Part shown: in pieces, positions 1-48,677 of the stretch
Numbering within the stretch: the first letter of the stretch is position 1
Layout: every line of letters begins with the position of its first letter
Origin: Candidatus Jordarchaeum sp. LHC_1308
GTDB taxonomy: Archaea > Asgardarchaeota > Jordiarchaeia > Jordiarchaeales > Freyrarchaeaceae
Reading direction: 5' to 3'
DNA length: 48,677 nt
NCBI GenBank assembly: GCA_019057675.1
Contig: JAHLWX010000003.1
Location: 1 to 48,677, forward strand
The notes under the pieces: model-generated
What the model was told of the DNA's origin: nothing
Database searches by the model: none
What the model saw: the letters and a program-made list of their open reading frames with translations, nothing else
Program-made: the position numbers and the translations under genes

Positions 1-540
1 CTGGCGAACATGGTTAAGGGTATAACTGAAACAATCAGCCTGCCGAGCTTAATTAACCTAGATTACGCAGACGTCCAAAGCGTCCTTAAAAACGGCGGGG
101 TAGCCATGGTCGGGATCGGAGAAGGAGAAGGGGAGAACAGAGTCGAAAGAGCAGTCAAAAGCGCACTAGATTCGCCGCTTCTCGACGTAGACATAACGGG
201 AGCAAGTGGTGCCCTAATACACGTCACTGGTGGACCAGATATGACTTTAACAGAAGCCACAAGAGCAGGAGAGCTAATAACTGAGAAAATGGTCGAGGAT
301 GCACTTGTAATATGGGGAGCACGCATTGACCCCAGTCTGATAGGAACAATAAGGATAATTCTAATCCTTACTGGTGTTAGTAGCCCCCAATTATTAGGTC
401 CAGCTGAGTTTGATAGGACGGGGCTGGAAGTCTTAAAGCCGCTTCCACTAGATGGAAGAAACAACTACTTTGAATCGCCATCTATTCTTTCGAGAAAAGA
501 GGAGGACGACGTGGAGGATCTAGGAATCCCGAAACTTTAA
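1..540 (+). CDS. ftsZ: Cell division GTPase FtsZ, C-terminal part (5' end lies outside the window)
   Basis: The frame is open from nt 1. The translation ...GITETISLPSLINLDYADVQSVLKNGGVAMVGIGEGEGENRVERAVKSALDSPLLDVDITGASGALIHVTGGPDMTL matches the conserved FtsZ C-terminal GTPase-activating domain. Confidence 0.9.
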   Translation: MANMVKGITETISLPSLINLDYADVQSVLKNGGVAMVGIGEGEGENRVERAVKSALDSPLLDVDITGASGALIHVTGGPDMTLTEATRAGELITEKMVEDALVIWGARIDPSLIGTIRIILILTGVSSPQLLGPAEFDRTGLEVLKPLPLDGRNNYFESPSILSRKEEDDVEDLGIPKL

Positions 541-714
541 ATATTTTTATTTCATTGAAAAAATTTAACGTTCATTATAAAAAGTTCCCTAAAATTGAAA
601 TTTGCTCCGCAATTTTCTACAATTAAAGGGGTTTATATTAAAGATAAAAAGAGAAAGTTAAGCATAATTAGAAAATTAGAGAATTTGTAATGTCCTATGT
701 TAACGTTAATATAT

Positions 715-1485
715 TTAGATTGGTAATGTTTTTTCAATTATTTTTTTGACAGCGATGTATGATGGGGAATCTTCCGGTAGTTCTAAGAGAGGGATTCCTT
801 TCAGGTTGAACTCTGCAAGCCTTTCGTCAAATGGAATACTGCCAGCATATTCTAATCCGAACTCCATCGATTGCTCTCTAAGTATTTCCTCTGTTCCTGG
901 GGATACCTTGTTAATCACTAGGAAAATTTTCTTGAACTCTCTGTGTAAAGCTTTGGCTAAGTCTCTGATTCTTGCTGCGGTTTTCACACCCATTTTTGAT
1001 GGGTCTGCTATGAGGAACATTACGTCTACATTGGCGCTAGTACGTCTACTGACATGCTCAAGACCTGCTGGCAGATCCATTAGCACTAACGTGTAATTTT
1101 TCGTGAGAGTATCCATGATTTTCATTAGCAAATTGTTTACGAGACAGTAACATCCCTCTCGTTCAGGCGCCCCCATTACCAGTAGGTCAAATTTGTCTCC
1201 CTCATAAAGAACGTCGAAGACTCTATACTCTAAATATTCAGCTTTTCCGAAGTTGGGGGGAAGCTTATCGATCTTCTCCTTGAGCTCATTTACAACTAAA
1301 CCTATGTTTTCCGCTACATTAACCCCTAAAACGTCAGGCATATTAGAGTCAGGATCCGCGTCTACAACTAAGATGTCATGGTGGGCGTTTTTCTCTAAAA
1401 ATGCCTTAAGCATTAAGGCCAAGAAACTCGTTTTTCCCACACCGCCCTTACCGGAAACGCCAATTATTCTTGTTCCAGTTTTCAT
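715..1485 (-). CDS. cooC: CooC/AcsF-type Ni-insertion ATPase (MinD/ParA superfamily)
   Basis: Deviant Walker A GKGGVGKT is present. DADPDSN and the CooC-specific metal-binding C-x-C motif (EGCYCLVNN) are also present. Length is 256 aa. Confidence 0.8.
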   Translation of the reverse strand: MKTGTRIIGVSGKGGVGKTSFLALMLKAFLEKNAHHDILVVDADPDSNMPDVLGVNVAENIGLVVNELKEKIDKLPPNFGKAEYLEYRVFDVLYEGDKFDLLVMGAPEREGCYCLVNNLLMKIMDTLTKNYTLVLMDLPAGLEHVSRRTSANVDVMFLIADPSKMGVKTAARIRDLAKALHREFKKIFLVINKVSPGTEEILREQSMEFGLEYAGSIPFDERLAEFNLKGIPLLELPEDSPSYIAVKKIIEKTLPI

Positions 1486-1549
1486 TTGAAAGCCCCTCTA
1501 GTCTTCATCGCTTTTAGGTAAATCATGTTTTCGAAATAAATTTACCTAT

Positions 1550-2332
1550 TTACTTGTAAACCCATCTTAGATTCTTTATACCTCTGATGGCTTCTCCGCT
1601 ACCCGTAATGTTAATAAGCGTCACTTCCGTATTTCGTGCAAACCATTCTAAAAGAAGCTTAGCGTATTTTAGCTTCTTCTTTTTAAAGGGAGAAGCAGAG
1701 ACATCGTTTCTGTAGTCCGGTTTTGAGAAACGGCCGACTTTGTTGCCCAAATCGAATCCGGCTAAAAGAATGGTGTGCGACCCCATGGCTTCGGAGATGA
1801 AAACCGCCCTGTCGCCGTCAGTAAAACCGAAAAAATTGCGAATACACCCTAGTGGTTTGACTTGTGTCGTTCCGATAACGGGACCTTCAAGAAGACGAAC
1901 GTTATCCAGTAGGTGAATGTTATCGCCATGCGCATGGACAGCAATAATAGAACCTTTAGAGGAAGCATAAAATATGTCTTCTAACTTGCCGTCTAGGTCA
2001 GTAACTATTAGGTCGGGCTTAATACCTTTCTTTAGAAGAGCAGTTGTAGCACCGTCAGCAGCAACGTTTAAGCATGTCTTCTCAAGCCCCACTTTCTTAA
2101 TTTCTTCCAAGTTTCTTTCTAGCGATGGGCCACAGCCGTAAACTATGGCGCACCTACCCATGAATAAGTTCATCAGCATTTTCAGCGTGTTTTCTACGTC
2201 TTTCTCCCTAAGCAGAACATCGAGTTTTTCGGCTGCCTTCCTATCTTCCTCAACTTTAAAGCCAAAATCTCTAACTATTCTAGTATACCACTTCTCCCAG
2301 TCTTCGTATGTAACTCTAGGCGTTGCCTTCAT
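1550..2332 (-). CDS. mptE: 6-hydroxymethyl-7,8-dihydropterin pyrophosphokinase, archaeal MptE type (DUF115)
   Basis: DUF115-like motifs are present: VYGCGPS, ADGATTALL, LIVTDLDG, HAHGDN. The ORF track starts at 2377. The ATG at 2332 forms an ATGA overlap with the stop of the upstream kinase gene, so it is the more likely start. Confidence 0.7.
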   Translation of the reverse strand: MKATPRVTYEDWEKWYTRIVRDFGFKVEEDRKAAEKLDVLLREKDVENTLKMLMNLFMGRCAIVYGCGPSLERNLEEIKKVGLEKTCLNVAADGATTALLKKGIKPDLIVTDLDGKLEDIFYASSKGSIIAVHAHGDNIHLLDNVRLLEGPVIGTTQVKPLGCIRNFFGFTDGDRAVFISEAMGSHTILLAGFDLGNKVGRFSKPDYRNDVSASPFKKKKLKYAKLLLEWFARNTEVTLINITGSGEAIRGIKNLRWVYK

Positions 2333-3711
2333 CTCCCCTTCATAGCTTTTAACACTTCTTCCAGTTTTGGCATACAACTTCCCGAAGCCAACCTTTGAGC
2401 AGACAATGCGCTTGCTGTCATTCCAAAACGCGCACTTTCCATTAAACTGTTTCCATCCAAAATCGACTTAATGAAGCCGGCGAGGAAAGCGTCCTTCGCC
2501 CTACTTTCATTCAAAACATCCACGTCTATGCCTTCTATTTCCATAACGTCTTTCTTGGTGTAGAGAACGCAGCCACTTTTTATTCCCTTGAAAACAATTA
2601 AGCACTGCACCCCCAATTCGAGAAGGTGTGAAGTGTCGCCCACTTCCTTTGAAAGCGTATTCCAACCTCTTTCACTTAGAAGTAGAAAGTCGGTGTTTCT
2701 TAGTATTCCCTCAATGGATTTGTAGCCTCCTTCGAGGTAGAGTGAAGCAGGCTTGTAGAAAACTTTTACCTTACGTGTTTTTGCATAGCTAGCAATTAAT
2801 TCGCTTATTTCTTTAAACATTTCACAGATGCATACTGCCTTGGCATTTTTTATCATCTCCCAGTTTATCTCTTTTGGGTCTGAAATGGATAGAGCGGTCT
2901 TCGCTGTAGCCGTAACGTACGTTTTCCTTTGTCCCCTTTCAAATATGATCATTGTTCTCGGGGTCTGAAGATCCCGGTCAGTTATCAAGTTTAAGGTGTT
3001 GATCTCTTCTTTCATAAGCTCGTTAGCTATACGCCGCCCAAACATGTCGCCACCTATTTTTCCTGCTAATCCGACTTTGACGCCAAGCCTCGAAAGAGCT
3101 ATGGCTACGTTTCCACCTGACCCTCCCAAAGTCTCTCGGACATCATGAAGGAGACAGATCGCGGAAGAAGTAAGAGATTCACCATAAAGAAAATAATCGA
3201 TTGAAACGGCACCATAAACCATAACTTCAGGATCGAATGTCGTTTTCTGAAGCTTGGTTAATCCTCTGGCAACAGCGACTGAGAAAGCATTTTCAAGCTT
3301 TTCGATGTCCATGCCTTTTCTAAGACAGAGCTCCGTTATATTGTTTAAGTAGGATCTGAGTAATTCCTCAAGAACTTTCTCCAAGTCTGTTGATGGAAGG
3401 TGTCGTTTGAACATTAAGAGAAGCCAGCGACCAATATCAGTAGGCTTATACCATATTGTGTGTTTTCCCTCCTGAACTCTGTATTCTTCTTCCAAGACTC
3501 CCAGCCGAACTAAGTTTTTTAAATGAAAAATGATAGTTTTGTTGGAATGTTTTAACTGTCTTATTATGTCTTTTTGAGCTTGAACCCCGCGGTCTATCTT
3601 TTCCAGTATTTCAAGAGTTATAGGAGACCCGAAAACTTCAAGCAGAAAAGTTCTTAGGTCATGGGGATCTGCCGGGAGAAAGAGGAGATAAGGCCAACTT
3701 TCACCCATCAT
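2329..3711 (-). CDS. Winged-HTH domain fused to a PfkB/ribokinase-family carbohydrate or nucleoside kinase
   Basis: The N-terminal ~110 aa look like an ArsR/MarR-type wHTH. The remainder carries PfkB signatures (GGSGGNVAIALSRLGVKVGLAGKIGGDMFG and a C-terminal DxxGAxDAF-like KDAFLAGF). It has ATGA overlaps with both neighbouring genes. Confidence 0.7.
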   Translation of the reverse strand: MMGESWPYLLFLPADPHDLRTFLLEVFGSPITLEILEKIDRGVQAQKDIIRQLKHSNKTIIFHLKNLVRLGVLEEEYRVQEGKHTIWYKPTDIGRWLLLMFKRHLPSTDLEKVLEELLRSYLNNITELCLRKGMDIEKLENAFSVAVARGLTKLQKTTFDPEVMVYGAVSIDYFLYGESLTSSAICLLHDVRETLGGSGGNVAIALSRLGVKVGLAGKIGGDMFGRRIANELMKEEINTLNLITDRDLQTPRTMIIFERGQRKTYVTATAKTALSISDPKEINWEMIKNAKAVCICEMFKEISELIASYAKTRKVKVFYKPASLYLEGGYKSIEGILRNTDFLLLSERGWNTLSKEVGDTSHLLELGVQCLIVFKGIKSGCVLYTKKDVMEIEGIDVDVLNESRAKDAFLAGFIKSILDGNSLMESARFGMTASALSAQRLASGSCMPKLEEVLKAMKGR

Positions 3712-4109
3712 TTAGCGGTCTCCTCCAACTTTTCTATGAACATTAGCGGATAGTTGAGTTCAGGAATATACTCCATTCCTGCTGAAACTCTTACATGGCC
3801 GTACTTTACTACTAGCCTTACGGATAGATTTTTTCCACAAACCTCCGAGTAACCGAAGCTGTTCAAATCGTCACTCTGAGGCAACTTAATTTTAACCTTT
3901 ACAGATTCAACATAAGGTTGGCAGGCAACCGCTTCTTCTATCGCCTTTTCTACAACTGAAATGTTGCTTTTTGGCAAAGGCATCCCCGTAAACTGATGAT
4001 ACACCGCGCCCAACTTAATTCCCGCTTCGAAAACTGCCCTATCCCGTTCAGTAATTTCATTTCCGAAGAAACGTTTAACCATATTCTCTAAGTAACCCAA
4101 GAGACCCAC
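3708..4109 (-). CDS. mptD: Putative archaeal-type dihydroneopterin aldolase (MptD/COG2098-like)
   Basis: 133 aa. The motif ERDRAVFEAGIKLGAVYHQFTGMP resembles the MptD family. It sits in an operon with mptE. The assignment is from memory of the family, not from a search. Confidence 0.55.
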   Translation of the reverse strand: MGLLGYLENMVKRFFGNEITERDRAVFEAGIKLGAVYHQFTGMPLPKSNISVVEKAIEEAVACQPYVESVKVKIKLPQSDDLNSFGYSEVCGKNLSVRLVVKYGHVRVSAGMEYIPELNYPLMFIEKLEETAK

Positions 4110-4217
4110 CTAGATCAGTTCATGTAAGAAAGATAATATTCCCCGGGGAGTAAACATTTTTGTCTAAGAAACCTTTAAAGTTGACGTATGAAGAAATGGT
4201 TTCCTAGGAATTAACAG

Positions 4218-5606
4218 GTGAGGAATTTAGCGATGAGTGATCTTGAAGGATTAGTAAAAAGACTCATTGCAAAAGGATGGACGCAACGCCAAATAATAGA
4301 GCAGCTCATTCGAGAAGTTAAGTTTTTTAAGGGCTTAACTGAGGAAGAAGCAGCAAATTTTGCAGAAGCCGTTGTGTCAGAAGTCGAAACAGCTATGAAG
4401 GCGTTGCAAAATGAACGTGTAGGGTGGCTTCTTAAGAGCCCTAAAGCTGAAGCATCTATGCATGATTTAGGAGTCGGATGCAGAGGGGAAGGAGATTTTT
4501 TTGTTCATAGGCTTCTTTCAGAGGTGGCGGACATTGGCACTTCGCGCCTACTTGGACCGAAAGCTCAAGACGATGCGGGCGCAGTCGAACATAAAGGTAA
4601 CGTAATAGTTGTGGCAGTCGATGGAACTCATTCTCGTTTAACAGAGTTTCCTTTCATAGCCGGGTTCCACGTGACGCGGGCAGCCATGAGAGACGTTTAT
4701 GTTAAAGGAGCTAAACCCATCGCCTTGTTTGCTGACCTTCACCTTGCAGATGATGGAGACGTAGGTATACTATTTGACTTTATGAGTGGTGTTAGGGCAG
4801 TCTCAGAGCTTTCAGGTGTACCTTTGGTTGCTGGCTCTACTCTTAGAGTTGGAGGAGACATGGTTATTGGAACACGCTTTGTCTCTTGTGTTGGAGCGGT
4901 CGGAGTTATAGAGTCAAAGGAGTCTGTTGCAGCCAGGAACAAAATAAAACCAGGAGACGACATAGTGATGACTGAGGGAGCTGGAGGAGGAACTATAGCA
5001 ACTACGGCAATATACGGTGGAATGCCGGAGGTTGTCCTTGAAACGCTCAACATTCAGTTTATTGAGGCCTGTGAGGCTCTTCTAAAAGAGGGGCTCTTCA
5101 ATAAAATACATGCTGCAACAGACTGGACAAATGGTGGACTTAGAGGGGACTGTAATGAAATATGCAAAATTGCCAAAGTAGGCATAATGATATATGAAGA
5201 TAAAGTTAAGGCGCTTTTAAACCGGAAGGTGCTCGATATGCTTGAAAAGCTCTCAATAGATTACTTGGGAGTATCCATGGATGCACTCTTGATATTCACT
5301 CCTCCAAATTACACAGAGGATGTTCGACGTGCTTTAAAGAGGGCGGGAGTTAAGAGCGATGTAATAGGACGAGTCGTAGAGAACCCTAAGACCCCGGTCT
5401 TAGTGAGAAATGAGGAAAGAGTTCCCTTTGAAACCTCTTATAGGGAAGCAGCATACACTAAGATAAAGAAACTGATAGGGGAAGAAGCGCCAGTTGAAAA
5501 AGAAAGGTTTATGAAGATGGCGGAGAAAGCCGCACAACAATCTATAGGGAAGGCCAACAAAGTTGTGGAGCTTATAAGGGCGAGAGGAAAGGCATGTGAT
5601 CAGTAA
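4218..5606 (+). CDS. PurM/ThiL/HypE-superfamily ATP-utilising protein (AIR-synthase-related, COG2144-like)
   Basis: The metal/ATP motif pattern is DDAGAV...VVAVDGTHS, followed by a glycine-rich TEGAGGGTIATT. 462 aa. The start could be GTG 4218 or ATG 4233. Confidence 0.6.
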   Translation: MRNLAMSDLEGLVKRLIAKGWTQRQIIEQLIREVKFFKGLTEEEAANFAEAVVSEVETAMKALQNERVGWLLKSPKAEASMHDLGVGCRGEGDFFVHRLLSEVADIGTSRLLGPKAQDDAGAVEHKGNVIVVAVDGTHSRLTEFPFIAGFHVTRAAMRDVYVKGAKPIALFADLHLADDGDVGILFDFMSGVRAVSELSGVPLVAGSTLRVGGDMVIGTRFVSCVGAVGVIESKESVAARNKIKPGDDIVMTEGAGGGTIATTAIYGGMPEVVLETLNIQFIEACEALLKEGLFNKIHAATDWTNGGLRGDCNEICKIAKVGIMIYEDKVKALLNRKVLDMLEKLSIDYLGVSMDALLIFTPPNYTEDVRRALKRAGVKSDVIGRVVENPKTPVLVRNEERVPFETSYREAAYTKIKKLIGEEAPVEKERFMKMAEKAAQQSIGKANKVVELIRARGKACDQ

Positions 5607-5608
5607 AC

Positions 5609-6553
5609 TTACATGTCTACTACGCCGTCCTCTGTGATGAGGAACACTGTTTCTTGTTCTGGGAGGAAGGGGCTATCGACGACTCTTGCTATCCGCTGAT
5701 TACCCTTGCCTTTTCTTAAGTAAATTCTGGTTGTGCAGTTATGAGCAACTATGTGACCGCCAACAGGTTGAGTTGGGTCGCCAAAGAATGTGTCCGGTTT
5801 AGCCATAACTTGGTTCGTTACTACAACAGCCAAGTTATACAGCTCTGCAAGTCTGAGAAGAGTGTGAAGGTGCTTATTGAGCTTTTGTTGCCTCTCAGCA
5901 AGCAAACCACGCCCAACATACTCGGAACGGAAATGTCCAACGATACTGTCAACTATTATAAGCTTAATGTTTTTACCTTCATTGATAAGGTCCTCCACAC
6001 TCTGGGCAAGGTAAAGCTGATGATCAGAATTATAAGCCCTAGCGTAAGTAACCCCCTGAAGCACTTTCTTTTGGTCTAAACCGAACCTCTTTGCGATCTG
6101 AACCAATCTTTCAGGTCTAAATGTCCCCTCCGTGTCTATGTATACTGCCTCCCCATTTAATCCCCCGGACTCCACTGGTAGTTGAACAGTGACTGATAGC
6201 TGATGGCAAATTTGTGTTTTCCCGGTGCGGAACTCCCCGAAAAGTTCGGTTATCCCCCTTGTCTCAATTCCGCCACCCAGAAGTTCATCTAGGCTTTTAC
6301 ATCCAGTCATGATTTGGGAGATCTTTTTTCTCTGCTCAAGAAACTCTTCAGCGGAAATGAACCCTATGTTAACGAGTTCTCTAGCCGCTTCGATTATCTT
6401 TGCAGCGGTACTTTCACCTATCTCTGCGGCTATCGCTATTTCCTTAGGCGTCGCAACAGCCACAGCTTCCGGCGTTCTATAACCAGCTTCATAAAGCTTC
6501 TTAGCAATAGCGGGTCCGACGCCGGGGATCTCTTCCAATGAGTCCAAGGACAC
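5609..6553 (-). CDS. radA: DNA repair and recombination protein RadA
   Basis: N-terminal HhH ([17 protein letters not shown]), Walker [10 protein letters not shown] and Walker B LIIVDS are present. 314 aa. Confidence 0.95.
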
Positions 6554-6697
6554 TCAAGCCACCTCCCGCTCTAGAAAACATAGAATCTCGATTCTTAAAT
6601 CTTTAATCGTCTCTCTTATAACAAAGAAGTAATAAAAAGAAAAAACGAAGTAAGCAGAGGAGCTTAGAAAAGCACACTAAAAGGAGGCCGTATTCAG

Positions 6698-7330
6698 TTG
6701 AAGCTGGATGAGCTGGGCTTCAAGGCAGAATGTATATATGAAGTTATTATTACGACGCTTAACGAGAACGGCACGCTTAACGCTGCCCCCATGGGTGTTC
6801 TTTTAAAAGGTTCAACTTTTCTACTAGTGAAACCATACATTACTACGAGAACGTATCATAACATGGTTAGAACACGAGAAGCAGTGGTTAATATCACAGA
6901 TGACATATCTCTTTTTTACATAACGATTTTTGAGAAGGAAAAAGTAAGGGAAATACCGTCCATGAAAGCTAAAAAAGTCTCAGTGCCGATTTTAGCTAAT
7001 GCGAAAGCATATGTAGAATGCATTGTTGAGGGAGAACCAGTGATAAGCAACGAAAGAGCGGAGATAATAATGAGAGCTGTTGATTGTGGAATTTTAAATC
7101 GAAACTTCAGGCCAGTATGTAGAGCTTCTAACCTGATCCTTGAATCATTAATACATTTCACGAGAATAGAAGCTTTAATTAGGAGCGGCGAAGTCGAAAG
7201 AGCGCTAAAGTTACTGGAACTCATAGCTTTTTACAGAGACATTATTAAAAGAGTCTGCAACGCTCCAGCATATGGAGCAATGATAGACAAGATACACGAG
7301 GAAGCGTGCCGTATTATAAAAATTATGTGA
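6698..7330 (+). CDS. DUF447-like (FMN-binding split-barrel) protein
   Basis: 210 aa with a TTG start. The N-terminal YEVIITTLNENGTLNAAPMGV pattern is typical of the DUF447/COG2457 family. The assignment is from memory only. Confidence 0.45.
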   Translation: MKLDELGFKAECIYEVIITTLNENGTLNAAPMGVLLKGSTFLLVKPYITTRTYHNMVRTREAVVNITDDISLFYITIFEKEKVREIPSMKAKKVSVPILANAKAYVECIVEGEPVISNERAEIIMRAVDCGILNRNFRPVCRASNLILESLIHFTRIEALIRSGEVERALKLLELIAFYRDIIKRVCNAPAYGAMIDKIHEEACRIIKIM

Positions 7331-7495
7331 TAAACAACTTTAATAATAAGTGGTATCTTTATTTTTTTAACATCTTCGAATGGTTGTTGTTTGTTCTTTT
7401 GATAAAGCGGTAAAACGGTATTAAAAAGAACTAGTTCCCAAGGGGAAAATAAAATAAAAAGGAGAGTATACAAGAAATATAATGGGGGGTTAAGT

Positions 7496-8080
7496 ATGGC
7501 CCTTGACGAAAAAACAGCAAAAAAACTTGTTCGGATGCTTCAACAAATAGAGGACACCACGAAGCTTGAAGGTGTGGCAGTAGTGACTAGAGACGGAGTA
7601 AGAGTTGCGTGTGCGGAGTCTGCAAACGTTGATGTAGATGTTATTTCAACGGCGTCAGCGGCAATAATAAATACAAGTGAAGCAACGGCTATGCAGCTAG
7701 GGCATGGAAATCTCTCTGAAATAATTATAAAGGGAGACTCCGGGTACCTACTCATAACGAGAGTTGATGACGAACACATGATGGTTGCATCAAGTAGAGA
7801 CACAATAAGATTAGGTTTAAATTTGGGAGTTCTTAAACGGTATTCACGCTCAATAGCCGAGCTTTTCGCTCAAGCTAAAGCCAAAGTGACGGCGCCAATA
7901 ACAGCTCCACTCGTCACAACGATGCCACAACCACTGCAAGCGCCTTCTATGGCTAAAGAAGAGGCTGTCAGCGACAAAGACGCCATTTTTGAAGCACTTA
8001 GAGCATTGGGACTTGAGGATGCTGTCACCGAAATCCGATCTCAAAGCAAGAAAGCAGTCGAGAAAGCTGAGAGAATATAG
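7496..8080 (+). CDS. Roadblock/LC7 (MglB-like) domain protein with an Ala/Pro-rich and acidic C-terminal extension
   Basis: The pattern LEGVAVVTRDGVRV...SAAIINTSEATAMQLGHGNLSEIIIKGDSGYLLITRV is typical of the Roadblock/LC7 fold. Confidence 0.7.
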   Translation: MALDEKTAKKLVRMLQQIEDTTKLEGVAVVTRDGVRVACAESANVDVDVISTASAAIINTSEATAMQLGHGNLSEIIIKGDSGYLLITRVDDEHMMVASSRDTIRLGLNLGVLKRYSRSIAELFAQAKAKVTAPITAPLVTTMPQPLQAPSMAKEEAVSDKDAIFEALRALGLEDAVTEIRSQSKKAVEKAERI

Positions 8081-8132
8081 TTTATTAAAGAACGTGATCT
8101 AACGCCACTTTATGCGTCACCATTCTTTGATT

Positions 8133-9167
8133 TTAAAGGAACATTAAAATCTCGCTTAAAAAGCACGCCATAAGGAGAAGTGCGATTAGCTTTATGGATG
8201 CCCATAAACGACTTCTATTTGGGTTTAAAAGTGCCCATACGAGAATAAATAAGAATGATAAAAACGTCAATGTAAATTGAATGTTTGACATCATTGCGTT
8301 AAACATTGTTGCGCCCCCCATAAGAGCTAGAATTACGCCAAGCAACAAACAACGTTTCTTACCTAAAGAAATCGCTAAAGTTTTCAATCCTGAAGATTTG
8401 TCTGCCTCGTAATCTAAAGTGACAGTCAACGTATAGAAGGCGGCGCCCATGAGATTTGAGCCCAAAAATAAATTTAGCGGAAACGACTTACCTATTATGT
8501 AAATTATTAGCAACACATGGCCAGAAGAAATTTCTGAAGGATATAACGTATCGTATACAGCTGAGAGCAAGAACGTTGATAAGGAAAACCCTTCAGGAGA
8601 TTCCAAGTAAATAATGTATCCTGCAATGAAAGGCAAGGTTGCAAGTCCTATGGTGTTCCATACGATGTCTAATGGGGCCTTGCCCTTTAGTCTAGGCTTA
8701 TAAGAGTACGTCACTGAGAAAATGTGTCCTAACAAAATTATTATTACAAAGAGAAATGAAATCATAAAACCCACTATTATGCTTAAAATGGCGGAAGCAA
8801 TACTTAAATGAAGCACATCTTTCGGAGAAGCAATGCCTTCAACTATTGGATTATGATAATCTTTCCAGTAAGCATACTTGTCGCTCTCACGAGAATCAAC
8901 ATAGGTATTTACGTTGCAACCAGAAAGAGAGGCAAGAAAAACTGCCAAGTACGACGTTAATGAGTAATGACTAAGCGCAAAGGTAAAAATAACGAACTTT
9001 GCCAATTGACGGAAAAACCAAAATATGCTAAGAGAAAGAAGTGCTGGAGAAGCAAATGTGCTCAAAGCGCCAATTAGGAAGTAAGCTAAGGGGATTAGCA
9101 AGAACACGGGCCTTATGAGGTTGTAAGCCAGTTTCAGATAACCACTCAAAATCATCCTCCCCGACAA
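8133..9167 (-). CDS. UbiA-family prenyltransferase (integral membrane)
   Basis: Polytopic membrane protein with two Asp-rich motifs: NVNTYVDSRESD and LDYEADKSSGLKTLAISLG (DxxxDxxxGxxTL). Confidence 0.6.
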   Translation of the reverse strand: MSGRMILSGYLKLAYNLIRPVFLLIPLAYFLIGALSTFASPALLSLSIFWFFRQLAKFVIFTFALSHYSLTSYLAVFLASLSGCNVNTYVDSRESDKYAYWKDYHNPIVEGIASPKDVLHLSIASAILSIIVGFMISFLFVIIILLGHIFSVTYSYKPRLKGKAPLDIVWNTIGLATLPFIAGYIIYLESPEGFSLSTFLLSAVYDTLYPSEISSGHVLLIIYIIGKSFPLNLFLGSNLMGAAFYTLTVTLDYEADKSSGLKTLAISLGKKRCLLLGVILALMGGATMFNAMMSNIQFTLTFLSFLFILVWALLNPNRSRLWASIKLIALLLMACFLSEILMFL

Positions 9168-9328
9168 GCACTACCCTTTCCACCAAAGTTTGCCGCAATA
9201 AATGGATCATTAGAGATTTAAATTCTTAGATTCATCAAATAACTTGAGTTAAACTTCACCGTAATTTTAAAGGGGATTTTTCGTTTGATTACACGGTTAA
9301 AATGAAGGAAAAATTTTGGGGGAAAAGG

Positions 9329-9336
9329 TTTTTATA
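9329..9336 (+). promoter_or_regulatory. Candidate TATA box (TTTTTATA) with an upstream purine-rich BRE-like GAAAAGG, for the r-protein operon
   Basis: This is the only strong TATA-like element in the AT-rich spacer. It lies 58 nt upstream of the rpl22 ATG. Confidence 0.3.
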
Positions 9337-9393
9337 GCTAGTTAGTTTTGGATACAGTAAACTTTTAGCTACCCTTAGTTACGAGGGAACGGC

Positions 9394-9864
9394 ATGCCTA
9401 AGTTCGGGTACTCGATCTATGGGCTTGACCCGGCATTAACTGCTAGGGCAAGTGGGCGGGACTTAAGGATTTCTCCTAAAGCGGCATGTGAAATATGTAA
9501 TGCCATAAAGGACATGAAACTTTATGAAGCGAAGAAGTTCTTGGAAGAAGTAATAGATCTCAGAAGACCAATACCATTTAGGCGGTATCATGGAAAGCAG
9601 GCACATAAACGTGGACTCCGAGGCTGGCACTCAGGCAGATACCCCGTCAAAGCGGCACGTGCAATAATGAAAATTTTGGATAATGTTGAAACGAACGCCG
9701 AGCAAAAGGGATTAGATGTTGACAATCTAAGGATAATACATGCAGCAGCTCATAGGGGGCCGGTCATGAAACGTTACATCCCGCGTGCCTTTGGTCGGGC
9801 GACCCCCAAGTTTAGAAGTTTAACTCATGTTGAAATAGTGGTTAAAGAAGAGGCTGCCGAGTAG
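9394..9864 (+). CDS. rpl22: 50S ribosomal protein uL22
   Basis: Family-typical sequence (ARASGRDLRISPKAA...GRYPVKAA...HVEIVV). It is the first gene of the conserved cluster. Confidence 0.95.
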   Translation: MPKFGYSIYGLDPALTARASGRDLRISPKAACEICNAIKDMKLYEAKKFLEEVIDLRRPIPFRRYHGKQAHKRGLRGWHSGRYPVKAARAIMKILDNVETNAEQKGLDVDNLRIIHAAAHRGPVMKRYIPRAFGRATPKFRSLTHVEIVVKEEAAE

Positions 9865-9877
9865 TGGAGGTTGCCCT

Positions 9878-10543
9878 ATGTCGACAAAAGCACACTTTAT
9901 CCGTGGCTCTATTCAAAGAGTTGAAATAGACGAGTTCCTCTCAAAGGAGTTAAAAAAGGCAGGTTATGCTGGCGTGGATCTTCAGAAAACAGCTTTAGGA
10001 ACTAATGTGATCATTTATGCCTCTAAACCCGGATTAGTTATCGGGCGACGGGGAAGGAATATCCAGCAACTTATGGAAATACTCGAAAAAAGGTTCAAGG
10101 TGGAGAATCCTCAGATAAGTGTGCAAGAAACGGAGAAACCAGAGCTTAATGCACGTGTGATGGCCAATCGACTTGCAACCGAGCTGGAGCGTGGTGCTAA
10201 CTACCGTAGGGCAAGCTATTTCATTCTAAGGAGGATAATGAGCGCAGGAGCCCTTGGATGCGAAATCATAATCAGCGGAAAGATAACAAGCCAACGAGCA
10301 AAATACCGTAAGTTCAGACAGGGAGTTCTTGTGAAGTGCGGCGAGCCAGCAGATAAATACGTCGAAGAAGCCGTAGCTTACGCATTACTCAAGCCAGGAG
10401 TGATGGGTGTTAAAGTTAGAATAATGTTACCCAACACTGTTATGCCTGATGCTGTGGAGGTCAAAAAAGAAAAAATAGAGACAGCGGAAGCTGGAAACGT
10501 TGAAGTGGTGGAGGATGAAAAGCGACAGGAGGAGGTAACATGA
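9878..10543 (+). CDS. rps3: 30S ribosomal protein uS3
   Basis: KH-domain r-protein (VIGRRGRNIQQL...). Its position in the cluster is conserved. Confidence 0.95.
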   Translation: MSTKAHFIRGSIQRVEIDEFLSKELKKAGYAGVDLQKTALGTNVIIYASKPGLVIGRRGRNIQQLMEILEKRFKVENPQISVQETEKPELNARVMANRLATELERGANYRRASYFILRRIMSAGALGCEIIISGKITSQRAKYRKFRQGVLVKCGEPADKYVEEAVAYALLKPGVMGVKVRIMLPNTVMPDAVEVKKEKIETAEAGNVEVVEDEKRQEEVT

Positions 10544-10779
10544 GCTACAAGATCAAGGAGGTAAGGTCGTGGAGTGATGAGGAGCTGAAAAGAAAACTTG
10601 AAGAGTTAAGAGCAGAGCAGTTAAGCCAGCGTACGTTAAAAGTGCTCGGTGGCGCCATAGAGAACCCAGCAAGAATAAGAAACATTAGAAGAGCTATTGC
10701 TCGAATTCTTACTATACTAAATGAGAGAAAGAGGAAAGAGAACAGTGAATACGAGGGAAAGAAGCAGGAAAAAGCATGA
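10540..10779 (+). CDS. rpl29: 50S ribosomal protein uL29
   Basis: 79 aa (IKEVRSWSDEELKRKLEELRAE...). It has an ATGA overlap with rps3. Confidence 0.9.
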   Translation: MSYKIKEVRSWSDEELKRKLEELRAEQLSQRTLKVLGGAIENPARIRNIRRAIARILTILNERKRKENSEYEGKKQEKA

Positions 10780-11140
10780 AATATCAACTGGGAACTTAAT
10801 CAGGCATGAAGTTATTGGTTTAAGGGTAACGATCGTAGATAGTTTAAACGATAAATTTATAGGATTTTCAGGAACCCTTATCGATGAGTCACGTAACATG
10901 TTCAAGTTAAGGTGTGAGGATAACGTTGTCAGGATGATTCCCAAGGAGGTGTGCATTTTCAAGTTTGAGCTTCCTAACGGTGATAGTTTGATGGTTGACG
11001 GAAGAATACTGAGTGGACGGGGTGAAGAAAGAATAAAGATGAAGAAGCGGAAGGTTGTATGGCCGCTCATACTTGAAAGACGAATTAGAAATGTAAGATT
11101 TCAACCTAAAGTATGCGAGGTGTTACAGTTTGACCCGTAA
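10721..11140 (+). CDS. rnp1: RNase P protein component 1 (Rpp29/Pop4)
   Basis: It occupies the conserved slot between rpl29 and rps17. Sm-like core: LIRHEVIGLRVTIVDSLNDKFIGFSGTLIDESRNMFKL. The start is uncertain because ATG 10721 overlaps rpl29 by 59 nt. Confidence 0.8.
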   Translation: MRERGKRTVNTRERSRKKHEISTGNLIRHEVIGLRVTIVDSLNDKFIGFSGTLIDESRNMFKLRCEDNVVRMIPKEVCIFKFELPNGDSLMVDGRILSGRGEERIKMKKRKVVWPLILERRIRNVRFQPKVCEVLQFDP

Positions 11141-11462
11141 CATAGGTGTGGATGTTAATCCTCCGCGACAAATTTGCGATGACCTGTATTGTCCATTTCA
11201 CGGAAAGCTTCCAGTTCGTGGTATAATGATCGAGGGAAAAGTGGTAAATGATAAAATGCAAAGAACCGTAACAGTAGAGCGAGAGTATTTAAAATATAAT
11301 ACTAAATATAAGCGCTACGAAAGCAAAAGATCAAAGATTCATGCACATAACCCACCCTGTATAGACGCTAAAATAGGAGATAAAGTTAAGATTATGGAGT
11401 GCCGCCCTCTAGGTAAAACAGTATCTTTCGTTGTTATAGAAAAAGTCTCAGGGAAAGATTGA
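11130..11462 (+). CDS. rps17: 30S ribosomal protein uS17
   Basis: TTG start. The sequence CDDLYCPFHGKLPVRG...VVNDKMQRTVTV is typical of the family. Confidence 0.9.
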   Translation: MTRNIGVDVNPPRQICDDLYCPFHGKLPVRGIMIEGKVVNDKMQRTVTVEREYLKYNTKYKRYESKRSKIHAHNPPCIDAKIGDKVKIMECRPLGKTVSFVVIEKVSGKD

Positions 11463-11477
11463 CGGAGTTGGTGAAAA

Positions 11478-11900
11478 TTGTCTAAGCGAGGTGTAAAGGT
11501 ACGTGTTGGAATAAAGCCCAAGGTTTCTCGAGGGCTACCTTCAGGCGCATACGTTACATGCGCCGATAACTCAGGAGCCAAATTAGTCCAGATTATATCG
11601 GTAATAGGTTATAAGGGACGACTTAATAGGTTTCCATCTGCAGGCGTTGGAGATATGGTATCGGTAGCAGTCAAAGAAGGAACGCCTGAAATGAGAAGGC
11701 AGGTTTTAAGGGCCATTGTCGTTAGGCAGAGAAAGCCGTATAGAAGGAAGAATGGGGAATGGATACAATTTGAAGATAACGCAGTAGTTATAGTGTCTCC
11801 TGAAGGCGACCCTAAAGGGTCTGAAGTGCATGGACCAATAGCGCGGGAGGCAGCTGAAAGGTGGCCTAAGTTGGCAGGTATAGCGAGCATAATAGTTTAA
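11478..11900 (+). CDS. rpl14: 50S ribosomal protein uL14
   Basis: The sequence [16 protein letters not shown]...[11 protein letters not shown] is typical of the family. Confidence 0.95.
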
Positions 11901-12290
11901 ATGGTGATAATTATGAATAGAACAACAGTAAGTCCTCGAAAGCAAAGGAAAGCACTGTATAATGCGCCGCTCCATTTGAGACACAAGATGTTTGGCGCAA
12001 GACTTGCCCCGGAACTTAGAGAAAAATATGGCATTAAAACTCTTCCTGTCCGCGAAGGGGACGAAGTCCTAATAATGCGGGGAGTATTTAAGGGAACTGA
12101 GGGGAAAGTTGTGGAAGTAGACACTAAAAAATACCGGGTTCATGTGGAAAACGTAACTATAGAAAAAGCTGATGGGACGATAACTTATTACCCTATTCAT
12201 CCCTCTAAGTTGATGATAACCAAGCTCAAACTTGACGATGATGTAAGGAAAAGAATTATAGAGAGAAAGAGGGGACATGTGGAGGAGTAA
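11901..12290 (+). CDS. rpl24: 50S ribosomal protein uL24
   Basis: KOW motif ([23 protein letters not shown]). The start may instead be ATG 11913. Confidence 0.9.
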
Positions 12291-13055
12291 GTGATGGGCA
12301 AGATGGGACAAAGAAGACATATTAAACGAATAGCTGCTCCGAGATATTGGCCTATCCCCAGAAAAACAGTGACATGGGTTGTTAAGTCCAGTCCAGGGCC
12401 CCATGCTGTTAAAGAGTCTATTCCATTGCTGATTTTGGTTCGTGACTTGCTGAAAATAGCAAACGATGCACGTGAAGCGAAAAAAATAATAAAGCAAGGA
12501 CATGTTAAGGTGGATGGAGTAGCGAGGAAGGACTACAAGTTTCCTATCGGATTGATGGATGTTGTGGAGATTCCATTAGTAAACATGTCTTTCAGAGTTC
12601 TTCCTTCAAAAAAAGGGTTCACGTTACTTCCAATAGACGGAAGTGAAACAGAATTTAAGCTCTGCCAAATAAGAAACATCATGACGGTCAAAGGAGGAAA
12701 CATTCAACTGGCGCTTCACGACGGCAGAAATATATTACTTCGAGTGGATAACCCCAAACTTTCCCCTTACGAGTTATATCCTTACAAGACGCGGGACACC
12801 GTGAAGATATTACTGGAAAATCAAGAAATAGTCGACCATGTTCCATTCAGAGAGGGAGCATACTCTCTAATTAGTAGCGGAAAGATGAGGGGGGAGCAGG
12901 GTGAAATCTTAGAGATAAGAAGACGACTTGGACGCAGGACAAGCACTGCGATAATCCGGAAAGATGATAATTTGATTGAAACGATACTGGACTACGTGTT
13001 TCCCATAGGTATAGGGCGATCTTTAATAAAACTTCCTGAGAGCGGAGGGACTTAG
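12291..13055 (+). CDS. rps4e: 30S ribosomal protein eS4
   Basis: The sequence HIKRIAAPRYWPIPRKT...KVDGVARKDYKFPIGLMDVV is typical of the family. Confidence 0.95.
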   Translation: MMGKMGQRRHIKRIAAPRYWPIPRKTVTWVVKSSPGPHAVKESIPLLILVRDLLKIANDAREAKKIIKQGHVKVDGVARKDYKFPIGLMDVVEIPLVNMSFRVLPSKKGFTLLPIDGSETEFKLCQIRNIMTVKGGNIQLALHDGRNILLRVDNPKLSPYELYPYKTRDTVKILLENQEIVDHVPFREGAYSLISSGKMRGEQGEILEIRRRLGRRTSTAIIRKDDNLIETILDYVFPIGIGRSLIKLPESGGT

Positions 13056-13056
13056 A

Positions 13057-13629
13057 GTGGAGCAGGTGATAGACATAGACGAAAAAAGTATAGAGGAAAA
13101 GTGGAAGAATCCAATGTATAGGCCGTTCATAGCAAAGGTTGTGGTAAACATAGGTGTTGGTTCCAGTGGTGAAAAACTTGTAAAAGCCATGAAAGTTTTA
13201 GAGTCAATATCTGGTCAGAAGCCTGTCGAGTGCAGAGCAAAGAAAACGATAAGAGATTTCGGGATCCGGAGAAATGAACCTATAGGATGCAAAGTAACAC
13301 TTAGAGGAGAAGCAGCAATGAGATTCCTAGAAAAAGCGTTAGATGCTGTGGAAAGAACGATAAATCCCGACTCGTTTGACAATCACGGTAACTTGTCATT
13401 TGGCATACGTGAACATATAGATATACCGGGAACCAAGTATGACCCTGAACTTGGCGTCTTCGGCATGGATGTATGTATTTCTTTTGAAAGACCAGGATAC
13501 CGTGTTAGTAGGAGAAGGAGGAGAAAATCGAAAATTCCAAGAAAGCAAAGAGTCACCAAGGAAGAAGCGATGTTGATACTGAAAAAGAAGTTTAACGTAA
13601 CGTTTGGTGAAAGAAAGAAAATATGGTGA
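13057..13629 (+). CDS. rpl5: 50S ribosomal protein uL5
   Basis: The sequence [13 protein letters not shown]...[11 protein letters not shown] is typical of the family. Confidence 0.95.
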
Positions 13630-13652
13630 AAGAATTAAGGAGAGGGGATTGT

Positions 13653-13796
13653 ATGTCTAAGAAGTTCGGTAAGGGAAGCCGCGTGTGCCGTAACTGTGGG
13701 ACGCATAGAGGGCTAATAAGACGCTACGGATTAATGATCTGCCGTAGATGTTTTAGAGAAAAAGCTGAAAGAATGGGCTTTAAAAAGTATAATTAA
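13653..13796 (+). CDS. rps14: 30S ribosomal protein uS14 (zinc-ribbon type)
   Basis: Absent from the ORF track because it is short. My hand translation is [47 protein letters not shown], with CxxC...CxxC. An AGGAG SD-like element lies upstream. An alternative GTG start is at 13626. Confidence 0.85.
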
Positions 13797-13819
13797 AAAG
13801 TATTAAGGAGGCGGGGCAT

Positions 13820-14209
13820 ATGCTACTGGATCCTCTGGCAGACGCATTATCAAACATAATGAACTCTGAGAAGGTTGGCAAAAAAGATGTTATAATCAAA
13901 ATAGCATCTAAACTAGTCGGCAACGTCTTACACGTTATGCAAAAATACGGGTATATAGGAGAGTTTGAACACATAGATGACGGAAGAGCGGGAAAGTTCA
14001 GAGTGCAACTTCTAGGTAGGATAAATAATTGCAACGTTATCAAGCCAAGGTTCCCAGTAAAATTTAAAGATATCGATGAAACAGAGAAAAAATATCTTCC
14101 CGGCCAAGGAATAGGAATACTGATCCTAACGACTTCTCAAGGTGTAATGTCACATTATGAGGCAAAAGAAAGAAAAATTGGTGGACGACTTTTAGCCTAC
14201 GTTTATTAG
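13820..14209 (+). CDS. rps8: 30S ribosomal protein uS8
   Basis: The sequence [19 protein letters not shown] is typical of the family. Confidence 0.95.
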
Positions 14210-14216
14210 ACACTCT

Positions 14217-14248
14217 TCATTTGTTTGGGTTTTTAACAAAACAAATGA
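14217..14248. terminator. Perfect 10-bp hairpin between the convergent rps8 and rpl6 genes
   Basis: TCATTTGTTT (14217-14226) pairs with AAACAAATGA (14239-14248). The loop is 12 nt and T-rich. T/A tracts flank it on both strands. Confidence 0.45.
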
Positions 14249-14257
14249 AAAACAGTG

Positions 14258-14839
14258 TTACAATATTTTCCATAAAAGTTTTTCTCCGGCGTATTTGCGG
14301 TAAACATATATACCATCTTGGAAAACTCTCGGATCTTTCCCCTTAATCTTTGTTGCTTGTCGTATGTTGGCGGCGCTTTGCCCCACAGCCTCAACATCGA
14401 TACCTGTCAGGATTATATCGTCCTTTTCAATTTTAACGTTAACTCCGGGAAGGACCCATGTTTTTCTAGGACTCTTCTCGCCTAGGAAGTTTTCTATGAG
14501 CACTTCTCTCGTTTCCGGTATGAACTTTACACTGATGGGGAAGTGCGCGTATACAATTTTCATCACGTATTTGTAGCTCTGAGTGACCCCTATAATCATA
14601 TTTTTAATGTGACTTCTCACACTTCCTAGGACAGCTAGTTGTTTTTTCTTAGCATAATAAGATTCCAAAACGATTTTTCTGTCTTCTTTTCTTATTGTTA
14701 TGCCTCTGGCATGAGAGAAGTCTTTTTCCAGTTTGCCGAGGGGGCCGCTGACACTTACTTTCATCCCATCGATGCTTATTTCTACATTATTTGGTATCTC
14801 GATTTCCAATGTTGTACAAACCGATTTAACCATCTGCAT
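14258..14839 (-). CDS. rpl6: 50S ribosomal protein uL6, inverted relative to the rest of the cluster
   Basis: The sequence IEIPNNVEISIDGMKVSVSGPLGKLEKDF...GVTQSYKYVMKIVYAHFPISV...GIDVEAVGQSAANIRQ is clearly uL6, but it is encoded on the minus strand. Confidence 0.9.
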   Translation of the reverse strand: MQMVKSVCTTLEIEIPNNVEISIDGMKVSVSGPLGKLEKDFSHARGITIRKEDRKIVLESYYAKKKQLAVLGSVRSHIKNMIIGVTQSYKYVMKIVYAHFPISVKFIPETREVLIENFLGEKSPRKTWVLPGVNVKIEKDDIILTGIDVEAVGQSAANIRQATKIKGKDPRVFQDGIYVYRKYAGEKLLWKIL

Positions 14840-14926
14840 CTTCCCCTGAAAGATGAGTCAATGGGGAAGAAAAAAGGAGAGGCTTAAATCTATTTCGCAA
14901 ACTTTCCTTGGAAAAAGGCTGTCCAT

Positions 14927-15589
14927 TCACCTTTTAATACGTTCACTCCACTCTTCAAGCTTACCCATTATCTCCTCGGCTGTTTTGATGTCTAGCTTTG
15001 CCGTTCCACTTGCCCTTAACTGCTTAATTAGCTGTGAAATCTCATAAAATATCGGGCCATGAACTCTCGATTGTAACTGGTCTCTGGCCTCTTCTAGTGC
15101 TCGGGCTATATCTTCGGCTGGCCGGCTTCTTTCAAGCGCCTCAACTACCTGTGAAAACGCGGGAGAGACACGCACACCAAAACTTCTAACGGCTATCGTC
15201 CCCTCGATAAGATGTTGAGGTTGAACGGGGGATACTCCTTCAACGGTTGCTATTGTTTCTTTAGATTTGCCCGCAAGAAGTCCCTCAACACGCCTCACGC
15301 TATTTAGTATTTCATCCATTTTCGTTAATGAGACAGTCAAGCCAGTAGTTGCTTGACGCACTTCATTTAACACGTTTCGGAGCTCGCTTATTGATGCCCT
15401 AATTTCGCCAAAAACTCCAAAGACAGCCTTTGAAAAATCATCGAGAACAACTTTAACGGCAGAAATTTCCTCTAAAAGTTTTTCAACAAACTTATCCTTA
15501 CCTGCCTCCAAGAAGGCACCCTCCAACCAACATAATCCTTTAAGCTCAACATTGACCCAACATGGCTTCAGATGAAAATATTTGTTCAT
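14927..15589 (-). CDS. Hypothetical protein, predicted coiled-coil, upstream of and co-oriented with rpl6
   Basis: 220-aa ORF. Heptad-like helical sequence (ISELRNVLNEVRQATTGLTVSLTKMDEILNSVRRVEGLL). I recognise no motif. The start is uncertain. Confidence 0.5.
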   Translation of the reverse strand: MNKYFHLKPCWVNVELKGLCWLEGAFLEAGKDKFVEKLLEEISAVKVVLDDFSKAVFGVFGEIRASISELRNVLNEVRQATTGLTVSLTKMDEILNSVRRVEGLLAGKSKETIATVEGVSPVQPQHLIEGTIAVRSFGVRVSPAFSQVVEALERSRPAEDIARALEEARDQLQSRVHGPIFYEISQLIKQLRASGTAKLDIKTAEEIMGKLEEWSERIKR

Positions 15590-15763
15590 CCAGCCAAAAA
15601 TACTTTTCTTTATTTCTTTGTGGAATAAAACATCCCGCTATTTATTGTTGGAGAGAGCGGAAGATGGAATTAGGATGTGAAGCGGGAAAGAAAAGTTTAA
15701 ATTTTAACGGTTTGTTGGTAAATGCCGAAACACTATGTTTGACAATGTTTCTAAAGTAAGTGG

Positions 15764-16453
15764 TTGCCGCTGATCTATGAATCCTTATTGGTGGGAAAGA
15801 TCTTGACGGAGAAGAGGCTCTTAGTGCTTAGAAAGAGGTTGAAGGCACAAAAGCCAGACTTTGTTAGATGTGAGAGCTGGAGGTATGCCAGGGTAAAACC
15901 AAACTGGAGAAGGCCAAGAGGAATAGATAACAAGATGAGAGAGAAGAAAAAAGGATGGCCCAAGGCGCCTAATGTAGGTTATCGAGCGCCTAGAAAGGTC
16001 AGATACCTTCATCCTTCAGGATTTAAAGAGGTTATTGTTTGGAGGGCTGAAGACTTAGAAAGCTTGGATCCCGAGGTTCATGCCATAAGGATTGCAGGCA
16101 ATGTAGGGGATAAGAAAGCATTTAAGATAATGGAGAAAGCTGAAGAGAAGGGTTTTTGGATTATTAATCCTAGGATAACTAAAGAAGAAGTTGAGGAGGA
16201 GCTTGTAGAGGAAGCCGTGGAAGTTGCAGATGTCGAGAAGGCCGAACTAGAGGAGGGAGCGCGTCTTTCAGAGGTTGAATGGATTGATGAGGAGAGCGCC
16301 AAGAAGTTAGAGGAGGTCGGCGTACTCACACTTACGGCTCTTGCTGAGGAAGAAGATCTTGGAGAGCTTTCCGAGATAACAGGGATACCTTTAAGCAAGC
16401 TTGAGGAGTGGGTTAAGAAAGCTAAAGAAGCCAGTAAGGAGGAGAAGAAATGA
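15764..16453 (+). CDS. rpl32e: 50S ribosomal protein eL32 with an ~95-aa acidic/HhH-like C-terminal extension
   Basis: eL32 core: KPDFVRCESWRYARVKPNWRRPRGIDNKMR...AIRIAGNVG. TTG start. The C-terminal extension is EELVEEAVEV...EITGIPLSKLEEWVKKA. Confidence 0.85.
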   Translation: MPLIYESLLVGKILTEKRLLVLRKRLKAQKPDFVRCESWRYARVKPNWRRPRGIDNKMREKKKGWPKAPNVGYRAPRKVRYLHPSGFKEVIVWRAEDLESLDPEVHAIRIAGNVGDKKAFKIMEKAEEKGFWIINPRITKEEVEEELVEEAVEVADVEKAELEEGARLSEVEWIDEESAKKLEEVGVLTLTALAEEEDLGELSEITGIPLSKLEEWVKKAKEASKEEKK

Positions 16454-16899
16454 ACTTGTCGGTTCAGAGAAGGCTTGCCGCCGAGATACTCGATGTCGGT
16501 GTGAACAGAGTTTGGTTTGACCCAGAGAGGCTGGAAGAGATTTCGGCGGCAGTTACACGTGAAGATGTGCGTAGCCTGATAAAGCAGGGGGCAATAAAAG
16601 CTAGCCCCAAAGTGGGAGTTAGCAGAGCGAGGGCGAGAAAGCTATGCGAGAAAAAGAAAAAAGGGCGACGTAGGGGTCCAGGAAGTAGAAGGGGAAAAGC
16701 TACTGCGCGCATGCCTAATAAAGAGAAATGGATGACGAGAATTAGAGCAATAAGAACATTTCTTAAACATTTAAGGGCGAGACGCATAATAACACAGAAC
16801 ATTTATAGAAAGCTTTACAGAATGGCTAAAGGCGGCGCATTTGAAAGTGTCGCATACCTAAAGAACTACATAAGGGAGAAAAGGTTAACGAGAAAGTAA
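16450..16899 (+). CDS. rpl19e: 50S ribosomal protein eL19
   Basis: The sequence QRRLAAEILDVGVNRVWFDP...KGRRRGPGSRRG is typical of the family. ATGA overlap with the upstream gene. Confidence 0.95.
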   Translation: MNLSVQRRLAAEILDVGVNRVWFDPERLEEISAAVTREDVRSLIKQGAIKASPKVGVSRARARKLCEKKKKGRRRGPGSRRGKATARMPNKEKWMTRIRAIRTFLKHLRARRIITQNIYRKLYRMAKGGAFESVAYLKNYIREKRLTRK

Positions 16900-16908
16900 G
16901 GGCGAGGA

Positions 16909-17514
16909 ATGATTCTTATGGCAAGAGGGGCACGATATAGATTAGCGTTCAGAAGGCGACGTGAAAGCAGAACAAATTACAGGCGCAGAATGAAGTTAGT
17001 TGTTTCTGGCATGATGAGGCTTGTGGTTCATGGAAGTCTCAATAACTTTTCGGTACAACTAATAGATTCAAAGTTTGGCGGAGATAGGACTTTAGTCTCA
17101 GCTCATTCAAGAGAATTAATTAAAAAGTATGGTTGGAAGGGGCACTGTGGGAATATACCTACAGCTTACCTTACAGGTTTTCTGCTTGCTTTAAAGGCCA
17201 AGAAAACTGGATTTGAACGCGCTATACTTGACATTGGCTTACACCCTCCAGTTAAAGGAAGCCGAGTTTTCGCGGCCCTTAAAGGGGCACTGGATGGCGG
17301 AATGGAGATCCCTCACGGGGAGGACGTTTTCCCAAGTGAGGAGAGGATAAGGGGGGAACATATAGCAGAATATGCGAAGCGTCTTTTAGAGGAGAATCCA
17401 GAGCTTTACGCTAAACGTTTTTCAGCTCAAATTAAGCGAGGGGTTCGACCAGAAGAATTACCTAAGCATTTTAACAAGGTTAGAGAGATAATACTTAAGG
17501 AGTTTGGAGGTTAG
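16909..17514 (+). CDS. rpl18: 50S ribosomal protein uL18
   Basis: The sequence RRRRESRTNYRRR...NIPTAYLTGFLLA is typical of the family. Confidence 0.95.
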   Translation: MILMARGARYRLAFRRRRESRTNYRRRMKLVVSGMMRLVVHGSLNNFSVQLIDSKFGGDRTLVSAHSRELIKKYGWKGHCGNIPTAYLTGFLLALKAKKTGFERAILDIGLHPPVKGSRVFAALKGALDGGMEIPHGEDVFPSEERIRGEHIAEYAKRLLEENPELYAKRFSAQIKRGVRPEELPKHFNKVREIILKEFGG

Positions 17515-17517
17515 ACT

Positions 17518-18150
17518 TTGGAGTCAGATGAACATGAACTAGAGACATGGAAGCCTAGAACCGAGCTGGGAAGGCTCGTTAAAGAGGGGCGTATTACAAG
17601 CATAGAGGAAATTTTCGCGCAAGGATTGAAAATAAAGGAACCACAAATCGTTGATTTACTTTTACCAGACCTAGAAGATGAAGTAGTAGAGGTAAGCATT
17701 GTTCAGAAGCAAACGGATGCAGGGGAAAGAACGAGGTTTAAGGCATTAGTGGCTGTAGGAAACAAAAGAGGTTACGTCGGATTGGGAACCGCTAAGGCTA
17801 CGGAAATAGGGCCAGCAATAAGGAAAGCCGTAATAAACGCTAGAATGTCAATGACCCCTATAAGGCTGGCCTGCGGAAGCTGGGAGTGTAGTTGTGGTGT
17901 CCCTCACACTCTTCCGTTCAAGGTATATGGAAAATCGGGGAGCGTTGAAGTGACGCTGATACCCGCCCCGCGCGGTCTTGGGCTAGTGACGGCCGACGTT
18001 GCAAAAATAGTTTTAAGACTGGCGGGCGTAAAGGACGCATGGTCATTCGCTAGGGGGCACACTAGAAACACGTTAAACCTAGCGTATGCTACCTTCAATG
18101 CACTTAAGCAGACTACTAAGATGCTTGCTCCAAACGACTGGAGGCGTTAA
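17518..18150 (+). CDS. rps5: 30S ribosomal protein uS5
   Basis: The sequence WKPRTELGRLV...VGNKRGYVGLGTAKA...APRGLGLV is typical of the family. TTG start. Confidence 0.95.
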   Translation: MESDEHELETWKPRTELGRLVKEGRITSIEEIFAQGLKIKEPQIVDLLLPDLEDEVVEVSIVQKQTDAGERTRFKALVAVGNKRGYVGLGTAKATEIGPAIRKAVINARMSMTPIRLACGSWECSCGVPHTLPFKVYGKSGSVEVTLIPAPRGLGLVTADVAKIVLRLAGVKDAWSFARGHTRNTLNLAYATFNALKQTTKMLAPNDWRR

Positions 18151-18151
18151 G

Positions 18152-18631
18152 TTGAGCAACAATAATTTACTTGTTATAATAAGAATAAGAGGAAACGTAG
18201 GAGTTAGAAAAGAGATACGTGAAACATTGAAAATGCTAAGACTAAATAGGGTTAATCACGCGGTAGTAGTGCCAAACACGCCGAGCTATCAAGGTATGCT
18301 TCAAAAAGTTAAGGATTATGTGACTTGGGGGGAAATAAGCAAAGAAACATTAGCTCTTCTTCTCGAAAAAAGAGGACTTCTTGAGGGAAATAAACGCCTA
18401 ACAAATGATTTTCTCTTAGAAAACCTGAAAATAAAATCTATAGAAGAATTGGCTGAGAAAATATATAACGGAAAAATAAAGTTGAGTGAGGTGCCAAAAC
18501 TTAAGCCCGTTTTTAGATTACATCCCCCCAGAGGAGGATTTGCAAGGAAAAAAAGGAGACCTTATAGAGATGGAGGAGAACTGGGCTATAGGGGGACGGA
18601 TATAAATAAGCTAATAAAGAGAATGGCTTAA
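18152..18631 (+). CDS. rpl30: 50S ribosomal protein uL30
   Basis: The sequence LLVIIRIRGNVGVRKEIRETLKMLRLNRVNHAVVV is typical of the family. I trimmed the track ORF (18086) to the TTG that follows the rps5 stop. Confidence 0.9.
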   Translation: MSNNNLLVIIRIRGNVGVRKEIRETLKMLRLNRVNHAVVVPNTPSYQGMLQKVKDYVTWGEISKETLALLLEKRGLLEGNKRLTNDFLLENLKIKSIEELAEKIYNGKIKLSEVPKLKPVFRLHPPRGGFARKKRRPYRDGGELGYRGTDINKLIKRMA

Positions 18632-18650
18632 GCCTCGAGGTGCCATAGTC

Positions 18651-19073
18651 ATGATTAGGAGAAAAAAGCGGTCACGGGAAATGAGGGGAAGCAGAACTCA
18701 TGGGTATGGCAGAGTAGGGCAGCACCGAGGAAGTGGGCAGCGTGGCGGCAAAGGGAAGGCAGGCGGGCATAAGCATTTCTGGATATGGGTTTTGAAGTAT
18801 GCACGAGATTACTTCGGAAAGCATGGCTTTAAGAGACATGGAGTATTTAGGGAGTGGATTACTTTGAACTTAAGCGATATTGAGGAGAGCCTAGAGGACT
18901 TTAAGTCAGGAGAGGAAGATGGCCTCCCGCTGGTTGACTTAACTAGGATGGGGTACGTGAAAGTTCTCGGCTCCGGTAAATTAACTAAGCCGGTAATAGT
19001 GAAGGCGCATGCTTTCAGTGAGATGGCAACCCAAAAAATTGAGGAAGCAGGAGGAAAAATAATAAAGGCCTAA
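18651..19073 (+). CDS. rpl15: 50S ribosomal protein uL15
   Basis: The sequence RGSRTHGYGRVGQHRGSGQRGGKGKAG is typical of the family. Confidence 0.95.
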   Translation: MIRRKKRSREMRGSRTHGYGRVGQHRGSGQRGGKGKAGGHKHFWIWVLKYARDYFGKHGFKRHGVFREWITLNLSDIEESLEDFKSGEEDGLPLVDLTRMGYVKVLGSGKLTKPVIVKAHAFSEMATQKIEEAGGKIIKA

Positions 19074-19126
19074 GAGCATTTAGGAGAGGTAAGCGGTAAG
19101 ACATTAAAAACTATTACATAAGACTG

Positions 19127-20791
19127 GTGAACTTTATGGCTGGCACTTTCTTGAAGCTCTTCAAACCATTGATTCGTTTTATGCCGGAGGTTAAGCCTCC
19201 TGAGAGGAGAGTTAGCTTCAGAGAGAAGTTAATATGGACTGGCGTCATTCTAGTTCTTTATATAATAATGGCGAACCTTCCACTTTATGGTGTCCCACAA
19301 GGGCAGGGATACGATTACTTGTATTTTCTCAGAGTTATCCTTGCTTCATCTAGAGGGACGCTAATGGAGCTGGGTATAGGGCCCATAGTTACTGCAGGCC
19401 TTGTTATGCAACTGCTCGCAGGCTCAAAACTGATCGATGTTGACTTCTCAAACCCGGAGGACAGGGCGCTCTTTACCGGAGCACAAAAAGCACTCGCGGT
19501 TCTGATGACGATGATGGAGGCAGGAGTGTTTATTGCTGCTAGAGCATATGGCGATTTATCAACTTACCAAGCTGCGTTGGTTTTCCTTCAGTTAACTGCT
19601 GCAGGAATAGCCCTCATATTAATGGATGAGACGCTCCAGAAAGGCTGGGGGCTTGGAAGCGGGATAAGCCTGTTCATAGCAGCTAACGTAGCTGGGCAGA
19701 TCATCTGGCTCACTCTAAACCCCAATCCAAGCCCATACGACTATCTCGGAGTAGGCGTGTTGGTGGCATTAGTTCAGGTGATAACGTTTCCCTATTGGCC
19801 TATGGCATCAATGTTTCTACAAGTTTTAGGGTCTTATCCTTCGACTCAGCGGTTTAGTGAAGAGGCAATTTCAGCCGCCACACAAGCAGCAACTTACATG
19901 TTCTACTATATGGCATTTAATCCTAATACCGCCTTATACTATGTTTTTTTTAGATCCCATGGTCAGCCAAACATTATTGGACTTCTAGGCACACTGATTA
20001 TTTTCTTGATAGTGATACTTATTCAAAGCGTGAGGGTTGAGATACCTCTCCAGTATGCGCGCTTCAGAGGTTTTAGAGGGAGGTATCCGATAAAGTTTCT
20101 TTACGTGTCAGTCATACCAGTCATTTTAGTTCAAGCTATAATTGCAAACCTACTGCTGGTTTCGCAAGTCTTATGGTCCAATGTAGGGTTCGTTTCGCTA
20201 GCGCAACTTATACCATTCTTGAAAGAAGCTTGGCCAAATATCGATTTAAACTTGTTAATGCAATTTTCCAGTATTGGATGGAACTTCAACCCGCTTGTTA
20301 ATATTATAGGACAATTTATTCCTTCCACAACAAATCTAAATCAGTTAACTCCAGCTGGAGGAATAGCGTACTATTTCTCAACGCCCTATGGGTTAGAGAA
20401 TGTCTTCAGGGATCCGGGGCGGGCATTAATTTACCTTCTCATTTTCTCTTCGCTTTGCGCCGCGCTTTCATACATATGGATAGATGTATCCGGAATGAGC
20501 GCAAGGGATGTAGCCAATCAGCTGATAATGGCGGGAATGCAGGTTCCGGGGTTTAGGAGGTCGCCCAAAATAGTGGAAAAAATCCTTGAAAGATACATTC
20601 CACCCGTTACGGTGCTTGGCGGATTTGCGGTGGGGCTACTAGCTGCGTTCGCGGATTTTCTTGGAGCTCTGGGAACTGGTACAGGAGTTTTGCTGACTGT
20701 AGGAATACTTTATAATTACTACGAGTTAATTGCAAAGGAGCAGTTGGCATCAATCAGTCCCGCATTAAGGGGATTGCTGGGATTAGAGTGA
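19127..20791 (+). CDS. secY: Preprotein translocase subunit SecY, unusually long at 554 aa
   Basis: SecY blocks are conserved: LGIGPIVTAGLVMQLL, GWGLGSGISLFIAANV, YPIKFLYVSVIPVIL, GIAYYFSTPYGL, GTGVLLTVGI. It occupies the expected slot in the cluster. Confidence 0.95.
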   Translation: MNFMAGTFLKLFKPLIRFMPEVKPPERRVSFREKLIWTGVILVLYIIMANLPLYGVPQGQGYDYLYFLRVILASSRGTLMELGIGPIVTAGLVMQLLAGSKLIDVDFSNPEDRALFTGAQKALAVLMTMMEAGVFIAARAYGDLSTYQAALVFLQLTAAGIALILMDETLQKGWGLGSGISLFIAANVAGQIIWLTLNPNPSPYDYLGVGVLVALVQVITFPYWPMASMFLQVLGSYPSTQRFSEEAISAATQAATYMFYYMAFNPNTALYYVFFRSHGQPNIIGLLGTLIIFLIVILIQSVRVEIPLQYARFRGFRGRYPIKFLYVSVIPVILVQAIIANLLLVSQVLWSNVGFVSLAQLIPFLKEAWPNIDLNLLMQFSSIGWNFNPLVNIIGQFIPSTTNLNQLTPAGGIAYYFSTPYGLENVFRDPGRALIYLLIFSSLCAALSYIWIDVSGMSARDVANQLIMAGMQVPGFRRSPKIVEKILERYIPPVTVLGGFAVGLLAAFADFLGALGTGTGVLLTVGILYNYYELIAKEQLASISPALRGLLGLE

Positions 20792-20807
20792 AAAGGAGGA
20801 GTTTTAA

Positions 20808-21422
20808 TTGGCGGAAAATGGGGTCGTTGTGGTGGTTACCGGAGTTCCCGGGGTGGGTAAGACCACAGTGATTGACGCTGCTGTTAAAGCGGCAAAAAAT
20901 GAAGGAATAAACGTCATTTTGATGAATTATGGGACAGTGATGTTTGAAATAGCGAAAGCAAAGGGGCTCGTTGAGAACAGAGATCAAATGAGGAAGCTAC
21001 CTTCAAATGTTCAGAGAGAGGTTCAGAGGCTTGCAGCGGAAAAAATTGCGGAGGCAGCAAGGGAGGGGATAGTTCTCGTCGATACGCACATGCTAATCAA
21101 TACACCTGAAGGATTACTTCCAGGCATACCAGTCTGGGTCGCAGAAAACCTCAGACCAAATGTATTTGTGCTGGTTGAAGCAGACCCAGAAGAGATAAGA
21201 AACCGGAGGAGAAGGGACGAAACAAGGGAGAGAGACGAGCAGCTTGTGGAGGAAATTCGTTTACATCAAGAAATGTGCAGGGCGGCGGCTGCTTCTTGTG
21301 CAATCCTTACGGGCGCCACTATAGCGGTGATACCCAACCATGACGGAAAAGCGCATGAAGCAGCCGAAACGGTCTTTAAGCTATTTAGAGCGATAGCGGC
21401 AAAGTTTGGAGAGGTGTCCTAG
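20808..21422 (+). CDS. adkA: Adenylate kinase, archaeal AdkA type
   Basis: P-loop VVVVTGVPGVGKTTV. It occupies the conserved slot after secY. TTG start. Confidence 0.9.
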   Translation: MAENGVVVVVTGVPGVGKTTVIDAAVKAAKNEGINVILMNYGTVMFEIAKAKGLVENRDQMRKLPSNVQREVQRLAAEKIAEAAREGIVLVDTHMLINTPEGLLPGIPVWVAENLRPNVFVLVEADPEEIRNRRRRDETRERDEQLVEEIRLHQEMCRAAAASCAILTGATIAVIPNHDGKAHEAAETVFKLFRAIAAKFGEVS

Positions 21423-22142
21423 TTGTGGAATCCCGCTTTTCCGCCAGGTTCAACAATAATAGTGCTTGGAGTGGCGATTTTAGTCACGCTAACTTCGAGC
21501 ATAGTCAACCGTTTGCTTTTACCTGTAGCTAAAATAAGACGATATTCTCAGGAAATAAGGAAATGGAGAGAGGCAATGCAGAGGGCTCGTGAAACAGGAG
21601 ATGAAAAGCTCATGTTGAAGGTTAAAAGGAGGCAAAGGCTCATTGAGAGGATGCAGAGAGAACAAGCAAGCCTTCAGTTCAGACCTATGCTCGTCTACCT
21701 TATACCGTTTTTAGTCTTATTCTATTATCTGAACAGCTTTTACGGTTTCCCGTTTGGCCCAGTAGTCTCACCAACTATCGTAGCCATACTACCTATCTCA
21801 ACTACGGATATCCCAGGCTTTCCTTCAGGGACATTTGGAGGGTACGTCAGCCCCTTGCTCACCGACGTTGCAATGACCTATCCAGTATTATCCGCCTTAT
21901 GGCCTAGGATATATCTCATGCAAGTGATTCCAGGACTTTCAGAGCTCCAAGTGTTTCTGAACATTATTAATTTGGCGTCGGGTTTAAGCTTGATGTTGCC
22001 GATCACCCCCGTCATCGATGGCTGGGCACCAATACCAGGATTTGGTTTATGGTTTATCTGGTGGTATTTCATGTCAAGCATCGCTTTTGGAGGTCTTTTC
22101 CAGCGCCTCTTTGGGGTATATATTTCAGCAAATGTGAGGTGA
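21423..22142 (+). CDS. DUF106/EMC3-like membrane protein (archaeal YidC/Oxa1-like insertase homologue)
   Basis: Architecture is TM, then a basic coiled coil (RKWREAMQRARETGDEKLMLKVKRRQRLIERMQREQ), then further TMs. It occupies the conserved slot after adk. Confidence 0.7.
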   Translation: MWNPAFPPGSTIIVLGVAILVTLTSSIVNRLLLPVAKIRRYSQEIRKWREAMQRARETGDEKLMLKVKRRQRLIERMQREQASLQFRPMLVYLIPFLVLFYYLNSFYGFPFGPVVSPTIVAILPISTTDIPGFPSGTFGGYVSPLLTDVAMTYPVLSALWPRIYLMQVIPGLSELQVFLNIINLASGLSLMLPITPVIDGWAPIPGFGLWFIWWYFMSSIAFGGLFQRLFGVYISANVR

Positions 22143-22146
22143 GAAC

Positions 22147-22416
22147 ATGCCTGAACCAAAGTTAAGGTCTAGGAGTTTTAAAAGAAAAAAAGTTAGAACT
22201 CCCGGAGGACGAACAGTAACTCATTACTTGAGAAGCACCTCAAGAAAGTATAAGTGTGCATTGTGTGGTAGTGTGCTTCACGGATGCCCCACGGATAAGT
22301 ATGAAGAAAAAGAGGCGAAAACTAAGAAGAGGCCTGAAAGGCCCTATGGAGGCTACCTATGTCATCGTTGCTTCAGAAAGGCTCTGAAGAATAAAATAAT
22401 GCAGGAGGCTGTCTAG
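22147..22416 (+). CDS. rpl34e: 50S ribosomal protein eL34
   Basis: The sequence RSRSFKRKKVRTPGGRTVTHY...CALCG...CHRC is typical of the family. Confidence 0.9.
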   Translation: MPEPKLRSRSFKRKKVRTPGGRTVTHYLRSTSRKYKCALCGSVLHGCPTDKYEEKEAKTKKRPERPYGGYLCHRCFRKALKNKIMQEAV

Positions 22417-22421
22417 AGGCT

Positions 22422-22970
22422 TTGGTAGTAATTACAATTAGTGGTCTTCATGGAACGGGGAAAACCACACAAGCCAAGTTTCTAGCCAAGCGTTTCGGGC
22501 TGAGATATGTTTCAGCGGGAGAGATAATGAGAAAAATGGCCGAAGAAAGAGGAGTAAGCCTCGAGGAGTTTTCAAGGATGGCTGAAGGAGACTCTGCGAT
22601 CGATAAACAGATTGATGAGAGGATGATTTCAGAGGCTGAGAAGGGAAACGTGGTTTTGGATGGACGATTGACTGCTTGGATGGCGGGGGAAAGAGCGGAT
22701 ATTAGGATTCTATTGACGGCGCCACTAAACATTAGAGTTAAAAGGATAGCTGAAAGAGAGAGCAAGAGTATTGAAGAAGCTTTAAAAGATACGGTGACAA
22801 GAGAAGAAAGTGAGAAGAAGAGGTTCATGGATATCTATGGTATAGACGTAGACGACTGCAGTATGTTCGACGTTGTAGTAAACACTAGTTTGTGGGACGA
22901 GAAAACCGTGGGAAAAGTACTTGAACTTCTAGTTGAAGCATATTTAGCCTCGTCCTCTGAAGAGAAATGA
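22422..22970 (+). CDS. cmk: Cytidylate kinase, archaeal type
   Basis: P-loop ISGLHGTGKTT and the DGRL motif. It occupies the expected slot in the cluster. TTG start. Confidence 0.85.
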   Translation: MVVITISGLHGTGKTTQAKFLAKRFGLRYVSAGEIMRKMAEERGVSLEEFSRMAEGDSAIDKQIDERMISEAEKGNVVLDGRLTAWMAGERADIRILLTAPLNIRVKRIAERESKSIEEALKDTVTREESEKKRFMDIYGIDVDDCSMFDVVVNTSLWDEKTVGKVLELLVEAYLASSSEEK

Positions 22971-23022
22971 AGCTTCCGAGGTAACTCGGATGATGGATCG
23001 AAGAGAGATGGAGGTGAAGTGA

Positions 23023-23295
23023 GTGGCGTTAAAGCCTGGGAGCATATGCGTTAAAACAGCTGGAAGAGAAGCAGGAAAAAAGTGTGTTGTAGTTGATGTG
23101 CTGGACAAAAACTTCGTCTTAATAACTGGTCCGCCCAGCTTGAGCGGTGTTAAGAGAAGAAAGGCGAACGTTAAACACTTGGAAGCAACGGGAGAATACA
23201 TCGATATTCCGAGGGGAGCAGATGACGAACTTGTCTTAAAGAAGCTGGAAGAGGCGGGATTAGCCGAAAAACTGAGGGAGAAGGTTAGAATTTAG
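23023..23295 (+). CDS. rpl14e: 50S ribosomal protein eL14
   Basis: KOW-like sequence PGSICVKTAGREAGKKCVVVDVLDKNFVLITG. Confidence 0.85.
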   Translation: MALKPGSICVKTAGREAGKKCVVVDVLDKNFVLITGPPSLSGVKRRKANVKHLEATGEYIDIPRGADDELVLKKLEEAGLAEKLREKVRI

Positions 23296-23345
23296 TCTTC
23301 CTCTTTTAAACTTTATTTTTTACATTTTTGATGTCAAAATTATAA

Positions 23346-24408
23346 ATGGTGATTTATGTGCCTAAAAGTATTCCGCCGGAAGGCATGAAAAGAAAGGTGA
23401 TCATTAAAAGTGAGGATGAAACTAGTGAAGAGTACGGTAAACACCCTAGCGAGAGGAGCGTAAAAGAACTTTTAGAGGGATGCTTCGTGAACATAGATAA
23501 GCCAGCAGGCCCAACTAGCCATGAGGTCTCATCTTGGGTAAGGAGGATTTTGGGCTGCTCGAAGACAGGACATGCCGGGACACTAGAACCCCTTCAGTCC
23601 CTTGGAGGGGTGGTGAAACCCTAAGGTTACTGGAGTCCTGCCGGTGGCGATAGGTTCTGCCACAAAGATCATACAGGCCCTCCATCTTATAGGAAAAGAA
23701 TATGTTTGCGTTATGAGGATGCATGGGGACGTCGAAGCTGAAAGAATTCAAAGGGTTTGTAAGGAATTTACTGGGCTGATTTATCAGAGACCACCAATAC
23801 GCTCTTCGGTGAAACGCAGACTTAGAATAAGACGAATATATTACCTTGACGTGCTCGAAGTGGAAGGGAGAAATGTCTTGCTAAAAGTAGGATGCGAGTC
23901 TGGAACTTACATAAGGAAGATCTGCCACGATATAGGGGAAGTGTTAGGCTGCGGAGCTCATATGCGCGAGCTTAGGAGGACTCGAAGTGGACCCTTCACC
24001 GAGGAGAACATGGTAACATTGCATGATTTAAAAGACGCATATGTTTTTTGGAAAGAAGAAAGTGATGAGAAGTACCTTAAAAAAGTATTATTACCAGCAG
24101 AAGAAGGAGTCCGTCACTTGCCCAAGTTTTTCGTGAGAGACTCGGCTGTCGACGCTATATGTCATGGAGCGGACCTGGCGATTCCCGGAATTGTCAAGTT
24201 TGAAGATGGAGTGGAGAAAGGCGACATGGTTGCAATTTTGACTCTAAAGGGGGAACTTGTGGCTCTTGGTGTTGCCATGATGACCGCGGAGGAAGTCATA
24301 AAAGAAAAGCGTGGAATAGCTGTTAAAACAGCAAGGGTAATAATGGACAAGGGGACATACCCAAAACTCTGGAAAAGCAAGAAGAGCAACTATTCAATCG
24401 AGCAATGA
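23346..24408 (+). CDS. cbf5: tRNA/rRNA pseudouridine synthase Cbf5 (H/ACA RNP catalytic subunit), split by a 31-nt intron: join(23346..23586,23618..24408)
   Basis: Track ORFs 23346..23624 and 23644..24408 are the two halves of Cbf5, in different frames. Removing 23587..23617 gives ...[24 protein letters not shown]..., the TruB/Cbf5 catalytic-Asp motif. The product is 343 aa. The C-terminal PUA domain is present. Confidence 0.9.
23587..23617 (+). other. BHB-type intron in cbf5 (31 nt)
   Basis: Structure: CACU[AGA]ACCCCUUCA-gucccu-UGGAGGGGU GGUG[AAA]CCC. The central 4-bp helix pairs 23581-84 with 23612-15 (3 Watson-Crick pairs and 1 G.U). Two 3-nt bulges flank it. The inner helix is 9 bp (23588-96 with 23603-11). 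Cleavage after nt 2 of each bulge gives CUA G|AC CCU. Confidence 0.8.
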
Positions 24409-24485
24409 GTATCGTAAATGCCCGAAAAATATAAAATACTACTGAGCTTTCTCATTCCTAAAAGTGGCAGGAGGGTTAACAGAGG

Positions 24486-24791
24486 TTGAAGTATCCTAAA
24501 GTTAGGCGAACCTACTGCCCACGATGTAAAGCACACACGGAGCACACGGTTAGTGTCTATAAAAAAGGTAAAGATAGGACGCTGGCTGCAGGGGCTAGGC
24601 GTTATGCGAGGAAAAAGCGGGGTTATGGAAGTCAACCTAAGCTCCTCTACATTTTGTAGAGGAGGGGCAAGCCCGTTCAGAGAGAAATTGCGAAGACCAC
24701 CAAGAAAGTTAGCTTTAAGCTTAAGTGTAAGGAGTGCGGCCACATAATTCACACTAGGGGTATCCGCCTCAAAAAAGCTGAAGCAGTTTAG
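24486..24791 (+). CDS. rpl44e: 50S ribosomal protein eL42 (L44e), split by a 30-nt intron: join(24486..24640,24671..24791)
   Basis: Not in the ORF track as a single ORF. My hand translation is [52 protein letters not shown]|[39 protein letters not shown]. Both CxxC pairs are present. TTG start with a GGAGGG SD-like element upstream. The unspliced frame hits TAG at 24657-24659. Confidence 0.85.
24641..24670 (+). other. BHB-type intron in rpl44e (30 nt, in frame, carries a TAG stop)
   Basis: Structure: ACCU[AAG]CUCCUCUAC-auuuu-GUAGAGGAG GGGC[AAG]CCC. The inner helix is a perfect 9 bp (24642-50 with 24656-64). The central helix pairs 24635-38 with 24665-68 (2 G-C, 1 G.U, 1 A/C mismatch). The outer helix is weak. 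Confidence 0.7.
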
Positions 24792-25010
24792 ATGGAGGGA
24801 TTTAATTTGCGGAAAGAGCGCGAGATTATTCCTCAGCCAAGAAGCCGCTTTTTAAAGGTTCAGTGTCCCGATTGCGGTGCGGAAAACATAGTTTTCGATA
24901 AGGCAAGCACTGTCGTTAAATGCTACCTTTGCGGAACAGTGTTAGCTGAGCCAAGAGGAGGAAAATCTACCCTCCAAGTAAAAAAGGAGAGCATTCAAGT
25001 TTTAAGTTAA
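24792..25010 (+). CDS. rps27e: 30S ribosomal protein eS27
   Basis: The zinc-ribbon sequence FLKVQCPDCGAENIVFDKASTVVKCYLCG is typical of the family. It occupies the conserved slot after rpl44e. Confidence 0.9.
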   Translation: MEGFNLRKEREIIPQPRSRFLKVQCPDCGAENIVFDKASTVVKCYLCGTVLAEPRGGKSTLQVKKESIQVLS

Positions 25011-25029
25011 AAAAAGGAGAGGCTGTAAT

Positions 25030-25824
25030 TTGGTTAAAAGAGGAAAAGAGTTCCCAGCTGAGGGAGACCTCGTGATAGCTACCGTAACAAAGATAGCAAA
25101 CCATGGAGCTTACGTTACACTAGATGAATATAAAGGAAAAGAGGGATTAGTTCATATTTCCGAGGTTTCCCAAAGCTGGGTTAGAAACATAAGAAACTTT
25201 CTTAAAGAAGGTCAAAAAATCGTGGCGAAAGTTTTGAGAACGGATCCACGTAAAGGGTTCATAGATCTTTCCATCCGAAGGGTAACTGAGCAACAAAAGA
25301 AGGAGAAAATACAGGAGTGGAAGCGGGCGCAGAAAGCAGAAAACTTACTTGAGCTTGCTGCTAAAAAGCTAGACAAAAATCTTGACGAAGCTTACGAAAA
25401 AGTAGGATGGCCCCTAGAAGACAAATATGGAGAGATATATGCAGGGCTTGAGGAAGCCGCTGAAAAAGGTGAAAAACCACTCCTTGAAGCCGGCATCAGT
25501 GAGGAATGGAGTAAAGTGGTGGCAGAGCTTGCTAAATTGTATGTTGAAATACCAAAGGTCAGAATAAAAGGTGTCCTTGAGTTGACTTGTCTAAAGCGCA
25601 ACGGGGTGGAAGTCATCAAGAAGGCGCTGATAGCTACAAGAAACGCTGCGAAAAACGGAGATGTAAATATTGAGATATATACTATGGGAGCGCCACGCTA
25701 CAAAATAGAAGTAATGGCGAAGGAATATAAGCAAGCTGAAAACGTAATGAAAGAAGCAGTTAACACGGCGCTAACTGTAATCAAGGAGGAGGGAGGGAGC
25801 GGAACATTCACACGTGAAAAATAG
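25030..25824 (+). CDS. eif2a: Translation initiation factor aIF2 alpha subunit
   Basis: S1 domain (PAEGDLVIATVTKIANHGAYVTLDEYKGKEGLVHISEVS...) followed by the helical and alpha-beta domains. TTG start. Confidence 0.9.
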   Translation: MVKRGKEFPAEGDLVIATVTKIANHGAYVTLDEYKGKEGLVHISEVSQSWVRNIRNFLKEGQKIVAKVLRTDPRKGFIDLSIRRVTEQQKKEKIQEWKRAQKAENLLELAAKKLDKNLDEAYEKVGWPLEDKYGEIYAGLEEAAEKGEKPLLEAGISEEWSKVVAELAKLYVEIPKVRIKGVLELTCLKRNGVEVIKKALIATRNAAKNGDVNIEIYTMGAPRYKIEVMAKEYKQAENVMKEAVNTALTVIKEEGGSGTFTREK

Positions 25825-25826
25825 TG

Positions 25827-26000
25827 TTACTCTTTCTGCGCAAGCTCTCTCTTTAACCTCCGTCTTAAATCTCCAAAACGATCTTCTATTGAAAACTTTG
25901 GAGGATGCGGAACTTTTATCTCGCCTCCACAATAAGGACATGAATCCTGTTTTAACGTGTAGCTTCCACAAGAAACACATTTTCTAAGCAAGAAACCCAT
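25827..26000 (-). CDS. nop10: H/ACA RNP protein Nop10
   Basis: Not in the ORF track (57 aa). My hand translation is MGFLLRKCVSCGSYTLKQDSCPYCGGEIKVPHPPKFSIEDRFGDLRRRLKRELAQKE. It shows the zinc ribbon plus the PHPPKFS motif typical of Nop10. Confidence 0.85.
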   Translation of the reverse strand: MGFLLRKCVSCGSYTLKQDSCPYCGGEIKVPHPPKFSIEDRFGDLRRRLKRELAQKE

Positions 26001-26031
26001 TTTAACATCCCCTTTTTAAAGATACTTCCTT

Positions 26032-28518
26032 TTATGGAGATGCACTCACTTCAATATTGATTTCCCTTGTGAAATCAGGTATAGATGTCACTATTTTTAG
26101 AGGGACGATTTCTCCACTTTTGAAGCTCTGACCGCTGGTGAAGAAAATGCTAGCAGTCTCTCCGGGCCTAACGGAGATAGTAGAAATATTGCATAATGTG
26201 CCGTTAACGTAGATGGCTGTTACGTTGAAGGAAGTTAATCCAGTATTACGAATTTCCACGGTTCCGCTTCCATTGGTATAAACGCTTGCATTTGTAATTT
26301 CCATAGTTGCATTTAGTATCGAGTAATCAATCTCATAGATCTTTACCAAGTGGTTGCTGGATATGAATACTGGTTTAAAGTGCTTCAGGACACTAAAACC
26401 GTACTTCCACCCCGGGTACCATCCGGGTGGGTTTTCCACCTCATCATAAGAGACCACAAGTGGGCATTTATTTTGATCCATATAAGTATGGAGAGCATAG
26501 TCTAATATTTTTTTAGTATAGTAGGGGTATACGTCCGGCGATGGGTCATGGTAGTAGAGAAGTTTGTAGAGAGTCATATTGAAGAATTTAGGCGTGTAAA
26601 TAGTACCTGTCAGTGTTGGAATGTAGTACTCGTATTCCCAAGGCGTGTGGAAGACGTCAAAGGATATCCTAGCCATCCATATCCATTTTCCTTCGTCCCC
26701 GTGAAGGTTAGCATCATTATGTCCGAAGTATACTAGGACATGCGTAGCGTTAAAGCTGCGGAGTATCTTTAAGCTTTCTGTCTCATTCGTGGCGGTTAGT
26801 GCTTGGCCGACAAGGGCTATCTGCGTGGTGTTAAGTGTAGCATTGTCGACTATGGTTGTTTTGTTTCCTCTAACCATGATCCAATACCCGTAATCCCACC
26901 AAGAAACCACTATAGCGTCGGCAGGTAATTTGTTCTGCATGAAAATAAACGCTTCTTCCCAGTCAAAGTAGAAGTTTCCGTATCGATCCCTAGGGACAAA
27001 TTGTGGAGTACCAGAGTAAACAGCTACAGTCATGCCATGAGAGAACGAAAAAAATAACATGAGTCCTGTTATGACTAGGACTGCAACGGCGGATTCTCTT
27101 CCCAAGATACGCTTTACAATGACTCGTCTTCTCTTAACAGTTATCCTTCTTTCTCCCAACACTAGTTTTGAAAGCGGATCATATATTGAGGAAAGAGCAA
27201 ATCCAGAGAGTAAACATGCTACGGGAGTAAACATGGCTATAAGACGAACCATGGATGCAGCCATATAAACAGTAGTTGCGCCTAGAATTATGAGAAGAAG
27301 ATCTTCATCTCGCCTTCTCTGGAAGGCAAAATACATTCCTGCGGGGAACAGCACGAGTGCTATGTGCAAGTCATAGAAGAACATGCTCCATGATGTTGTA
27401 GCATGCTCAGCGACACTAGACACTATAACCTCTTCTTTCCTATAGAACGGGTTAATAACCGAGAAGTACCGTCCACTAATTTGAGTGATTGAATTGATGC
27501 TGTGCGATAAAGCTAACAAGAAGAACGGGTTCGTATAGGATGCAACTGTCACTACTGCTAGGATCACGATTGTTAGGATAGAGATGGCCACAGCAGTGTT
27601 GCGCCTGTTCTTAATTAGAGCGTGAAGTTTAGGTGCCTTGACAGCAATTGTTTCGTAAAAGGAGACTAAAGTAGGTTTAATGCGGGGATATGCTTCCCAC
27701 ACTATCAGGGCAACTAAGACAAGCATTGCAAGCATACTATTGCTTGAAACCAAGTAATTACTACCGTGGAATGGAACCCTTGTTCCTATGAAAACTCCAA
27801 TTAAAATCGTAATGCTGTAAGTCATCAATAAGTTTGTTGAATATCTTTTCATTAAAATCAAGAGTATGACAGTAAGTGGGTAAACGTATAGCAAATAAAT
27901 GGAGGCACCCCAGCTTGCTATAAAACCACCGAGGGCTAAGCCAGCAATAAAGGCTGAGGGAATGGATCCTTTCTTCATAGATCTTATAAAGAAAAGGAGG
28001 GAAAGCACAAAGAAAAATAAGCCAACGCATTCGTTGTCGACTAAACCTGCGATCATCCGTTCTATGGCTCCCGGCAGGAAGGAGAACAGGAAAGAAGCAA
28101 TTAGCCCAGCTTTATTGTCTAACACTTCGCGTCCAAGGAAGAAGACGATGATGCATGATGCTGCCCCCATTACGGCGGGAAGAAAGTAGCATACCATGTG
28201 AATGTTGACGTCAAACCCAATAGTTCTCAGCAGGAAGAAGAGAGCAGCAGCCGTGAATGGTACGCCGGGAAGGAAATTTTTGGACATATCTAAGCCGTAG
28301 GGATACCACATCATCGGGTTGTACCATCCGAACCATGCGGAGTAGCCATAAATAGTTATGAAGGCGGCGTTGTAGAACTGTATAGTTGAATCGTAATCGG
28401 AGATGTATGGAGGGTAAATGAAAAAGGGGTAGAGCCTTAGCAGAAAGGCTAGGAGCGTAATTAGTGAAACGCTTAAGGCAAGAAAAAGGACGCGTCTATC
28501 TATTTTAACTTTAATCAA
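26032..28518 (-). CDS. aglB: Archaeal oligosaccharyltransferase AglB (STT3 family)
   Basis: 828 aa. It has a polytopic N-terminal domain, the WWDYGYW catalytic motif and a soluble C-terminal domain. Confidence 0.9.
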   Translation of the reverse strand: MIKVKIDRRVLFLALSVSLITLLAFLLRLYPFFIYPPYISDYDSTIQFYNAAFITIYGYSAWFGWYNPMMWYPYGLDMSKNFLPGVPFTAAALFFLLRTIGFDVNIHMVCYFLPAVMGAASCIIVFFLGREVLDNKAGLIASFLFSFLPGAIERMIAGLVDNECVGLFFFVLSLLFFIRSMKKGSIPSAFIAGLALGGFIASWGASIYLLYVYPLTVILLILMKRYSTNLLMTYSITILIGVFIGTRVPFHGSNYLVSSNSMLAMLVLVALIVWEAYPRIKPTLVSFYETIAVKAPKLHALIKNRRNTAVAISILTIVILAVVTVASYTNPFFLLALSHSINSITQISGRYFSVINPFYRKEEVIVSSVAEHATTSWSMFFYDLHIALVLFPAGMYFAFQRRRDEDLLLIILGATTVYMAASMVRLIAMFTPVACLLSGFALSSIYDPLSKLVLGERRITVKRRRVIVKRILGRESAVAVLVITGLMLFFSFSHGMTVAVYSGTPQFVPRDRYGNFYFDWEEAFIFMQNKLPADAIVVSWWDYGYWIMVRGNKTTIVDNATLNTTQIALVGQALTATNETESLKILRSFNATHVLVYFGHNDANLHGDEGKWIWMARISFDVFHTPWEYEYYIPTLTGTIYTPKFFNMTLYKLLYYHDPSPDVYPYYTKKILDYALHTYMDQNKCPLVVSYDEVENPPGWYPGWKYGFSVLKHFKPVFISSNHLVKIYEIDYSILNATMEITNASVYTNGSGTVEIRNTGLTSFNVTAIYVNGTLCNISTISVRPGETASIFFTSGQSFKSGEIVPLKIVTSIPDFTREINIEVSASP

Positions 28519-28775
28519 GTATAGAGATGTGCTAAAGAGATACGATAACCGTTTTCCCGCCAGCTAAGCCGCCTCCCCTTATTTTTTACAATCCTTTATT
28601 ACACTTCTCCTTTAAAAATTATCTCTCCACACCATAATCTTGGGGGCATCTAATAATGGATTGAGCGTTGTCAGCTCATTATGTTTGCAGTTTTTAGAAG
28701 ATGATAAGGTTTATAAAAGAATTGGGTGTAGTCCCCTTATCATGACTTGAACTGAGAGGCTAAAGGGGATATTAG

Positions 28776-29393
28776 ATGAGTAAGGAGCGTGTGAAGGATA
28801 CTTGGATCGCTAAGAAGTGGTTTACGGTTCTTGCGCCAACATACTTTGGAAATGTTGAGATAGGTTTGACGCCTGCTGACAGCCCGGAGAAAGCGATAGG
28901 CAGAGTAATGGAGACCACTCTTTACGATATTACTGGCGATTTCTCCTTTATCCATATTAAGCTTTACTTTAGGATAATAGATATTTCAGGGGACTTGGCT
29001 CAGACGGAGTTTTACGGCCATGAATTCACTAGAGACTATTTGAGGAGTCTTGTAAGGAGGGGTACTAGTAAAGTTGATGGAATATTTGACGTTGTAACTA
29101 AGGACGGACGAGCTTTGCGCGTTTATCCGGTAGTTTTCACGATTAATAGGATTAAATCTAGTCAGGAGAAGATTATCAGAAAGATGATGGAAGAGGTCGT
29201 GGAGAAGAAAGCGGAGCAGTTAAACTACGGGGATTATGCTCAAGAAATTGTGCTTGGAAAAATTGCTTCCGAGATATACAACTTAGCTAGGAAAATAGTT
29301 CCCTTAAGGAAGTGCGAGATTTGGAAAACGAAGCCCATTAAAGTACGGGCAATGGTGGGAGCGCCCCGAGCGGAGGCGCAAACCGCAGTTTAA
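28776..29393 (+). CDS. rps3ae: 30S ribosomal protein eS1 (S3Ae)
   Basis: The sequence KDTWIAKKWFTVLAPTYFG...FYGHEFTRDYLRSLVRR is typical of the family. Confidence 0.9.
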   Translation: MSKERVKDTWIAKKWFTVLAPTYFGNVEIGLTPADSPEKAIGRVMETTLYDITGDFSFIHIKLYFRIIDISGDLAQTEFYGHEFTRDYLRSLVRRGTSKVDGIFDVVTKDGRALRVYPVVFTINRIKSSQEKIIRKMMEEVVEKKAEQLNYGDYAQEIVLGKIASEIYNLARKIVPLRKCEIWKTKPIKVRAMVGAPRAEAQTAV

Positions 29394-29517
29394 TAAGAAG
29401 CTATTTTTTCTGGTGAAGTGGTCTTTCTATGGGCGCAGAAAGAGATTTGTTAAGAATGCGGATGTTGCCTAAGGTAATCCAGCCCTTCAGGCATTTTGAA
29501 CAAATACTTATACGTTT

Positions 29518-29769
29518 TTAGATTTTCCCGGTTAGCGTTGTGATGCCCCCTACAATTTTTATGCTTGCAAGTATGTCGTCTAGCGTCGACAGTAGAGTGT
29601 TAATGTTGCCATTATATTCAAGAAAAATTGTTAATGTATTCTCGTCTACTTTCATTTCAAGCTTCATGTCTCTAGGTAGAGGAGCATTGTCAGGAGACAA
29701 TGATCTCAACGTGATGGCGGCGTCAGAGGGAGACAAGAAATCTACTTCAATAATTACTTTAGCAATCAT
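29518..29769 (-). CDS. pcc1: Putative KEOPS subunit Pcc1 (CTAG/Pcc1 family)
   Basis: 83 aa. The alternating pattern AKVIIEVDFLSPSDAAITLRSLSPDN...LTIFLEYNGNINTLLSTLDDILASIKIV resembles archaeal Pcc1. The assignment is from memory only. Confidence 0.5.
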   Translation of the reverse strand: MIAKVIIEVDFLSPSDAAITLRSLSPDNAPLPRDMKLEMKVDENTLTIFLEYNGNINTLLSTLDDILASIKIVGGITTLTGKI

Positions 29770-29782
29770 AATAGGTCACTTC

Positions 29783-31216
29783 TCAATTCTTCCTGCTACC
29801 GAGTTCTGCACTTAAGTGTTCAATGAGTTCTTCCTCTCTGCCAGCTGGGATGTATGCCCCGGCAGCTAGGTCATGCCCGCCCGCAACAAAGCTTAACCCC
29901 ATCTTATTTATAACATACCGCATTAGTTCGCCTAAGTTTACCTCTTTCTTAACTTCTGCCCCTAAGCGGGTGGATACCTTAACTGCTGCTTCCTCTTCCG
30001 AGTAAGCAAACCCAACAATAACTTTGTCCTGATAGGGCCTTGATGAGGAAAGAATTGATGTCACTGTTCCAACCATCCTGTCATCAATATAATGTTCTCC
30101 ATTGAACCAGCAAATGTCACCTTTAACCTTCACTTTGTCTTTTTCAAGCCATTTCAGGTACTCCGCTAGCTTCGCCCGGTACTCGCCAGCAACCTTTATA
30201 GCTTCCCCAGAGATCCTTCGGTCTCCCATACATATAGCTAATCCCAAGCCCGTTTTCCTTGTTCGTCCACAAGCGTTAAGAAGAAAAGCGAATTCTCTAG
30301 AGTCCCTCATCGGCGTTCCAAGCGGCTCCCTAGTTAGAACATAAACTGTTCCTATGATACTTTGCGCCTCACTAGCACTCATTCCACCTGGTCCAAGCAT
30401 GTATTTGACAAGTTCCGATACAAGTCTTGACTTTTCATCCTGCGAAAGCTCAGATAATGTTCTCCATCGGTCACCGGATCTTAATGGAATCTTGACTCTC
30501 TCCACGAGGAACTTTACGCAGGCGGCATGATCACCGGATAACCCAGGTATGAATGGATCCATCGTGTATTCAAGGGCGACGGGTATAGGTCGCGTCTCCC
30601 GCCCGAAAAATATCAGATCCTTGACTTCTTCTATGACACCTGACTCAGTGGCTTCGCTTACTATCTCGGCGTTTAAGCCCGTTAGCCTTCGTCCTTCACC
30701 CTTATCTTGACGGTCGCCGAGCCCGCCAACAACAGCTAGGGCTGCAAGATCTCGATTAGCGTCGTCGATCTCTCTAGACACCAAGTAAGCCATTCCAGCA
30801 CTACTAATTTCAGTTCCTCCATCTAAACCGAAGAAGTGGGGATTAAAATGTAAGAAGTTTTCCTTATTCTCGCTCTCTGGAGGATGATGATCAATGATCA
30901 CCACATTTTCATTGAAAAATTTGTTTATGAGACTCAGCTGGCCGCTACCTAGATCTGTGAAAATGAATACCCCACTTTTTGAAAGGGACGTTATAACCCG
31001 CTCGCTAAGCTGGTGGACTATTCTAGCGTGAAATCTAGCACCAAGTCTTCTAAGCGTCTTCAACACTACACCAGCTGCCGCTAACCCATCAGCATCTAGA
31101 TGAGAAACCACATGAAAAATGTGGGAATTTGCCTTTTCAAGTATAAAATCAACAATGCTCCGGGCATAACTAATAATTTGATGGGGGGGCAACGCCTTGA
31201 AATCACCTTTTTTCAT
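29783..31216 (-). CDS. RecJ-like DHH/DHHA1 phosphoesterase (GAN/Cdc45-like nuclease family)
   Basis: Motifs [12 protein letters not shown] (VIIDHHPP) and the DHHA1 GGH motif ([10 protein letters not shown]) are present. Confidence 0.8.
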
Positions 31217-31671
31217 TGCCTTACAAATAAGGCTGCTTTCTCCGGGTCGTACTTCCAGTCTGGTGGCAAAACACGGCGCTCTTTATAGTACTTCACTAAT
31301 CTATTAATCTTTGACTCTATAAGCTGAAGGCCTCTTCTCGAATGTAAGTCATTCCTATGTTCTTCAAGGTGCCTCCTGATCCTTAGGGCTCGCCGGATCA
31401 GGTTTGTAAGATCCTCTGGAAGTGTTGATGTCAGCCCGTGTTCTTTCATTATCTGCGTAACTTTCTTGCCTACTATCGGTTTAACAAGAGGAATGCCATA
31501 CTGGTCTCTTAGTATTATTCCGATCATAGACGGGGGGTAACCGCTCCTAGCTAGCTCCACAACCTTATCGACTACCCATTCCGGAGTTTTGTCGAACCAT
31601 TCTGGCGGTTTCTTTACTGGAGGACGCTTAGATGAGGATCTTCCCTTTTTCCTAGAATGCATTCTCGCCAT
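31213..31671 (-). CDS. rps15: 30S ribosomal protein uS15
   Basis: The sequence [17 protein letters not shown]...[30 protein letters not shown] is typical of the family. Confidence 0.95.
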
Positions 31672-31728
31672 AGTGGAACCCTTCTCTCAGCATTGGGTAA
31701 AAGCTAAGGAGTTGGTGAAACTCGATGT

Positions 31729-32301
31729 TTAAATAATTTTCGAGGATGTTAACCATTCAGCGAGCTTTCTTATGGCTTTCGCTCTATGTGATAACTTGTT
31801 CTTTTCATTGACGGAAAGCTCTGCAAAACTTCTACCATCACCATCCTCGGGTATGAATATGGGGTCAAAGCCGAAGCCATATTCCCCTCTAACATTGTAC
31901 GATATAAAGCCTGAAACTTCACCCTTAAAGACTATTACGTTTTCTCCGTTTGTGAACGCCACAACAGAAACAAATTTGGCTTTCCTATCTTTAACGCCGT
32001 CCATAAGTTTCAACACGCCTTTATTGCCTATTTTGCTAAAGACATAAGAAGAATAAGGCCCAGGAAAACCATTAAGTGCCTCTATGAAAAGGCCAGCGTC
32101 CTCAACAAAGAAGGGACATCCTGGATGTGCCTCACGCATCAGCCAAGCTAGACTGATCCTAGCGATATCCTCTAGACTTTCTGACTGTATCTCGAGACGT
32201 TTCACATCCCACCGTTCAACGCTTAACCCATATTCTGAAAAAACCATTTCAGCCTCTTGAAACTTGTGCCTGTTCCCTGTAGCAAAAAGAACATGTCTCA
32301 C
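31729..32301 (-). CDS. Non-canonical purine NTP pyrophosphatase (HAM1/RdgB/ITPase family)
   Basis: Motifs FATGNRHKFQE, FFVEDAGLFIEALNGFPGPYS, FGFDPIF and SHRAKA are present. I chose the GTG start at 32301 because it forms a GTGA overlap with the bud32 stop. The track start is 32337. Confidence 0.85.
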   Translation of the reverse strand: MRHVLFATGNRHKFQEAEMVFSEYGLSVERWDVKRLEIQSESLEDIARISLAWLMREAHPGCPFFVEDAGLFIEALNGFPGPYSSYVFSKIGNKGVLKLMDGVKDRKAKFVSVVAFTNGENVIVFKGEVSGFISYNVRGEYGFGFDPIFIPEDGDGRSFAELSVNEKNKLSHRAKAIRKLAEWLTSSKII

Positions 32302-32924
32302 CTTTCCCAGTAGCGCCCCCTCCTTTCGATTTCCCACATTTTCTCTATAACTTCATTCGCTTCTTCGAAAGTTTCCCTATAACCTTGAAGAACCGCGCTG
32401 AACCCTTCTTCAAAGACGTCATAATGACTGCTCTCCATTGCCCGCTTCATCAGGTGAAGGTCAACCCCCAAATCTTCAACGTTCCTCGAAAAGTCTCCAA
32501 GCCCAAAATCAATGAAAAAAATTTTCCCACCACTAACGATCATGTTTGAAGTTGTTAGATCTCCGTGCACTATGCCTTCCTTGTGAAGCCGTCCTATTAA
32601 CTTGCCTACTTCACGCAACAATCCGACTAGTTCTTCACGTGACAATTTTCTTTCCTTTATGAGGTCGCTTAGAGTTTTTCCATCGATATAATCCATAATT
32701 ATGGAGGTAGATTCCAAATTGATAAGGTAAACTGTGGGTGTTGGAACGCCAGCTTTTTTGGCGCTGTGGAGCAAGCGTGCCTCTCTAACGACCCTCTGTT
32801 TTCTCAAGTTGTCATCGAGTTCTTTAATTCTGTATAACTTGGGTTTACGCTCCTTAACGATAACTTTTTTCCCCGAGATGAAGTCAAGGAAAAGATGAGC
32901 TTCAGCTCCTTTTTTAATAATCAT
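32298..32924 (-). CDS. bud32: KEOPS kinase/ATPase Bud32
   Basis: Small RIO-like kinase with KGAEA, VHGDLTTSNMI and IDFGL motifs. It has an ATGA overlap with kae1. Confidence 0.9.
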   Translation of the reverse strand: MIIKKGAEAHLFLDFISGKKVIVKERKPKLYRIKELDDNLRKQRVVREARLLHSAKKAGVPTPTVYLINLESTSIIMDYIDGKTLSDLIKERKLSREELVGLLREVGKLIGRLHKEGIVHGDLTTSNMIVSGGKIFFIDFGLGDFSRNVEDLGVDLHLMKRAMESSHYDVFEEGFSAVLQGYRETFEEANEVIEKMWEIERRGRYWER

Positions 32925-33917
32925 GATGTCTCACCTTTGACCCATGAAACTTGAACTTCATCAAGACGCCACTTTGGCTTCACGTAACTTTCCTCCATCA
33001 TTAAGGTTCTTCCACTGATATACTCAAGTATTCCCGCCCAAGCTATCATTGCTCCGTTGTCTCCTGCTAGCTGCGGAGGAACCACGTGAAAAGAAGCACC
33101 ATGCTCTTCAGCTACCACCCTGATCATTTCTTGCAGTCTTCTGTTCCTGCCAACGCCTCCTGTTAGCAGAACGCTGTCCTTACGCGTATGCGCCAGAGCC
33201 CTTTCAGTAACCTCGGCTAACATGGAAAAACATACTTCTTGAACACTGTAACATAAATCTTCAGCTTTGCAACTGCCAATCTTGCCAACTGCAGCAGTGT
33301 AAACCCCTGAGTAGGAAAGATCCATTCCCTTGACAACATATGGCAACGAGACAAACACACTCCCTTTATACGCCAACTCTTCAATCTTAGGCCCACCGGG
33401 ATGCCTTAAGCCCAGCGCCCTAGCGAACATATCTAACATGTTCCCAATGGCTAGATCAAGCGTTTCCCCAAATATACGATACCTACCTTTCTCGTACGCT
33501 GCAACTAAAGTGTTTCCTCCTGAAACGTACAACGTTAGGGGATCTTCAACGTTTTCTGTAAGGCGGCCAATTTCAATGTGGGCCAGACAGTGATTAACAC
33601 CCACTAAGGGAACGTTAAGTGCCAGCGAGAGAGCTCTAGCAGCTGTCGCCACAGTCCTCAAACATGGGCCTTTAGGGGCTTCCTAACCCCGGCCCTCGAG
33701 AGAATGCGACTAAGTTAATCTCACTTATTTTAATGCCTGCCTCGTTTATGGCAGAGATAAGCACTTGCCTAACTACATTCGAGTGGTGCTGTGCGGCTTC
33801 CCTAGGGTGGATTCCGCCTTCAGCGGGTACATATTCATCTCTGACGTTCGCCAAGATCTCGCCTTCACTACTTACCACACCTACACCCAACGTGTGAGCG
33901 GTTCCTTCGATACCCAT
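32921..33917 (-). CDS. kae1: tRNA t6A synthesis protein Kae1 (KEOPS catalytic subunit), split by a 13-nt intron: complement(join(32921..33671,33685..33917))
   Basis: Track ORFs 33672..34169 (real start at M85, MGIEGTAHTLGV) and 32921..33661 are the two halves, in different frames. Removing 33672..33684 gives ...[43 protein letters not shown]. The product is 327 aa. Confidence 0.9.
33672..33684 (-). other. BHB-type mini-intron in kae1 (13 nt)
   Basis: Minus strand: GGGCC GGGG[UUA]ggaagcCCCU[AAA]GGCCC. The outer helix is 5 bp (33695-91 with 33670-66). The central helix is 4 bp (33690-87 with 33677-74, 3 G-C and 1 G.U). There is a 3-nt 3' bulge. The 5' site lies in the terminal loop, so there is no inner helix. 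Canonical cleavage gives GGG UU|A GGC CCA. Confidence 0.75.
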
Positions 33918-33972
33918 ACATAGTAGGCGGTGGCCGCATAAAGCCGTTCTCACGAATTTCAGTGTAGCGCTG

Positions 33973-34182
33973 TCAGCTCTCCTCATTCTCCTTGTCCTCA
34001 TCCTCTTTTTTCTTTTCTTTAGCTTCCCTAACATACTCCGTGTATCCGCACCTTCCGCACGTGTAGCGGCGCCAGTGCTCCGCCATAAAGACGCCTGGTC
34101 CACACCTAGGGCAGAACCTTTTGGTACGAACCAGTCGACCATCAACGATCTTGTAATATTTGCTAACACTCATTGTCGACAT
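33973..34182 (-). CDS. rps27ae: 30S ribosomal protein eS31 (S27ae)
   Basis: The zinc-ribbon sequence [26 protein letters not shown] is typical of the family. Confidence 0.9.
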
Positions 34183-34196
34183 ACCTCCTTTAGTTC

Positions 34197-34526
34197 CTAA
34201 GCTGTACTCTCGCTTTCTTCACTAAGGTTACGCTTAATAATGTGTTTCGGTTCTATCCGAAGCGCTGCGTCTTTGGAGCTGTAAACTCGAGCCGCGCCTC
34301 TAGACCAGCCAATACCATACTCCGTCTCCAGCTTCCGTAGGAATACTTGGTCTAGGGAGACGTTGAGCAAGGCAGCGAGCTTGCGCCGAACCTCTACTCT
34401 GCTTGGCGTACCTTCACGTTCATGCTTCACTATGAAAACTACTTCTTCCCTGTCAAAGAAAGGATTCTTACTTCGGGAAACGATTTCCACTTCCATCACA
34501 TGATACCTCCCGCATTTCTTTAACAA
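34197..34526 (-). CDS. rps24e: 30S ribosomal protein eS24
   Basis: The sequence [46 protein letters not shown] is typical of the family. The true start is probably the internal ATG at 34496. Confidence 0.9.
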
Positions 34527-35037
34527 TGTTCATAACGATTCTTTTCGTATCCTCATCAGCCTCTAGAACAACTAATCCTTGCCCAGGCTGACCATAAATT
34601 ATTATCGTCCCCTCCGGGGCGAGTATTACAACGGGTATTGTAAGTAAATCTTCTTCCCCTTCAACTTCAACGCATACTTTGCCAGCTTTCGAATATGCGT
34701 CCCTGAAGACTTTCCAAGCATCCTTCTTTATCAGTCCCGGAGGATTTTTTAAAGTGAGCTTATCCCAACCGTCTAAGTTAATTTTGAGTCTAACATTTCT
34801 AAGAGTCTTTCCATCAACTACAACTATGTCCGGTTCAACACCAACTTCTAGAAGTGTTTTCGTTACAACATCACCGACCGCAACCACCTTCATGCTTCCC
34901 TCTTTCCCCTCAAGCATACGCTTAACCTTTATGCTACTTTCAGGATGTTGCCCTTCAACCAGCACTCCGATGGGCGCCTTAAGCCGCTCCCGCAACTCTA
35001 AAGGTAACTCCAAATCGCAGTCCGTCACTTGGTTCAC
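34468..35037 (-). CDS. DUF359 protein (GTP-dependent dephospho-CoA kinase family)
   Basis: Motifs VVAVGDVVTKTLLEVGVEPDIVVVDGKTLR and IIYGQPGQGLVV are present. It occupies the conserved slot between spt4 and rps24e. Confidence 0.7.
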   Translation of the reverse strand: MNQVTDCDLELPLELRERLKAPIGVLVEGQHPESSIKVKRMLEGKEGSMKVVAVGDVVTKTLLEVGVEPDIVVVDGKTLRNVRLKINLDGWDKLTLKNPPGLIKKDAWKVFRDAYSKAGKVCVEVEGEEDLLTIPVVILAPEGTIIIYGQPGQGLVVLEADEDTKRIVMNIVKEMREVSCDGSGNRFPK

Positions 35038-35219
35038 CTAACCTTCAACGCGTACCTACCTTTCTTTTTTATATCCAGCTTTCTAGCTATCTGTGATCCT
35101 TCAGGGTCAAAAACGATCAGCAACCCTCCATAATCATCCGAGAGGAAAGATGTTTTACACTCAGGACACATTTGATCTCGAACCAGAAGTTTACAGTTGC
35201 GGCAGGCTCGCTCCCTCAT
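35034..35219 (-). CDS. spt4: Transcription elongation factor Spt4 (RpoE'')
   Basis: 61 aa with the zinc ribbon CRNCKLLVRDQMCPEC. It has an ATGA overlap with the downstream DUF359 gene (34468..35037). Confidence 0.85.
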   Translation of the reverse strand: MRERACRNCKLLVRDQMCPECKTSFLSDDYGGLLIVFDPEGSQIARKLDIKKKGRYALKVR

Positions 35220-35241
35220 GTCCCTTTAACCCCCATATACG

Positions 35242-35808
35242 TTATCCTTTCTTTTCACCATTCTTCTTTTCCGTTTCCTCCTTTATCCACTCCAGCTTCC
35301 CTAAGAATGGCTGGCGCATAGTTAACCCTATCTTTCCTCCTCTAGCTCCTCCAACCATAGAAACAGAGACAACTCTTGCCCTCACGATATCATTCTGCAT
35401 TAGACGCTTCCCCGTCTCTTTTCCCGTTAATATCCCGGCTTTGCTATCATAATCAATAAAGTCATCCATAAGCTGAGAAATGTGTATAAGTCCCTCAATG
35501 GGGCCCAGACGTACGAATAAGCCGAAGTCAACGATCGCTGTCACAACCCCTTCAACAATTTCGTTCTGCTCAGGCTTAAATGTGAGGACGCGAAAGGTCG
35601 CCTCATAAAAGGCGCCTCCATCACCCGGGATAAGACGCCCAACGCCGACATCCTCCACATCAACGACGCAAAGCACGATTCCAAGCTCAGGATCCATAAC
35701 TTTCTCATATTCCTGCCTGAGCATTTCAAGAGCAACTTTCTCAACAGGTTCCCCAAATCTGTCGGGGGGAATTCTAAGCACATCCTTAAGAGTGACAAGT
35801 TTATACAC
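35242..35808 (-). CDS. rpoE: DNA-directed RNA polymerase subunit E' (Rpo7)
   Basis: The sequence MYKLVTLKDVLRIPPDRFGE...GAFYEATFRVLTFKPEQNEIVEGVV is followed by an S1 domain. Confidence 0.9.
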   Translation of the reverse strand: MYKLVTLKDVLRIPPDRFGEPVEKVALEMLRQEYEKVMDPELGIVLCVVDVEDVGVGRLIPGDGGAFYEATFRVLTFKPEQNEIVEGVVTAIVDFGLFVRLGPIEGLIHISQLMDDFIDYDSKAGILTGKETGKRLMQNDIVRARVVSVSMVGGARGGKIGLTMRQPFLGKLEWIKEETEKKNGEKKG

Positions 35809-35915
35809 GCAACACCACCCCCACTACAAACACCAGCCAGCGCCAACAAACATCAAATCAAACGTCAAGATACAAGAAAACAGGCTAGTCAGCCTCACGA
35901 CTAACACTAATCCCT

Positions 35916-36329
35916 TTATAAAATTTCCCCATCAAGAATTAAACGATTTTTCTGTCTCAAATAAATTACAGGCACACCAATCTGCCTGAGCCGCTTGCGA
36001 AGCACAGCATCATTAGTCGCTACAATGCAACGCTCCTTACTGGCATACTTAAGAATCAAGTCATCCACGCCTTCGCCTTCAACCCCCGGCGGGCAAACTC
36101 TAAATCTCCCTTTCTCAACGAATGCTAAAGCCGCCTCGGCCAGCTTCCCCTTCCTTCCACCTTTTTCAGCTAGTCTCCTTAACTCGTCAAGCACACAATC
36201 CAAAACTACAACTTCGTAGCGTCTATCGATAACTTGACTAAGCTCCGAAAAAATATCTTTTCCAAGCAGAAATGGAGCAATCAGAAAGTTGCTGTCAACT
36301 ACAACTTTAACGTACGATTCCCCATCCAA
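35916..36329 (-). CDS. PIN-domain endoribonuclease (Fcf1/Utp24-like, COG1412-type)
   Basis: PIN acidic residues are present (VVVDSNFL, DCVLDEL, ATNDAVL). It occupies the conserved slot between aIF2-gamma and rpoE'. Confidence 0.75.
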   Translation of the reverse strand: MDGESYVKVVVDSNFLIAPFLLGKDIFSELSQVIDRRYEVVVLDCVLDELRRLAEKGGRKGKLAEAALAFVEKGRFRVCPPGVEGEGVDDLILKYASKERCIVATNDAVLRKRLRQIGVPVIYLRQKNRLILDGEIL

Positions 36330-37565
36330 TAAGTCTCCACCTTCCTGAAACCATTCGATTCACAGCCACTCTCTGACCGCACTCAGCACACACGGGGCGT
36401 CGCAACACTACCTCGACTTCGTCGCTTTTAATCGACGAAACGGTACCAACGGTCACTGCTGACCCAACATTCAGCATCAATGTTTCATTAACACGCACTT
36501 TTTCCACCTTAGAGAGCTCCTCGCTTCCCACGACGCGCTCCATTAGGTGAAGTTCAATGCACAAATCGTTACACACAGGTGGAAGTGTTCCAGGAGCACC
36601 CACAACATTTCCAATCAAACCATCGGCTTTAGTCAAAGAAGGATCCAGCAGTGTACCAATACCGATTAGTCCACCCGGCAAAGCTTCATTGAGTGGTACA
36701 TCACCAGCATGCAAACTTACAACATCAGTATAAATAGGCTCAAACCCACCCTTGACGGCGGCACCTGGTCGAATTTCAATCTCATCTCCAACCTTAACTC
36801 TACCCTGAACGATCGTACCTCCAATAACGCCTCCAACAAGATCCTCAGGTCTAGTCCCCGGCTTATTCACGTCAAATGACCTTGCCACATACATCCTCAT
36901 GGGCTTACTTGGGTCTCTGACAGGGTTAGGGATGCGTTCCTCCATAAACTGCAGCAAAACATCCAAGTTAGCGCCAAAAACAGCTGAAACAGGAATAATA
37001 GGAGCATCCTCAGCAAAACTACCTCTAATAAATTCTTTGATCTGCCTGAAATTTTCTAACGCCTTCTCTCTAGAGACAAGTTCGACTTTATTCTGAACAA
37101 TAACAATGTTCTTCACGCCAACGATTTCCAAAGCAGCAAAATGCTCCCGAGTCTGTGGCTGAGGACAGGGTTCATTAGCAGCAATAACAAAGACGCATCC
37201 ATCCATCAGCGACGCACCCGACAGCATCGTCGCCATCAGCCGCTCATGACCGGGCGAATCCACAAAGCTAATCTTCCTTACAAACTCAGCATCGCTCCCA
37301 CATTTAGGGCATTTCCATCCCCCAGCCATAGCCAAAGTAAAGTAACAGTCAGGAGGCGGGCACGACGGGCATTTCAAAACAATAGCATCAGCGTAACCCA
37401 GTTTGATCGTAATACCACGACGTTGCTCCTCACTATGACGGTCAGCCCAGACGCCAGTCAAAACATGAACAAGCGTTGTTCTCGGCCCCTCCGGCATCAG
37501 CCGCAGGGCTTACCGTGATCAACATGGCCCGCTGTGCCAATCGAAACCAAACTCTGCGTTCTCAT
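36307..37565 (-). CDS. eif2g: Translation initiation factor aIF2 gamma subunit, split by a 29-nt intron: complement(join(36307..37480,37510..37565))
   Basis: The track ORF (36307..37497) lacks the P-loop. Upstream, a 19-codon exon reads MRTQSLVSIGTAGHVDHGK. Removing 37481..37509 gives ...[39 protein letters not shown]. The product is 409 aa. Confidence 0.9.
37481..37509 (-). other. BHB-type intron in aIF2-gamma (29 nt)
   Basis: Minus strand: CGGU[AAG]CCCUGCGG-cugaug-CCGGAGGG GCCG[AGA]ACAACG. The central helix pairs 37515-12 with 37486-83 (3 G-C and 1 G.U). Two 3-nt bulges flank it. The inner helix is 8 positions with one G/G mismatch. Cleavage gives GGU AA|A ACA (Gly-Lys-Thr). Confidence 0.8.
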
Positions 37566-37717
37566 AGCCTTCTCGTAAGCCTCACCCAACAAAATACCCC
37601 CTTTTTCAAATTTTTAGAAACACCATGAAGAACACTTTATTTAAAACTTTCCAGCTAAACTCATACTCCACCATTATGAACCGATTAGAATTTGTTATTT
37701 AATTTGAAACGGAAATC

Positions 37718-37754
37718 CCTTTATGGCCTTACGGAATCTTCCTTTATGGCCTTA
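37718..37754. repeat. 14-nt direct repeat CCTTTATGGCCTTA, two copies, in the aIF2-gamma/aEF1-alpha divergent intergenic region
   Basis: The two copies at 37718-37731 and 37741-37754 are exact. The spacing is 23 nt centre to centre. Confidence 0.6.
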
Positions 37755-38239
37755 TAAAGTGGCAACAACTAAAGGAACACTTTGTTCCTCATATGAAAAC
37801 TTATATATGAACACTCGATAACAAACCATTAATAAATTATGAGTGGCTCATTTGACCACGGTCAGCCGCCGCCCCTTCTTTTCATCAGGATTTTGATGTT
37901 AACGACATTTCTGTTAGGGTTTCCTTTTTTATCCTTTAAATTACCGGACAAGAACCTTTAAGGATTCATTGTCTATTCGCCCCAGTTTGGCCTTCAAGGC
38001 GCTAGAGAGGGACGGACAAGCTGTCCAATTTGAGGTAACAATGATAGACTATGGTGGATGAAGAATGAGGAGCTGTCGAATAAGATCATCCGAATAAGAA
38101 ATAAGAAGATAGACATGTAACCGGCTGACTCTACGACATGTTCGACGTAGCTTGAACGCTGGAACCTGTCCGGAAGACGGCGAAAAGAATAAAAAAGGAG
38201 CACAATACACATTCTTAGCAAGTGATTGGAGGAGTAAAA

Positions 38240-45787: not shown

Positions 45788-46957
45788 TTACTTTTCACAC
45801 ACAAATATTTTAACGTTCAAGTTGCCATATTTGACTGGTCTTTCGTGAGTTATGGGGAGATTTTCTTTTTCCGACAGCGATTTAACAAGTTTGGTGTGTG
45901 GAGTGATTATGCATAGTTTTCCATTACTTGTTAGTAGATGACGGGCAACCTTAAAAAGTGAACAGTAAACCGTGGTCACGTTTTTAGGATGACCAACCCT
46001 TAATCCAAAAGGAGGATTTGACACTATAAGGTCGAAGCTTCCTTGCTGGTCTTTCATGTACTCCTCGAGCTTTTTCGCTTTAAAATTTATAGTATCATCT
46101 ACCATGATTATCTTTGCATGTCTCATTGCGCTTTCTATGTATTTCTTTTTAATATCGCTTCCAGTTATCGGCTGTTTCTCGTGATGCTTTATCTTGATGT
46201 CTAATTCGCTAAAAACATGCTCGGGATTTAATTCAGGAAAAGGAGGGCGTCTGACAACTTGAAGGGTCTTTTTCCTTAAATATGCCGCTGGAATATTTCT
46301 GGCCATGCAAGCGGCTTCGATGCATATCGTCCCTAAACCACACAGAGGGTCTAAAAGATTTTTTGCCCCATTCCAACCGACGAGTTTTAGCATAGATGCA
46401 GCTAAGATAGGGCTCAAGGGAGCAGGATGAACGGCCTCGGTTCTGTAACCTCGTCTTTCAAGAGAAATATCCCCCGTCAGGTCGAGGGCAAAGTAGAAGC
46501 GGTCATGCAACACGTAGCTTCTGAAGATCACGTCTGGTTCACTTAAGTTAACTCTTTGCCTGTAATTCTTCTCCTTGAGAATGCGTTCTATTACAGCTTG
46601 TCCGACAACGCGAGCTACATCTATTGAGGTATACTCATGCGTCCCAACCCTTTTGCTTCTAACAGCGAAAGAGTCGTTAGCAGTTAGAAAATAAGTGAAG
46701 TTCGACGAGTATACAGCTTCGTATATCGTTTTTAGGTCTTCTTGTGCGCCGTTAAGGCTGGCTTCCGATAATTTAAGCGTAACTCGTTTAACTAAACGCG
46801 CAAGGTAAAGCAACTTTACTGCATCTTCCATCTTATCAATGTTGATAGCGATTCTTCCGGGGCCATCTATCCATGCTTTTTTATGAATTATTTCTTGTGC
46901 TTCTTTAGCAGCGAGGTTCTCTATTCCTGCTACTGTAGTTGCAAAAACAGTGAACAA
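45788..46957 (-). CDS. THUMP-domain RNA (guanine-N2) methyltransferase (Trm14/RlmL-like)
   Basis: The N-terminal region is ferredoxin-like plus THUMP. Motif I is DPLCGLGTICIEAA and motif IV is VSNPPFGLRVG. Confidence 0.7.
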   Translation of the reverse strand: MFTVFATTVAGIENLAAKEAQEIIHKKAWIDGPGRIAINIDKMEDAVKLLYLARLVKRVTLKLSEASLNGAQEDLKTIYEAVYSSNFTYFLTANDSFAVRSKRVGTHEYTSIDVARVVGQAVIERILKEKNYRQRVNLSEPDVIFRSYVLHDRFYFALDLTGDISLERRGYRTEAVHPAPLSPILAASMLKLVGWNGAKNLLDPLCGLGTICIEAACMARNIPAAYLRKKTLQVVRRPPFPELNPEHVFSELDIKIKHHEKQPITGSDIKKKYIESAMRHAKIIMVDDTINFKAKKLEEYMKDQQGSFDLIVSNPPFGLRVGHPKNVTTVYCSLFKVARHLLTSNGKLCIITPHTKLVKSLSEKENLPITHERPVKYGNLNVKIFVCEK

Positions 46958-46963
46958 GCTTGA

Positions 46964-47689
46964 TCACTTTTCTGCTTGTGGTTGAACGTAAAGACTATCT
47001 TTAATTTTTCTCAATACACCTAGAAGTGTGTAAATCTCTCTTCCGCTAATCCAAGCTCTCGAGATTATATTTTTAAACGCTTTTTCTACCAGTGGGATCT
47101 TTTCCTGTCGGTATCCCAGCATCTGGACAATTTCTCTGAAGAACTTAAGAGCTTGCTCTCGCTCTACCCTGCCCGCTGCCCTAGCCTTAATTCTTCTTTT
47201 GTTGTCAGTTGACAAGGTTTTGAATAACTCATACAAAATTATCGCCACAGCATGAGATAAGTTAAGGGTCGGGTACGTGTTTGAGGTAGGAATTGTAACG
47301 ACAATGTCCGCCAGTCTTATTTCTTCGTTCGTCAGCCCAATGCTTTCTCTTCCAAATAAAATGGCTACCCGTCCATTGATACTTTTCATGCTTTCAGCAA
47401 GTACTTGAGGAGTGATAGCGGTTCTGAAAACATGGTATTGATCTCCGAGCTTAGCTGTGGTCGCTATGATGCAATCAACGTCAGATAACGCCTCTTCGAG
47501 GCTACTTACTATGCGAGCCTTTTCAAGAATATCTTTTCCATGCTTAGCCAGTGCATATGCTTCATCCATCGAGGAAAACTTTGGGTTTACAATGACAAGT
47601 TCTCCCATAAAGTTTTTAATCAACCTAGCTGTTGCTCCGACGTTACCGGGGTGTTCTGGCTCAACAAGAACCACTAAAATTTCGCACAT
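46964..47689 (-). CDS. trmJ: SPOUT-class (SpoU/TrmH family) RNA 2'-O-methyltransferase, TrmJ-like
   Basis: The sequence VVLVEPEHPGNVGATARLIKNF...ILFGRESIGLTNEE...IPTSNTYPTLNLSHAVAIILYE is typical of the family. Confidence 0.7.
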   Translation of the reverse strand: MCEILVVLVEPEHPGNVGATARLIKNFMGELVIVNPKFSSMDEAYALAKHGKDILEKARIVSSLEEALSDVDCIIATTAKLGDQYHVFRTAITPQVLAESMKSINGRVAILFGRESIGLTNEEIRLADIVVTIPTSNTYPTLNLSHAVAIILYELFKTLSTDNKRRIKARAAGRVEREQALKFFREIVQMLGYRQEKIPLVEKAFKNIISRAWISGREIYTLLGVLRKIKDSLYVQPQAEK

Positions 47690-47706
47690 TGCTCATTCAA
47701 CCCCAG

Positions 47707-48677
47707 TTATGAAATGTATATCTGTATGGTGTCACCGTCCATCAAGATGTGATCTAAGCCTACTTTCTCGCCGTCGTACTTTGCTGAAGGACCGTACACT
47801 TTGGCGTAACTGAATTTCTTGAGCAAAGAGGGACGCATATGTTTAACTGCATCACGAACAGTTGCACCTTTCTTTAAGACGATGGGTTTGTCTGATCTTG
47901 GTTCTCCAGGTTCCTTGGTGTAAACGCGTATTATATTCAGAGAGGAAAAGAGAGCACTGCCTAGCTCCTTCAACCCCTTACCAGTGAGGGATGAAACCGG
48001 GTGTATTTGAAAGCTTGACCCACAATATTCATTCAGTATATTAAAGTTCCTAGCACTTCCTGGGGCGTCTCCCTTGTTGGCGACTATTAGTGCAGGCCTG
48101 AAGGAGGCAGATTCATCCATTGCCAATTTCACATCCTCGATGGTTACAGGTTCTTTTATTTGGACTAATGCATTAACTATCCTTTTGGAAGCTAGAAAGT
48201 CCAGTAGATCCTTCATGTTGCCTTTAAACAGTGATGATCCTATTATTTGGATTCCGCCCTCACCTGTTTTCTTGATTTGAACCTTTGGACGCTGTTTGTT
48301 TAAGTAAATCTTCTGTTTTTCAAGTTCCCTTAATATTACGGAAACTTGGAAAATAGGATCCATGCTCAAATCGATAACTAGGGCGATTACATCGGCGTTT
48401 CTGATCAGTGAAAAAATTCTTGGACCATTGGCGCTTTCAGCGCACCCGTCGAAGAGGGGAGGTGCTTCCACGATCTGTAGCATGGCCCCGCCAAAGTTGA
48501 GGATTCCAACTTCAGGGGATGTAGTTGTGAATGGATAGGTGCCAACCTTAGCGTCTGCGCCCGTGAGGCGGTTTAGGAGGAGGCTTTTCCCACTGTTTGT
48601 TAACCCGACAAGAACCACTTGTCCACTGCCCTCTTTCTTAACGTTGAAGGAGGGGACGCTTCTAGCTTTGTAAGCTT
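47707..48677 (-). CDS. Developmentally regulated GTP-binding protein (DRG/Obg-like GTPase with C-terminal TGS domain), 5' end outside the window
   Basis: G1 is GLTNSGKS and G2 is YPFTT. The TGS-like C-terminus is DGDTIQIY. The frame stays open upstream of the track start through nt 48677 (...AYKARSVPSFNVKKEGSGQVVLVG). Confidence 0.85.
   Translation of the reverse strand, partial: AYKARSVPSFNVKKEGSGQVVLVGLTNSGKSLLLNRLTGADAKVGTYPFTTTSPEVGILNFGGAMLQIVEAPPLFDGCAESANGPRIFSLIRNADVIALVIDLSMDPIFQVSVILRELEKQKIYLNKQRPKVQIKKTGEGGIQIIGSSLFKGNMKDLLDFLASKRIVNALVQIKEPVTIEDVKLAMDESASFRPALIVANKGDAPGSARNFNILNEYCGSSFQIHPVSSLTGKGLKELGSALFSSLNIIRVYTKEPGEPRSDKPIVLKKGATVRDAVKHMRPSLLKKFSYAKVYGPSAKYDGEKVGLDHILMDGDTIQIYIS

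What the first reader, a model, noticed from the sequence alone, without database searches (positions are those of the whole stretch)
24630..24680. In-frame, stop-containing 30-nt intron hides the rpl44e gene
The eL42/L44e reading frame continues across the insert, which is 30 nt (a multiple of 3), but it meets TAG at 24657-59. The insert contains a perfect 9-bp hairpin (CTCCTCTAC with GTAGAGGAG) flanked by AAG bulges. The central helix ACCU with GGGC has 3 pairs and one A/C mismatch, and the outer helix is poor, so this is a relaxed HBh' form. Canonical cleavage gives CCU AA|G CCC, which reads QPK-PVQ. Because the intron is in frame, stop-codon readthrough would also yield a protein, one with 10 extra residues. 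That alternative needs to be tested.
Basis: partly seen in the sequence, partly recalled or inferred. Interest (0 to 1): 0.75.

Follow-up and report, generated by a model that had tools for sequence, protein, structure and literature searches.

The report
Spliced mini-intron in Asgard rpl44e
The gene for ribosomal protein eL42 (L44e) in this Asgard (Jordarchaeia) archaeon is interrupted by a 30-base tRNA-type (bulge-helix-bulge) intron that must be cut out of the mRNA, a rare thing in archaea, and at least three other genes in the same window carry similar introns.

Summary
rpl44e (24486..24791, +) carries a 30-nt insert (24641..24670) with an in-frame TAG. It has a perfect 9-bp hairpin, AAG bulges and an ACCU/GGGC central helix.

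The intron reading is strongly supported by comparison, though no RNA data exist.
- Every solved eL42 structure aligns with a gap of exactly 10 residues at the insert.
- The same insert sits at the same codon in 13 distinct Jordarchaeia sequences from two families.
- Its length is 29, 30, 33 or 34 nt, so in 5 of 13 it shifts the frame, and every copy contains a stop (TAG, TAA or TGA).
- Cutting after the second base of each bulge restores GYGSQPK-P(V/I)Q in 13 of 13.
- Five of the nine stem pairs show compensatory changes.
- Exon 2 evolves under purifying selection.

Readthrough, pyrrolysine decoding and ribosome hopping are therefore effectively excluded. The motif lacks a conserved outer helix (relaxed HBh'). 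Asgard archaea are reported to have the broad-specificity (αβ)2 endonuclease that cuts such motifs.

The window also holds textbook BHB introns in cbf5 (at the same site as in Crenarchaeota), aIF2γ and aEF1α, and an unexplained 13-nt interruption of kae1. I found no report of any of these. Only cbf5 in Crenarchaeota is an established archaeal mRNA intron.

The parts
24486..24640 (+). rpl44e (eL42) exon 1. TTG start. Encodes [14 protein letters not shown]...GYGSQP plus the first two bases (AA) of the Lys codon.
   Evidence: ORF list and translation. Pfam PF00935. Aligned to PDB eL42 chains.
24635..24638 (+). 5' strand of the central 4-bp helix (ACCU, exonic; third base of the Gln codon plus the Pro codon).
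   Evidence: Pairs with GGGC 24665-68. This helix is 98% paired over 13 sequences, and only the window has the A.C mismatch.
24639..24641 (+). 5' splice-site bulge AAG. Predicted cut at 24640|24641.
   Evidence: The rule 'cut between the 2nd and 3rd bulge residue' is taken from PMC2738675. It gives the correct product in 13 of 13 sequences.
24641..24670 (+). The 30-nt intron, GCUCCUCUACAUUUUGUAGAGGAGGGGCAA. Its boundaries can slide by up to 2 nt within the repeated AAG without changing the product.
   Evidence: Exact 10-residue gap against all solved eL42. Homologous inserts of 29, 30, 33 or 34 nt at the same site in 12 other Jordarchaeia sequences.
24642..24664 (+). Intron hairpin (h'): 9-bp stem 24642-50 with 24656-64, and loop AUUUU.
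   Evidence: Fold. 5 of 9 pairs show changes on both sides, and 92-94% of cells are paired.
24657..24659 (+). In-frame TAG inside the 3' arm of the stem. It truncates any translation of unspliced mRNA at 57 aa.
   Evidence: All 13 homologous introns carry an in-frame stop (TAG, TAA or TGA).
24665..24668 (+). 3' strand of the central helix (GGGC, intronic).
   Evidence: It is GGG[C/U] in all 13 sequences although it does not code.
24669..24671 (+). 3' splice-site bulge AAG. Predicted cut at 24670|24671. It is not closed by a conserved outer helix.
   Evidence: The distal helix 24617-21 with 24672-76 found in the MFE fold is only 68% paired in relatives.
24671..24791 (+). rpl44e exon 2: G of the Lys codon, then [24 protein letters not shown]...AEAV, ending in a TAG stop.
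   Evidence: Synonymous codon differences exceed non-synonymous ones within clade A (8-18 against 4-7).

Best explanation
The 30 nt at 24641..24670 are an archaeal bulge-helix-bulge (BHB) intron inside the mRNA for ribosomal protein eL42/L44e of a Jordarchaeia (Asgard) archaeon.

Proposed mechanism:
1. In the transcript the intron's own 9-bp hairpin stacks on a 4-bp helix. That helix forms between the exonic (A/G)CC(U/C) and the intronic GGG(C/U).
2. This presents the 5' AAG as a 3-nt bulge. The 3' AAG lies just after the helix. Together they make a relaxed HBh' motif.
3. The tRNA-splicing endonuclease cuts after the second base of each bulge. In Asgard archaea this is an (αβ)2 enzyme with the broad-specificity loop.
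4. An RNA ligase (RtcB type) joins CCU AA to G CCC.
5. The product is a 91-aa eL42 reading ...GYGSQPK-PVQRE..., with all four zinc-ribbon cysteines. The intron is released, probably as a small circle.
6. Unspliced mRNA can only give a 57-aa fragment, because of the in-frame TAG.

Shown here: the anatomy of the insert, its conservation, its covariation, its variable length, and the exactness of the predicted junction. Inferred: the identity of the enzymes, the ligation step and the fate of the intron.
For: - The insert is exactly 10 codons relative to every solved eL42. Removing it raises the Pfam score from 78 to 99 bits.
- The window is Jordarchaeia: 82% nucleotide identity over 6.3 kb to a Jordarchaeales MAG.
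- The same site is interrupted in 13 distinct sequences. Eight are clade A and five are Jordarchaeaceae.
- Insert lengths are 30 nt (4 sequences), 29 (4), 33 (4) and 34 (1).
- The rule AA|N...AA|N restores QPK-P(V/I)Q in all 13.
- Covariation is strong: 93.9% of cells are paired against 46-58% when partners are slid. Five of nine stem pairs have compensatory changes, and 0 of 500 shuffles reach the observed score.
- Fourteen other Asgard and TACK rpl44e loci have no insert.
- An intron-less Jordarchaeaceae contig (L035) has exactly the predicted junction, CCU AAG CCA.
- Exon 2 is under purifying selection in the post-splice frame.
- Three more genes in the window have BHB introns that fold as textbook hBHBh' in the MFE structure. 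Their removal restores single, essentially full-length Pfam matches.
- Literature: cuts fall between the 2nd and 3rd bulge residues, and relaxed motifs are cleaved by the heterotetrameric enzyme (PMC2738675). Asgard archaea have (αβ)2 EndA with the L1 loop (PMC5829648). In a Freyarchaeia (= Jordarchaeia) complete genome, 92-95% of tRNA genes contain introns (PMC11291895).
Against: - There is no transcript, circular-intron or peptide evidence. An exact look-up of ten spliced products found none.
- In this window the central helix has only 3 pairs plus an A.C mismatch.
- No conserved outer helix closes the 3' bulge.
- Free-energy folding prefers competing pairings. These are GGG/CCC in the 50-nt fold and an exonic GGGUU/AGCCU hairpin in RNAalifold.
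- The central helix shows only one-sided changes, because its 5' strand is constrained by coding.
- The endonuclease and the ligase are not in the window, so they were not checked in this genome.
Confidence: 0.9

Rival explanations
1. Programmed translational bypassing, as in phage T4 gene 60. The ribosome takes off at AAG 24639-41, slides over the hairpin and lands on AAG 24669-71, so the same protein is made without RNA splicing.
For: In the window the insert is flanked by identical AAG codons, and a stable hairpin starts right after the first one. Five clade-B sequences have AAA...AAA.
Against: Five relatives have AAU (Asn) as the would-be take-off codon and AAA as the landing codon. Hopping there would need a mismatched re-pairing and would put Asn in place of the invariant Lys. 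No stop codon follows the take-off codon directly. The conserved intronic GGG(C/U), complementary to the exon, has no role in hopping but is exactly what a BHB needs. Neighbouring genes carry inserts with the same architecture and no matched flanking codons: cbf5 has AGA/AAA and EF1A has ACA/AAA.
Confidence: 0.03
2. The insert is translated. UAG is read through, or decoded as pyrrolysine, giving an eL42 with 10 extra residues (LLYIL-X-RRGK).
For: In this window and in 7 relatives the insert length is a multiple of 3 (30 or 33 nt).
Against: The insert is 29 or 34 nt in 5 of 13 sequences, which shifts the frame. Stops are TAG, TAA or TGA, and clade B has two stops in some copies. The insert 'peptide' is not conserved, whereas the RNA stem covaries. 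Jordarchaeia are reported to lack Pyl genes (PMC9723677). TAG terminates rpl44e itself and 9 of 57 ORFs here. The insert falls in the conserved GYG(G/S)Q(T/P)KP segment, where every solved eL42 aligns with a gap of exactly 10 residues.
Confidence: 0.01
3. The gene is dead or dispensable. A small palindromic DNA element inserted with an AAG target duplication and inactivated rpl44e. Another copy supplies eL42, or it is not needed.
For: The AAG...AAG flanks resemble a 3-bp target-site duplication around a palindrome.
Against: The interruption has persisted across two families whose eIF2α proteins are only about 59% identical. Both exons keep their frames, all four Cys and an excess of synonymous changes. 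The genome scan included a pattern (QPKPVQRE) that an intact copy would match, and it found no second rpl44e in the three Jordarchaeia assemblies. A DNA-insertion origin is compatible with the insert now being spliced as RNA.
Confidence: 0.03
4. Assembly or sequencing artefact.
For: None beyond the general possibility in metagenome assemblies.
Against: The insert is seen in independent assemblies from NCBI, ENA, JGI and Logan, with diverged sequences.
Confidence: 0.005

Closest known systems
Crenarchaeal cbf5 pre-mRNA intron (Watanabe 2002; Yoshinari 2006; Yokobori 2009, PMC2738675)
   Same: It is a short intron inside an archaeal protein-coding gene of the translation and RNA-modification apparatus. 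It has a BHB or relaxed BHB motif and is cut between the 2nd and 3rd bulge residues. Its length varies among relatives, it shows lineage-specific gain and loss, and gene callers mis-annotate it as a split or frameshifted gene. The host has a heterotetrameric endonuclease.
   Different: The host gene is rpl44e rather than cbf5, and the phylum is Asgard (Jordarchaeia) rather than Thermoproteota. Splicing has not been shown experimentally here. In this window the intron is in frame and the motif lacks the outer helix.
Non-canonical tRNA introns with relaxed HBh' motifs (Marck & Grosjean 2003). They are abundant in Thermoproteales and in Freyarchaeia/Atabeyarchaeia (PMC11291895).
   Same: The size range is the same, and so is the motif architecture: central 4-bp helix, one well-formed bulge and an intronic helix. 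The presumed enzyme is the same, (αβ)2 EndA with the L1 loop (PMC5829648).
   Different: The substrate is an mRNA, so there is no tRNA body to help recognition. The exonic strand of the helix is constrained by codons.
Phage T4 gene 60 translational bypass
   Same: A short untranslated gap sits inside an ORF, with a hairpin at its start and, in this window, identical codons at both edges.
   Different: The flanking codons do not match in 5 of 13 relatives. No stop follows the take-off codon. A conserved helix between intron and exon is present. See the membership test.
Pyrrolysine (UAG) recoding in Sifarchaeia and methanogens (PMC9723677)
   Same: There is an in-frame UAG inside a gene of an Asgard archaeon.
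   Different: The Pyl machinery is reported absent from Jordarchaeia. The stop identity and the frame are not conserved.

Membership tests
Archaeal BHB intron (splicing-endonuclease substrate) | Central 4-bp helix between the two cleavage sites | tested here: met
   The helix is ACCU/GGGC in the window (3 pairs plus A.C). It has 4 pairs in the other 12 sequences, and 98% of cells are paired.
Archaeal BHB intron (splicing-endonuclease substrate) | 3-nt bulge at the 5' splice site, closed by an intronic helix (h') | tested here: met
   The AAG bulge is followed by a 9-bp stem with compensatory changes at 5 of 9 pairs. In the four 29-nt variants the stem or bulge is off by one base.
Archaeal BHB intron (splicing-endonuclease substrate) | 3-nt bulge at the 3' splice site, closed by an outer exon-exon helix (h), as in the strict hBHBh' form | tested here: not met
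   No adjacent helix exists. The distal GCGGG/CCCGU pairing is only 68% paired in relatives. The motif therefore fits only the relaxed HBh' class, which the heterotetrameric enzymes accept (PMC5829648).
Archaeal BHB intron (splicing-endonuclease substrate) | Cleavage between the 2nd and 3rd bulge residues yields a functional ligated product | tested here: met
   Applying the rule restores GYGSQPK-P(V/I)Q and a 91-95-aa eL42 in 13 of 13 sequences, including the 29- and 34-nt introns. An intron-less relative has the same junction.
Archaeal BHB intron (splicing-endonuclease substrate) | The host encodes a splicing endonuclease able to cut relaxed motifs, and an RtcB-type ligase | not testable with these tools
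   Neither gene is in the 48.7-kb window (searches covered 30 of about 57 ORFs; the r-protein cluster at 9.4-23.3 kb was not scanned). The literature says Asgard archaea have (αβ)2 EndA with the L1 loop.
Archaeal BHB intron (splicing-endonuclease substrate) | Spliced RNA and an excised (circular) intron are observed | not testable with these tools
   No transcript data were available. Exact look-ups of spliced products were negative.
Programmed translational bypass (T4 gene 60 type) | Matching take-off and landing codons | tested here: not met
   The codons are AAU and AAA in 5 of 13 sequences, and AAG and AAA in 1.
Programmed translational bypass (T4 gene 60 type) | A stop codon immediately 3' of the take-off codon | tested here: not met
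   The next codon is CUC, CCC, CUU, CAC or similar. The stop lies 4-10 codons later.
Stop-codon readthrough / Pyl decoding | The insert keeps the reading frame and has a single conserved UAG | tested here: not met
   The length is 29 or 34 nt in 5 of 13 sequences. Stops are TAG, TAA or TGA.
Stop-codon readthrough / Pyl decoding | pylTSBCD genes are present | not testable with these tools
   None was seen among the 30 window ORFs scanned. The system is reported absent from Jordarchaeia (PMC9723677).

The most novel reading that the evidence does not exclude
Jordarchaeia may have undergone a genome-wide spread of endonuclease-dependent (BHB) introns into protein-coding genes. In this window at least 4 of about 57 genes are affected (cbf5, rpl44e, aIF2γ, aEF1α), and possibly a fifth (kae1). 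The introns sit inside the most conserved motifs of translation-machinery genes: the catalytic Asp of Cbf5, the P-loop of aIF2γ, the DxPGH motif of EF1A and the conserved GYGSQPKP segment of eL42. If so, synthesis of the translation apparatus in a close archaeal relative of eukaryotes depends on tRNA-type mRNA splicing. The cbf5 intron lies at the very nucleotide used in Crenarchaeota, so it would be either ancient or mobile.
Probability: 0.55. Interest if true: 0.85.

Novelty: new member of a known kind. Interest (0 to 1): 0.72.

Why it matters
Archaeal mRNA splicing is established for only one gene (cbf5) in one phylum. This finding adds a ribosomal protein gene in Asgard archaea, conserved across a whole class. 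Together with the neighbouring introns in cbf5, aIF2γ and aEF1α, it suggests that tRNA-type splicing of mRNAs can be common in a lineage close to the eukaryotic stem.

There are practical consequences. Standard gene callers report these essential genes as fragments. That can distort completeness estimates, marker-gene phylogenies that use L44e, EF1A, aIF2γ or Kae1, and metabolic or ESP inventories of Asgard MAGs.

It also gives a tractable system with short, well-defined substrates. That system can be used to ask how (αβ)2 endonucleases recognise relaxed motifs outside a tRNA, and whether splicing gates production of the translation machinery.

Tried and rejected
- Rfam at gathering thresholds and ARAGORN found nothing in the window. 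No tRNA intron was therefore available for comparison.
- Free-energy folding alone does not recover the BHB for rpl44e. The 50-nt fold pairs GGG with the downstream CCC. RNAalifold prefers an exonic GGGUU/AGCCU hairpin. The 81-nt fold has z = -1.65 only.
- The distal outer helix from the 81-nt MFE fold was tested and rejected, because it is only 68% paired in relatives.
- Transcript evidence was sought by exact look-up of ten spliced eL42 products and none was found.
- L035 is intron-less. I could not tell whether it is genomic DNA or derived from a transcript.
- A first, loose scan combining a BHB motif with ORF joining produced hundreds of false positives at gene boundaries and in antisense frames. 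Only stricter criteria were useful.
- A search with the EF1A N-terminal fragment returned mostly contig-end partials. The one long-contig case followed up, L036, turned out to have an in-frame TGA at the Gly of DxPGH and not an intron.
- For kae1, no canonical BHB geometry with a stable helix gives the 13-nt removal that the frame requires.
- Literature searches on Asgard, Jordarchaeia or Freyarchaeia combined with BHB, intron, mRNA or L44e found no report of these introns. The library holds only open-access papers and bioRxiv.

Full report
**Observation**

The region lies in a conserved archaeal gene cluster: cbf5, rpl44e, rps27e, eIF2α, and nop10 and STT3 on the minus strand.

The eL42/L44e frame opens at TTG 24486. 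It reads ...RGYGSQPK, then LLYIL, then TAG at 24657-59. It continues in the same frame as [16 protein letters not shown]...KCKECGH...AEAV and ends with TAG at 24789-91.

- the AAG bulges at 24639-41 and 24669-71;
- the perfect 9-bp stem, 24642-50 with 24656-64;
- the central helix ACCU 24635-38 with GGGC 24665-68 (C-G, C-G, U.G, A.C).

phmmer against all PDB chains aligns the protein to eL42 of Sulfolobus-type, Pyrococcus, Haloarcula and eukaryotic ribosomes. In every alignment printed (the four best matches) the gap is exactly 10 residues between QPK and PVQ. Deleting the 10 codons raises the Pfam Ribosomal_L44 score from 78 to 99 bits.

The hairpin by itself is not statistically remarkable. 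The window has four distinct perfect 9-bp hairpins, which the script counts as 6 overlapping hits, against a mean of about 2 counted hits (maximum 6) in Markov-1 simulations. The local 50-nt fold does have z = -3.96.

**Whose genome it is**

A scan of one genome per GTDB species with the spliced protein gave three close loci, all Jordarchaeia/Jordarchaeales MAGs. One of them is labelled only 'Thermoproteota'. The window is 82%, 78% and about 70% identical at the nucleotide level to them over 3-6 kb. The window is therefore from a Jordarchaeia (Asgard) archaeon. The same contig occurs in JGI, ENA and Logan assemblies.

**Comparative test**

Three sources supplied the relatives:
- the genome scan and a metagenome scan;
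- a protein search with the 57-aa N-terminal ORF, which found a set of L44e fragments of 56-58 aa plus one of 86 aa called from an upstream start;
- contig look-ups.

Together they give 13 distinct sequences with an insert at exactly the same place. Eight, including the window, belong to 'clade A', which has the cbf5-rpl44e context. Five belong to 'clade B', which has a PriL-PriS-GINS-rpl44e context. The nearest named relatives of clade B are Candidatus Jordarchaeum, Jordarchaeaceae and 'Freyarchaeota'. The eIF2α of clade B is only about 59% identical to the window's.

Insert lengths are 30 nt in four sequences, 29 in four, 33 in four and 34 in one. In the five sequences with 29 or 34 nt the downstream exon is out of frame. 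In all 13 the unspliced frame hits a stop at the 57th to 63rd codon, and that stop is TAG, TAA or TGA.

Cutting after the second base of each bulge (AA|G, AA|U or AA|A on the 5' side; AA|G or AA|A on the 3' side) restores GYGSQPK-P(V/I)Q in every case. It gives a 91-95-aa protein with both CxxC pairs.

Fourteen other Asgard, Methanomethylicota and Nitrososphaerota rpl44e loci have no insert. One Jordarchaeaceae contig, L035, is 83% identical to L025 over its 1.26 kb and lacks the insert. It reads CCU AAG CCA, which is the predicted ligation product.

**Structure**

The count below was made on a MAFFT alignment of the 13 sequences, using the structure central helix + bulge + stem.

| Measure | Result |
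|---|---|
| Cells forming a standard pair | 93.9% |
| Same, with partners slid by 1-3 columns | 46-58% |
| Stem pairs with changes on both sides | 5 of 9 (18 cells) |
| Shuffles reaching the covariation score | 0 of 500 |
| Central helix, cells paired | 98% |
| Distal outer helix 24617-21 with 24672-76, cells paired | 68% |

The central helix shows only one-sided changes, because its 5' strand is Gln-Pro codons. The intronic strand stays GGG(C/U) although it is free to vary. The window is the only sequence with a mismatch, because it uses CAA instead of CAG for Gln.

The distal outer helix that appears in the MFE fold of the window is not conserved.

Free-energy prediction alone does not select the central helix. 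That is a weakness of the purely thermodynamic argument. It matters less because recognition is by the enzyme.

**Selection on the exons**

Within clade A, codon differences from the window are mostly synonymous in both exons. Exon 1 has 17-28 synonymous against 2-6 non-synonymous differences. Exon 2 has 8-18 against 4-7. Exon 2 would never be translated without removal of the insert, so this is evidence that the spliced frame is expressed.

**Rivals**

*Readthrough or pyrrolysine.* This is excluded by the 29- and 34-nt variants and by the mixed stop codons. Sun et al. 2021 report that the Pyl system is absent from Jordarchaeia (PMC9723677). TAG terminates rpl44e itself and 9 of 57 ORFs in the window.

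*Ribosome hopping (T4 gene 60 type).* This is attractive only in this window, where AAG flanks both sides. Five relatives have AAU...AAA, which would replace the invariant Lys by Asn. No stop follows the take-off codon. The conserved intron-exon complementarity has no role in hopping.

*Pseudogene or dead gene.* This is contradicted by conservation across two families and by the absence of a second copy in the three Jordarchaeia assemblies scanned. One of the scan patterns, QPKPVQRE, could only match an uninterrupted gene.

*Artefact.* This is excluded by independent assemblies.

*Origin as a small palindromic DNA insertion with a 3-bp target duplication.* This remains possible, but it does not change what must happen at the RNA level today.

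**Mechanism and comparison with the known**

The rule 'cleavage between the second and third residues of each bulge' comes from the crenarchaeal cbf5 work (PMC2738675). So does the link between relaxed motifs in mRNA and the heterotetrameric endonuclease.

Kaneta et al. 2018 report that Asgard archaea have the (αβ)2 EndA with the L1 (Crenarchaea-specific) loop, which confers broad specificity (PMC5829648). A complete Freyarchaeia (= Jordarchaeia) genome has introns in 92-95% of its tRNA genes, many at non-canonical positions (PMC11291895). The lineage is thus already known to be rich in substrates for this enzyme.

As of a 2025 paper, mRNA introns in archaea are still referenced only through the three cbf5 papers (PMC12397907). 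Yokobori et al. state that splicing has not been confirmed for any gene other than cbf5. Nine literature searches found no mention of an rpl44e intron or of mRNA introns in Asgard archaea. The library searched is limited to open-access papers and bioRxiv.

I therefore file this as a new member of a known kind. It is a BHB intron in an archaeal mRNA, in a new host gene and a new phylum, conserved across a class.

**Beyond the finding**

The window contains at least three more such introns.

| Gene | Intron (window coordinates) | Length | Motif | Junction restored |
|---|---|---|---|---|
| cbf5 | 23587..23617 (+) | 31 nt | central CACU/GGUG, bulges AGA and AAA, outer GGG/CCC | GHAGTL-D-PKVTG |
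| aIF2γ | 37509..37481 (-) | 29 nt | central CGGU/GCCG, 5' bulge AAG | GHVDHGK-TTL (P-loop) |
| aEF1α | 38525..38559 (+) | 35 nt | outer CCU/AGG, central GGGC/GCUU, bulges ACA and AAA, 10-bp stem | [15 protein letters not shown] |

[quoted passage not shown] That is the site reported for Crenarchaeota. It is present at 27-35 nt in all nine other clade-A loci examined (seven distinct sequences).

All three introns fold as hBHBh' in the unconstrained MFE structure. In the aIF2γ fold the 3' bulge is reduced to a single base. Removing each intron turns two partial Pfam hits into one essentially full-length hit. The EF1A intron is identical in independent assemblies of the same species.

kae1 is also interrupted. 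A 13-nt segment (33683..33671, minus strand) must go to restore GPGLG-PCLR. No canonical BHB geometry with a stable helix yields 13 nt. That case remains unexplained.

Four or five interrupted genes among about 57, all in the translation and RNA-modification apparatus and all at highly conserved motifs, suggests that mRNA introns may be common in this lineage. This is the most novel reading not excluded by the evidence.

**Verdict**

My confidence that the 30 nt are removed at the RNA level by the BHB pathway is about 0.9. What is missing is direct RNA or protein evidence and the identification of the enzymes in this genome.

Noticed in passing
window 23587..23617 (+), within cbf5 23346..24408: cbf5 is split by a 31-nt canonical BHB intron: CACU/GGUG central helix, AGA and AAA bulges, GGG/CCC outer helix. 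It lies between the 1st and 2nd letters of the catalytic Asp codon, the same site as the crenarchaeal cbf5 intron. It is present at 27-35 nt in all nine other clade-A Jordarchaeales loci examined (seven distinct sequences). I found no report of a cbf5 intron in Asgard archaea.
   Followed up: partly
window 38525..38559 (+), within aEF-1α 38240..39576: A 35-nt textbook hBHBh' intron splits elongation factor 1-alpha at DAPGH|[10 protein letters not shown]. It has a perfect 10-bp stem and fold z = -4.9. Removal gives a 433-aa protein with a single GTP_EFTU match covering profile positions 1-180 of 188, plus its C-terminal domains. The sequence is identical in three other assemblies (L037-L039).
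   Followed up: partly
window 37509..37481 (-), within aIF2γ about 37589..36307: A 29-nt BHB intron (CGGU/GCCG central helix, AAG 5' bulge) interrupts the P-loop of aIF2γ at GHVDHGK|TTL. Removal extends the GTP_EFTU Pfam match from profile positions 44-187 to 3-187.
   Followed up: partly
window 33683..33671 (-), between ORFs 33672..34169 and 32921..33661: kae1 (TsaD family, followed by a Bud32/RIO-like kinase ORF) is interrupted. Removing 13 nt (GGAAGCCCCUAAA, boundaries ambiguous within GG) restores GPGLG-PCLR and a single full-length TsaD hit. The stable local fold (GGGGUU/AGCCCC hairpin, UAAA bulge, GGGCC/GGCCC helix) does not place canonical BHB cuts 13 nt apart. It could be a micro-intron with non-canonical cleavage, a frameshift or an error. 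It is unresolved.
   Followed up: partly
L035 (JGI Ga0187770_10295330) 419..694: This Jordarchaeaceae contig is 83% identical to intron-bearing L025 but has an uninterrupted rpl44e with the junction CCU AAG CCA. It is either a case of precise intron loss or a transcript-derived contig. The sample type could not be determined.
   Followed up: partly
L036 (GCA_019056785.1, DXJV01000084.1) about 1770..1800: An EF1A-like gene in another MAG has an in-frame TGA where the Gly of DxPGH is expected (FTIIDTP*HRDFFKNM). It is called as two ORFs of 92 and 363 aa. This is not an intron. It could be a recoded TGA, a paralogue or a pseudogene.
   Followed up: no
L025, L026, L027 around 3320..3530: rps27e is not among the called genes in three clade-B loci, although it is called in L024, L028 and L029 at the same position. 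I did not check whether this is a gene-calling gap or another interruption.
   Followed up: no
window 7496..8080 (+) and 26032..28518 (-): There is a Roadblock/LC7-domain protein and an STT3/AglB oligosaccharyltransferase next to nop10. These are typical Asgard 'eukaryote-like' genes and fit the taxonomic assignment.
   Followed up: no

Follow-up and report, generated by a model that had tools for sequence, protein, structure and literature searches.

The window, by which we mean the whole 48,677-nt stretch of DNA analysed here, belongs to the Asgard lineage Jordarchaeia/Freyarchaeia. On its minus strand, kae1 is broken at GPGL/GPCLR by 13 nt that bring a TAA into frame, the strand reading ...TTC TCT CGA GGG CCG GGG TTA GGA AGC CCC TAA A GGC CCA TGT TTG AGG.... 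The frame upstream of the insert yields FSRGPGLGSP followed by this stop, and the frame downstream, one base off, yields GPCLRTVATAAR. Taking the 13 nt out leaves a 984-nt open reading frame for a Kae1 of 327 residues, which matches the NCBIfam model arch_KAE1 along the full length (499 bits, where the cutoff is 375) and aligns to Kae1 of P. abyssi (PDB 2IVN) without a gap across the junction. Within this alignment, the N-terminal 78 residues, from exon 1, correspond to residues 4-81 of 2IVN. A previous sequence-only reading had correctly recognised the 13 nt and the in-frame TAA but put the break at GPGLG/PCLR, when it actually falls between Leu and Gly. Its cut (UU/A..AA/A GGC) holds up, as it restores both the frame and Leu-Gly-Pro and gives the product that is gapless against 2IVN. 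Because of an AGG repeat, three further placements of the insert are equivalent to the canonical cut. Coordinates of all features are given in Table 1.

Table 1. Features of the interrupted kae1 gene and of the other interrupted genes in the window. A slash marks a predicted cut; bulge residues are in parentheses. BHB, bulge-helix-bulge; BHL, bulge-helix-loop.
Feature	Position	Strand	Remarks
kae1 exon 1	33685..33917	-	ATG at 33917..33915; MGIEGTAH... to ...FSRGPG plus UU of the Leu codon
Putative mini-intron, 13 nt, AGGAAGCCCCUAA	33672..33684	-	Canonical cut positions
kae1 exon 2	32921..33671	-	A of the Leu codon, then GPCLRTVATAAR... up to the stop codon
Outer helix, 5' strand GGGCC (Gly-Pro codons, exon 1)	33691..33695	-	Pairs with 33670..33666
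Outer helix, 3' strand GGCCC (Gly-Pro codons, exon 2)	33666..33670	-	Pairs with 33691..33695
Central 4-bp helix, exon strand GGGG	33687..33690	-	Pairs with 33677..33674
Central 4-bp helix, intron strand CCCU	33674..33677	-	Pairs with 33687..33690
3' bulge AAA	33671..33673	-	Predicted 3' splice site between 33672 and 33671
Terminal loop, 9 nt, UUAGGAAGC	33678..33686	-	Predicted 5' splice site between 33685 and 33684
cbf5 intron, 31 nt, canonical BHB, CACU(AG/A)...GGUG(AA/A)	23587..23617	+	Removal restores a conserved stretch including the catalytic Asp codon
L44e intron, 30 nt, BHB-like, in frame but holding a TAG	24641..24670	+	Removal restores GYGSQPK/PVQRE
aIF2-gamma intron, 29 nt, BHB, CGGU(AA/G)...GCCG(AG/A)	37481..37509	-	Removal restores the P-loop GHVDHGK/TTL
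aEF-1alpha intron, 35 nt, canonical BHB, GGGC(AC/A), 10-bp hairpin, GCUU(AA/A)	38525..38559	+	Removal restores DAPGH/...

We compared the window with the DNA read at 23 loci from independent NCBI, Logan, ENA and JGI assemblies. Eleven distinct sequences, the window included, have kae1 interrupted at the same codon, by inserts of 13, 14, 25, 25, 28, 30 and 32 nt, most of which are not multiples of three. The 13-nt length was found in a single assembly, and all close relatives carry 14 nt. Clusters carrying such 14-nt inserts cover at least 37 contigs, drawn from NCBI MAGs, from Logan assemblies of several SRA runs and from JGI, and at 14 loci the DNA itself was read. Truncated C-terminal Kae1 fragments at 85-91% identity were all accompanied by a separate N-terminal fragment ORF, and kae1 is likewise split in more lineages at 64-70% identity. 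A pattern scan of JGI metagenomes returned three intron-bearing loci and six others, of which one was unrelated and five were intron-less kae1 genes with a coincidental upstream match. A protein-based scan of GTDB genomes, whose ranking favours single-segment matches, gave only uninterrupted kae1 among the matches listed, and we reused these as intron-less controls. The GPGLGP loop has the same spacing in all 70 distinct intron-less archaeal kae1 genes that we read, with no length variation. In a crude neighbour-joining tree, the nine intron-bearing Kae1 proteins included form a single clade, in which the 30-nt version is sister to the 13/14-nt sequences. A sequencing or assembly artefact, be it a falsely inserted stretch or a misread homopolymer (CCCC or AAA), is hardly credible in the face of homologous 14-nt inserts from NCBI MAGs, Logan and JGI; the exact 13-nt form does occur on this contig only and contains two short homopolymers, but a single-base error could explain the difference between 13 and 14 nt and not the presence of the insert.

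The longer inserts have two notable features: (i) they contain stops, in each of the three frames between the exons at loci L104 and L108 and as two in-frame stops at L101, so that in those lineages Kae1 can be made only if the insert is removed from the RNA; and (ii) three of them (L102, L105 and L108, with inserts of 25-32 nt) form complete hBHBh' motifs, in which 3-nt bulges flank a 4-bp helix. Over the full range of 13-32 nt, the interiors cannot be aligned between lineages. Immediately before the 3' strand of the outer helix, 10 of the 11 sequences have AAA and the remaining one has UGA, and an in silico cut after the second bulge base restores the frame and Leu(YUA)-Gly-Pro, read as YUA-GGN-CCN, in every one of the 11.

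In the fold that we propose for the window, the flanking Gly-Pro codon pairs (GGGCC...GGCCC) would make a 5-bp outer helix, and exon GGGG would pair with intron CCCU in a 4-bp central helix. The 3' splice site would be held in the AAA bulge, and the 5' splice site would lie symmetrically, two bases beyond the central helix, inside the terminal loop. This 9-nt loop occupies the place of the 5' bulge and inner helix of the longer homologues. The strict hBHBh' form has a 3-nt 5' bulge and an inner helix, and the window offers at most one G:C pair past the 5' site; judged by its sequence, the element qualifies only as the relaxed BHL/hBH subtype. The sequence-only reading had arrived at the same relaxed form with its 5' site in the loop, which is right for the window and agrees with the BHL motif of tRNA introns. 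It had also proposed the same pairing, and the 5-bp outer helix, 4-bp central helix and AAA bulge can indeed form, but this is not the minimum-energy fold. RNAfold instead places the minimum in a shifted register, with a 6-bp helix and a 4-nt UAAA bulge, at -19.1 kcal/mol against -14.4 kcal/mol for the proposed fold at 37 C. A shifted register, with a 4- or 5-nt bulge, is favoured at this temperature in the window and in four of five 14-nt relatives, the 3-nt-bulge register in those short forms being less stable by 3-10 kcal/mol. An enzyme that cut the shifted register would give a frameshifted kae1 mRNA. Local folding by itself stands out only modestly (z = -2.3; 7 of 200 shuffles do equally well), and it is the comparative data, rather than local folding energy, that place the fold beyond chance.

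These comparative data come from the 11 sequences in a trimmed alignment (A2), in which 99% of the cells in the central and outer helices are paired. Both sides have changed in a compensatory manner at three helix pairs. The covariation score is 0.436 against 0.160 in shuffles, none of 500 of which reach it, and with the partners slid out of place it is no higher than 0.162. All 44 cells of the central 4-bp helix pair, although its first pair appears as GU, GC, AU or CG and its fourth as GC, UG or CG. Four pairs of the outer helix are fixed by the Gly-Pro codons, leaving the middle pair free; it is GC in six sequences, AU in two, CG in two and UA in one, and is unpaired in none. Intron-less kae1 served as a negative control for this helix: complementarity between the two Gly wobble positions is seen in 31 of 70 such genes (44%), compared with 11 of 11 that bear the insert.

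Selection on the two exons bears on whether kae1 is still a single working gene. Against the closest relative, dN/dS is 0.047 over a dS of about 1.2, and both exons are constrained (0.07 for exon 1 and 0.04 for exon 2, measured against L001). The interrupted kae1 is no pseudogene; its exons are under strong purifying selection, with a dN/dS of about 0.05. This excludes long-standing decay and leaves, as one alternative, a gene split into two polypeptides of about 84 and 246 residues, the second restarting at a TTG at 33661, or a recent pseudogene. Gene callers and the NCBI annotation do give two ORFs in every assembly, and the TTG follows just after the break. We nevertheless regard this as very unlikely, since the loop that is broken, GPGLGPxLR, is invariant and a restart there would lose Gly-Pro-Cys. 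The downstream fragment has no conserved start of its own: the first starts differ among relatives (MLKGPCLR, MPKGPCLR, VFAPKGACLR, MRT...) and omit GPC or fall within the insert. In addition, the two fragments are always adjacent, the helix covariation spans the gap between them, and the same pattern recurs in four other essential genes of the window.

The stop codon and the hairpin could also be read as signals to the ribosome. By programmed frameshifting, a +1 slip at CCC_UAA_A with the hairpin as stimulator would produce Kae1 with a four-residue insert (GPGL-GSPK-GPCLR); the tRNA-Pro in the P site would shift from CCC to CCU while a slow stop codon occupied the A site, giving the peptide GPGLGSPKGPCLR. 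The sequence CCC UAA A in the window is a textbook +1 shift-prone arrangement, and the C_CCA_AAG heptamer of most 14-nt relatives could allow a -1 shift that recovers the right frame. Close relatives would have to shift in opposite directions, the 13-nt form by +1 and the 14-nt form by -1, and L095 and L097 have CUA_AAG and no slippery heptamer at all. Homologous inserts of 28, 30 and 32 nt hold stops in all frames or in frame. The peptides that would be inserted (GSPK, AKPPK, VGPPK, ENPLK) are unconserved while the RNA pairing is conserved, and the invariant loop length of the 70 intron-less Kae1 proteins likewise speaks against an inserted peptide. We found no conserved slippery site, direction or trans-frame product, and consider frameshifting highly improbable. 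Translational bypassing, as in gene 60 of phage T4 and the 'byps' of yeast mitochondria, would have the ribosome take off at the Leu codon and land 13 nt downstream; the stop codon and hairpin do lie right behind a take-off-like site, but there is no landing codon to match UUA, and gap lengths and sequences vary widely among homologues, the conserved part being the BHB geometry. Bypassing is scarcely conceivable on these grounds.

We conclude that the 13 nt are very probably an intron of the archaeal endonuclease type (BHB family) in the kae1 pre-mRNA, in the reduced form of a bulge-helix-loop. The published rule for such introns places the cut between the second and third bulge residues (PMC2738675). 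The tRNA-splicing endonuclease would accordingly cut at UU/A and AA/A. The enzyme would be the broad-specificity (alpha-beta)2 form; Asgard EndA is reported to be of this type, with an L1 loop permitting relaxed motifs (PMC5829648). With its 5' site in a loop and not a bulge, the substrate would be cut only by broad-specificity enzymes. A ligase of the RtcB type would then join the exons as ...GGG CCG GGG UUA GGC CCA..., which reads GPGLGP and encodes full-length Kae1; the predicted junction is ...CCGGGGTTAGGCCCATG.... As to its history, we suggest that an ancestral canonical BHB intron of 25-32 nt entered the Leu codon in the ancestor of an Asgard clade, and that on the Jordarchaeales branch it may have shrunk to 14 nt and then, in the window, to 13 nt. 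Introns are present, often at non-canonical positions, in 92-95% of the tRNA genes of a complete Freyarchaeia genome (PMC11291895). Neither endA nor rtcB was among ten otherwise unidentified ORFs of the window scanned against Pfam, and ARAGORN and Rfam gave no match in the window.

The closest known counterpart is the intron of cbf5 pre-mRNA in Desulfurococcales and Sulfolobales (Watanabe 2002; Yokobori 2009, PMC2738675). Like it, the kae1 element is a short BHB-type insert at a catalytic or conserved motif in the coding region of an RNA-modification enzyme, is cut between the second and third bulge residues on our model, varies in interior length and has been gained and lost in particular lineages; association with hetero-oligomeric endonucleases would be a further likeness. 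The two differ in host gene, in phylum (Asgard as opposed to Thermoproteota) and in the loss of the inner helix from kae1, whose 13-14 nt lie below the 16-44 nt of the cbf5 introns. Splicing of cbf5 was demonstrated by cDNA and in vitro cleavage, whereas we infer that of kae1 from sequence. Relaxed tRNA introns of the hBH, HBh' and BHL forms, described in Crenarchaeota, Nanoarchaeota and ARMAN (PMC5829648, PMC12397907), share with kae1 a single 3-nt bulge, a 4-bp helix and a loop holding the other splice site. Such relaxed motifs require an endonuclease of the (alpha-beta)2 or epsilon2 type that has a specific loop, and an hBH mini-helix RNA oligonucleotide is cleaved in vitro by A. pernix EndA. 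In kae1, unlike these, the substrate would be the coding region of an mRNA, and the exonic strands of the helices are under the added constraint of encoding Gly-Pro-Gly-Leu and Gly-Pro. A BHB motif in an mRNA is likewise targeted by the splicing endonuclease in the 5' UTR of HVO_1309 of Haloferax volcanii (PMC7714728). That intron differs in its 46 nt, its UTR location, its canonical BHB and its alpha2 enzyme, and its removal repairs no frame. In eukaryotes, HAC1 and XBP1 mRNAs are spliced independently of the spliceosome by an endonuclease and a tRNA-type ligase, the loss of 26 nt from XBP1 changing the frame. These share with kae1 a non-spliceosomal mRNA intron whose removal alters the reading frame, but the nuclease is IRE1, the motif is a pair of stem-loops and the process is stress-regulated. 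HAC1/XBP1 splicing is named in PMC4090602.

Four more introns lie in the window, in cbf5, L44e, aIF2-gamma and aEF-1alpha, and each of the five, kae1 included, sits at a highly conserved motif. Relatives have 29 nt at the sites of the cbf5 intron (GTL/DP) and the L44e intron (QPK/PVQ). The close relative L086 carries a 29-nt aIF2-gamma intron at the same site, with a compensatory central helix of UGGC/GCCA, and also a second aIF2-gamma intron of 33 nt that the window does not have. Conversely, its aEF-1alpha gene is uninterrupted at PGH/KDF and reads exactly the protein that removal restores in the window; this intact empty site in a close relative validates the aEF-1alpha intron. Presence and absence therefore differ even between close relatives, one intron being confined to the window (aEF-1alpha) and another to L086 (the extra one in aIF2-gamma). 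At least five of about 55 genes in the window are interrupted, a lower bound that stems from inspection by eye and not from a census, as the exon-side helices of these mRNA introns are often weak or absent. A strict de novo scan for BHB motifs with ORF-repair criteria gave 225 structural candidates, where shuffles gave 146-183, and of the five introns it retrieved that of aEF-1alpha alone; a loose scan recovered cbf5 amid about 200 false candidates. We dropped these scans as a means of finding introns in the window, as they were too noisy. On the whole, we think it somewhat likely that in Jordarchaeia/Freyarchaeia a dynamic population of BHB mini-introns has colonised many essential protein-coding genes.

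For more than 20 years, cbf5 was the sole archaeal coding region shown to have an endonuclease-spliced intron, and according to a 2023 review 'at least two' archaeal mRNAs overall have such introns. The kae1, aIF2-gamma, aEF-1alpha, L44e and cbf5 introns, all within 15 kb, would multiply the known list. The 13-14 nt forms would mark the minimal RNA for the endonuclease: one bulge, four base pairs and a loop. If our reading is true, present gene calls for these genomes are systematically broken. Owing to the introns, annotation pipelines report essential genes, among them Kae1, Cbf5, aIF2-gamma and EF-1alpha, as fragments or partial proteins, and for these lineages such calls skew estimates of completeness, the choice of phylogenomic markers and the number of pseudogenes counted. 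The finding would also place coding-gene introns of the tRNA type in Asgard archaea, where mRNA splicing bears on the origin of interrupted genes. It would mean that mRNAs are routinely spliced by the tRNA-splicing machinery, and that introns are still being gained and lost, in the prokaryotic lineage closest to eukaryotes.

The kae1 gene of the window is interrupted, on the minus strand, by 13 nt with an in-frame TAA (the length, 13 as against 14 nt, is based on one assembly). Positions 33700..33655 read CTCGAGGGCCGGGGTTAGGAAGCCCCTAAAGGCCCATGTTTGAGGA. The upstream kae1 ORF (ATG start 33917) ends in ...LVAFSRGPGLGSP, with its stop TAA at 33674..33672; the downstream ORF, which extends to 32921, is off by one base in phase and reads GPCLRTVATAARAL... 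before its first start codon. Deleting the 13 nt fuses both into a 984-nt ORF with a 327-aa product. The spliced protein matches NCBIfam arch_KAE1 over its full length (499 bits; cutoff 375) and aligns without gaps over the junction with Pyrococcus abyssi Kae1 (PDB 2IVN; afsrgpglgpclrtvataaral against 22 residues). The ORF reading and these two comparisons bear out the interruption that the sequence-only reading had described in the GPGLGP motif; its exact point is the Leu/Gly junction of that motif, one residue before the proposed GPGLG/PCLR boundary. Against the closest relative, locus L001, dS is ~1.2 (synonymous sites near saturation) and dN/dS is 0.047, with 0.07 before the insert (exon 1) and 0.04 after it (exon 2). 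Such low values despite the interruption argue, at the level of sequence, that kae1 is alive and must be expressed as one whole.

The fold first proposed for the element can be drawn exactly, with an outer helix GGGCC/GGCCC, a central helix GGGG/CCCU, a 3' bulge AAA and the 5' site in a 9-nt loop. The RNAfold optimum is an adjacent register, GGGGUU/AGCCCC with a 4-nt bulge (-19.1 vs -14.4 kcal/mol for the proposed fold at 37 C), and the difference falls to 2.7 kcal/mol at 75 C. The local fold z-score is only -2.3. Given this modest z-score and the preferred neighbouring register, the window sequence by itself is not decisive.

Protein searches with spliced Kae1, then with its C-terminal part, retrieved numerous Kae1 "proteins", 223-253 aa long, which start directly past the motif (identity 85-91% and 64-70%), and a separate N-terminal TsaD-family ORF lies directly upstream on most of the relatives' contigs examined. 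At the DNA level we read 11 distinct insert versions, window included, all at the identical codon (see table). The loci come from NCBI MAGs, Logan assemblies of several SRA runs, ENA and JGI, and the close clusters alone comprise at least 37 contigs, which rules out an assembly artefact. Uninterrupted kae1 (the 19-residue stretch or a close variant) occurs in loci L106 and L107 and five JGI contigs, and likewise in Bathyarchaeia, Hadarchaeia, methanogen and Loki/Hod loci. On another relative's contig, L090 (GCA_038886715.1; 10723..11004), the start of the bud32 ORF is displaced ~275 nt downstream relative to its siblings, which suggests an insertion or further interruption between kae1 and bud32.

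Predicted introns in the window and kae1 inserts in relatives (arrows, cut or restored junction; L numbers, relatives' loci)
Gene	Locus	Coordinates	Strand	Length (nt)	Features
kae1	window	33684..33672	-	13	
kae1	L001/L099; L002/3; L004/5; L086-91; L095/97			14	five variants
kae1	L102/3			25	
kae1	L105			25	
kae1	L104			28	
kae1	L101			30	
kae1	L108/9			32	
cbf5	window	23587..23617	+	31	canonical BHB CACU[AG↓A]...GGUG[AA↓A]
L44e	window	24641..24670	+	30	BHB-like; restores QPK↓PVQ
aIF2-gamma	window	37509..37481	-	29	BHB; restores P-loop GHVDHGK↓TTL
aEF-1alpha	window	38525..38559	+	35	BHB, perfect 10-bp inner hairpin; restores PGH↓KDF

The longer inserts are complete hBHBh' motifs, with outer, central and inner helices around the bulges (e.g., L102: GGACC-CGGU-[UUA]-AAACU...AGUUU-GCUG-[AAA]-GGUCC). 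L104 and L108 have a stop between the exons in all frames, and the L101 insert is in frame, yet contains TAA and TGA; with these stops, only removal at the RNA level could give full-length Kae1. Programmed frameshifting to full-length Kae1 is conceivable if the short forms are considered in isolation, as CCC UAA A in the window is a classic +1 site and C_CCA_AAG, present in most 14-nt relatives, a possible -1 site, but sister lineages would then require opposite mechanisms; frameshifting does not work for L095 (CUA_AAG), cannot account for the long homologous inserts at all, and would add 4-5 unconserved residues to a loop of constant length in 70/70 distinct intron-less sequences. A split gene, a pseudogene or bypassing fails on similar grounds.

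Pairing was counted over all 11 sequences with the variable interior trimmed away, and 99% of helix cells are paired. The sole coding-free outer-helix position is G:C, A:U, C:G or U:A, unbroken in all 11, and the terminal pairs of the central helix also vary (GU/GC/AU/CG and GC/UG/CG). Covariation scores 0.436 vs 0.160 in shuffles (0/500 reach 0.436), and at most 0.162 with partners slid 1-3 columns. Among 70 distinct kae1 genes lacking the intron, taken as a control, only 31 have complementary bases at the two Gly wobble positions. By the published rule (PMC2738675), endonuclease cleavage separates residues 2 and 3 of each bulge; applied in silico, the rule gives YUA-GGN-CCN, Leu-Gly-Pro, in 11/11 sequences. 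We infer that the insert is an intron spliced from the mRNA, with splicing, enzyme and exact cut sites as predictions.

Four further genes of the window carry such elements, a count that is a lower bound. The classical host of archaeal mRNA introns is cbf5, and this one belongs to an Asgard archaeon; intron removal in silico restores the catalytic Asp codon (GTL-D-PKVTG), and in L086-L089, a group of close relatives, the insert at this site is 29 nt long. The L44e intron is in frame but contains TAG, and a single A.C mismatch interrupts its central helix; the insert of relatives at this position is 29 nt long, and only a 57-aa fragment is predicted by gene callers. In aIF2-gamma of L086 (region ~6095..6165), the intron is shared, with a compensated central helix (UGGC/GCCA vs CGGU/GCCG in the window), and there is an additional 33-nt intron at GH↓VD, absent from the window. 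Its aEF-1alpha gene (3307..4614, minus strand) is uninterrupted, and a 15-residue reading is the exact product of the canonical cut in the window. The aEF-1alpha intron is a presence/absence polymorphism between the two, and the empty site is the closest analogue here of an experimental control.

Elsewhere in the window, the gene for ribosomal protein L6 (14258..14839, -) and, next to it, a 220-aa ORF without a Pfam match (14927..15589, -) are embedded in the S8...L32e-L19e-L18-S5 ribosomal operon, whose other genes are on the plus strand; this arrangement points to a local inversion at 14258..15589. The SecY ORF (19127..20791, +) encodes 554 aa, longer than expected for archaeal SecY; the extra length may come from an intron that is in frame and free of stops, or from an insertion specific to the lineage.

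The window's aEF-1alpha, after splicing in silico, shares 94% identity with a Candidatus Jordarchaeales protein and 91% with a Candidatus Freyarchaeota protein, both of Asgard archaea. On L104 and L108 (1..1111 and 1..848), kae1 adjoins two Arf/Ras/Roc-family small GTPase genes, consistent with Asgard affiliation of these contigs. Asgard archaea reportedly have an (alpha-beta)2 endonuclease with an L1 loop permitting relaxed motifs (PMC5829648); in the window, Pfam scans of ten ORFs of no other assignment gave no endA. ARAGORN detected no tRNA genes in the 48.7-kb window (1..48677), and Rfam gave no match there at the gathering threshold. The window could still contain tRNA genes that heavy interruption conceals, since introns are reported in 92-95% of the tRNA genes of a complete genome from the related Freyarchaeia and of two from Atabeyarchaeia, often several per gene and outside the canonical positions (PMC11291895).

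In a rough neighbour-joining tree of nine of the 11 intron-bearing Kae1 (leaving out L095, which ends with its contig, and L108), the nine form one clade, with the 25-28 nt forms deepest and the 30-nt form sister to the 13/14-nt group. The simplest history would be that the intron was inserted once and later lost its inner helix. In three 14-nt variants (the L001, L004 and L086 groups) a 2-bp GC/GC inner helix with a GAA triloop is still possible; the window is one base short of it and has a plain loop. The site may be predisposed to an intron, because the flanking Gly-Pro codons (GGNCC...GGNCC) are inherently self-complementary.

In the literature searched, the only archaeal mRNA substrates were cbf5 (introns of 16-44 nt) and the HVO_1309 5' UTR (46 nt); a 2023 review counts "at least two" genes. 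That search returned nothing on BHB introns in kae1 or Asgard protein-coding genes, which is not proof that they are unpublished. The mechanism is the already known one; what is new is kae1 as host gene, the Asgard phylum and, with splicing as predicted, the minimum size for a coding-region intron.
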